From contig MQRK01219511.1 in assembly GCA_001938485.1 (NCBI GenBank), positions 1-49,238 of the forward strand: 49,238 nt of DNA, read 5' to 3'. The notes beneath the pieces were generated by a model, which made no database searches, had not been told where the DNA came from, and saw only the letters and a program-made list of their open reading frames with translations. Positions 1 to 49,238 of the stretch are shown piece by piece. The translations under genes and the position numbers were made by a program. Origin of the DNA: Girardia tigrina. Lineage: Eukaryota. Within the stretch, counting starts at the first letter, position 1. Each line of letters opens with the position of its first letter.

Positions 1-620
1 CCGAATGCCCATTTTCCCCCTACTTAAGTGTTCCGCCCAATCCTCACGTCGCCTGGAAAATCGGACGGAGATAGCACAAGGAAATTCTGTGGATGAATTG
101 CTGGGCCCAAATATGGAGAAATTACTGAAAAATAACACCGGAGCTGTTTTCGTTTATCGAATTCGATTTGTCGTTAAATCTTTCAAATCTTTCACAGAAT
201 ATTTTCACCATTTCAGTATCGATTTGCGAATTGATTGATTCACATTTCGCTTTGTAAAAATTAATCTTATTGGAATAATTTTCTCTATTTAAATCATCGT
301 AAGTTTCATCCAACACCGACATTTTCTGATCACACAGAAACACTGCCGTTTATTTGATTATTTCTATTCAAATTTTGATCTAAAATATATTCGAGTTTGA
401 TAATATCGCTTTATTTAAGTTTATTTTGTGTAGAAATCTCTTCAGATTGACGCTTGAGATCTTTTGTCTTTTTATCTAACTCGATTATTTTCGCATTTTC
501 CATTTCGATATTTCTAATCAATTTTTTGACTTCATAACCTAAATCGCGGATTAGTTTGTCTAATTGGAACATTAATATTTGCGATCAATATATTATCGAT
601 GGATATTTCAAATTCGTTCA
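1..620 (-). pseudogene. Degenerate coiled-coil/gag-like coding relic, truncated by the window edge
   Basis: Minus-strand ORF 122-343 is rich in E/K/N and continues through stops. The downstream frame FSRRREDWAEHLSRG loosely resembles retrotransposon gag N-terminal motifs. Weak. Confidence 0.25.
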
Positions 621-937
621 TAAAATATCAAAAATTTCGATTTGATAGAAAACAATTTCAACGATAATACAAATAATGATAATAATTTAATTTAAAAAGA
701 AAAAATATAATAATTCAAATGTTCGAATCCCGAACATTAATTATTACTCTCTAAATTAACATTTAAACACGCAACTACAGTGTGTTCCAAAAGTCTGTTC
801 GCACCCATTGAAATTTTGATTTATGCTATTTATTAAATTTTTTAATTTGTTTAAATGATTTTAGTAAATTTAAAATTGAAATATCAAGTCCATCTTTTTT
901 TAAGATGAATTAATTAAATGTCTATCTTTTAGATTCA

Positions 938-2010
938 ATGACAACTCGAAATATAGATATAAGGTTTAGGATTATTATTGTAGAATTAATGAACGAGGGT
1001 CATTCAACGGGTCGGATACAAGAAATTATGAAGGTTAGACATGGTATTATTGTTTCAAAGCGGGGCATTAAAAAAATTGTACAATAAGTTCAAGACATTA
1101 GGTACATATGAAGATAAAAAATGTAGTGGACGACCTTCAAAATTACCAAAATGTTCTGAAAGAATTATTCGCCGTATATGCTTGAAAAATAGCGCAAGTA
1201 AAATAACAGGAGCTTTCAATGCAGCTGGAATGATACATGCATCACGAAGTACAGTGAATAGAATTTTGATAAAGTACGGCTTAAAAAGTCATTATGCTGT
1301 TTGCAAGCCTTTATTGAATGGAAAGCAACGAAAAAGAAGAGTGAATGGGCTCGGGATAAACAAAATTGGGACGTCGATAAGTGGTCGAATGTAGTTTTTA
1401 GCACTGAATCTATGTTCCGCACATATAGTCACACTCGTAGCGAACTCGTTAGAAGGTTTGACAATGAAAGGCTTAGTCACATTTGTACTAAGAATCGTTA
1501 GAAGGTTTGACAATGAAAGGCTTAGTCACATTCCAAAACGGTGCCCAAGTTCATGTATGAATGGAATGGGGATCTTTCTCCAGATTTGGTGTTGGTATCT
1601 TAAAACGGATAAAAGGAAATTTAAATTCGAAGAATTATCAAAACTTAATTGTCAATAACATAGACATTACAGGTCAATGCTTGGTTTTCCCTCTTCCAAA
1701 TTTTATATTTCAGCAAGACAATGCGCCTTGCCATCGATCAGCATCAACAGTGTCTTTTTTGAAAACAAAGAAGATAAATATTCTTGATTGGCCTGCCAAC
1801 TCACCAGATGTAAACCCAATTGAGAATTTGTGGGGTATTATAAAGAGAAAAATAAGTAATATGGATACTTTGAATTCAGAGAAAATGTGGATAGAAATAC
1901 AAAAGTTATGGTACAACATACCAAGATCTTTATGTGGTCGACTTGTCGATTGGATGTCGCGAAGGGTGTCTTCAATCATCAAGATGAAATGATACCACAC
2001 AAAATATTAA
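938..2010 (+). pseudogene. Tc1 DD34E transposase pseudogene
   Basis: Starts MTTRNIDIRFR. Motifs GRPSKL, FSTES (first catalytic D mutated) and QQDNAPCH...WPANSPDVNPIENLW with 34 residues between D and E; ends TKY*. Several frameshifts and an internal duplication. Confidence 0.93.
1446..1532 (+). repeat. 38-bp direct duplication inside the Tc1 transposase
   Basis: TCGTTAGAAGGTTTGACAATGAAAGGCTTAGTCACATT at 1446-1483 and 1495-1532, separated by 11 bp. Confidence 0.95.
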
Positions 2011-2895
2011 AAATAACATTTTTATTTGTAAATATAATATTTACTTCCACTTCATCGTCTTTTTACTTAGGAAATTTGTATAAGTGATGATTTTTATGGG
2101 TGCGAACAGACTTTTGGAACGCACTGTGTATCAACTAGCTGTCCCCATTACATTAATCATTGTAACTGAAGCAAACCAAAAACAAATTGAAACAAGTGGC
2201 ATACCGTATATTTTATTTGTAAAATTTAGAGGACAACACTTAGATATGACACAGAATTGAGTCAAGAAAAGTGTAAATCAGTGGTGTGACAAAACTATCG
2301 AATGTAGTTTGCGTTGTACTGTTGAATGCAGTGGTGGTGACAGAAAATTATAACGGTATAATATGGTTATAAAATTTAAAATAGCCTAAAAACTAAAAAT
2401 ATCAAAAATTAAAGTTTACCCATTGTAACACTAATAAAAATACATAATTTCTTTTAACAAACCACTATTTTAATTGGGAAAATTTATAAAAATAAATTAC
2501 TGAAATATTTTTATTTACGTTGATTTCATCAATAAATTTGTCAATCAATTTTTATGTAAAAGTCACTCAAAGATAAACCAGCGAATCACCAGCTTAATGA
2601 CTTAGTTTAAAAATGACCTTGTACGGCATTTTTTTGTATTTTGATGCGGCTGCGAAAATTCGAATTTCACGCTTGAATATTGAATTTGCTTAGAGACTAA
2701 ATAAAAATCGGAACGATATATCGTTCATGTGCCGCTGAGATTTCTCCAGCACATAATTATGTTAGTGACTGATGTCGCAGAAATGTATGAAAAGTTAGAG
2801 ACAATTCGGACAACCAGATGTCTAATTCAAGAGGAGATGATTGTTAATTACATTGTTTGATGGATGTGTTGGTGAAGGCTTATGGATCACTTATA

Positions 2896-4177
2896 TTGTG
2901 TTGGCCAAAAAGTCATTGTGTTTTTGAGTATGTCATAATAAAAAGCTTGTAAATATAAAACGATGTGATAAAATTTAAATTCAATTATATATTCTAAAAC
3001 CTTAATTTTCAGACTATGTTTATACAAAATATTAATTGATTTTGTTTTAATTTATTACTTTCCCGTCAATTCGAAATGGAAAATCAAAATGAGCATATTC
3101 GTCATGTTTTATTGCATTATTTTCGCAAAAGGAAAACCGCTGTGCAAGCTCATAAGAAGATATGTTTTGTATATGGTAGTGACTCCTTAAAACTTCGACA
3201 GTGTCAAATCTGGTTTTCTAAATTTCGTTCTGAAAAATTTCATCTGAAAGATGCACCACGTTCCGGTCGACCAGTTGAAGTTGACGGCGACAAAATAACA
3301 GCACTGTTCAAATCTAATCCACATATGACGACAAGAGAAGTTGCAGAGACTCTAGAAATATCAAAATCAAGTGTTGGAAGTCATTTAAAGAAACTTGGAT
3401 TCGTTAGTAAACTCGATATGTGGTTACCACATGAACTGAAAGAAATTCATTAGGTGAAACGTATAGACATTTGCGATTCCTTTTTGAAGCGAGAACAAAG
3501 TGATCCATTTTTGAAGCGCTTGATTACGGGTGACGAAAACTGGATTGTTCACAACAATGTGGAACGCCGATCATGGAAAAAACGTGATGAGCCTGCCAAA
3601 ACGATCCCAAAAGCAGAAATTCACCAAAAGAAGGTTATGCTTTCCGTCTGGTGGGATTTTAAAGAAATTGTGTTTTTTGAACTCCTTCTGAGGAATGAAA
3701 CCATCAATTCAGACAGATATTGTGGTCAGCTGGAGAAATTGACTCATTCAATTCAACAGGAACCTCCTGAATTGGCAAATCGAAAAGGAGTTGTAATTCA
3801 GCATGATAACGCAAGACCGCATACAAGTTTGAACACTCGCCAGAAACTCTGATCACTTAGTTGGGAGGTTTTGCCGCACTCATCGTATTCTCCAGACTTG
3901 GCCCCATCGAATTTTCACTTATTTAGATCACTGCAGAATTCCTTAAACAGAAAAAAACATTCGCCAGTGATGATGAAATGAAATGGTTCCTAGACGGCTT
4001 TTTTGCTGACAAAGGCAAAGGTTTTTATGAATCAGGAATAATGAAGCTACCGGAAAGGTAGAAGAAAGTGATTGAAAATAATGGACAGTATATCGTGTAA
4101 AAATATTTGTGTATCCATGTCATTTTTTGATAATAAATATTTTAGTAAAAAATGCAATGACTTTTTGGCCAACCCAA
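2896..4177 (+). mobile_element. Mariner element, probably mellifera subfamily, full length, defective
   Basis: ~30-bp TIRs TTG(T/G)GTTGGCCAAAAAGTCATTG. TA TSD at 2894-95 and 4178-79. Length 1282 bp, typical of mariners. Confidence 0.95.
3076..4100 (+). pseudogene. Mariner transposase pseudogene
   Basis: N-terminus MENQNEHIRHVLLHYFRK resembles Ammar1. Motifs WLPHEL, ITGDENW, HDNARPH and YSPDLAPSNF (third D to N). In-frame stops at 3451 and 3850, a frameshift near 3955 and a stop near 4059. Confidence 0.95.
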
Positions 4178-4545
4178 TATGTTTGAGGGAAATAGACAAC
4201 CAATAGGTGCTGTTTTAGATAAGTGATAATTTAATACAGTAGTTCATTGCGAACAGAGTGTTGGGTATTCAGTGAAATTAACCTTTTAACTCTCTTGAGT
4301 TTTATATTATCGACAAGTAATTTGTCTTTGAGATTATCTTTAAGTATTATTTTTATTCAATGGTTAAATATTCGATGATTAAAACAATCAAATAATTTTA
4401 TGTCGAAAAAAATTCTTTATCCAATTTAAATTTTATATTTTCTAATTTTTTTTATTATTTCCACCTTCACAATATCTTTCTAACTTGTTTATAAATATGT
4501 AATATGATTTCTTTGTTTAATATATAAATAATCTACGGGAAATTA

Positions 4546-5500
4546 TGTTTCTGTTCCGGTTCGCGGCACTAATTTGTAAGTTTTGATAAATGTGAAAGTA
4601 AAATATTACTATTAATAAATTATTAATAATAATTGAAAGAGAATAATTAAATAACAAACAAGGAAATATTTTTTTAATACTTTTATTAATTTACAATAAA
4701 ATACAACTAGATTCACCAACAATAAAATTTATGAAACTTAATCAAAAGCTGTTACTTAAAAAGGAATCACCAATGCTGGTTAATCCTTGATAATGACAGT
4801 GGATAATATAAATTACTGAGTTTAAAAATATAATAAGGAATTAATGATTTTAAGAATATTGATTTTAATTAAATAATATTAATAATGAAGGAAAATTGTG
4901 ATCACTTGAAGGAGCAAGATAATTATCAAATGTAGATTAGTCCTACTTCTTAAATTGACTGTTCTCATTTCCTGTTCGTTCGGCTTTTCGTCTCTTTTGT
5001 CAATTGATTTTTTCCGTCATATATCTCTGCAAGAGATAGTTCCGTGTCTTGGATTCGTTTATTTGAGAATTAAAATTCGTTCTTGTTAAATTTTAATTGA
5101 ATATTGAAACTTTTATGATTTTTGACGTATTTCCATATTTATTTCATATAATATCTTAAATCCTGTGTGGTCGCTTTGTTTGTGTTATTGATCACTATTT
5201 TTTATCTCAATTGATGAGAATTAACTTTGGATCGACCTCTAAATAATATGGTGACATAACTTTAAATTTTAACTTTAATAGTACTTTTACAATTAATTAA
5301 AATTGACCTTTTAAATAACCTTCTCATTTCTTTTAATTAATTATTCTTTAGTTATTCTTTCTTATTCTCCTGATATCTTTCTCCTTCTTTAATAAGTAAA
5401 TGACCTTCCCTTTTCTTTCTCCTTCTTTTATAAATAATTAGATACAAAAAATAAATACAATAAATTAATTAAATTCACACTTTTCTTTATACATAAAATA
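4546..5500. mobile_element. Possible solo-LTR-like element related to 14166-14923
   Basis: Starts TGTT and shares AT-rich motifs with the 14.2-kb LTR (AACAAG(G/A)A..ATTTTT near the left end; AATACAA..ATTCACA..TTCTT(T)ATAC near the right end). No TSD found; boundaries approximate. Confidence 0.3.
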
Positions 5501-6289
5501 TATTTTTTTATAAAAAAAATAAATTATTTTTCCACATAACCCAACAGTACATATTGTCAACCGATGGACAAGTATATGAGGCACAGTGAATACGCAGCGG
5601 TTTCTGACACTTTGCAGGTTTGAATAGGCCTATCAGATTTACATTGACGACATGGTCGTCTACTACCTGTGAAAGCAACTGTTGGCTATATCACTTCCAT
5701 TGAACCCAAACGAATGTTTCCACAATTCTCTCTGCTACCTGAATGACAGAATAAACAATAAGAGAATAATATTCAGTATACAACTACATACAATAAATTG
5801 ATTATCTTCACGGAGTTCTGCACCAAGCCTTTCTAGAAATTTTCGTCTTTTGGCGTGTGGTTCGTTATTGAATATTCGCCAAATGATGAATGCATTGAGT
5901 GCGGAAACGTCAAGCATATGTTGGAAAACACACATTCGCCAACGTAAGAACGTTTGCGAGTTGTGTAGAATGTACACATATTACAGTGGAACCCCGTTAT
6001 AACGAAGGAATTTTGTAGTCCCTGCTGCAACCTACATGTTTCAATGTATTTTCCCTCCCGTTATAACGAACCCCGCTATAACGAAAACCCCGTTATTGCG
6101 AAGAAAAAATGGCCCAAAATGTGAAAAATTGACCTCGTTATAACGAAGTCAATGCTGCTCCTATGGAAGCAACCATATGAATAAATTGCATTTCTGGGTG
6201 TGTGAGTTTTCAGTAATAGAGACGTCAGTGTCTGTCGTCAACTGACAGAGACAAAAATATCTTGTTCAATCAGAATAAGGTTTGAGTGG

Positions 6290-6745
6290 ATTAGTGAGGG
6301 ATAGATTGTTGTTATGGCGTGCCATTGCTCTCTATTCTCATTTGAAAAAGGTGGGTTATTTGAATTACGATAAACCGAAGCTTGGATACTGTCCCTCAAA
6401 ATAAGGTTTTCCAGAGCGAACACAAATTACAATTTCCTTTTCTTAATCCAATTATCGCAACTGGATCCGCGAGTTCATGTTTCATTGATGGATGTGGGTG
6501 AGTGAGTATTAAACTGTTGTTATGGCCGAGCCATCGTTGTCTGTACTCATTTGATAAAATGCGAGTTGATTGATATCGTAACGATGGCTTACAGGCTTGG
6601 CTACAGTTCCTTAAAATATGGGTTTCAAGGCAATCACAAATACCATTTCATTTTTTTCTGAAAGCAATAATCGAAGCTAATGCGATAAGTTGTAATCTTT
6701 TAATAGAAGCGGGCTAGACTGTTGTTATGGCTTAGCTCATGTTTC
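6290..6745 (+). repeat. ~207-bp degenerate tandem repeat (about 2.2 units) in the Tigger 5' non-coding region
   Basis: TGTTGTTATGGC anchors at ~6307, ~6515 and ~6720. Units 1 and 2 align over CTCATTTGA..GCTTGG..AAAATA.GG.TT..CACAAAT. Confidence 0.75.
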
Positions 6746-6865
6746 TTAATTGAGACAGGAGGGTAGGATAGGTTTTTTTTGCTGTGTCTACGGGTTTGTC
6801 TGGTTAGCCTGTCTCGATTATTTAAGAGATGTTGTGTTTGACGAGTGCATTATTTTCTGATTGCC

Positions 6866-8511
6866 ATGGACCAAAGTCGACCACGTAAAAGAAAAGCATT
6901 AGACTTGAAAGAGAAATTCTCTATATTAGAAGATATGGACAAGGGGATAAAGAAAAATGAAATCGCCTCTCACTACAACATCCCTCCTAGTACTCTCTCC
7001 ACCATCATCAAGCAAAGAGAGGCTATTCTCTCTGAATGGGAAAATGTGGATCTACAGGACGCAAAAAACTGCGCTCAAGTCCAGTCGAAGATGTTGAGCA
7101 TGCTTTAGAAACATGGTTTACCCAGCAGCGGGCATTCAATATTCCAATCTCTGGTGTGATTCTTGCAGAGAAAGCGAGGGAATTCGCATGTGCTTTGAAA
7201 TTTCCAGACTTTAAAGCAAGCAATGGCTTCTTGGATCTCTTCAAAAAGAGGCATGAATTGACGTCCCGTACTGTGTCTGGAGAAGCTATGGGAGCTAATG
7301 AAGACGCTGCTATCGCATGGAGACAAAATGTATTCCCGACCTACATACAGTGTTACAATGAAAACGACATCTACAACGCTGATGAAACTGGTTTGTTTTA
7401 CTAATGTCTCCCCAACCAAACACTTGCTCTGAAAGGTGAAAAATACATTGGTGGAAAAATTAGCAAACGCAGAGTTACCATACTGCTCTGCACGAATATG
7501 ACAGGAACAGACAAAAGAAAATTGCTTCTTATTGGCAACTCTCAGAAACCATGCTGCTTCAAAAACATCAAAAAAGAATCTCTCCCCGTGACATATTGCA
7601 GTAACAGAAAAGCGTGGATGGATTCTGAGACATGGAAACAGTGGTTGAGCAAATTAGACGCCGATATGATGCGAGCTGGAAGAAAAGTGCTATTAATTGT
7701 GGATAATGTATCTAGCCACAAGACCTTAGCAGTCACAAACCTGCATGCCATTGAGCTTGCTTTCCTACCTCCCGCAACAACCAGCCATATTCAACCTCTA
7801 GATCAAGGTATTATAAAGACCTTCAAGACGATATACAGATCCAAAATTCTTCGCCGTCTTCTCCTTTTGGTGGAAGCAAAAAAGGATCTTCAGTCGTTTG
7901 GCCATAATCTTTGACTGTGTTCAACTTTCGTCTCGTGCTTGGAGTGAAGTGGATACACAGACAATCGTCAATTGTTTTCATAATGTTGGTTTCCAACACG
8001 ACCCATTTCCAGAAACAATTGATAATTCTGCTACAGGGACATCTGAATCCACTCTAAATGAGACTAGGAACATTTTCACATTCCTCGCCAACAACTTTGG
8101 AATGGANNNNNNNNNNGAGGACTTCTTGGGAGTGGACGAACTTGTGTCAACGGAAGGTATCCTTCAGGATTCCGAGATTCTCGAAAAGGTTGGTAAATAC
8201 TGTAACAGCATGTGTCAAATATTGTATGATGTCGTAATTTTTTGTTTCTGTAGATTCGTCCTGGCTCCTGTGTTGAGGATGAGCAATCAGATGGTGACGA
8301 TATGGAGGAAAACGTTCCACCCGTGATCCTTGCGTCTATGTTAGAAAGCTTGACTACACTTCGACGCTACTGTGCCGAGCGAGGACTGTACGTTTTACAA
8401 CCCTTGGAAATTGTAGAGAAGGCTGTGGCTACGAGTTACATATCTCGTCAGTCAAAAATAACCGATTTTTTCCCTATATCTACTAAAAATGATCATTTGG
8501 TGTTGTTTTGA
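6866..8511 (+). pseudogene. pogo/Tigger (CENP-B-like) transposase pseudogene, DD32D
   Basis: HTH_psq-like RKRKALDLKEK, CENP-B-type HTH (FKASNGFL), NADETGLFY, DNVSSH...QPLDQG with 32-aa spacing, and a C-terminal PIP-box-like QSKITDFF. Frameshifts near 7035 and 7900; stop at 7402. Confidence 0.93.
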
Positions 8512-10899
8512 CAAAAAGGTTTTATTAAAATAGTTTTCTTATTTCTGATGTTTTGTCATAATTCTTGTGTGAATAAATGACAAATTTTTGTACCAATCTT
8601 TTTCTCAGGTACAAAATAAGAGGCTTTTTGGTTGAATACATGTGGGAACAACTAGTTTGCATCGAAGAAATGAGGTTTAGATGAGTTTACATATAGTTAT
8701 AGGCTGGGGTCAGCGTATGACCCCACAAAACCTGAGTGTGATTTTTNNNNNNNNNNNNNNNNNNNNNNNNNNNNNNNNNNNNNNNNNNNNNNNNNNNNNN
8801 NNNNNNNNNNNNNNNNNNNNNNNNNNNNNNNNNNNNNNNNNNNNNNNNNNNNNNNNNNNNNNNNNNNNNNNNNNNNNNNNNNNNNNNNNNNNNNNNNGCT
8901 GACCCCAGAGACCCTCTAAGGGTTAAAACAGGTTGCTTCTCGCTATAACGAAACCTCGTTATAACGAAGAAATTTCTCGGTCCCGTGCACTTCGTTATAA
9001 CGGGGTTCCACTGTATCAAGTTTGTCAACTTCTGCTTTATTTATGTTGTATGTGAGAATGACTTTAGGTTTTCCACTTGCTTGGTCAATGTTTTTTTGAT
9101 TGTGTTCTCTAACAACTCAGAACTCGTAAACTATGGAATTGTTCAATTGAAGATAAAAATCGAAAAAATACAGACAAAGTTAGAATTTTTGTAGTCAAAG
9201 ATCCTGAATTTATCTCAAGAATGAACTTTTTAAATAAATTCAAAATAAAATTGAAAAAGTAATCAAGATACCGTGAAGAAGTACTATTAATTATTGGTTC
9301 TCCCTTTTACAAGCCACTCATGCTTTTTTCTTCAATTTTGTAAAAAGATTATTCCAAGCCACTAACTTATTACATGCCACGAGATGATATATTTTACAAA
9401 GAAAGACTAAAAAGAATAAACAAAATAGCCAAATAAGGATTTGCCAATCACACATTTTTTACTGGTAAATTGTTCTGGTAGTTCAAGCCGATTCTTTTGG
9501 ATAGTCCCAATCAATCCTAAATCCTGACCTCGCAGTTCTCGGACCAATGAAAGAGATGCAAAAATATCTGTCACAACAGTGCTACCTGTATCTAACTTTT
9601 CCGAGAGGTCCAAATTATTATTCCACCAGTGTTGCTAGTTTGTACTGATTGAATATTTCAATCACTACCACGTTTTCAGATTCCTTGAACCTTCCTGTAA
9701 TTAGGTGAAAGAAGGTCTCTTCCTTGCACATGTTGTTTTGATGTTGATAATGTAGATTTGTTATTCAAAGAGCTAAGGTTTTGAGCTCTGATTCGTTGCG
9801 TCAATGGTGATCGACATTCATATTTATCATCATCTTCATCACTCTCTACACTTTTGTTTCTTAAATTATACTGCTGGAATGTTCTTGGCATTTTAAAATT
9901 AATTTACAGTATTAATATGAGCATCACTTAAAATTAGGCAATAAACGTGAGATATTTTCAGTAAAGATAAGATTACAGTCAGTTGACATTTACCTAAGCT
10001 GTCTTATGCATAAAATATTAGCATACTATAACAATGATGCCTCAAGCGTTTAATATGAGAAAAAGAGTGTTATGTTTAAATATATTATGGATGAAAGATA
10101 AAAATTTATTGAGATTTATTTAAAAAAGTGCTGCCTTCAATAAATATTCACGACTAAAGTTCACTAGTTGTAAGAGACGTATAAAGACCAAAAATCACGG
10201 GATTCTCGGTTGAATGAAAACATAAAGCAATGCATGAACGATGACTTATAATGGATAAAACATTATAAATATGAAAATTATTGATTTGATGGATTATTAA
10301 TTTAATACTATTGTCTCGGATTTTCTAAAACTTCAATAATGTTAAAAATTTCAGAATTTTATTTTACAAATTTAATAAAGTTTGAGCTGATTTTTTTTCA
10401 CTTTTATAACTTAAATTCAAAAAAATGTTTTTCATTTACAGAATTAGAATATTAAATTTGATTAATCACAATTATAAGAGTGAAAAAATCTATCAAATGA
10501 CTGAAGGATTTCTACTGTGGCTAATTCGTCCATTGAAGACGCCAACGTAATTTTTTCTATCCGGTGTTTAAGGGTTACCATCACAACTCGAATTGCCTCC
10601 AGGATGATTTTCCACAAAATTTTCACAGAAATCGAATTTGATTGATAAATTTTAATACTATTTCTAAAATTTTAATTATTTAAACAAATTTAAATTACAA
10701 AATAATTTTCCAAAATATTTTAATTTATTTTAAATATATTAAATATATACTAGGACATAATCATCTATATTTATTGATTAGAATTTATTAAAATTTAATT
10801 TTAAAGTTATTATTTACATTTTTAAATTGTCCGAGTAAACATCAAAAAAACAATCTCCCACTGGATGGGAGAAACACAATCCTAAAAGCAACATACAAT

Positions 10900-11585
10900 A
10901 AACACAATTTGAAAACATTACTCAAAGGATCAGCAGAAGCTTTTAGGTGAAAGGATTTTGTAAAGCAATAAGAAAGTAAATGACAGAATGTTTGTATTGT
11001 AAACGAGAAAATTCAAAAAGCGGAGTCCAAATTATGGCGCCCTTGCCAAGTTTCCGAGTTGCTTGACCTTGCAAGCTATTTGTGCATGTGTTGGTTGACT
11101 ATTCCGGCCCAATGGAGATAAAAATTGGCACGACGGAGTAAAAGAGGTAAAAGATACATCTGCGTGTTCAGCTGACTGCAGACTAAAGCGATGCATCTAT
11201 AGGTGGCGAATAGATTAAAAACAAGTGCATTCCAACGAGTTCTCAGGCGAATGATCGGAAAGAGGAAGACCAAAGTTAATTGTCTCAGATAACGGAACGA
11301 ATTTCGTTGGGGCGTTGAGACCAATGCAGGATATGGTGGTAAAGGTCTACAAAGTTGATAGTTTAGAAAGAAGTTCTGGCATTAAATGGATATTCAACTC
11401 GATGGCAACACCGTATTTCAACTGAGAGTATAAGATCGTGGTGAAGCTCAAAAGGGCGTTCTGAATCATATTTTGGCTTGCAGAGATTACAGAGACAGAT
11501 GAGATATTGAATTCCGGGCCGTTATGTTAGAATAATAGTGATCCCACAGATAACATCGTATTAACACCAAATTGCTTTCTGTTTA
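10900..11585 (+). pseudogene. BEL/Pao LTR-retrotransposon integrase relic
   Basis: Across stops and frameshifts: C..CKR..QIMAPLPSFR..VDYSGP..KRYICVFS..TKAMHL..LIVSDNGTNFVGA..LNSGPL..DPTD..LTPNCFL. Confidence 0.88.
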
Positions 11586-11600
11586 ATGTTTAAATCTTAA

Positions 11601-12511
11601 CACGTTGACGGACAGTTGCGTCTATAGCCGTCAAGTTCAAGTTCACTATGTGACATGACGGCAATAGCCGTCCAATACGAAACGGTCGTTTTTAGACACT
11701 GCGGCTGTAGCAGCACAAATGTGCATTTACCAGCGTACAAGTAGAAGCCTAGTGTCATGTTTTCGAAAAAAAATTTAGTATGCAATGTCCTGCACCATGC
11801 TTTGAAACATGGCATACCGAAAATAATGTATAATAATTATAAAATTATAATAAATTTATTTGTCATTTATTTNNNNNNNNNNNNNNNNNNNNNNNNNNNN
11901 NNNNNNNNNNNNNNAAAAATACTTTGTTGCTCACAAAAAATTGTTTATTTCAGTCATTAAACCTGTCATTTACGTTTTTAAATTTTTGCTGTTATAGCCG
12001 CCATCGTCCCATTACATAGTGTCTAGAGTCCGCTGGTGCCATGACGGTTGTAGCCGCAACCTAATTAAAGGTGCTGAATTAATCAAAATTAAGTGTATTT
12101 AANNNNNNNNNNNNNNNNNNNNNNNNNNNNNNNNNNNNNNNNNNNNNNNNNNAATTATAATAAATTTATTTGTCATTTATTTATTTTTGTTTGATCATGA
12201 ACTAACATTTCGTGTAAAACTCCCAAAAATACTTTGTTGCTCACAAAAAATTGTTTATTTCAGTCATTAAACCTGTNNNNNNNNNNNNNNNNNNNNNNNN
12301 NNNNNNNNNNNNNNNNNNNNNNNNNNNNNNNNNNNNNNNNNNNNNNNNNNNNNNNNNNNNNNNNNNNNNNNNNNNNNNNNNNNNNNNAATTAATCAAAAT
12401 TAAGTGTATTTAAGCAGAAAGAGTAAAACTATACTTCTAATATTCTAAAAATTACAAAAACATATAGTGTCAATTTTCGAATTTCACTTGTTTCTACTGT
12501 CCGTCAACGTG
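11601..12511. mobile_element. Non-autonomous piggyBac-type MITE
   Basis: Perfect 16-bp TIRs CACGTTGACGGACAGT. TTAA TSD at 11597-600 and 12512-15. No coding capacity. The interior has repeated blocks and N gaps. Confidence 0.9.
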
Positions 12512-12723
12512 TTAAATTCTCATTTTAAATTAAAATCCTTTTAAATCCTAAAATTTATAAAACAAATTTTAATTAATAAAATTAAAAAAATTGTGAGCCG
12601 TCAAAAATGCTAACACGAGCGTAGAAATAAAAACAAGTTCATTTATTGAGAAAAATATATTTTGTAAAAGTAGAAAACACCAAAAATAATAATCAGAATC
12701 GTTTTGATAATTTAAAAAAATAT

Positions 12724-13047
12724 TCAATACATAAATTTCTCTAAAAGTACAAGTATTCCGCCTGTTAGACTCTGCACGACTAATATCGTTGAGTCGTCCT
12801 CAATATCGTAATATGTGAACAGTTTATCATCTTCCAAAACGAGATCTTGTAAGATAAACTTCACATTATCGGAATTGAACTTCCTCATATCAGATTCATA
12901 TTTTATATTCTCTACTTTTCGAAAGTACAATTTTTTCACTTCCAAAATCGACAGATTATTATTGAATTTTAGAAAGTATGTCTTACCGTTTGGTTTAATA
13001 TCTTTAAATCTCAAATTTAATTGATTATTGTTATTATTATCGGACAT
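12724..13047 (-). CDS. Single-domain ubiquitin-like protein with di-Gly motif and 10-aa C-terminal extension (107 aa)
   Basis: Intact intronless ORF from ATG at 13047. Ubiquitin-fold pattern GKTY.L, ILEVK, FILQDLVLEDDKLFTYYDIEDDSTILVV, then QSLTGG|ILVLLEKFMY. AATAAA on the minus strand at 12642-47. Confidence 0.85.
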   Translation of the reverse strand: MSDNNNNNQLNLRFKDIKPNGKTYFLKFNNNLSILEVKKLYFRKVENIKYESDMRKFNSDNVKFILQDLVLEDDKLFTYYDIEDDSTILVVQSLTGGILVLLEKFMY

Positions 13048-13669
13048 GTAAACAAACCAATTAGAGATTGTATTTATCAATTAAAACAAATCAATCAATA
13101 CGAGATAAATTTTTTGTTGCAAAAAGTTGCAAAACTTATTCTAAAATAGGAAATTATTTTTCAATAATATGCAAATAATTTTCTCTCGATATGGGAAATG
13201 ACTTTCTTAAACATTGTAAGTGATTCGTTTTCTTTAACCTCGATGGAATCCTAATGAAGAAATAGAATTGTTCAAACCTCAGAAAAATAAAAAAAAATCA
13301 TCTAAAAATAGGATAGAATTTGTCCCAACAGGTCGAAGATTTTTTTGAATCTCATGATGTTTAGCAAGAAATTAAAAATAATTAAAAAATATTTTAGAAA
13401 TTTATTTAAATATGAGACAATCCGTAGAAAAGATTTCATACATATATATCGTTCAAAAAGATTAAATATCTTTATCTCATAATCTGAACTAATTTGAACC
13501 AAAATATTCTTTCAAAAATATACAACATTCAAACATAAAACATCAACATTCCTCACAATGTGTATATATCAGTTGCCTGTTATATCGGTATCAGAATAAC
13601 AAAATATACATGACAATATTATTTTTTTGATATTACTAATTTTAGGACCATTTGGTGTCTAATCTCAGA

Positions 13670-13724
13670 GTAAAAGGGGGCCCTGGGCTGCAGCCCATAA
13701 AACCCGTGCCTAAATCCGGCACTG
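13670..13724 (-). mobile_element. Isolated hAT-like terminus
   Basis: Reverse complement reads CAGTGCCGGATTTAGGCACGGG..GGGCTGCAGCCCAGGGCCCC, like hAT MITE ends. No partner end found. Confidence 0.45.
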
Positions 13725-13889
13725 CAAACAGATATTACATTTTAATCACTTTTTTAATCGATTTCAATTCATCCCAAAATAAAACATTTCCCTAATCGAT
13801 TCAAAACACAATTTTTATCGAAACTATCAACTTAATCATCAACAATCACATACATTAACACATAAATTCAAATAAACGGCAAAATTTTA

Positions 13890-15300
13890 CCCGTTACCGT
13901 TTGCATCGATCTGGAATTCAATTGGAAGCCCTGCTAGTGGAGGAACCGAATTTAGAGTTTGTGGTAACACCGGACAACCCAGTTCCGCTAGAGATTTCTG
14001 CAAAAATTTAAATACTCAAATGCGAATAATTATTCATTACTGCTGTGTCATCAGTTTTGGAAAATCTGAGTGACTCATAGTGAATCAGCATGAATAATTT
14101 TCTCGCGACTCAGGATTTCACGAAGCACACGCTGTAATAACAGTAATAATAATCATCAATAGATATGTTGGTGTATTAAAGAGTGATAGAGTTTTTGAGT
14201 TAACAATAAATTAAAAACAAGAAGATTCTTTTTATAGAATATTTTTATTTATGTACAATTACAATTTGATATCTGAAGAATTACAATTCAATATTAACAA
14301 AAACTTAGCCTATTAATGATTTTGTATTTTAGATAGGGTGGGAAGAGGGAGTACTCTTGCCCACAGAAAAGTTTAAGGTATATTAAAAATATATTACGAG
14401 GAAAATAAATAAATGATATAAGTTCGCACTTTTTACTTTTTCTTTTCCGTTTTCAATTTCTCGTACTTTCTTTTTTTTTCTGTCTTTGATAGCTTTTATA
14501 TTTTGCTTTTATATTTTTCTATTTTTTGCGTGGTAGCAGTTGATATAATAACTTTCTTGTAGGTAGCCGTAGTTGATCTAATAACTTTCTTGTAGGTTTG
14601 TGACTACTCACGATAAAATTCTTTCTTGAACTTTAAATTAAGATATAANNNNNNNNNNNNNCTTTTTATAACTTTCTTCCTCTTTTATACTCTTTTTGGT
14701 CTTTTAAATTTTCTTTATTTATTCTTTAATAATTTTAATTATTACTTTCCTTTAAATATTCTAATTTTATTATTAAATTATTTACACATCTATTTGCTTT
14801 TATTCTTATTATTTATAAATATATTATATTTACTAAGATAAATAGGGTAAACAAAATTTATTTAACCCAATGATTTAAACAAAAATACAAAGATTTTACA
14901 TTCACAAATTCTTATACTTAACAGATAATCGAAAAATACTATAATCCAGGATTGTCTACAAACAGTAAAATGGTTTATGATAACCACGCAGGCTGCCAGT
15001 GACAAGAAATAATCGATAAATTTCTCTCACCAGTAGTGACTAGCTGAGAGAAATAAACAATGCAATCAGGCACTTGCAGAACTCACGTATACACTGCAAT
15101 AGGCAGTCAGTTAATTCTTCACGAATCATGAACTTCAGAAACAGAATTTCAATGAATGATAGGGGTAGAATACCAGTGCATGCGTATGAAATGTACACAC
15201 AACAAACACAAATAATCAACAATATCGCAACTGTAGAGAGAACCCGAAATCACCGAGCAACCTGAAGACATTACCTGATATAAATATGGCAGACATTCTT
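13890..15300 (-). pseudogene. Possible degenerate multi-exon gene, hydrophobic/membrane-protein-like, interrupted by a solo LTR
   Basis: Exon-like segments with AG/GT borders (KSLAELGCPVLPQTLNSVPPLAGLPIEFQIDANGNG at ~13890-13997; MLIHYESLRFSKTDDTA). Hydrophobic stretches continue across the LTR insertion. Stops present; no family recognised. Confidence 0.3.
14166..14923. mobile_element. Solo LTR (gypsy-like)
   Basis: TGTT...AACA termini with a 4-bp TSD GATA at 14162-65 and 14924-27. Internal ~30-bp tandem duplication near 14533-14597. Confidence 0.8.
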
Positions 15301-15777
15301 CACATACTGCACAAATATTTACTAAATGTATAAAAACATTTCAAATACATTCCAGGATCGTGCATATTGATAAATTGTAGTCTGTTGATTAAAATTCTTC
15401 TTTAAAATCAAAACAAAACATTTCAATTGATTCTAAATAGAATTTCATCAACAGCACAATATTCCACATTTGCATGTAGAAGTATGCATAATGAGAGAAA
15501 ATAACAATATCATTTCAAACATTTCTCTCATTAACACACTATCACCTTAAAGAGATACTTTCAATAATAATTCAGTACTAAAAGTGGTCTCTCAAAACAC
15601 TACTATTAAACGTAGTGATAAGTTTTATGTCAACTGAGAAGCACCGTTCTTCAGTCTCAATTAATTTAAGAGATATATAAATATGAATTATTATTTTAAT
15701 ATATTAATGATTATAAAGTTTATAAATTTTAAATATGTAGATTTTAAAAGGAAAAATTCTAAAGAAAAAAATACAAG

Positions 15778-16225
15778 TGTAACGTCCCACCGATGCGCAA
15801 ATTATTACTCCTTGCCAAGAACAACAATTAATCTCGGGGAAATCTTCTTCACGTTAACTTAGGATCGGAATTTAAATTCAATCTTCTCAACAGATTAGAT
15901 CAGAATTCAAGGTTCAATCTTCTCAATGAATTAAATCGGAATTCAGAAATCAACCTTCTAGATTTGGATCGGAATCTATGTAAAAAATAAAAGATGTGAC
16001 GCTTGTTATTTATTTGCCTGGCTTTTTATAATTCTACCAAAGCGCATGGCTCGCAAGAAAATATTGAAAACGCGTAGCTTAAGCGTATAAGAAAGATCGC
16101 GTGGCTCATGAGGGACGCGTAGATTGAAAACGCGTAGCGTAAAAGAAGTATACTGCCACCGCAAAAACAAAAATACGCGGCCACCGCAATGGACGCACTA
16201 TGCGTGACAAGGGCGCATAGTGCGT
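15778..16225. repeat. LTR-like segment with internal repeats and a terminal hairpin
   Basis: Starts TGTAACG and has CGTGACA at 16203-09. About three ~33-bp ATC(G/A)GAATT..TCAA(T/C)CTTCT units (15863-15976), clustered CGCGT(A/G)G motifs, and a perfect 12-bp inverted repeat at 16193-16225. No TSD. Confidence 0.45.
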
Positions 16226-16841
16226 AACGAAATATAATAATAATTTCAATAAGATTTTAAATAAATAATATATATAAAATTTAAATTTATTTTAAATAAA
16301 ATTATAAATAACAAATATAACTAAAATTTATAACAAAAACATAAAACCAAATATAATAATAAAAAACAAGGCATAAATAATAAGGTAAATTCACATAATA
16401 AATTAATAATATTTACATAACTGAAATTTATCAAAAGGAAAATAAAATAATAAAATTCACACAACAAAATTATATTTTATATAACACCAACATATTTTTA
16501 CTCTACATTTTTTTCAAATTAAAAAAATAATAAACTATTTTGGTGAAACATAAATTTAAACTAACCCCTCATATGGTGAACGATATTCGGAGATCTTCCA
16601 GCAGAATAGTGTATTTTATCGTTTCGCGATTAATTTAATTAATTTATTTTATTTATTTAAATTACTTGTTTATTTTTTTAATTTAATGATTTTATTTAAT
16701 TTATTTATTTTAATTTAATTGCTTTATTCACATTTACTTTTATTTATTGAATTTACAAAATGGGCTGAAGTAAGAGTCAAAGGAAATCTCAACACGAACA
16801 CCGAGTACGATTTAGTTTTATTTGTGGTGTGATTCCCAACC

Positions 16842-17502
16842 TGTATCGTGAATCTAACCTATAACTTTGTTCAGTACTAGTAAATAAATCTATAATAATA
16901 ATGTAACTAAATGATTATCGTTTATTTCGCCAAAAAACTTATTTTCTACAATTAATAAATAATCGAATCTTAAGAGCAAATGTCATTGTGGGGGTGATGT
17001 GGATCACGCCATCAATGTGTGTTACTCCGGGTTATCGTCATTTACTAGCGTTATGAGGCATTGAATTTATGTTAAGATACCCAACTTCTAAAGAGTTTAA
17101 TTTAATATAATTTTCGTAATTTAAATCGTTAACGTATTTATATTGGTTCTAATAATCATGTCTTAATTTCTTAAATCATATAATTCCAATTATAATAATA
17201 ATTAAACGTTGCATTGGATATCGAAGGTGATGTTCAGTGTTCCGTCGTGGCCCGTACATTCGGCACAATGGTTATTTGTCTTTGAGATAGCGTATTGTGA
17301 ATAAAGTAGCTGAAGAAATATATCCCATAGACACTGAGTCACAGACCCGGCCGTACTCGTTGTTGGTTTGAACCCGAAGACAACTCGAAGTTTGGCATTA
17401 TTTGTAGATGTAAAATGGAGAGTCCTAGTTCACTGGAACAGCCTAATTGTGAACCGGTCGAGGACAGAAATAATAGAAGATTTTGAAGGGTGGTACCCGA
17501 CA
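16842..17502. mobile_element. Divergent LTR-like element (copy E of the structured-terminus family)
   Basis: TGT...CGACA ends. Contains CTGAG..TACTCGTT..GGTTTGAACCCGAAG (17335-17380), shared with copies A-D. Flanks share ACC(T), an imperfect TSD. Confidence 0.55.
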
Positions 17503-18940
17503 ACCTGTGGGCTCAGGGCCTTGAGTAACGAATTGAGAACTTAGTTTTCATATCTCCAAAAACTTGACTTGACAGATATAATGAAAAAATTTTGTAAAAA
17601 ATATAGTTTTATATCAGAATCATATGATCTGCAAATAGTTGAAAATAATGAAGATCGAAAATTCCGAGCCCTAAACAGTGTTAAGACCAATTCTGTTTCC
17701 ATTGAGCATACCCTTAAGAACATGGTCGCACTAACTTTCAAGCTAATTGGTATTACAACAGAAATCGAAAGCGCTAATACAGAATCAGCAAGGGGTATTC
17801 TTGAAGCCTATGAAGAACTGATCTATTGACGTTCTGGTGTCCAGTTCTCAGAAGCCACCTAGCTTTTCAAAGCATTGAAGGAGGCTTTTCGGAGTTTCTT
17901 ATCTGGATTACAAATGTGAAGTCTCTAACTATCTTCTTCAGGACATTTAAAAGACAACGAAACTCCAACATCATTTTTAGCCCGATGGTGAAACATTTCC
18001 CTGCTCAATACAAAGTTTGATTTGTGGAGAACATAGTCAACCTTTTAACGGTTATCCATCATGATCTTCACAGTTGCACGGAAGTTTAGAAGTTTTTAGA
18101 AGTGGAAGTCGAATCAAAAACCGAGAGAGCAATAGCATGGGGATATTTGAAGACATTGGTGTATGAATCGCAGCAAGTTTGGCTTACTGGTATCATAGTT
18201 GATATTTTGAAAATATTTCATGATTTGCAAAAGCATGTATAGCTTAGCAACCTAATTCTACCAGAGGTAATAAGCAATAGAGATAAGGTACTTAGTAAAT
18301 TAGACTTTTTATCCAAAGCCCTCTATCCTGGTGGAGAGGAAGAGAAATTATAGCCAACAGGAAACAGAAACTCCACTTTAAGAGCTGTCAACATGAATGT
18401 GCTAACCACAGTAAATCATGATGCGGTGCGCCTCGAAATTGTACAATCGGCATATAATTATCTTATAGAGTGGTTTGATGTGGATCAAGAAGTAATCCGA
18501 GACATGTTAGCTGTTTTGCAAACAGCATAATTCAAAGCATTTATTATGGAAGAAGTGAAAATAATATGTTTGTTTCCAGAAGAATTCCAGGCTTGGAAAT
18601 ACTTTACCCACAATGACGTTGAAAACTTTGCTTCAGCTCTGCAGCGGTGTAATTTAAAAAGTAATATTGTCTTAGGAAACACTCACTCCTTACATCATGC
18701 TTGCAGAGAGACTTGTTTCTTTATACAACTTGAATTTTTAATCACATCGCATGAACATCTCAGCTGAGAGAGCCATCTCTTCCATCATGATCGGAATGAA
18801 TGACGAGGGGACATGTCTGTTTGATCCTCGCAGTACTGTGGTAGAGTTTTTATGGGTTGAAAAAAGTCGAGAAAGAAACCAAACCCTGGGTATTTCTTTA
18901 GAAAGAGACTTTGTTGCAAATTCTTTTTCCAAAAAGTAAC
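17503..18940 (+). pseudogene. hAT (ZNF862-like) transposase relic
   Basis: LIGITT..SANT..G (DG.S.N.G region), FWCPVLRSHLAF (CxxH region) and a dimerisation-like SAERAISSIM..N.EG..FDPR..VVEFL. Many stops. Confidence 0.65.
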
Positions 18941-19094
18941 AGGAGTTGATGTGTCGTGTAATATAACACGTGTTGAGCTGTTGAAAAAATGTTATGGGTC
19001 AGGTCACTTGTGCATGTTCTTTTAAACTTGAGAACACTTGATAAACAAACTGTTCGAAATAGGAAAAACCATTATAAAAACAGGAACAAATAAC

Positions 19095-20193
19095 TGTTAC
19101 GACACGAATACGATTATATGACACTGAGAAAACCCTACTTCACGTACAACATCCAGCACGCATGAAAACCTTGTCGAGAGTTTGAAGGGATAATCAAATT
19201 ATTCTTTCCCTTCCTTTCCTTTTCATCTATTTTTTCCCTTCAATCATTCCGTTTAATCACTTTATTATTTAATTAATTATTTAAATTAACCCGCTCCATG
19301 TGGTCCTTTTATTTAATTTATACGTAGTAATATGTTGTTTTGCATTTTCTTTTGAGTGGGATTTTAAAATAAATAATCTTTCGGATATCTATACATGCGG
19401 ACGTTTGTATTCAACTTTTGGTTATACAAGTTATTAGTTACAATTATCTATGACAATTGAGAGCAAGACTACGAACCATAATCCATAACATGAATTTAAA
19501 CTCAGCAAAGTACAAGAATGGCACGAGCTTAAAAGTCGAGGAGCATAAAATAACATGAGCTTAAAATCAGAAGAGAAAAGATGATAGGAATTGAGAATCA
19601 GGCTAAAAGGAGACAAGAGTACGAAAGCCGAAAGTGGTATAAACGAACATGAGACTGACGAGAGTGAATGTAAACTCATATGTAAACTTGAACACATATA
19701 TTAGATTTAGATAAAATAATTAATTTCAATTCAAGATTGGCAAATGCAGTGACATATTTATAACGTTGTGAGGGATTTAATGGATTCGAGTATTAAAATA
19801 ACGGCACATGGTTGACTGAGGCGAGGAACCTTCTGGAGGTGACGCAGGCCGACCGCAGAATACGAGGGGCACGCGGATTGTCCGAGGTTTACTTCCTTAG
19901 GGCTCTCTTCGTCCAATATAACTAATAACAAATATTCAAACAACAATAAAAGTTTAATATCAGCCCCGTCGGATACTGAGACCACCAGTCGGGCAATACT
20001 AGTTACTGGTTTGAACCCGAAGGCGCTCCAAAGCGCATACAATTTGTTTGTATACGTGGAGGAGTGCGTCTGTTCCCTTAACAGTGGATAATTACCGAGA
20101 GGAATACGACGTACATGGGAGTTACCATTGAACTCTAAAACTGATGGGGGCTCTGAGTCCACGAAAATGTTGTCGAGAAAGGGTAACACGACA
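19095..20193. mobile_element. Solo-LTR-like element, short form (copy A)
   Basis: TGTTACGA...CACGACA ends with a 4-bp TSD TAAC at 19091-94 and 20194-97. Conserved terminal block at 19820-20193. Confidence 0.88.
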
Positions 20194-20532
20194 TAACTGT
20201 TTTCCACCGAAAAAAGTTACTGTATTTTGGCACATGACCATTCCAGATTGCTTGTGCTACGAGTGAATATTTTTGAAAGAAAGCCTTGTCATATAAGATA
20301 CATATTAAATACATCATGTACACCAACTTATCACCTGGTATTTAGTACGTCCAAAATTGTGCCAAAGTTATAAATCAACGTTGAATATTCACTATTTTTT
20401 CGATCCAAACTTTAATAAAAATTAGAAATGTTTCGCAAAACGTATGTTGTACAAATCTTGTTATAATTAATACAAAAAAACTTTATTCATAAAAACAAAA
20501 TAACGTTAAAACTTGCCGATTTACAAAGCAGT

Positions 20533-21804
20533 TCATTTAGGTAACATGTTAATAGTATCTTCCTCATCAATATCGTAATATGATAATTTCTCGTCATCAT
20601 TTAAAATAATGCTATTAAATATAAATTGAATTCTGTTGGAATCGGTGTTCTGTTTGTTCATTTTCTTTATCAATTCCGATTTCACTTTCGAGATTATAGC
20701 GTCTCTGAATACCGTCATTTTATAAGATTTTGATGAATAAACGTCTCTGAAGAAAATCGAAACACTAGGGATATGTTTCGTCTTCAAAACGACCATTATA
20801 ATATCTCCATCGGAAATATTGTAATGTGATAATGTGTCAACGTCTATCAATAATTTTCCTTGAAAAACTAAATCTAAATTATTTGTATCAAATTGTCTGT
20901 TGTCGCTATTTATTTTTTTTAACAACTCCGATTTTGCGTACGAAATCAATCCAGTTTTGGGTAAACTTAACGTATATAGTGTTGATGAACGTATTTCTTT
21001 GAAACTAACTGAAATATGTTCGATATGTTTCATCTTCATAACAACCATTACTGTGTCTTCATCACCGATATTATAATGCAACAGTGTTCTATCATCATTT
21101 AATAAAGTTCCTTGAAAAACTAAAGCCATATCAGAATCAAAGCCTCTTTTTACGATATCATCACGTATTATTTTCAACAACGCCGATTTCACATTTGACA
21201 CAACAGTATTTTCTGGTAAATTTAATTCATAAACCTTTAATGATTTTGTTTCTTTAAGGAAAAATGTAATGCTTCTAACACTCTTAATTTTCCTGACCAT
21301 AATCACCAAATCTCTGTCGTTGATATCGTAATACGACAATGTCTTATCATTGGCCAATAAAGTTCCTTGAAAAACTAAATCAAATGTTTCACTTTTAAAG
21401 TTTCTTTGATCATTACTCATTACCTTTTCTAATTCCGATTTTACGTAGGATATTAAATTCGTGTTCATGAATGATAATGTATAAGTTTTAGTTGAGGTAA
21501 TTTCTCGGAAATTGAGTGAAACATCATTAGATGTTATAATTTTATTGATCATTATTATCGTATCACCATCGCCGATTTCGTACGACAAGAGCGATTCACT
21601 GTCGATCAATACATTTCCTTGAAAAATCAACACCAGTATATCATAAGTTAACTTACTATCAGTAATACTCATTTTAGTAATTAATTCTGATTTTAAATTC
21701 CGTACTAAGCTATTGTAAGGTAAATTTACCGAGTACACTTTATTTGAACTTCTTTCGCTTAGAAAAAGATTAATATTTTTGTTACTGTTCTGTCTTGAAG
21801 TCAT
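20533..21804 (-). CDS. Penta-ubiquitin-like tandem protein lacking di-Gly motifs (423 aa from first ATG)
   Basis: Uninterrupted ORF with five ~84-aa repeats. Each has a KS(E/A)L helix and an LVFQG.LL.D..TL..Y.I.D.D-like motif (more diverged in repeat 5) matching ubiquitin LIFAGKQLEDGRTLSDYNI. AATAAA on the minus strand at 20482-87. The ORF-track start at 21834 is GTG within a GTGAGT donor-like site. Confidence 0.92.
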   Translation of the reverse strand: MTSRQNSNKNINLFLSERSSNKVYSVNLPYNSLVRNLKSELITKMSITDSKLTYDILVLIFQGNVLIDSESLLSYEIGDGDTIIMINKIITSNDVSLNFREITSTKTYTLSFMNTNLISYVKSELEKVMSNDQRNFKSETFDLVFQGTLLANDKTLSYYDINDRDLVIMVRKIKSVRSITFFLKETKSLKVYELNLPENTVVSNVKSALLKIIRDDIVKRGFDSDMALVFQGTLLNDDRTLLHYNIGDEDTVMVVMKMKHIEHISVSFKEIRSSTLYTLSLPKTGLISYAKSELLKKINSDNRQFDTNNLDLVFQGKLLIDVDTLSHYNISDGDIIMVVLKTKHIPSVSIFFRDVYSSKSYKMTVFRDAIISKVKSELIKKMNKQNTDSNRIQFIFNSIILNDDEKLSYYDIDEEDTINMLPK

Positions 21805-23917
21805 AAATACGGACTGATCATTTAATCTACTCACATAATATTATTGTTTATTTCTAAATTTGATAATTGGTATTAACACGCACATTTTAGTAAACAATAA
21901 AACTGACTCGTATCATATATTTCAAATCAATTAAAGAAAAATTAAATGATCTTTATTAAAAATCTCTGATTTCCTTGTTATTTCATTTTCATTATTATAT
22001 GATATCGTGGAACCAAATTTAGAAAATAATAAATTATTTTGTATTTGTTGATTTGTTAATAAATGTGAAATTTTAAACAAACGATTTTTGAGATATTAAA
22101 TATTACTTGAAAAATCAATAATTAATTTTAAAATAATAATTAATTAATTTTGCTTAATTAACTTGGATAAATTTTACAATTTTGAAAAAAATATATTTAA
22201 AATAATTTTTTTCAATGTTTGTTTATAATTTTTTTTGACTGAATCAATAAATTTAAAATTAGAGAAAATTTTTAGTTGATTTAGATTATTAGGCAAACTA
22301 ATTTGAAAAATTATGTATCTACTTATAATTGTCGGAAAATTCAAATTTGAAATGAGTTTCGAATCGAAATAAAAAATTACATTGTCGACGGATAGTTTAC
22401 TGAACGAGTCGATGAAAAATTGTAACAATTAAACACTTTCGTTTTGTATTATGAATTTAATAGAGTATAACTTGACCGCTTTTTATTAGCGAAATAAAAC
22501 AGCAAATACCCAGCTCTTCAAAGAAATGTTTATTAACCATAAAGTTTATGGCATAAACGAGTTATTAAATATTCAAGTGATCTGAATTTTCAATCGATTG
22601 TTCATTTAATTCACGAATGTTATAATAGTGTCAATGAAGTACATTTGTCAAATGGTCGATGTAGTTAAAAATATCAAGTTTTTTCTCAGTCTTTCCGATT
22701 CTAATTCGTAATATCTCTATCCGATGGCACCATAAACTCGTTCGGCAGTTGTGGTGTGTTTGTTTATGTATCATTTGTGTAATTAGCGTGTCTGCCACTT
22801 ACAGTATTATCAAATTCCGAAATCATAATTTAACACCACAAAATTTATTTAAATTTATTTCATAAATTTTATTAAAATATATCGATTGTTATTACTGTAA
22901 GCATATTTTAAATAAGTATTTATTTTTATCATATTTTTACTCTAAATTTTAGTTTTTTAATTTATTTCTTTTAAATTTTCAAATTAAAAAATAAAAAACT
23001 ATTCTGACGAACCTTAAATTTAAACTAACCCCTTATAATTTGAATTTTAATATTTTATTCACAAAAAGTGTCATCTACACAAACCAGTCAGGAAGAGTCA
23101 ATATGGATTACGACAAAAAATAACAGACAGAGCACATACACATCCTATATGACACCCGATTACACCACCTTATCGAGAGAAAAATACTTGTAAACAAAGA
23201 TTTGCATTTCACAGTCAAATGACACACATAATTTTCAAAGCAATTTTCATACAATTTTAATACTACAAATCCGGACCACAGAATTTTGAGATTCAATTTT
23301 CCTTTCAACGACATCATTTTATTAAAATTTTTGTGAACCGTTCTAGCGTGCAAGAATATCATTTTAATCGGTGAAAAATCTTACCATCGACGTTCTACAC
23401 CAGTATCATTCCAGAAGTGCTCTAATTCAACTGCTAATTGTATCCAGCAAACCTAGATGGCTATATCATTTTGGTTATATCATATAATCACTAGGACCCT
23501 TTATAACTAAAACACTATCACTAAGGCGCTTAATCATTAAGAATCTTAATCACTAGACGTCTATTCACGTAATCCATTAATTAATGTTCAAACAAGCCTC
23601 TGTTCTATTTTGTTAAAAATATTCTATTAGTTATTACACAATTTAATTACACAATCACAATATAAATAAATAAATAAGGAGGTGCAATTATTGATTAAAT
23701 AAATTACTTAATTTTTAAAAGTAAGTGGGATGTTTCCATTTATTTTTTAATTTAAAATTTTTCAAAAATCGTTCTCCTTTATATGACGGAGAAAAAAGTG
23801 AAATTCAGCAAAACGTCAAAAAACAACTGCTTCATAATGAATTAAAAATTTTATCAAAATTGAAAAATAAATAAAATCAGATGTTTTAATAAAAAAATTT
23901 AATATAACAGCTATATA

Positions 23918-23953
<36 letters not shown>

Positions 23954-24022
23954 NNNNNNNNNNNNNNNNNNNNNNNNNNNNNNNNNNNNNNNNNNNNNNN
24001 NNNATATATATATATATATATA
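23918..24022. repeat. (CA)n-(TA)n microsatellite with assembly gap
   Basis: Seen directly. Confidence 0.95.
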
Positions 24023-24147
24023 TGTTGGAATTGAAAAGAATTTGTGATTTAAAATTCGTTTGTTTAAACAAATCAGTTTGTTAATGTTTGAGATTGCTAA
24101 TAAAGTTTATCGATTAATTTATTGCATTTATTTCTTGAATTATTTCA

Positions 24148-24519
24148 ATGCTTCCATCTAATGTATTCCGATTTCTTGACGAACCGTTGTACGGATTGGC
24201 GTTATATTGGCCAGACGACTTCCATTATGTGATCAAGTCGCGAAGAAACAATTTCTGGACGACCTCGGTCTCGGTTGGAGGATTCGAGCCGAACGAGATC
24301 ACGATCAAAGAAGAAATACGAATGATAAAATTATGGCTGCGGTAGGTGCATCCAGACACTGGTATCTCCGGCAAAGCCATTGGGATCATGAAAAATCTCG
24401 TGAACGACGTGTTCGAACGGATTGCAAGTAAGGCCAGTCGACTGCGAGACGAAACTCCCGAAACGAAAATCGAAGGAGAAAGACATACGGCCCTCTTTAG
24501 GGTCAAAATTTGTGATTGA
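24148..24519 (+). pseudogene. Chimeric small-HSP-like / histone H2B pseudogene
   Basis: One frame reads ..TTSVSVGGFEPNEITIK (alpha-crystallin-like), then [35 protein letters not shown] (H2B core, 24337-24444), then [11 protein letters not shown]. Confidence 0.75.
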
Positions 24520-24569
24520 ATATTGAAAAAAACCTTTGCGTATTACATAAACAATATATGTATGTCAAA

Positions 24570-24735
24570 CACCGAAGTTATGCAAATGGAAATGTGCAAA
24601 GGAGATTCGCAAACCATCAAAAAACCAAATGCCATGTCACTATTCTGGTAAAAATGATGTTATCGTTGGCATTGATGATCCGGAGCACAACCATATGGGT
24701 AATAAGGAGACATTACAGGCTAAACAAGCTGTTGT
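24570..24735 (+). pseudogene. FLYWCH/WRKY-like zinc-finger fragment (Mutator N-terminus relic)
   Basis: Frame reads WKCAKEIRKPSKNQMPCH..DDPEHNH. Confidence 0.45.
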
Positions 24736-25440
24736 TGCGATAGAATTAAGTTTAATAAAATACAAAATTAAGATCATTTAATTATAAGAATCTTATAAAA
24801 AAATCGTAAAAGAATTTAAAACATCCTTAACAAACAGAAAAATAATGACAGTCCCTAAATAGATGATAAACCACTCCAAAACGTAAAAGAATAAAAAAAA
24901 TAACGAAAAATAAAATAATAATAAAAAATCAATAATCACAAAATTACTGTAGAACACAAAGATGGATTAAATAAAAAATTCAGAAAAAATCCAAGAAAAA
25001 TAGAAAAAAAATAATATAAGAAATCTGAAACAAAAAGAATAAATGAACGAAAATGAATAAATTAAAAAAAATTAAAAAATAAATATTGTAATTATAAATC
25101 AGTAAATGTGAACAAATTAGGCCACAATATCTGCATTAAATTTCTGGTAAAATATTTAAAAAATCGATAATTGTAATTGTAATTCACCTACAAATAATTG
25201 CGGAATTTGTTAACAATAATAACAAATTATTCGAGAACATTATTAGAATTAAATGAAATTTTCCAACAGGAACCGAGAAATACAATAACAAATAAATTTC
25301 GGAAAAGTATGAAAAAATCTGGATAAAAAAACTAGAGGTTAGAAAACATCTGAAAATATCAAAAACGTAAACAGAATAACGAAGAATTACGGTGAAAAAA
25401 ATTAAAAATTCGAAAATGTGGAAATACAGCAATACTTCTT

Positions 25441-26700
25441 TGTTGCGTTCAACATTTATATCTTACGCTAGACCCCCTTCCGTCCATTACACCACCCCGT
25501 GAGCACAGAATTGTCGTGAAATTTTGGAATAGTCAAACTCGACTATTCCCATTACGTTTAAGTGTACCCTGTGCGTCGATGAGATGGCGAATTCCTGAGG
25601 GGGCGGTAAACGCACCTTGAGAATGATCGCGAATCCGAAACCGACCAGAAAACGTTGCTGATACCTTTTGAAGAAAACCCTTGTCCTTGCATAACATCCC
25701 GCGCGCACTAAAGCCTTGTTGAGAGTTTGTGGAGATAGTCAAACTTGACTATCCTCGTTGGTTTTAAATAAGTTTCATGCGCGCTGGACGAAGAACAGGG
25801 TGGAAGGTTCGTAGGACCGAGTTGAAGTTCCGCCAAGATAAACCCCAAGAAAGACCATGTAGAAACCTTGAAGAAAAAGTTAATTGAAAAACTTTAATTA
25901 ACAAGTATTTACCGGCATGATTCAGAATGATTCATAAACAGCGACATTCTAAAACGGCAGTGACGTCCTGGGTGGCAACCTATAAATAAACAGATGATAG
26001 ATAAACAGACATCAATAATTATCTTAACATAATGATTCCCCCTCTTCTTTCATCCTGTCGCTGAACAGGATACCGCAATACGTAATCAACATTGCGAATG
26101 AACGCGGGCATCTGAAAGAACCCCCTCCCTTTCATCCTGTCAAATAAACAGCTATTAGAATTAGTATTAACGTTTCGCTGTAAATCGTCCAGGAATGATT
26201 TGACTTACCCGGAAACAGCGATAAACATCGAAGATGTCAGTAGTGTGCGAGCCAGCATCCGATGTCGCATCCGTGAATTGCGGATGTTACAGTGGCCTTC
26301 CCTCTACCCTACCTCGACGGAAAACCGACATTACATATAATGTCGAAGAAACGACGAGTCAGATTCTAATAAACATGTTTAGGTAAATCATTTAAACAAA
26401 TTGAATATGACAGGAAACCCGAGTGTGCCGGGCAAAGTATGCATCCTGTAGGGTATAAATACCCAAAGAAGTCGTGCACAAGTCGCAAAACTTTTTTAAA
26501 CTTTTACAAAAACTTTAGCCCAGAATTTTCAACCGCACTATTTAATAAAAATTTAATAGCACATTTTTAATTTTCAAGCACCAATTACGGACAATTTCAT
26601 AATCGCACACGCTTAAAATACATTATTGCATATTATTCGCTTGCCCCAGTTATCGTCAGTTTTATTTCGAGGAAAACGATTTTGCATAGATCAGTCAACA
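25441..26700 (+). mobile_element. LTR-like promoter module related to the TGTTACGATAGAG end of copies B and D
   Basis: Starts TGTTGCG. GTCAAACT(C/T)GACTAT at 25532 and 25738 also occurs inverted at 45771-89. GTGCCG..CTG(T/C)AGGGTATAAATAC at ~26425-26462 matches ~28511-28548. Right boundary unresolved. Confidence 0.55.
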
Positions 26701-27603
26701 ATTCAGGAGGTAAATACAATGTAGTTATTTAATCATTACCTATTTATCTCATCTTATTTAATTAATCTTTATTTCAATTTATTATGTGTACCAATGTTTA
26801 AGTCGATTTAATATACTTTAGTGAATTCATTTGTTTTATTCATTGCATTGTTTATTTGATATAATTTCTATAATAATTCTTTCTTTTATATATTGTTCGT
26901 GGACTTTGTGTGTTTATTTTATTATCATCGCTAATCGTTTATCTGTCGATGACCGAGAAAGACTTTCCCCTGATTGATATTGAAGCCGGAGTGTATAGTA
27001 TCAGGGATGATTTCAACGCGAGAGGAATTACGAGCCAGCTGAAGTTAGAAGGACAGTAAATAGAGAAGTTGCGTGTAAATACTTGTACATAAAGGGTGGT
27101 GTAGAATAGCGGGTTGCTTGAGGACGTTAAGTGTAAATAACAGATTGTATAAAGAATTCAGAATGGATATAACAAAGTGAAAAATTAAATAATTGAAATA
27201 AATAATTTATAGAAATAAATTGAATTACAAAATAAATTAAATAAGTAATTAATAATAGAAACCGATGGATGTAGTCAAAGTATACTTTGAAGAGAGACAG
27301 TTTTAGAGTAGGAGTCGAGATCTAAAGAAGAATACCAGTAACAAATATGACAATCGTGGTTGAAATAGTAGAGTACATTAGATAGTAGGTGAGGATAGCT
27401 CCTTTACGGATGAACAAGTGATTATGGATTTCCTAGACTATGGGTTGCTAACCTATAAGCATCTTGATTTACTTATTTATCTTAACCAGTTTAAAATATA
27501 CATCTATTTATTTATATGATGAATTAATTTTGATAAACAAATTAAACATTGGCTCATTTATTTATACTAATTAATTCAAAATGCGGTTCTTTTTATTCAC
27601 ATC

Positions 27604-29997
27604 TGTTACGATAGAGATTCCGGACTTTCCCAATATTGACGTCATTCCACATGCAAGGAACCTTAAAAAAAACAAAAAGTTGGTCATAGTTTGGTTCGAC
27701 TATAACCGTTATGTTTAAATAGGTCTCAGGAGCATGTGAAACGACAGACGAAACTGAGAGGCCCGTTGCCCTACGTATTCGTGATGAGAGACGTTGAGAT
27801 TGACCATTAGCTAAGAAAAAACGAATTTATTAAAATTGAAAACCCCGAGAAGACCATAAGAGCTCACCTGAAGGTAACAGAAGCCGGAAAAAAGGGTCCA
27901 GACGAAGGTTATTGATAACCGAATACTCACAGTCCCAGGAGGAGCCGGAAAACGTTACTGCGGGCACCTGAGAAACCCTTGAAAGGATCTAAAAAATAAA
28001 GACAAAGTTAAAACTAATTAAGAAAGTTAATTAAAAATACCGTGATTCATGATGAATCAACCCTCATACGAATTGCAGACAGTTGTGGAGACGAAATCCT
28101 AGATAAACAATGGTTAAACGTCCGACATCATGGAATAAATCACACCGCCCATGTAAACCATCTGTCAGAACAACATGATAAGTCGGCGTGCGGATTACCC
28201 AAAGCTGCAACTGAAATCATTAAGAAACATAAATCACCGAAAACCCCCGTTGTCTCCGATAAACAACAGTCATGATTGTTCACGAAGGATTTGATTAACA
28301 TCGCAACATATATGTGCATTTCGAGATGCGAAGTGACTCCCGTTTGCAGTAATTGGAAATGCTACATCCGTGAAGCAAGGACGTTGAGGTAAATGGAGGT
28401 ATAAACTGACGGAATAACATAGTCGCAGTCAAATAAACAATCAGAGAAACTATCATTAAACTTCCAACTAATAGGCACACGGGCTAAACACACAGAAAGG
28501 AAGACCGACTGTGCCGAATAATTCAATATCACTGCAGGGTATAAATACAAGAAATACAAGAAATGTATCTTAATGAGAAACACACAGTTTTACAGCGCAC
28601 ATAGTTTTATTTTACGAAAAATTTATACGAGTGATAGTCTTTACGACAATTTAATTTTACGCAAATTTTATTTCAAAAATTATATACGAATTTTATCAGA
28701 AATTGTATACGAACCTTAATCCAAAGCTATTCGTACAAAGATTAAACACTAAACCCATTTACGGAGCCGACGAAATCTTATAACGATCATTATTTATCAA
28801 ATCGTACATTTTCATTGGATGTACGTTCGCTATTCGTTGTGTAACCTTTTAATTCCTTCCGATAAAAATTTTCTATACTTTTATTTTATGTTATTGATCA
28901 ATTAAATATGCGATTTTTAGTTATTGTTATTTTTAATATACTTGATTAAAATATTTTGTCTCATCATTTTGACTCAAATATTCTGGTATTATAATGTAGT
29001 ATGCCAAATGGGAATGTCTTTCCGAGGCGGAATTTTAATAAACCTACAGTAAAATTTATTTTATTTTTACATAAATTATTTTTTTACATTAAATTTGCAA
29101 AATCTTAATTTTAACATCATATCTTAACATATCATATTCAACTGATATTTTTTCATATTAAATCGATATTTTTTTCATATTAAATACAAAATTTTTTCAT
29201 ATTAAATATTAATATCAATCAGAGTTCCTAACGATGTATGACATTCTTCGATATTCCGTTGTGAGGTCCCGTATGTCAAATTGAAATCTTTAATTAAAAT
29301 TCTAAAGTTCAAAATTTCGGATAAAATTATTAATATTCGATCGATGTTTATAAAATCAAAGTCTTAATCTCTAAAATCAAATAAAGGACTATAATTCCAT
29401 GGCAGTTTAGATGTAAGGTTCACGTATTAAAGATATTAAGAACAAGCATTTATTATTTATATCATTGCTTCTCCGTACTTTCACTAAAACTATCATCAGT
29501 TGTCATGAGTAAGATGTCAAATTATATGAATTATAAAATATAATCGAGTTAAAACATAATGGAGCATAGACACGAGTTGAACATAATTACGAGTAATAAT
29601 TGAGTCTCTGTCTGGGGCGAAAAACTTTGGGGAGGTGACGCAGGCTGGCCGCAGAATGCAAGGGGCACGCAGACTGACCGTTGTTTGCTTCCTGGGAGCT
29701 CTCTTCGTCTTACCTAAATAATGTAATTTGAAATGTAAGCTTTAGTCAGAATTAATATCATCCCCTCAGAAGTTGAGTTACCAGTCGGGCCATACTCGGT
29801 ACTGGTAGAGAACCCGAAGGCGCTCCAACGTACACACAACGTGTTGATGTGAGTGAAGGAGACGCGTCTGTTCCCGTGTTTATTGAATCGATGAATTATT
29901 GAGAGGAGTCAGAGATAAGTATGAGTTGCCGTTCAAATCAGAAAACGGATGGGGGCTCAGAGCTTGCAAAAATGTTGTTAGAGGAGGGATCATGACA
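27604..29997. mobile_element. Long-form (2.4 kb) TG..CA element (copy B)
   Basis: TGTTACGATAGAG...CATGACA ends with a 4-bp TSD CATC at 27600-03 and 29998-30001. TATA-like GGGTATAAATA at 28537. Conserved terminal block at 29616-29997. Confidence 0.82.
29032..29219. repeat. AT-rich dispersed repeat, inverted near-copy of 41154-41321
   Basis: AATTTTAATAAACCTACAGTAAAATTTATTTT... is the reverse complement of the 41.2-41.3-kb sequence. The core TGTATTTAATATGAAAAAATATCAATT recurs at ~42741 and ~48172. Confidence 0.85.
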
Positions 29998-30226
29998 CAT
30001 CTTTAATATGATAAATTGATTTAATTCTGTCCAATAGTTTTAATAATAAATCCGGTCGGATAAATGATGATTTAAAACATAATATTGGGTGATCCTCAAT
30101 CACCTGAGGCGCGAAAAGAAAGTCAATTTGTTAATTCTGTAACTACGACGGTAATATTTAAAATAATGAATCTTGAGAGAAAAATTGTTTCGTAAGTTAC
30201 CGTGTAAAAAGTTGATCCTTTCCTAG

Positions 30227-31322
30227 TGTCATGTATGATTTATGACCTGGTTGAAAAATGCAGAGAATAATTGAACTTGAACAAGAATTTAAAACATGGG
30301 TTTTCTAGACAAGTTTACAATGAAATAATAGCGAAATAATAGAGCAAACCGAGACAAAAAATTTAGTCGAGCTTGGTTGGTAACTTCGTCTGCAATTTGA
30401 GGCATAGTAGGTTGAAGTGAGGGTATTGCTGAGGAAAGTGAGAAGGGTAGAGTTAGTTAAACTGCTACTTCATACAAATCGTAAAGAGTAGAGCATTTGA
30501 GCAGGTGGAAATCTAGTGGAAACTGTGGTCAGGGAGAGTAGAGAGTAGACAAGCGAGAGCGAGATGTAGGGGTGTCGAGTGAGTCGTAGTCTTGGGTGAT
30601 TAACGTCGGTCGAGAGAGTATGGATGAGTGTTAGAGGTAACTAATGGAGCTAGTATTGATTCTAACGAACGTGTGGTTGACGAGAATAGAATGAGGCGAC
30701 GAGCAGTGAATATTGACTGAGAATTGCAAAGTAAAATGGAACAATGTAAATAAAACAAGTGAGTGAAAGGAATTAAATAAAATGACAAATGAATAAAATA
30801 AAATGAATAAAAGTTAAAACTCCTGTCTAAAATCAAGCTAAAATCTACTCAAAGACTAAAATAGACTAATCATCGGTAATATCGCGAATAAGATAAAGAG
30901 TTAAATACGTTAAAATGTTGTGATATAAACAAAAGTTATTGGAGAACGGCGAAGAACCTTCTGGAGGTGATGAAGGTAGACCGCAGTATGTAAAGGGCAC
31001 GCGGTTTGATCGTTGCTTACTTCCTTGAGACTCTCTTCGTCCGTCATAATCAAAATTAAAATTTTAAACAATCATGGAAAACGATATCGACCCATCAGAA
31101 GCTGAGACCACCTGTCGTGCAACACTCGTTACTGGTTCGAACCCGAAGGCGCTCAAAAGCATACACAACTTGTTGATGTGCGCGGAGGAGGCGCGTCTGT
31201 TCCCCCAAACAAGGAATAATTATCGAGAGGAATATGCAGTACATAAGAGTTGCCGTTGAACTCTAAAAACGGATAGGGGCTCTGAGTCAACAAAAATGTT
31301 GTCGAGAGGAGGGAACATGACA
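30227..31322. mobile_element. Solo-LTR-like element, short form (copy C)
   Basis: TGTCATG...CATGACA ends; 1096 bp versus 1099 bp for copy A, with a similar left end. Conserved block at 30948-31322. The TSD does not match (CTAG vs TCAT). Confidence 0.7.
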
Positions 31323-33417
31323 TCATGTTTGCTATTTTTTATTTTTAACTCGTTATGAGTTATTGTCTTTTCAAATAATTTTTCATATCCACGGGTCGAT
31401 ACATTAAGAGGACACCTTGGACGAACGATATACAGTGAAAAGTCGTCGAAAAGACAATTTTAGTGAAATTTTTTATAAATTGAAAATTTGTGAACAATTA
31501 CAATAATAACATCAAAATTTACCAAATTGGAGACAAATCGCGAGATGAAATTCAACATCGACAATTGGGTGTCAATCGACGTTGCAATGTTTAACGTTCA
31601 ATTAAAAGTTGAATAATTAAACAACTACATTTTGACGGTTGCGAAATCCTAGGAAAAAACATGAAAATTATTGAAAAAATATTTCGTTAATAAATTAAAT
31701 TAATATTAAGTTTAAATCAATTTTGGTGATGAAATTTAGATAAAAACTTTTACAAATAATAAACTAATTTTGACGAAAAGAGTGAATTTTAAAAAGAATT
31801 GAGTCAAATTGAGTGATTTTAACGATAATTTCAATGAAATTAACAAGAATGATAAAAGTAAATGAAAAATTTATTACAAATTCATCGATAATAAAGAAAA
31901 TTAGTAAAAACAATAAATATCATAGTTATTATGAAAAATAACAATAATATCTGAGGTTTCCAAAACCAATCCTCAGGCCAATTTTTGCGTCGGAACTTTT
32001 GTACAATAGATTTTTCAAGTAATTAATTTCAGCACGATAGCGAAGGAAAGCCTGAAATCACGATAAACCAGTATTTCAAATGTATGCAAGATGGGTAATG
32101 AAATAAAACATTAAATTTCGGCAAAAATTGACTCACCCGAAAAGATATAAATCCTAAGGATCTTAAAATTTCATCTGATGGCGAGAGATCTGAGATAAAG
32201 AATATTAAATTCATAAAAAATAAAAGTAAAAATCTAACCTGAGAGATTTTTCTTGGTAGTGAAACAGTACACCAACTGACGTTATGAATAATAACCGACA
32301 CACCTACCTGGCATATGATAAAATGATCCCTGCTATGACCAAATAAGGACTTGAAGGGTAGAGAAAAATAAACATACATTATGGGGACCACAAAACATGT
32401 ATTTATTTGGACAGTTTGAAACACAACCCTGGTAGAAAATTGGTATAAACACAGAGCAATTTTCAGTCAAAATCACACTTAAAATCACACTGAAAAATCT
32501 GATTAAAACTCACGTAATGAGTTGTAAAATGACTTAAAAGGTTGGTTCTATTAAAATTAGACTGAGAGAGGGACTGAGTGTTACTCTCTATCTCGAGTCC
32601 AGTAATGCTGAGGAGTGATTAAATTGATGAATGGTTGGACGATGATGGTATTGATGTTATGACAAGATGAAATTTGAAGAACTAAAATATATTTTCAAAA
32701 ATTGGGAAAGTTATTGTTACTCAATTTTAGTGAGAAAATAATATGAACTCGAATATCCTTGGGTAGGATATTAACTAATATCATCATTACAACTTATATA
32801 TCTCAAGGTTTAACTTGACTTGCGATTCGTCAAAGTCAAGATAAGTTCCTCATCTGGGAGTATAAGGACGAGAACACGTCCGAAAGACTTCATGTAAGAG
32901 CACAGTCTCGTAGTCGAACTTGCGATCTGTTGAACTCTTTTATGACTGGTAGGGTCAAAAAATCATTTATATCATTTAGTAATAAATTAAAGATTAAAAC
33001 GATTTGTAATTAAATGTAATGAAAGTGAAAATTGATTTTGTTGGTTAAATATATAATGAGATAAAAATTGTGTCTTAAATACTAGCATCTTCAAGATCAT
33101 CGACGCGACTTGGCATAAAATAGATATATTTCCACCGGAGGATTTGCGTGACAGGGTATTCGAGATCTCTATTAAAAGTGGTTTTAAATCTTAAAATTAA
33201 ATCAGTTACGATAAAGATAGTAGATCTGCAATTCTAAATCTTATTAAAATCATACTCACGAGAGCTGAGTTGGCATATCTGGTCATAGACCTGTGTAGGT
33301 CTGGAATCCGGAAGGTCCTCATCACCTGCCACTACTTGCAGATGACAAGCGGTGAGAGGCAAGTTGAGACTTTACCGAACGAAGGGGATAATATCAGTGA
33401 ACATGTAATTATAATTT

Positions 33418-34665
33418 ATGGGTGGTTACCTATCGCCTGGGGGCTCAAAGCCAATTAGATCAGTTCCCAAAAATGTTAGAAACTATATCGACCTCAACAC
33501 TGTACAGACAATGAAAACAAGAATTAATGTAATTTCTGTGAATTCGGCCGCAGTGATATGTACTATATCTGAAAATTTATCAGATTCTATCATTTTAGGT
33601 TTGCCGATGAAAAATGCTTTAAAGAGAACATTAAATAGAGAAAAGAAGAATATTTTATCTAATTTAATGATACATTAATCCACATCTGATTTAAATTTTG
33701 ATATGCCGAATGATTTCAATGATATGCTTTTATACGATTCTGGTTCAGGTAGTGATCATTTTCTTTTATTTGGAGCAAGAGATTTATTGAGTGGACTGTC
33801 TCATGCTAAACTGTGACTTGCCGATGGAACCTTTAAATTAGTTTCATCGTTGTTTTTCCAGTTATATATTATTTGCTTCAAACTTCCTACTGGTATAAAT
33901 CCTGTTGGAGTTTATTGTTTATTGCCCAACAAAACCCAGGTAATTTATGAAACAATTTTGCGTGAAATTAAAACTATAATTCCGAATGCTGCCCCAGAAC
34001 ATTTTTTGATTGATTTTGAGAAGGCGACAATTGATGAATTCCAAAAAGCTTTTGCAAGAATAATTGTAGATGGGTGTTATTTCCATTTAACACAAAATGT
34101 TTACCGAATAGTTAAAGAAATTGGTACGAAACAAGATTACAATGAGAGAGATGATATTAGATGTGCTGTAAGATGTTTGCCTGTTTTAGCTTTGGTTCCA
34201 ATTAATGAAGTAGATGATGCTTTTTTCGAACTTGCTGGTGTAATGCCTCAACATGAAAAAATGGGAGAACTGCTATCGTATTTCGAGCATACCTATATCA
34301 GAGGTAGGAGGCGTGTTGGCAGAATTGGAGTTTATAATCCATCCTTATTGCCCATCGTAATATGGAATAATTTTGAATCTGCCTACGAGAGAATTGCAAA
34401 AACTACAAATAGTATTGAGGGATGGCATTTCGGTCTTAAATCTCTCTTTCAGCACCATCATTCGTCATTATAGAACTTTTTATAGGAATAAGGAAGAATT
34501 TAAAAATTCAGAAAACAAGTAACCTACACGGAATTTCAGGAAATTCACCACATTTACCAAAAAAATATCGAATTTTAAAACAGAGAGTTATTGAGGCCAT
34601 TTGTCGTTATTCTGCAAGTGAAAAGCTATTATATTTGCTTGGTGTTGCAGACTTATCCACTAATA
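33418..34665 (+). pseudogene. Mutator-like (MULE) transposase pseudogene
   Basis: ADGTFKLV..FFQLYII, YCLLPNKTQ..YE, IDFEKA, GCYFHLTQ, YFEHTYI, TTNSIEGWH. Stops at 33676, ~33814 and 34471. Confidence 0.9.
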
Positions 34666-36933
34666 AATCCAAATTCGATTTTTAGTTAAAAATGTTTTTC
34701 TAATAAAAATAGGAAATTCATTTGGGTAGGTGGTGGGAGAACGTGACATGAAGAACGGAAAAGCGGGTTAATGATGATGCGTGTTGTTTGTTTAAATAAA
34801 CTGTGTTCTTCTTACATAAGAAATTTATTTTAATGTTTTTTTCAATTAATTCAATTTCTAATGATTACATTTTTAAAGTTTAGCTTTGTAGTGATTAAAT
34901 CTCACCAAACCATCATTGGATTCATCGCTTACTTATGTAATTTTCTATTTAATTATTTTATTTTATGGTACCCTATGAATATTTCGAATATATTTTACCA
35001 AATATGGTATTTTAATTGTTTTTATGATGTGTTAATATTTTGTTTATTCAAATATTTTATTATTCTATTACCTTGGTTTTGACATTTAAAATACATTTTA
35101 TTATAAAACGCAGTTTTATTTTATTAATTTAAACAATTTATTTACTTATTTTATTCTTGTTATTTTGTTAATTATATACAATTTATTAAATCACTCTTAC
35201 ATTATTAGTTGTTGTTTTACAGAGATTTAAAATCTGTTGTATTAAATCTTTATTGTTTTAATTATTTCAATCGATTTATTTTAGGATCGACTGTACTCAT
35301 TTTGCGTAACTAAAGTTGACTCGGGGTCCTAAGACATCTTATGTTTTGATAATTAATCCAAATTGTGTGAAATCTCATCGATTTATTGAATTATATGCCT
35401 TTTTAATCAAATGAGTTCAGGGGACCGAGAACGTTTTTGCGACAGAGGGACAAGTACCACAGTGTAACGAGATAAAATGACACCCTTCTAAAAAGTCTCC
35501 CTGCTCTCTTCTCAAGACAAAAATCCAGTCGGATGAACTATCTCTAAATTAAAGATCTCCCAGCGTTTGACACCATATAATGCATTGCCGTTTACAATGG
35601 CTAGAGGCTCAGAGATGCGATGATTAGATGTAGTCCTCTAAGTTGTTGAATCCCCAGTCCTTTCCCTAAGTCACCTTGTAAATAAATCGAAGAGACCTCA
35701 ACACCTGTATAAGGCCAACTGATATTCTAAATTCTTTTTCAAAAAAAGGAACATTTTGTAATAGAATAGAATAGGTCATTTGTAATTTAATAGATTTGCT
35801 TGTTACTTTAATGGTGACTCAACAAAATCTCACGACACTAAATCGTGCCGGTTATTAGTTTTTTAAAATATATTTTAGCATAAAATTTTGATGTTTTGGG
35901 ATTTTATTTGTTTAAGTAACATTAAATATTATTTCGATCTTTAGTAGATTTTAGATTCAGTAAAATTAATTATTATTTTTAGTCTTTAATAATTATAAAT
36001 TAAAGTGATAATTATGATTTAAAATAAAGATCGAAAGTATTTTATACGTCTGCAATCTGAAACCATCGTTGAAAGACATTTATCATCATGTATTGCGTCA
36101 GTAATATGTGGACTCAAGCAGCAATGACATTTATCACTTCGCGAGGACAATTTAACGTAACCAAAAAAGATAACCGATTCCTCTACCAATACATTAATCT
36201 CGGAAGGATATTACACTACATTAATAATTACACGTCACAATGTAAACTTACTGTTGAGGGATTCAGTAGGTGTCCATAATTACATGTTTTTATTCCGAAC
36301 ATATGTCAATTTACAACTACTTGAAACATATTCTTAATGGATGGAACACTAATGCCTTTGGTGTAAAGTACAAGATGAAAATCTTGCAGTTATCTATCAT
36401 AATAATATGAATGTACATTGATTTGTTGAGGTGCTACTAGCACTTTAATTGTTTCTCCTGCAGAAGTAAATATTGCTTCTGAAGAACTGATTAATGCTGG
36501 GCTGGATGTTATGACGAATTTATATTACTACTAGGAGGACAAATATTTTGGCCGCTGGAGACAAAACTTCAGACAGAGTCCAAGATTTCCGGTAATATTG
36601 TGGAGCGTTCGAGGTCGAGTACAATACAATCTACCATGAACAAACAATTCAGTGGAGAGATAACACCATTGATTTCAGATGTTTGATAACGATTATCTCC
36701 TTAATGTTTACAAGGTGATCAATCATTAACTGCAAGAATAAGAGCGCACTAAAAACAGAATTCAATTACACAATACTGAAGAAGTAAGCATTTGGATCTC
36801 ATATTAAAAGAATGGAAAAAAAGCATAGCCTATTTAAGTTAGTTTATAAAAGTATTTGTCTAAATTCCACATTGAAAGCAGAACGAATTTATTTATCTCA
36901 TAACAGCAATAATTTATAATGTTTCAAAAAGAT

Positions 36934-39724
36934 TTAAAACTTCACTATCCGTTTGAGATTTCCGTAGCAAACTACTCTATTTAATTTTCTACAGCTTTCG
37001 GCAAACCATTGTCCTGTTTTATTTACAATAAGGCAATTTTTCTCTCGACCTCCACTTGGTTCTCCAGAAGCAAAGTTCCTAAAACGTAATAAGACATAAT
37101 ATTCTGAACATTTAAATGAACTTGTAGCTTAATTCTGTTTTGTCAGCATCTACCCAGCGATCTTCTTGTTCATTATCATTTCCATCAATCCAATAGCTAC
37201 AAACTTTATGTTTCAAGGACCCACCATTGATCAATCTCTAAAATGATAAAAATAGTTTGAATAAATTATTAAAATTCTTTCTAACATCAGTTTCTGCATC
37301 TTTAATTCTGATCATTTTGAGGCCAATGGATTTGCAGTAAGCCATTCCACCATCGAATGTCATTTTAGCTTTCGTATAATGTACATCCAATGAACTGTCA
37401 CCTGAAAAGTAAATGTGCAGATATTTTCAAGCTAATTTGTGTTGAATTCAAATGACGCTTGCTAACCTTCATAAGGATTTCTGGAGCAAACTGCAAAATA
37501 TTTGTTTGAGCAAGGTATATCCCACCAAGCGCCCTCAAGATTATTATGAGAAATGATACAGTTTTCACCTCTACCACCGTTTGGTTCATTATTAGCCCAA
37601 TTTCTTTTCAAATATATGAAATACATTTAAAAACAAAAAACAAAACTATTTACTTATATGTCATAAGTCTTCCATTTGCATCCACCCAAGTTCCTTCTGA
37701 CGTGTGGTCATTTCCATCGATCCAGTAATAATCAGCAACAATTTTTTTAGCAAAAGCTGCTAAAAAACCCTTCATAATTATAAAAAAATTTAAAAATAGC
37801 ATGATTATAAAAACTAAACTTTTGAGGCTTCATTTTTGATACGAACTAATTGAGTACCACGAGTTCTACAATATTGAAGCGCTTCATTATAAGTATATCT
37901 TTCGGTTGATATCATCAAATTATCAACATTAACTTCATAATCATCTAAATTTTAATAATTAAAATGTAAAAGTTTTGTCTTTTGTCAAAGTATTACCCAT
38001 ATACGGCATTGTTAGACCATCTTTATAACAAAGCGCGAACAGATTCTTATAAGTACAAGGGAAATCATTCCATAAAGCGTCATGCAACAAATATCCATTT
38101 ATACAGTTTTCATTCCTTCCACCATTTGGTTCCCCCGGGTAAAATCCTCTACAAAGTTTTATTCATAATTATATTCCAAATTATATTCTAACTTGTGTTT
38201 TAGTTCGACATCGTCAGAATCAACCCATTTGCCTTCTACTTTTGCGTCATTTCCATCAAGCCAGTATAAATCTAAATACACTCTTCTTGTAAATCCATGA
38301 ATCATACCCTAGAATTAATATTTATTAAAAATATTGAAATAATGATATTTTAAGAAACATTTTCTGCGGCACTATTTGCTTTCGCCATTTTGAGACCTAA
38401 TCCTTTACAATAGTCCTGAGCTTCATAGAATGTCAACCTTTCATGAGATGCAATGATTGTATTGGGATCTATAGAAATATTGTGACATTAGTTTAAATAT
38501 TTATATTTTACAATATGGTGCTATAAAAAGTTTTACCTGCGTTGGTATTTCGATTGTCTTCTTTATAACAAATTGCCCATAATTGATAGCTGCATGGGAA
38601 ATCATTCCAAAGTCCATCAACAGTAAGGTAACCATGTCCACAATTTTCTCCTCTTCCTCCATTTGGTTCTCCTGGATGAAAATTTCTAAACAAAATATTC
38701 CAGTTATGTAATTCTTTGTATTTATATTCTTACTTATGAACAAGCTCTTTTCCATCAGNATCAACCCATTTTCCTTCAGTTACGATATCATTTGCGTCAA
38801 TCCAGTAATAATCCGAATATGTTTCTCTTGCGAAACTATGAACGACGGCCTATGAAATATTCAATCATTCAAAAAAGATTTTATGTATTTCCTTTAACTC
38901 ACATTATCCAAAGCATGTCCAATTTTCACCATTTTCATTCCACGATTGCTACAATATTCTTGAGCGTCGGCAAATGTCATTTTACCTCTCGATACAATTA
39001 AACCACTTCCTTCAATCTCTATTTGATTTCCTGAAATAGTGATAAAAGTCATGTAATCAAATATATCTTTAAAACATTTTATTGTAATAAAAATTATAAT
39101 ATCTAATAATAATTCATTTATCATAATTAAAATTATAACCCAAATATAATTGACTCGGATCCCTTTGACATATCGCCCAAATACGAGCCACGCAATTCAA
39201 GTCATTCCACATTCCATTTACTCGATATACCATTAAACAATTTTCGTTTTTGTTGCCGTTTGGTTCATGTGGTGCGAAATTTCTATAAAATTCTCATTCA
39301 TCATATTATCACAAAAGCATCCTTTACTTGTAAGGTAATTGATTTCCTCTTGCATCAACCCATGTTCCTTCATTTGTGTGATCATTTCCGTCAATCCAAT
39401 AGATGTCCGCTAAGACCTTGTTTGCATATCCATTCACTATTTTCTGTTAACAAATAACAACTCAAATTACTTTTCATAAATCGAAATTATCTTACATTAT
39501 CTTCTGCACTCGTAACGCGAACTAAAACCATACCTCGAGCTTTACAAGATTGTATGGCTTCATTATATGTTACCAAAACTTTTGTTACGAACAAGGTATT
39601 CGCATCAATATCACTTCGACAGTTACCAACAATCGCCAAGAAAATCGTTACCAGAATCTTTTCGTTTATACAAATAAATTAATATCAACGTCTATTTACG
39701 AACCAAACTCACAAAATTATTCAT
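36934..39724 (-). CDS. Secreted multi-domain C-type lectin with five CTLDs, 16 exons
   Basis: Manual splice model gives an open frame. Exon 1 MNNF (ATG 39724) plus ILVTIFLAIVGNCRS forms a signal peptide. Five triplets of exons follow, each giving T(Y/F)....C...G..(L/M) / YW(I/L)D.ND...E..WVD / EP(N/S)G....NC..W..C..C. Stop TAA at 36934-36; AATAAA on the minus strand at 36888-93. Confidence 0.9.
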
Positions 39725-39883
39725 AACGAACGATAATTCTAATGTATTAGAAACAGAGAAAGTTTTACAGAAATCGTCAATTTTCCTTTTTCCCAAATAC
39801 CAATTTATACTGAACTCATTCCACCTGCGAATACTTTGCTTCTCTTTCTCATTTTACTTTTCAACTCTCAATAAAACTTAACA

Positions 39884-40369
39884 TTTGTCCTGTGACTTTA
39901 CAATGTCTCCTCTTGACCACTTCTACATTGACCATTGCTCTCGATCTTGCAAAACACTTCACTTAGTTCAAAATTTGTTTCACTAAAAAATATGAAAACG
40001 AATCTTGATTAAATTAAATAATAACTAATTTTTATAGAAATATTTCATAACGAATTAGATTTTGTAACGATTAATGGAATCATTTAAAAAATAATGAATG
40101 CATTATAAATTTTTATTTTCTCATATTTTATTATACATTTATCACAATATTATGATTAAAATAATTTTTTTTGATAATTTCATTAAAGATTCGGCGTATC
40201 AGTTTCATCATTTTAAAATATTTTTTCGTATTGTGTCGAAATTTTTGTCCTGTGGCTTTACAATGTCTCCTCTTAACCACTTCTACATTGACCATTGCTC
40301 TCGATCTCCCAAAACACTTCACTTAGTTCAAAATTTGTTTCACTAAAATAAATGAAAGCGAATCTTGAT
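39884..40369. repeat. ~125-bp direct duplication (period 360 bp) upstream of the lectin gene
   Basis: 39884-40009 and 40244-40369 are near-identical. Confidence 0.92.
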
Positions 40370-40832
40370 GAAAAAGATACTGTAGTGCTCAGAAAAATTA
40401 ACATTAAATAAATTGAAAAAATTGAAAGAACTTTCAATTTTGATTTTTGCTTAGTTAAACTAAAAGTGTAAAAAATTGATGACAATTTTTAAATTTTTGA
40501 AAGTGGATTTGTGAATGAAGAAATAAATGTTCATTTTTATTCTCACCTTGTTATTTTTTATCATAAAAAAATAACACGAAAAACTATCTCATGCGAGAGC
40601 CATGAGATGGTGCCGCTCAACGACAACTCGAACCGGTTGGAAAGAACCCGGTTCCAACTCTCCCCATCTGACGGTGTCCAACGGACCGACATAACCGCTC
40701 CAGTCAGATCGACGGTACAATTCCGCTTTACGCTGTTGAAACGACAAGCCTGTCTTTGCGGGCACTGAGTCCCGGCATAATTAAGAGGTGCTGGTTGCCG
40801 CCACTCAGTTCGGCAGTCGGTAGTACAGATAC
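40273..40832 (-). pseudogene. Orphan Cys-rich exon(s) of an unidentified gene
   Basis: GC-elevated island with AG acceptor at 40833 and GTGAG donor at 40546. Reads GICTTDCRTEW..QCPQRQACRF..NCTVDL.. with tandem stops near its end. Phase-compatible with a following exon SETNFELSEVFWEIESNGQCRSG*. Confidence 0.35.
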
Positions 40833-41030
40833 CTATATATTATGGTTCTAAATTAAAATGACGTAATTAGTTATCTTTATTAGTTTTTTTACAAATAGTT
40901 TTATTTTAAAATCACGATAATACGTTGCATTTATTATGCTTCCGATATACATTTTAGTTACAAAACAGCACAATCCAGCCTTTTATATCTTTGAGCTGAT
41001 TGTAAACATTATTTCATAAAGTAAAATAAC

Positions 41031-41033
<3 letters not shown>

Positions 41034-41071
<38 letters not shown>
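41034..41071. repeat. (TA)n microsatellite
   Basis: Seen directly. Confidence 0.95.
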
Positions 41072-41076
<5 letters not shown>

Positions 41077-41720
41077 CGTGAATTCGGCAAACGACTTGCT
41101 AAAATCACGAAGTCAGCAATTTTTTAAAAAAAATTTTTAATTCAAATATGAAATTGATATTAATATTTAATATGAAAAATTTTGTATTTAATATGAAAAA
41201 AATATCAATTGAATATTATATGTTAAGATATGATATGTTAAAATTAAGATTTTACAAATTTAATGTAAAAAAATAATTTATGTAAAAATAAAATAAATTT
41301 TACTGTAGGTTTATTAAAATTTAATTTAGAGTCAATAAAAAGATTTATTATAAAGTAATAAAATAAATTTTAATTTTGATGGAAATATTTAATTGAAGTA
41401 AAATAAAAAGGAATATAAAGTTTAATATTTAATTTTTGAAATGAAAATAAACTAAACTATTATTCTGTAACTTTTATTTTAAATATAATTTTAAAACGAT
41501 TAAATTGAAGTAAATTAAAAGATGATTTTAATTTTTTTGGAAAATATTATTTTATAGAAATGGAAATGTAATTGAGAAACGATTAAATTAAAATGTAAAA
41601 TACAATGGAAATTTAATAAAAAAAAGAAAATCTGTGACCAAATTTTAATAAAATACCTTTAGATTTTGAACACAAGACGAGTATAAAATTTAAATTCTTA
41701 ATAAATAAAATAATAATATG

Positions 41721-41972
41721 TATATGTATATATATATTTTTTTTATAATGGTTTTGTGTTAGAAAAAGTGCTTAAGTATGATTAAAGGCCTTGTTCACAG
41801 AGTTTGGAATTTGACGTATAATTTTGAAATTCTTAATCAGGGTTTGAAAATATCTATATGTATATATATTTTTATTTATAATTGTTTGTGTAAGAAAAAA
41901 GTGCTTAGATATGATAAAGGCCTTGTTCACAGAGTTTGGAATTTTTCTTACAATTTTGAAATTCTTAATCAG
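41721..41972 (+). repeat. ~120-bp tandem duplication encoding KGLVHRVWN..YNFEILNQ, possibly a Penelope-like RT fragment
   Basis: 41721-41840 and 41855-41972 align closely. The Penelope assignment rests on weak motif resemblance only. Confidence 0.7.
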
Positions 41973-41982
41973 AGAGAGAGAT

Positions 41983-42062
41983 GGGATCTGTGTTACCCTC
42001 CTCCCGTGTGGATCCTGAGAAACTACGTGGGTTAAAGTCCGTCTCTAGGCGAATTTGGTAAC
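41983..42062 (+). ncRNA. HDV-like self-cleaving ribozyme fold (degenerate) at the LINE 5' end
   Basis: P1 GGGAUC(U)/(G)GAUCCU with G1-U wobble, P2 GUUACC/GGUAAC, L3-like CUCCCGU, P4 AGA..UCU, and J4/2 GGCGAAU (candidate catalytic C at 42050). P3 is imperfect. Confidence 0.6.
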
Positions 42063-42740
42063 GAAACTTACAGGGCTAGCAATCCTGTCTGTGGATATGT
42101 AGAACGCTTTAAAAACCCAAACAAGGGGTCTGTAGGACCCGAAGTCATTAAGCTCCCGATTGGTTTCGGCGAAACAAGTACCAAACGCGGATGATTGAAG
42201 GTGGAAACCTGGAATGTGTGAGGACAAATAGACGAGAAAATACTTTCAATAAATGAGGCTCTGAAAAAACGAAAACAGAGGCTTGTATCCTGACCGAAAC
42301 GCACTGCTGGGGCAATGAAACTACTGAATACGACGGATGGCAAATTCTCCACAGTAGCTATGCAATTGGAACACGAAAAGAAAGAGGAGTTGCGCTGATG
42401 ATCAAAGAAGATGATCCCACCAAACTGGATTTTAGACCAATTAATGATCGGCTTTTTATTTGCAGGTACATCATGAAATCAATTATACTAATCGTAGTGT
42501 ATGCCCCGACGGACTGCGGGTATACACATGAGGAAAAAGAGAATTTCTATCAGAAGCTGCAGGTGGAGATCGAGAAGGAAAAGAAATTCGCTAGAGAAAA
42601 GTAAATTGAACTACTAATTGGAGGAGACTTTAATTGTAGGTTGAAGAGCACTGAAGAGTACAAAGCGGTTGTAGGTATCTAAGCCAGTGGAGTGAAGACG
42701 TCGGAGAACGGAGAGCTGATTCCCGAGATGGCGATATCAT
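41983..42740 (+). mobile_element. RTE-like non-LTR retrotransposon 5' fragment with APE endonuclease
   Basis: LKVETWNV, TETH, RGVALMI, INDRL, IVVYAPT, EEKENFYQKLQ, IGGDFNCRL, SENGE. Stops and frameshifts; truncated before RT. Preceded by (AG)n. Confidence 0.88.
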
Positions 42741-42865
42741 GTATTTAATATGAAAAAATATCAATTTAAGCCTCAAACCTTCCTTTTTTATAATTTAATT
42801 TAAAATTAATTCTTTGATTAGGACAACATTAAGTAAGGCAGTATTGATATTTTATTAAAGATCAT

Positions 42866-42913
42866 TATTTTCAATCATTACCATATCAGTCTCTTGAGAT
42901 CCAGTAAATAAAA

Positions 42914-42945
<32 letters not shown>

Positions 42946-42997
42946 ANNNNNNNNNNNNNNNNNNNNNNNNNNNNNNNNNNNNNNNNNNNNNNNNNNA

Positions 42998-43035
<38 letters not shown>

Positions 43036-43086
43036 TTTTTTTATTTACTGGATCTCAAGAGACTGATATGGTAATGATTGAAAATA
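42866..43086. repeat. ~51-bp perfect inverted repeat around (TA)n and an N gap
   Basis: TATTTTCAATCATTACCATATCAGTCTCTTGAGATCCAGTAAATAAAAAAA at 42866-42916; reverse complement at 43036-43086. Confidence 0.85.
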
Positions 43087-43407
43087 GACATAATTATTGT
43101 ATATAATATATAACAAAAATATAATATATATGGAAATATTATATGTATCTTCATTCAATACATAGAGAAAACCTTGAAAACAAAAACTTTCATTATATAT
43201 AATATAAAATATTTAATTTTATATATAAAATATATAATATTTTATGCATTTTATATTACAATATTCACTTTTTGAAAGATAGATAAGGTAATGATTGATA
43301 ATATAATATATATGTTGTGCCGAATTTGTCTAATTGCCGAATTCGTGAAACAGGTAAAAAAATTGCCGAGTTCATGAATTCGGTAACAGTTTGCTGAAAT
43401 AGTGTTA

Positions 43408-45886
43408 TGTCGTGCTCCCTTTTAAACAACATTAATGATGACTATGAGCCCTCATCCGTTTTCATTAGAGTTCAAAAGCAACTCTAACAATCACCATCTC
43501 TGTGTATAGATACTCATTACGCTTGGGGAGTAGACGCGCCTCCTTTGCTTGCATCAACGAGTTGTGCAAACATTAGAGCGCCTTCGGGTTCTTAAGCAGT
43601 AACGAGGATGTCCCGACTGGTGGCTGAGCTTCTAGAGGGGATGATCCCAACTTTAACGACTCAATTTCTCAAACTTGATTTTATTATCTCACGCCAGACA
43701 ACGATACCTGAACGAGACAAATGATGGTCAGCCCAAGTGCCCCTGTGCCTGCTATGGTCTGCCTGCACTGTCTCCCTGAGTTCCTTGCCGAGCAGTGACT
43801 CCATCATTATGATAATTATACGCAGCTACTCCCGTTGAACTACTTATATATACACTATATTTAATTACGTTTTAATGTGTTCATCATATTCCATCAAATT
43901 CTATTACATGCTATTATAACTTTATTATATTCGCTCATCTTGGGACAAAACTAACATCTGATGCGTATCCGACTTACGCCAAATTCATCACAGAACTACA
44001 ATTTCTCGAAGGATTAATAAAAATAACTTTGATTGAAGTTTTACATGATAATTCTACTCGACGCTTTAATCTCAGAAATAGTGAAAACCTTTAATTTAAA
44101 AGCTACGATTCCCCCCCCCCCGATCATTGAACTAACTACTGATATACAAAGTTATAGAAACGCTACACTCCTTCACTCCAACCATCAAACCAATAAAGAT
44201 AATTTACAGTTACTACAAAATCAGTATGAACAGTTTGAGAGGTTTATTCTTGGATAATCATAACGATTCTGATCGTCATTTCAACTTTACCTTTACCATA
44301 CGGCATTTCCCTGAAGTTGATGACACCCTAGTTTATACTTTGATCACCTTTTAATCGTCGCCTCAAAATTACTTTTCGACTTTAATTTTATTTAATCACC
44401 GTTTGTAATCCTAACAGGGACTGTGTCTCATTCTCTCTAATTGATAACACGCCGCTCACATTTACAACCATTAAAATTAGTATATAAGAAAAATAAAATA
44501 AGATATACTTGAAGGAGAAACGTTATTCATAAATAGGAAATTTAAAGAAAAACCATTTATCGAATATAGACGACTCTTAAACAAAAGAAGATGTAATTTG
44601 GTTGTGTGATTGTCAGTAAAAGAAGTCCGAGATACTCAGGTACTATCACACAAAGTATTAATAGTGCAGGAATGGAAGGTTGAAAATTTTCACTATCACA
44701 GAACCATTAACATTTTGATGCCTATTTAGCCACTACTACGTATGTAATGTTGTGAGAAAATGATTACTCTGGAAGTTTGTACAAATATTTACACAGATTC
44801 CGTCCATGCAACCTGATTACGTACCCGTACTCAAGGACCGCCTCACTCGATCCCTTGAATACGGAGACGAATCACGATCGTACTTTCGATTCTCAAGCAT
44901 CATGGACTCAGTCTCGGTATCAATCATGACATTATTAAATATTATTATGAAACGAATCAGACATTAATCAGAAATTATATATTTAATTGAAGTCGATTAC
45001 CTCAACCGATAAATAAAAATCACACCTCTAATTAATAAAATGAAGACATAAACAACTTCGAATCGCGAATTAAAATAACAAATGATAAAATAATAACTTA
45101 AATCACCAAAGTCAATTGGAGTAAATATGTGAATCCATAACCATTAAATTGAGTCGAAATAAAATAATTAAATTAATTCAAAATAAATAAGTTAAAAATC
45201 ATTAGAATTATGAGAGGAATAATTAAATAAACGAACAATGCATGATAATTAAATTAAAAGAACAAATTAAACTCAAAGTAATGCCAAAACCTTCTTTAAA
45301 CTCTTCTTTCAAATAATAATCGTCTTCGTGAATTAAAATTCGTAGTTAGAATAATTAATTTTAAAGTATACGTCTTCTTTAAGTATAATTAAATGGGGCA
45401 GTTGTATACGCACCGGTTCAGGGTACTTATCCCTCCGGATGCGTGTTTATAAACTATTAGACTATTGTGGTAGGGCATCCTGTTTCGCGATCGGGATGAC
45501 GGACACTGACCGAACCGTCTTGGCCCTGACATTGAAATAAATAAATAATGTCGGCATCGGGACAAACAGGATGTCCCTGGATTCGCATCGGTCGCCGCGA
45601 ATAACAATCATAGAATTTGTAAGTTCAATTTTTAATTAATCAATTAAAATATTTAATTAGGGTTTTTTGTTTTTAGCTTTTCATGCTACTCAAACGGATT
45701 GGAAGCAGCGGACCGGAATCCTGACCCGGCTCAACATCCCGACAAGCTGGGAGCCAATTTAAAACTACTTGAGGATAGTCGAGTTTGACAATCCTCAAAA
45801 CATACTGAACATGGCTCTCATACGTAAGGGGTGTCGGGTTTGGGAAGGGATTTATATGGTGGCATAATTGGGACTCTATCGTAACA
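43408..45886. mobile_element. Long-form (2.5 kb) TG..CA element (copy D), opposite orientation to copy B
   Basis: TGTCGTG...CTCTATCGTAACA ends with a 4-bp TSD GTTA at 43404-07 and 45887-90. TGCCGAATT repeats of the host sequence continue on both flanks. Conserved block at 43408-43790. Confidence 0.85.
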
Positions 45887-45936
45887 GTTAGTGCCGAATT
45901 TATGAACTAGTCAATTTTTGCTAAATTCACTAACAA

Positions 45937-48115
45937 CAGTAAAACCTCCTTATATTGAACACTCCTTATATTGAATACCGCTCTATATTGAACACTTTTT
46001 TGGATTTAAATGTACATTAATTTAAAACAGCTCTTTAGAAATCCCTATATTGAACACCTCTGTAATCTGAACATTGAACATAATGTGAAGTGAGTTCCTT
46101 TGGTTATTTATACTATTTGTAATTCTATATTTTGAACAGTAAAAACCTGCGTTTGTTTAAACACGTTAATTTGCTGTGATTGTTTATGTTAATTTTAAAA
46201 AGTTTTAATTGCATTAAACTGTGAAAGGTATTTTTTAATTAATTTTCATTATTGATTAAAAATTGTAGTATTTTCTATTTGCGTTTTTTATTTCAGCAAA
46301 GTGAAAAGAAGAAAAACAACAGAAGAATTATCAATAAGTAAAAAAGTAGATATGATAGAATACAGTAAAGAGAATACGATTCGAAATGTCACAACAAAAT
46401 TTAACGTCTCAATTGGTTTATTTGTCAATATTAAGAAGAGAAAAGATGAAGATTTAAAATTATACGAACAAAACTTACATAAAGAAAGAAAAAGAAAGCA
46501 ACGACGATCAGAATATGACCAAATTAATAACCTAACGTGGCAATGGTTTATAAAAGCAATATCTAACAACATACCAATATAGGGACTACATATTAAAGAG
46601 GCATCTTTAGAGTTTGCAAAGAAAAAAAAATATGGAAAACTTTAAAGCCTCAAATGGTTGGTTAGAAAAGTTTATTAAATCACATAATGTCTCATTTAAA
46701 GCCTTAAGTGAGGAGTCATGTTCAGCAAATTTTAATAATGCTACAATTTTTAAAGACTATATTTCAAAAATCTTCAAAAATTACTCTCCAAGAAATATTT
46801 TAAACGTAGATGAAACAGCACTGTATTATAAGGCCATTCCAGGTAAATCATGGGTCGAGAAACAAAACAAAGGAAACAGAACAAAGGAAATAAAGTTAGA
46901 AAAGAAAGAGTTACCTTATTACTTGCCGTTGATACTGCAGGGGAAAAAATTAATCCTCTTGTAATTGGAAAAAATAAAAATCTAAGATATTTAAAAAATG
47001 TCTCCTAAGTAAATTAAACGTTGAATATACATCAAATAAAACTGCATGGATGACTTCAAAAATATTTGAATATTGGTTACAGAATATAAACAGAATATTT
47101 AAATTTGAAAAAAAGAAAAATACTTTTATTACTAGATAACTGTCCATCCCATCCGTATATAAATCTTTCTAATGTACAATTACAATTTCTTCCTCTGAAT
47201 ACGACATCACTGATTCAACCACTTGACCAAGGAATCATTAAAACTTTTAAAACTATATATATATGAAGGGGTTGATAAAGAATATTATTTCAAATATAAA
47301 TTTAGGAAATGTGAATTATATTTCACAAATAACGATTCTCGATGTGTTTATTTGGATAAAACAATGTTGGGAGGAAGTAACATCCAGCACAATCGTAAAT
47401 TGTTTTAGTTACGCTGGTTATTTATTTAATCAAGCTGATATAGAAAATAAAATTGATGATAACATTATGGAGCTTGATAAACTTATTAATGATGCAAAAT
47501 CTGCTGCATTGATTGATGAGCAGGTTTCAGCTGCAACTTATTTAACATTTGAGGATGACGATGAGTCATGGAAACTTTGCAAGAAGATCTAATAAATATT
47601 GTTATTGATGAAAATCAACTAGAATCAAATATGAGAAGATCAAAAAATGATGAAAATGAGAATGAAAATAAAGATAATGATATTGTAATTAATGATAAAA
47701 CAGCCATGTCATATTTAAACGATCTGAAGAAATTTGCCTTTACGTATGATGAAACAATAGTTAATGAGATATCTGTGCTTGAAAAAAATTAAGTGAATAT
47801 ATTTATAAAATTCAAAATGCAAAAGACAATCGAAAATAACGAAATTTATTAAATAAAGCTTTGCAACAGCGTTAATAACTGTTTTAATTTATTATTTTAC
47901 TTTTCACAATTTTTTTATAATCCTGTTACGTAGTAATATTTGTTAATATTTATGTATTTATTCATAATTAATTATAATTAATAACGAAAAGCAGTTTTAT
48001 AATACAAATAGAAACTATGTTAATGATACACATATATTTCTCCATATGTTGAACACCTCCATATGTTGAACACTTTTCTTGTAAAAAATGATGTTCAATA
48101 TAGGAGGTTTAACTG
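45937..48115 (+). mobile_element. Second pogo/Tigger DNA transposon
   Basis: TIRs CAGT(A/T)AAACCTCCT(T)ATATTGAACA with subterminal TAT(A/G)TTGAACAC repeats. TA follows the right end; AA precedes the left end. Confidence 0.92.
46301..47830 (+). pseudogene. pogo/Tigger transposase pseudogene, DD29D
   Basis: KRRKTTEELSISKK, FKASNGWLEKF, NVDETALYY, AWMTS..FE.WL, LDNCPSH...QPLDQG with 29-aa spacing. Multiple stops and frameshifts. Confidence 0.92.
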
Positions 48116-48267
48116 TATATGAAAAATTTTCATTTAAAAATTAAATTTTCTCAATTTAAAATGAAAAAATATGTATTTAATATGAAAAAATATCAATTTA
48201 ATATAAAAAAATCAAATTAATATCAAATTCTTTATTCAATATGAAAAATATGTATAGGCAGTGCCAA

Positions 48268-48920
48268 CTATTCTTGGTTTAAGTTTAAATGATTCTTCTT
48301 ACATTCGTTCGTCTTGTGACCCCATTCTCCGCAGCTAAAATATTTAATTATGTTACTTGATATACACTCTTTCCCTTTATGACCGGGCTTCTCACACGAA
48401 AAACATTTCAGTATAGAGGTTTTCTGGCTGCTCTCATCCGCCTGATAGAGTTCGTCATTCGGCTTTTGCGACATTTTATAAGAATCCCCCGCCACGAGGG
48501 AATTCCATCGCACCCTGATAAAGCTCTATAACTTTCACTTACAGAAACTTCCCCTCTCATTCAGTTAATTATGATCCTGACCTTTTCCACTAAATTAATT
48601 TGCGATATCTCGTCTAATTCTATTAATGTTTTTAATTTGACTCGCATATCATCGGGTAAACAGCTTAAAAAAACATTTAAATATTTGTTCATTAATCGCA
48701 AACTGCGATAATCTGCATAATCGCCTAATATCTTCGGCTAAATCTTCAACTGTTTCATCTCTCTGTAAAGTTCTCGACCGCAATTCTAAAAAGGAATTGC
48801 CATCATTCTTCCCAAAATCTTTTACTATGGCAGCTTCGACCTCTGCTCTCTCATTTTGACTCTCTTGTACGTAGAGAGTCAAAATGTTGAGAGTCTTCTT
48901 GTACACAGAGAAAGGTGCCT
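48268..48920 (-). pseudogene. LTR-retrotransposon gag relic with two CCHC zinc knuckles
   Basis: FLELRSRTLQRDETVEDLAEDIRRLC capsid-like motif; knuckles CFSCEKPGHKGKEC and YFSCGEWGHKTNEC. Interrupted by stops and frameshifts. Confidence 0.8.
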
Positions 48921-49238
48921 ATGTGGATGGTGGTGAAGTTGAACGGTAAGTGGGTTAATGCTCTTATTGATAGTGGGAGTTATGAGGGGTTAATTTTAAA
49001 TTTTTATCTCACCTGAATAGTTTATTATTTTTTAATTTAAAGGGTAAAATATTTTTATATTAATTTGCTTATTAAATATTTTAAAAAAATTAAAAATTAT
49101 ATAATAAATGAAAATCATAAAAACAGTAAAATATTTATTTAAAAATAAAAAATATCTTTAATGTATCTAAATAATATTAAATATCTTAAAATTAAAAATG
49201 TCAAGAAAACAAAAATATTAAATATTTATTTATAAATA

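Follow-up and report, generated by a model that had tools for sequence, protein, structure and literature searches.

We analyzed a window of 49,238 nt of Girardia tigrina DNA (MQRK01219511.1), in which we observed two uninterrupted open reading frames (ORFs) for ubiquitin-like (UBL) proteins. Both lie on the minus strand and are intact, as the initial annotation had described. One encodes a single UBL domain (sUBL) and the other a chain of five (penta-UBL), and an assembly gap is located between them:

12724..13047, minus strand: sUBL coding sequence, single ubiquitin-like domain, 107 aa plus stop, from ATG (ORF and PF00240)
12642..12647, minus strand: AATAAA, possible polyadenylation signal of sUBL, ~80 nt past the stop, weak in AT-rich DNA
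14649..14661, no strand: assembly gap of 13 N, intergenic between sUBL and penta-UBL, part of neither
20533..21804, minus strand: penta-UBL coding sequence, five head-to-tail ubiquitin-like domains, 423 aa plus stop, from ATG (PF00240)
20482..20487, minus strand: AATAAA, which may be a polyadenylation signal of penta-UBL, ~50 nt past the stop

The two genes are ~7.5 kb apart, a spacing which, like their linkage on the same scaffold, holds only if the join at 14649-14661 is correct. This gap lies in AT-rich DNA, on the 5' side of sUBL (1.6 kb from its ATG) and on the 3' side of penta-UBL (5.9 kb from its stop), and the sole ORF overlapping it is a low-complexity one on the plus strand. Since the gap is outside both ORFs, neither reading frame rests on it. 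Other runs of N (12277-12387, and more further 3') start 337 nt past the sUBL stop.

Against Pfam PF00240 (cut-off 25.4 bits), sUBL scored 35.2 bits (E 1.1e-8) and penta-UBL 128.3 bits over five stretches. No other Pfam domain was found in either protein, the lesser matches being UBL-clan families on the same stretches. The five domains of penta-UBL, with their leave-one-out HMM scores, are the following:

21541..21804, minus strand: domain 1 (pd1), aa 1-88, 62.5 bits
21286..21540, minus strand: domain 2 (pd2), aa 89-173, 92.8 bits, nearest to sUBL
21025..21285, minus strand: domain 3 (pd3), aa 174-260, 83.2 bits
20770..21024, minus strand: domain 4 (pd4), aa 261-345, 88.5 bits
20536..20769, minus strand: domain 5 (pd5), aa 346-423, 66.1 bits

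The DNA of penta-UBL has an internal period of 252-255 nt. In the AF2 models, sUBL was predicted to adopt a beta-grasp fold (pLDDT 81.8) and penta-UBL to consist of five beta-grasp units joined by linkers of 4-6 residues (pLDDT 83.4, pTM 0.33); the order strand-strand-helix-strand-strand-short helix-strand was found in both. Foldseek against the PDB gave TM values of 0.86-0.91 on ubiquitin and UBL targets, with ubiquitin variants at the top for the sUBL model (TM 0.87 on the target), and ubiquitin itself ranked first in a PDB profile search. The ubiquitin-like identity initially proposed for both proteins was therefore confirmed with HMMER and Foldseek. Identity to ubiquitin is only ~21-34%, and the repeats are 30-50% identical among themselves. 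Taken together, sUBL and penta-UBL encode strongly diverged ubiquitin-family proteins with a predicted beta-grasp fold.

A SUMO-like identity was rejected: with SUMO/Rad60-SLD (PF11976), sUBL reached 17.4 bits, below the cut-off of 23.8, and penta-UBL 81.8 bits, below its PF00240 score; the PDB profile search placed ubiquitin, not SUMO, first, and the T-G-G end is only superficially alike. Secretion of either protein was also rejected, both N-termini being hydrophilic.

At the local composition, the probability that a 423-codon frame is open by chance is ~8e-16. For a 107-codon frame it is ~1.5e-4 per site, so that the openness of sUBL alone is weak evidence and its complete UBL domain carries the weight. 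Comparison between domains gave a pS of 0.56-0.88 (saturated) versus a pN of 0.29-0.49, and both ORFs start at most about 10 codons after an upstream stop and hold the whole domain set. Both reading frames have apparently been kept by selection over a long time, judging from these sequence comparisons. Should one or both ORFs instead be non-functional leftovers, such as decaying polyubiquitin-derived or retroposed copies still open by chance, this would fit with their lack of introns in a genome that has them (the exons of the C-type lectins in the window are split), with the repeat-rich surroundings, with the lack of an orthologue or database record, and with the weakly improbable frame of sUBL; moreover, some of the public multi-UBL 'proteins' without Gly-Gly (GG) may themselves be pseudogene calls. 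We consider this improbable. The frame of penta-UBL has remained open despite the divergence of its repeats, synonymous saturation and a pN lower than pS, the ubiquitin core residues K27, L50, Y59 and I61 are invariant across all six window domains, each of the six has a confident predicted fold, the ORFs begin near upstream stops with complete domain sets, and an AATAAA is present 3' of both stops.

The family-specific features that had been noted as common to the two genes were recovered in our analysis. Tyr at the position of ubiquitin residue 13 (Ub-13) is present in 6/6 window domains and in 5.9% of 338 unique background domains, Gln at Ub-46 in 5/6 (0.3% of the background), and a lengthened loop between helix 1 and strand 3 in 6/6 (about 9% of the background). 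The combination of Tyr13 and Gln46 was found in none of the 338 background domains, nor was R.F.[ST][DE]; the motif R.F.S(D/E) is exact in sUBL, pd2 and pd3, with a near-match in pd4. YYDI is present in three of the six domains (sUBL, pd2 and pd5). Unlike in ubiquitin, the loop after helix 1 is longer by 3-10 residues, Lys48 is retained in only one window domain and Lys63 in none, Ub-63 being Asp or Glu in all six. Hydrophobic residues are retained at Ub-44 (Ile/Val) and Ub-70 (Val/Ile/Leu), and the residues read by ubiquitin receptors are kept only in part.

Consistent with these shared characters, sUBL and the penta-UBL domains were mutual best matches among 553-557 UBL domains, and the two genes were closer to each other than to any other UBL domain compared, in line with the relationship first suggested. 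An HMM built from the five penta-UBL domains only ranked sUBL first of 553 UBL domains, with 41.3 bits (best background domain 39.1 bits, median 26.9). The lead of sUBL over the best background domain is small, 2 bits, and sUBL scores nearly equally against the generic PF00240 (35 bits) and the penta-UBL profile (41 bits). With phmmer, four of the five best matches of sUBL were penta-UBL domains, pd2 being the top one, and BLASTP aligned sUBL to pd2 with 32% identity (E 8e-9). The UBL phylogeny that had been advised as a check gave a divided answer: the six window domains formed one clade in a 76-row quick tree (SH-aLRT 82), whereas a more careful 38-row tree split the window domains together with P0017, a predicted protein of 8 domains from a Logan contig, from ubiquitin-like domains (100/99) and left the six window domains unseparated at its centre, with a very long sUBL branch (2.48). 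For this reason, the kinship of the two genes rests on the rank and rare-character tests, which suggest that sUBL and penta-UBL are most likely paralogues.

No orthologue of either gene was found among 1.84 billion representative proteins, where the best matches were polyubiquitins at ~30% identity. Scans of viral contigs (IMG/VR) and metagenome contigs with both proteins returned no relative, word-index searches gave no match for penta-UBL, for sUBL or for the six-domain alignment, and an exact look-up in a collection of 15 billion sequences retrieved neither protein (two start variants each), nor any of ten other ORFs of the window, and yielded no transcript. The exhaustive search used penta-UBL as query and its best 150 of 703 matches were considered, so that single-domain relatives at ~36-60 bits lie outside this set. 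Among these best 150 of 703 matches, 45 of the 144 multi-domain proteins were multi-UBL chains without GG. The architecture of penta-UBL is thus not new; the fused GG-less multi-UBL class is frequent in predicted proteomes and essentially unstudied. A literature search retrieved no description of such a UBL gene pair and no mention of the accession behind P0017.

The genes had been described as lying among decayed transposable elements. This held for dispersed repeats, which adjoin both genes, one of them starting 330 nt past the penta-UBL stop, but not for recognisable transposase ORFs, which are more distant (1-8 kb, 33-34 kb and 46-48 kb). Captured ubiquitin genes occur in baculoviruses and some transposons, and the two genes, intronless, AT-rich and amid transposon debris with a repeat close to penta-UBL, could be the cargo of a mobile element or an integrated virus. 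We regard such a capture as highly improbable: neither gene was found to be bracketed by terminal inverted repeats or by long direct ones, their flanks have nothing in common, no relative was found in the viral contigs of IMG/VR, and a six-frame profile search of the window detected one copy of each gene and no additional UBL copy or pseudogene. The flanks of the two genes match only in low-complexity sequence, and the pair is consequently not the product of a recent segmental duplication. An Rfam scan of the window gave no match.

Overall, we consider it probable, from these sequence comparisons, that sUBL and penta-UBL are paralogues within a branch of the ubiquitin family that has diverged strongly and is apparently restricted to one lineage. 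The arrangement of the domains head to tail suggests an array of the polyubiquitin type as the ancestor of this branch. As initially claimed, penta-UBL has five domains and no GG anywhere in its sequence; pd5 stops at strand 5 (…INMLPK) without a tail, according to DSSP. The protein would be made as a single chain of five beta-grasp domains with short linkers. With the Gly-Gly junctions lost, GG-directed peptidases cannot free its domains, and GG-directed enzymes would neither release nor conjugate them; penta-UBL would then have to act whole, by non-covalent contacts.

The single-domain paralogue has a different end, which was correctly reported as LTGG plus ten residues before the stop:

12757..12768, minus strand: LTGG codons (L94-T95-G96-G97), in gap-free alignment to ubiquitin L73-R74-G75-G76
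12727..12756, minus strand: post-GG extension ILVLLEKFMY, ten hydrophobic residues (translated ORF)

Using P0003:1-76 as the ubiquitin comparator, sUBL aligned without gaps from Ub-42 to Ub-76, and its tail (residues 93-107) showed low pLDDT (66 and 53 per block). A Gly-Gly in a flexible tail with a short extension, as in type I UBLs, is thus present in sUBL and absent from penta-UBL. With its Gly-Gly kept at Ub 75-76, sUBL has the layout of a UBL precursor that would be open to trimming by a peptidase and to attachment to targets through an E1/E2 cascade. The last Lys/Arg ahead of the GG is K75, so that trypsin would leave a remnant of 22 residues, unsuited to the usual K-GG antibody workflow. 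We hold trimming and conjugation of sUBL to be possible, although we would sooner expect them not to occur; it is just as possible that the GG is an ancestral relic without a use and that sUBL acts non-covalently like penta-UBL. A role of the ten-residue tail as a membrane anchor was rejected, since it is too short and has no CAAX box.

Extending this relic reading to the pair, both proteins would be non-conjugated in the manner of type II UBLs and would only bind partners non-covalently, for example partners of the proteasome or ubiquitin-receptor type, which we judge unlikely, if worth serious attention. The GG has gone from five of the six domains of this small family, and in sUBL Ser replaces Arg72, the residue needed by the ubiquitin E1. 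An ORF scan, insensitive to spliced genes, detected no E1/E2-like frame in the window, and such genes need not be linked. The hydrophobicity of the ten-residue tail is unusual for a UBL propeptide; HMMER paired GG-ILVLL of sUBL with GG-MQIFV of polyubiquitin, and the alignment of ILVLLEK to the first strand of the next ubiquitin repeat means that the tail may be the vestige of a lost second repeat, not a propeptide. In addition, the hydrophobic residues retained at Ub-44 and Ub-70 indicate that a hydrophobic binding patch may survive. On the other hand, despite synonymous saturation the GG is still exactly where ubiquitin has it, within a tail predicted to be flexible, and persistence of two residues without selection, while it can happen, is not the default. 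Furthermore, the six-frame profile search detected no vestige of a second UBL repeat 3' of the sUBL stop.

A lineage-specific conjugation system, in which cleavage behind G97 would be followed by attachment of sUBL through an E1/E2 of its own or one that is borrowed, and penta-UBL would be a fixed, non-hydrolysable linear 'chain' competing for or scaffolding the readers of the tag, perhaps in stress or defence, appears very doubtful to us, and nothing here shows a new protein-tagging system or an immune role for the pair. The linear-chain mimic or decoy first proposed is likewise not supported, given the partial retention of the receptor-read residues and the acidic Ub-63 of all six domains. 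The C-type lectin array, whose exons were searched individually, is ~15 kb from the UBL genes with repeats in between, and no common flanks or other sign of co-regulation were seen in the window.

To our knowledge, only about a dozen ubiquitin-like modifier families are known. ISG15 and FAT10 are vertebrate-restricted, fast-evolving, ubiquitin-derived tandem-UBL modifiers whose fused domains are not cleaved apart, and these lineage-restricted proteins proved important in defence. A GG-bearing UBL with a non-cleavable paralogue nearby is therefore a cheap and clear candidate for a test. If sUBL is conjugated, the pair would add an invertebrate-specific modifier and provide a natural tag-and-mimic pair for the study of chain readers. 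If it is not, the locus would show a polyubiquitin-type array losing its cleavage sites and persisting as a fused multi-UBL protein.

The pair was compared with known systems. Polyubiquitin of the UBB/UBC type provides the best sequence and structure matches and shares the Pfam family and fold, the head-to-tail repeats without other domains, the intronless coding region and the short junctions; its last repeat, like sUBL, has GG at G75-G76 followed by extra residues. However, penta-UBL is not a polyubiquitin precursor, as its repeats are far from near-identical, its junctions lack GG and no monomer would be released, and the identity to ubiquitin is low in both genes. ISG15 is synthesised with a C-terminal extension after GG. 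The Girardia pair resembles ISG15 and FAT10 in being apparently lineage-restricted, fast-evolving and ubiquitin-derived, with UBL domains fused in one chain, but each of these modifiers combines two domains with a C-terminal GG in one polypeptide, whereas penta-UBL has five domains without GG and the GG is on the separate, single-domain sUBL; there is no sequence affinity past the general family level, ubiquitin being the best PDB match. In RIG-I signalling, the UBL repeats of OASL take the place of polyubiquitin. OASL carries two such repeats (PMC4351405). They are tandem, not conjugated and part of an intact protein, as in penta-UBL, but are joined to an OAS-like domain, while penta-UBL consists of five UBL domains only and has no immune link shown. 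Type II adaptors such as RAD23, ubiquilin and OASL were rejected as an assignment because neither protein has another functional domain; sUBL and penta-UBL may nevertheless work like them despite containing UBL domains alone. Prokaryotic polyUbl proteins also have tandem Ubl domains in one protein (Iyer, Burroughs & Aravind 2006, PMC1779556), but these are bacterial, with two to three domains, and their operons include E1-, E2- and JAB-like genes (PMC1779556), whereas the present locus is eukaryotic and no E1-, E2- or JAB-like neighbours were seen.

The public GG-less multi-UBL predictions (among them P0017 and the plant proteins KAL5722886.1, KAJ0612801.1 and XP_059650856.1) likewise have at least three tandem PF00240-like domains and GG after none; none has been functionally characterised. 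In contrast to the true domains (62-93 bits), they score at most 33 bits with the family profile, and none has Tyr13 and Gln46 together or the R.F.S(D/E) loop motif. P0017 has the Tyr at Ub-13 and the long helix 1-strand 3 loop, and it adjoins the window domains in the trees.

Two intact, uninterrupted minus-strand ubiquitin-like ORFs were present between 12.7 and 21.8 kb, as the initial annotation had claimed: sUBL, with a single domain ending in LTGG plus ten residues, and penta-UBL, with five domains. We consider them paralogous (kinship being likely) orphan ubiquitin-family genes maintained by selection, with sUBL a potential modifier precursor and penta-UBL a fused five-domain protein. 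Overall, the observation made in that annotation was confirmed, and its interpretation was supported only in part. The two frames, the assembly gaps and the transposon remnants are as follows.

12724-13047, minus strand: sUBL ORF from the first ATG, 107 aa, uninterrupted
20533-21804, minus strand: penta-UBL ORF from the first ATG, 423 aa, uninterrupted
14649-14661: assembly gap of 13 N in low-complexity intergenic DNA
11873-11914, 12103-12152 and 12277-12387: further N runs, starting 337 nt past the sUBL stop
1041-1992: decayed Tc1-like ORF (HTH_Tnp_Tc3_2 and DDE_3)
3076-3852: decayed Mos1-type mariner ORF with an internal stop
7036-8326: decayed pogo/Tigger-like ORF (HTH_Tnp_Tc5 and DDE_1), broken by an N run
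33850-34473: MULE remnant
46256-47592: second decayed pogo-like copy
48268-48513: decayed zinc-knuckle (gag-like) ORF

With its AT-richness (about 31% GC) and its transposase ORFs of Tc1, mariner, pogo and MULE type, all decayed, the window looks like an invertebrate nuclear genome. In both genes, the ATG is preceded within about 10-12 codons by a stop in the same frame and the first UBL strand begins at about residue 9-10, so that each ORF holds its whole domain set; an AATAAA follows the stop at about 80 nt in sUBL and about 50 nt in penta-UBL. Neither frame crosses the 13-N gap, which is 1.6 kb from the start of sUBL (on its 5' side) and 5.9 kb from the stop of penta-UBL (on its 3' side). 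The spacing and adjacency of the two genes hinge on the correctness of this scaffold join. Just 3' of sUBL (11843-12413), 100%-identical stretches with a spacing of 310/311 nt alternate with the three other N runs, a pattern suggestive of an assembly artefact (overlap or duplication).

Both proteins belong to the ubiquitin family: Pfam PF00240 (cut-off 25.4 bits) scored 35.2 bits for sUBL and 128.3 bits, in five stretches, for penta-UBL. Against solved structures, the best match of a profile of all six domains was ubiquitin (about 34 bits per domain), above the ubiquilin UBL, and SUMO, NEDD8 and ISG15 were not favoured. AlphaFold2 modelled sUBL with a pLDDT of 81.8 and its elements in beta-grasp order, confidence being low at loop 49-58 and tail 93-107, and a Foldseek search of the PDB returned ubiquitin and its variants (TM 0.86-0.91 on target). 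The penta-UBL model (pLDDT 83.4, pTM 0.33) indicates five confident beta-grasp units on 4-6 residue linkers with no confident mutual arrangement.

The shared family-specific motifs previously described were present when mapped on ubiquitin (P0003:1-76), some of them in all six domains and others in fewer. Tyr for Ile13, Asp/Glu for Lys63 and the core residues K27, L50, Y59 and I61 were found in 6/6 domains, and K27 and F45 are 20-27 residues apart vs 17 in ubiquitin. Gln for Ala46 held in five of the six domains, domain 5 having Asn; R.F.S(D/E) in the loop after helix 1 was confirmed in sUBL and domains 2 and 3, domain 4 reading R.F.T.N, and YYDI in sUBL and domains 2 and 5 only. Since sUBL aligns with ubiquitin from Ub-42 to Ub-76 without a gap, its G96-G97 falls exactly on G75-G76; Arg72 is replaced by Ser and Arg74 by Thr. 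The five penta-UBL domains indeed lack GG, which occurs nowhere in that sequence, and the C-terminus directly follows strand 5.

Plain identity (sUBL is 26-32% identical to the penta-UBL domains and 29% to ubiquitin) gives by itself no evidence of specific kinship. An HMM of the five penta-UBL domains ranked sUBL first of 553, at 41.3 bits vs 39.1 for the best and 26.9 for the median of a background of 552 UBL domains from the 150 best library hits; this test is conservative, because the background was preselected for similarity to penta-UBL, but the margin is nonetheless small. In the reverse phmmer search, domains 2 and 5 were the best matches of sUBL, and penta-UBL domains made up four of its top five. 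Among 338 unique background domains, Tyr13 occurred in 5.9%, Gln46 in 0.3% and the long loop in about 9%; neither Tyr13 combined with Gln46 nor R.F.[ST][DE] in the loop was found in any of the 338. A quick 76-row tree grouped the six domains as a clade (SH-aLRT 82) beside those of P0017, a library protein with eight UBL domains. A careful 38-row tree separated ubiquitin-like domains from the window and P0017 domains (100/99), without resolution of the branching among the six and with sUBL on a long branch (2.48). Taken together, these comparisons make a specific relationship between sUBL and penta-UBL likely, though not proven. The duplication would be old, because only 22-46 nt at YYDI can be aligned between the two genes and their compared flanks had nothing in common.

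Stops are expected every 12-13 codons at the local composition, giving a probability of a stop-free frame of about 8e-16 for 423 codons and 1.5e-4 per site for 107 codons; no other frame between two stops in the window exceeds 218 codons. The penta-UBL repeats diverged anciently (pS 0.56-0.88, at or near saturation, vs pN 0.29-0.49), yet frame, fold core and domain boundaries are preserved, which points to purifying selection on penta-UBL at least. In the case of sUBL, maintenance is suggested by its complete, confidently folded predicted domain.

Word-index searches with penta-UBL, sUBL and the six-domain alignment gave no matches. An exhaustive HMMER search of 1.84 billion representatives with penta-UBL returned 703 hits at E ≤ 1e-3 (best match 200 bits, 30% identity), led by polyubiquitins (MQIFVKT…LRGG repeats) and other multi-UBL proteins. 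Domains in the best 150 of the 703 scored at most 33 bits with the family profile, the level of ubiquitin, vs leave-one-out scores of 62-93 bits for the penta-UBL domains and 41 bits for sUBL; viral and metagenome contig scans with both proteins were empty. Therefore, no orthologue was detectable, either in the word-index and contig searches with both proteins or, for penta-UBL, among these best 150 HMMER hits. Alternatively, the searched libraries may lack the source genome and its relatives, since none of 14 exact look-ups from the window gave a match. P0017 (690 aa, eight GG-less domains) carries Tyr13 and the long helix 1-strand 3 loop without Gln46, and comes from an AT-rich, transcript-like contig of 2.3 kb and 28.6% GC (Logan SRR29367400, L001 180-2252); its likeness may stem from distant kinship, from convergence or from a long-branch effect. 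At least three UBL domains were present in 144 of the best 150 hits (P0001-P0150), with GG after no domain in 45/144 and after only some in 46/144, so that GG-less or partly GG-less tandem-UBL proteins form a large, common class of uncharacterised public predictions. Those with names are plant entries annotated as 'hypothetical' or 'uncharacterized', and part of the class may be pseudogene calls. What is distinctive here is that two neighbours of one small subfamily are paired, a pentamer devoid of GG and a monomer that carries it.

Release of GG-ended monomers from penta-UBL is impossible; the protein would act as an intact five-bead molecule through non-covalent contacts. A hydrophobic patch may persist, as Ub-44 (Ile/Val) and Ub-70 (Val/Ile/Leu) are retained, the His68 position is hydrophobic and Leu8 is Ile/Val in four domains. 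That penta-UBL mimics true linear ubiquitin chains, as proposed, is doubtful, because it does not retain the charged residues that chain-specific receptors recognise. The layout of sUBL is formally that of a UBL precursor, which would be trimmed after GG and then conjugated. The exact GG position and predicted flexible tail favour this route; Ser72, the hydrophobicity of the tail and the fact that all paralogous domains have lost GG speak against it, and we regard it as possible, though less likely than not. The tail (ILVLLEK) aligns with the first strand of a next ubiquitin repeat and could be what remains of a lost second repeat, in keeping with an origin of the whole family in a cleavable array; this idea is weak, as no further vestige of a second repeat was found downstream of sUBL.

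The lectin noted nearby is real, and is a tandem array:

36900-39700 (about 36.9-39.7 kb), minus strand: C-type lectin array of about five domains, from an exon-by-exon PF00059 search

Each domain consists of three short exons only tens of nucleotides apart (F.EA..YC… / YWIDGND..EG.W.D / EPNG..ENC..WND..C); searched singly, lone third exons gave E-values of 6.5e-4 to 0.02, with scores just short of the Pfam cut-off. The EPN motif in each predicted domain suggests mannose-type sugar binding. The immune role proposed for the UBL pair is unsupported: about 15 kb, with repeats and the MULE remnant, separate the array from penta-UBL, and nothing links the two.

Some 330 nt beyond the stop codon of penta-UBL lies the start of a dispersed, roughly 380-nt repeat (19813-20202), which has further copies at 29609-29978 and 30948-31330 (72-77% identity) and contains a 149-aa ORF (19758-20207) without a Pfam match. 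A repeat of about 62 nt is present in three copies (16511-16573, 22976-23037 and 48981-49041; 85-87% identity), one of them 1.2 kb upstream of penta-UBL, and is possibly a MITE or transposon end.

Follow-up and report, generated by a model that had tools for sequence, protein, structure and literature searches.

A conserved structured module at the LTR 3′ end of giant Burro-like elements of Girardia tigrina: a candidate scaffold for the tRNA-Pro primer

A conserved block that recurs at one end of otherwise divergent LTR elements in the planarian Girardia tigrina is a real, strongly constrained RNA element, and on sequence evidence it is the LTR 3′ end of giant Burro-like Ty3/gypsy elements. 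We put at roughly 60% the probability that this module would act as a scaffold for capture of the tRNA-Pro primer and for control over how reverse transcription begins. How a retroelement chooses and loads one tRNA primer has long been disputed, and the cases of the HIV PAS and Ty1 box 2.1 each concern a single lineage and come with conflicting probing results. Here, three deep LTR clades with replaced helices retain boxes complementary to three primer arms, more weakly so for the D arm, and a duplicate 3′-end site. The result is a small RNA, available in thousands of natural versions, on which primer capture and hand-off can be studied in vitro. The module also supplies an orientation marker for Burro-type repeats and a predicted LTR structure with compensatory changes. 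Window coordinates below refer to the whole stretch of DNA analyzed, 49,238 nucleotides of contig MQRK01219511.1 (assembly GCA_001938485.1, forward strand); all module sequences were drawn from one genome.

Copies of the block and their parent element

The block is present in five copies in the window (A to E; Table 1) and in at least 2,476 copies in the genome, a genome search with copy A as the query having returned 3,166 first-look candidates. In a self-BLAST of the window, copies A, B, C, and D align mutually over the block only (19813-20202, 29609-30004, 30948-31330, and, inverted, 43404-43645), with pairwise identities of 61 to 78%. This agrees with the earlier note on this DNA, which had placed the block at four sites and had seen no alignment among the rest of the elements. 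The same note had suspected a distant copy near 17330-17502. A search of the window with a profile built from copies A to D recovers these four and the suspected copy E, but E spans about 17200-17574 and ends at an LTR terminus of its own. Copies A to D belong to clade I and copy E to clade III, while clade II holds most of the junctions between an LTR end and a primer-binding site (PBS). Of the ∼370 nt first assigned to the module, the universal core is the last ∼250 to 270 nt, and the first ∼110 nt are an extra 5′ domain seen in clade I. A 16-mer described as invariant in four copies is indeed present at 20013, 29810, 31139, and 43576 but is not invariant genome-wide; it is intact in 33 of 74 rows of clade I, in 0 of 45 rows of clade II, and in 0 of 16 rows of clade III, and only its first 7 nt are general across clades. 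Directly past copy E, in the flank outside the LTR, a decayed coding fragment (17580-18950, +) looks transposase-like by eye and has no Pfam match.

Table 1. Positions of the LTRs, the module copies and their parts (window coordinates), and of two example ORFs (locus coordinates)
Feature	Position	Strand	Remarks
Solo LTR A	19095..20193	+	1,099 bp, TG...CA, 4-bp TSD TAAC
Module copy A (clade I), LTR A 3′ end	19820..20193	+	Self-BLAST, profile, fold
Copy A D-box	19959..19967	+	Complement of tRNA-Pro D loop and D stem
Copy A T-box	20007..20019 (core 20013-20019)	+	Complement of tRNA-Pro T arm, gene nt 49-60
Copy A long-range helix, 5′ arm	20068..20077	+	Predicted partner, last ∼11 nt of LTR
Copy A predicted H-type pseudoknot region	20119..20144	+	Second stem decayed in copy A
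Copy A internal 3′-box	20145..20153	+	Same as first 9 nt of PBS; complement of tRNA-Pro 3′ end
Solo LTR B	27604..29997	+	2,394 bp, TG...CA, TSD CATC, TATA-like motif ∼28539
Module copy B (clade I)	29616..29997	+	D-box 29757-29765, T-box 29810-29816
Module copy B, further parts	29866-29875; from 29923; 29950-29958	+	Long-range arm; pseudoknot; 3′-box
Probable LTR C, B nested inside	25443..31322	+	Left end tentative (TSD 3/4 match); TATA-like motif 26453
Module copy C (clade I)	30948..31322	+	D-box 31086-31093, T-box 31139-31145
Module copy C, further parts	from 31247; 31274-31282	+	Pseudoknot; 3′-box (one change)
Solo LTR D	43408..45886	-	2,479 bp, TG...CA, TSD GTTA
Module copy D (clade I)	43408..43790	-	D-box 43637-43645, T-box 43585-43591, 3′-box 43446-43454 (one change)
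Module copy E (clade III), LTR 3′ end	17200..17574	+	D-box ∼17318-17330, T-box 17370-17376
Module copy E, further parts	17488-17505; 17506-17514	+	Compact pseudoknot; 3′-box (one change)
Example ORF after PBS	L202:880-1251		124-140 aa, without Pfam family
Example ORF after PBS	L276:72-485		124-140 aa, without Pfam family

Contig C240509 carries ubiquitin-like, Monjiviricetes fusion glycoprotein, PR, dUTPase, RT, RNase H, and IN domains; after these, in the same orientation, come a purine tract (PPT) and then a 3.45-kb LTR ending in a distant, clade II module (PF24664, E = 1e-22; PF00240, E = 2e-5; PF00692, E = 0.002, which is below the curated cut-off). The order PR-RT-RNase H-IN is present in this clade II element, and clade I is tied to pol through a homologous C-terminal tail, the PPT, and a fusion-glycoprotein match. 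A PPT precedes the opposite LTR end in 2 of 30 loci, and upstream of it lies a frame with a hydrophobic C terminus; among 150 scored relatives found with this frame, some open frames reach 1,500 to 2,300 codons. In 12 of 38 loci of relatives, this PPT recurs, with TGTT and then divergent LTR sequence behind it, and the 3′ LTRs of the LTR B family are preceded by a PPT and a polyprotein tail. A search with the clade III spacing pattern gave 0 matches. Three contig sets presumed to represent RNA each had one short piece on a clade II copy and were uninformative. A Ginger-like TIR DNA transposon and a LARD were considered as parent elements and dropped given the PPT, PBS, and pol. At L129:265-5838 and L123:304-6021, a frame of ∼1,600 codons lies past the integrase, with no Pfam match and a hydrophobic segment at its end.

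The protein domain order of the Burro elements of planarians is known, and the available sections of its description (PMC6431247) show Burro/GYPSM1 to share with the elements described here an Env-like fusion glycoprotein upstream of PR, a dUTPase between PR and RT, a ubiquitin-like (Ub/SUMO) domain, a small upstream accessory ORF, multi-kb LTRs, and thousands of copies. According to the same sections, Burro also has Gag CCHC knuckles and MATH/BIR/BCL2 domains and exceeds 30 kb; the likeness here comes from the other domains, in a fragmented assembly. Those sections cover the Burro proteins and are silent on LTR RNA structure and the PBS.

Sixty loci fetched with copies A and D have heterogeneous sequence past the module's CA, and in none of the 60 does a PBS follow it. 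The first reading was blind to the PBS because all copies in the window lack one, the PBS lying outside the window. In the genome, a pattern of LTR end plus TGG gave 204 matches, with a G-rich PBS in 6 of 30 loci read, and a pattern of LTR end, 3 to 5 nt, and PBS gave 183 matches versus 0 for the control. A tRNA-Pro(UGG) gene was found in the same genome, and the PBS is complementary to its 3′ 18 nt. Every junction seen uses tRNA-Pro, and one clade III locus has a decayed Pro-type PBS. Across 90 junctions, the spacer from the LTR CA to the PBS measures 4 nt in 68, 3 nt in 19, and 5 nt in 3; in junction loci L141 to L305, it is a variable T-rich run. The corresponding spacer in retroviruses is usually two bases, shorter than the 3 to 5 nt found here. 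In one locus (L281; G000:C175996:601-635), the PBS is prolonged by sequence complementary to the T arm and variable loop of tRNA-Pro, an extension that probably represents read-through of the tRNA-Pro primer, with RT copying past the usual stop. Many insertions without a PBS (L139 to L168) are followed by NNTGG, several of them inside other transposon or pol-like sequence; this could possibly reflect preferred target sites or stem from the pattern used in the search. A tRNA-SeC(UCA) gene was also predicted in this genome by ARAGORN (L347).

From this arrangement we infer that the module lies in U5 and closes a leader of 1.5 to 2.7 kb, so that it would be confined to the 5′ leader of the genomic RNA. 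TATA-like motifs are located 766 to 1,010 nt into three LTRs, with AATAAA 90 to 500 nt further on. Past the PBS, the downstream leader is predicted to pair with the 5′ half of the PBS (0.82 versus 0.54 when shuffled; 32 of 38 representatives). In clades I and II, an ORF of 124 to 140 aa begins ∼125 to 160 nt past the LTR end in many junctions, and it has 9 homologues among metagenome proteins, which are mostly 75 to 98% identical to local ones. For other species, two metagenome scans yielded nothing.

A long leader of this kind could instead point to translation control, with the predicted pseudoknots recruiting ribosomes as an internal ribosome entry site (IRES), possibly switched by tRNA binding. 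Some IRESs typically have multi-pseudoknot folds, and the module ends the leader shortly before the start of the conserved ORF, with a related small ORF past the PBS in many junctions. In LTR B, 27 ATGs are found from the first TATA-like motif to the LTR end, and one clade II LTR has a similarly AUG-rich leader. We nevertheless consider this explanation rather unlikely: the stretch from the module to the ORF contains ATGs that are not conserved, the leader could be spliced out, no Rfam IRES matched the window or six other loci, and the match of the top motifs to the primer tRNA (see below) would go unexplained.

Functional strand and predicted fold

The PPT, ORFs, and PBS place the sense strand on + for copies A, B, C, and E and on - for copy D. 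The earlier note had read the module from its TGTC(A/G)TG end and had held that G-U pairs favor that strand; the sense strand of the element is the opposite one, and the counts favor sense. For pairs predicted on both strands and written in sense letters, the ratios of G-U to A-C are 205:78, 46:14, and 35:26, and held-out rows gave 76:50 and 53:27. Unpaired columns show more G>A than C>T and, in two of three clades, more T>C than A>G, a background that favors A-C. Opposite two nearly invariant G's in the small hairpin of clade I, 51 of 102 cells hold T and 46 hold C, a wobble pattern that is readable only on the sense strand. With RNAalifold, both strands beat shuffled columns, and sense folds lower by 8 to 15 kcal/mol.

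These data bear on the possibility that the functional molecule is antisense, reads from the TGTC(A/G)TG end, and carries either a UUCG tetraloop or a Pol III B-box; we regard this as extremely improbable. Alignments of the antisense strand, too, outdo shuffled columns in folding (z = -6.5, -7.5, and -6.9), and copies A, C, and E contain a B-box-like GTTCRAAC, but this B-box is missing from copies B and D, and both the folding energies and the counts of G-U versus A-C side with sense. The cUUCGg tetraloop of the earlier note turns out to be an antisense motif found in 51 of 74 clade I rows and lost in clades II and III (20 of 45 and 1 of 16).

For the fold alignments, ten truncated or chimeric loci were removed and the remainder clustered at 93%, leaving 53 of 78 rows in clade I, 28 of 35 in clade II, and 16 of 21 in clade III. 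Independent RNAalifold folds of the three clades are congruent and share one core arrangement on the sense strand. A bulged hairpin whose loop has 5 nt comes first, followed by an unpaired linker, a long hairpin, a helix to the last bases of the LTR, an H-type pseudoknot region, and a small hairpin. The terminal helix of clade III was recognized by eye and is absent from the alifold result. Between clades I and II, the helix to the LTR terminus and both pseudoknot stems differ in sequence with pairing kept.

Double compensatory events numbered 35, 11, and 13 in clades I to III versus 3.6, 0.4, and 1.6 in refold nulls, which degrade pairing and are lenient. A held-out set of 40 further loci, 38 of them usable, provided 19 and 17 rows less than 90% identical to any training row. 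In these rows, pairs fixed beforehand form in 86.0% and 84.5% of cells compared with 35 to 45% for slid partners, pairing survives in 114 of 141 and 60 of 65 cells with both bases changed, and both pseudoknot stems are 90 to 98% paired. An all-pairs G-test with APC and a tree null identified no pair at E < 0.05 (best values, 0.2 and 0.15), and when the test was restricted to proposed pairs, 6 of 85 and 3 of 70 passed. Covariation was not significant in the all-pairs test; structure-level, tree-aware, and held-out tests were strongly positive. Copy C folded alone is no better than shuffles on either strand (z about 0.4). The stems named in the earlier note match predicted helices with compensatory change, and its proposal of an undescribed conserved structured cis-acting RNA at the LTR end is supported; its list of candidate functions (packaging, export, translation, stability, or ribozyme) omitted a role for the tRNA-Pro primer.

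Comparison with Rfam gave no match for the window (E ≤ 1) or for six other loci (E ≤ 5); the output consisted of chance miRNA and lncRNA hits far below the gathering score and included no ribozyme, IRES, or T-box family. The first reading had likewise recognized no hammerhead, twister, pistol, or HDV core. Copy A contains a hammerhead-like CUGAUG...GAAA, a motif that shows no conservation. A new ribozyme, either self-cleaving or acting on bound tRNA, might be suggested by the crossing long-range helices, the invariant unpaired runs, and a possible helix with a conserved A-C pair between two of the boxes described below (T-box and 3′-box). We judge it highly improbable, given that complementarity to tRNA explains the invariant runs, that no Rfam ribozyme matched, and that cleavage in U5 would cut the RT template. 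Furthermore, the PBS is of the ordinary 18-nt type, and a cut primer is therefore unnecessary.

Boxes complementary to tRNA-Pro

Motifs upstream of the PBS were counted in 52 clean junctions, chosen solely on LTR end and PBS, which yielded 34 representatives. Within the 300 nt upstream, the four most frequent 7-mers are without exception complements of tRNA-Pro. Three of them correspond to its last nine bases and are found in 27 to 28 of 34 representatives about 48 nt before the LTR end (3′-box); the fourth corresponds to the T arm, gene nt 49-55, and is found in 24 of 34 about 185 to 205 nt before the LTR end (T-box). Both boxes rank among the longest conserved runs. Exact co-occurrence of the two at a spacing of 105 to 135 nt was detected 2,476 times versus 0 for the control, and the genome-wide set holds sites by the thousand that could pair with the 3′ end of tRNA-Pro. 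A further box at the 5′ start of the core (D-box) could pair with the D loop and stem; across its variants, about nine pairs are retained round a one-base bulge.

In a hybridization profile along the tRNA, compared with shuffles, the 3′ end stands out at -8.5 kcal/mol and the T arm at -3.5 kcal/mol, while the D arm, at -1.6 kcal/mol, is similar to other bumps. When the boxes were scored against shuffled tRNAs, 0, 0, and 1 of 150 were as good for the 3′-box, for which tRNA-Pro also beats six other host tRNAs. For the T-box, 6, 5, and 0 of 150 were as good; this box is not Pro specific, and Ile and Leu tRNAs fit equally well or better in clades I and II. For the D-box, which is weak in the unbiased profile, 24, 7, and 0 of 150 were as good, and tRNA-Pro is the best of seven tRNAs in all clades, with Asp in a near tie in clade II. 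Two control motifs showed no excess of complementarity in the same test.

In the window copies, the three predicted duplexes do not overlap and take up tRNA nt ∼10-26, 49-60, and 65-75. The T-box, which is predicted to be unpaired in the fold, would form a duplex of 7 to 12 bp with the tRNA, and its extension reaches bases that the true PBS would need; the internal set therefore looks self-contained. The idea of a hairpin loop that reads the anticodon (CCA) was dropped, since this loop is variable among clade I copies.

Along the sense RNA, the boxes are ordered D, T, 3′, the reverse of an antisense tRNA copy. This order counts against a reading of the boxes as DNA-level signals or relics, that is, as fossil tRNA copies or an older LTR end and PBS kept by integrase, binding sites, or gene conversion. 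It is true that tRNA sequence does enter the element, as in L281, and that the internal box of clade II lies 1 nt after a CA and so resembles an old LTR end. However, the boxes are best conserved while the helices are replaced compensatorily, the G-U excess indicates a single-stranded sense molecule, the copies are 61 to 78% identical with divergent linkers, and the internal box is extended to a full PBS in no fetched copy. We regard relics as very unlikely.

The boxes also have alternative partners: the T-box can pair with the 3′-box with one A-C mismatch, and the CCCC of the D-box can pair with the G run of the 3′-box, so that intramolecular pairing may account for part of the conservation. 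Such pairings would suit a packaging or dimerization signal read by Gag, in which the boxes pair within the RNA, between genomes, or via a second, bridging tRNA. The location next to the PBS and the strong predicted structure would fit as well, and tRNA-bridged dimers have been proposed for Ty1 and Ty3 (PMC4974528, in the sections available). On the other hand, we noted no self-complementary loop that is conserved, the 3′-box is backed by a variable loop, and a signal read by protein needs no Pro-specific complementarity of the 3′-box and D-box, making this explanation unlikely in our view.

A proposed primer-capture mechanism and known primer interactions

Primer capture by the module, the reading that we prefer, might operate as follows. 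The free CCCA end of the tRNA would dock on the 5′ bases of the internal 3′-box, which begins 0 to 1 nt past the second pseudoknot stem, and the docked end would open the small hairpin in which the remaining bases of the box are hidden. The D- and T-boxes would hold the opened D and T arms and leave the anticodon arm intact, while the pseudoknot would block extension at the internal box and the helix to the LTR terminus would place the dock beside the true PBS. With the 5′ half of the true PBS predicted to be masked by the downstream leader, a nucleocapsid-type chaperone would shift the tRNA 3′ end to the PBS, and the T-box would act like the HIV PAS. We advance a more far-reaching version only tentatively and consider it doubtful: a self-contained RNA of an animal retroelement would hold one tRNA-Pro away from the PBS, gripping its D arm, its T arm, and its free CCA end, would accept only uncharged tRNA since the pseudoknot abuts A76, and would work as a T-box-like switch between translation of the long leader and primer loading with reverse transcription.

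Judged from its sequence, the module would be a further form of extended primer-tRNA interaction, one placed wholly upstream of a full 18-nt PBS. In the available sections of the literature on Ty1, regions complementary to the T and D arms are described as enabling primer packaging and initiation (PMC4974528), roles that the module would share, and box 2.1 as not confirmed in particles (PMC3592414). To the extent covered by these two sources, the module shares with Ty1 boxes 0, 1, and 2.1 and with the bipartite PBS of Ty3 segments complementary to the acceptor, T, and, more weakly in the module, D regions, and a pseudoknot near the PBS, which in the module is predicted, is common to it and Ty1. 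Ty1 and Ty3, according to the same sections (PMC3592414, PMC4974528), use tRNA-iMet, a short PBS, and boxes in GAG or the 3′ UTR, whereas in the module the boxes upstream in the LTR, the full 18-nt PBS, and the second 3′-end box would make up a self-contained dock.

The PAS of HIV has been reported to pair with the T arm of the primer (PMC11181671), and this pairing has been challenged (PMC3185550). As far as the available portions of these two papers extend, the HIV-1 PAS and the RSV U5-T-loop interaction resemble the module in having a short U5 motif that matches the T arm on its 5′ strand and that precedes an 18-nt PBS within a structured segment; the HIV PAS is paired in a stem, whereas the T-box of the module is predicted to be unpaired, and neither a D-arm box nor a duplicate 3′-end box is described there for HIV-1 or RSV (PMC11181671, PMC3185550). 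The module differs further from HIV-1 and RSV as a segment of 250 to 380 nt with a predicted pseudoknot and a helix to the LTR terminus.

The bacterial T-box riboswitch is a structured RNA that reads the free NCCA end of a tRNA via a UGGN motif adjoining a helix. The module would similarly read a free tRNA end through UGGN next to a helix, but it has no Rfam T-box match and no conserved specifier codon, its acceptor pairing would comprise 9 to 11 bp rather than 4, and it would bind an opened tRNA rather than the L-shaped tRNA bound by the riboswitch. In the literature searched, as far as the texts were available, we found no counterpart of the duplicate 3′-end site and no description of structure in Burro-type LTRs (including PMC8532177; the Burro genome paper, Repbase, and supplements aside).

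Apart from the module copies, the window contains several other features. An intronless 435-codon frame at 20533-21840 (-) encodes five ubiquitin-like repeats (PF00240), and a gene at 36900-39700 (-) has repeated short exons resembling C-type lectin domains, separated by introns of ∼50 to 60 nt, one exon of which matches PF00059 (E = 0.007). A broken histone H2B-like fragment is located at 24337-24456 (+; PF00125, E = 1e-4), and transposase relics of Tc1/mariner, pogo/Tc5, and MULE types are present at 1032-8326, 33817-34473, and 46611-47592.
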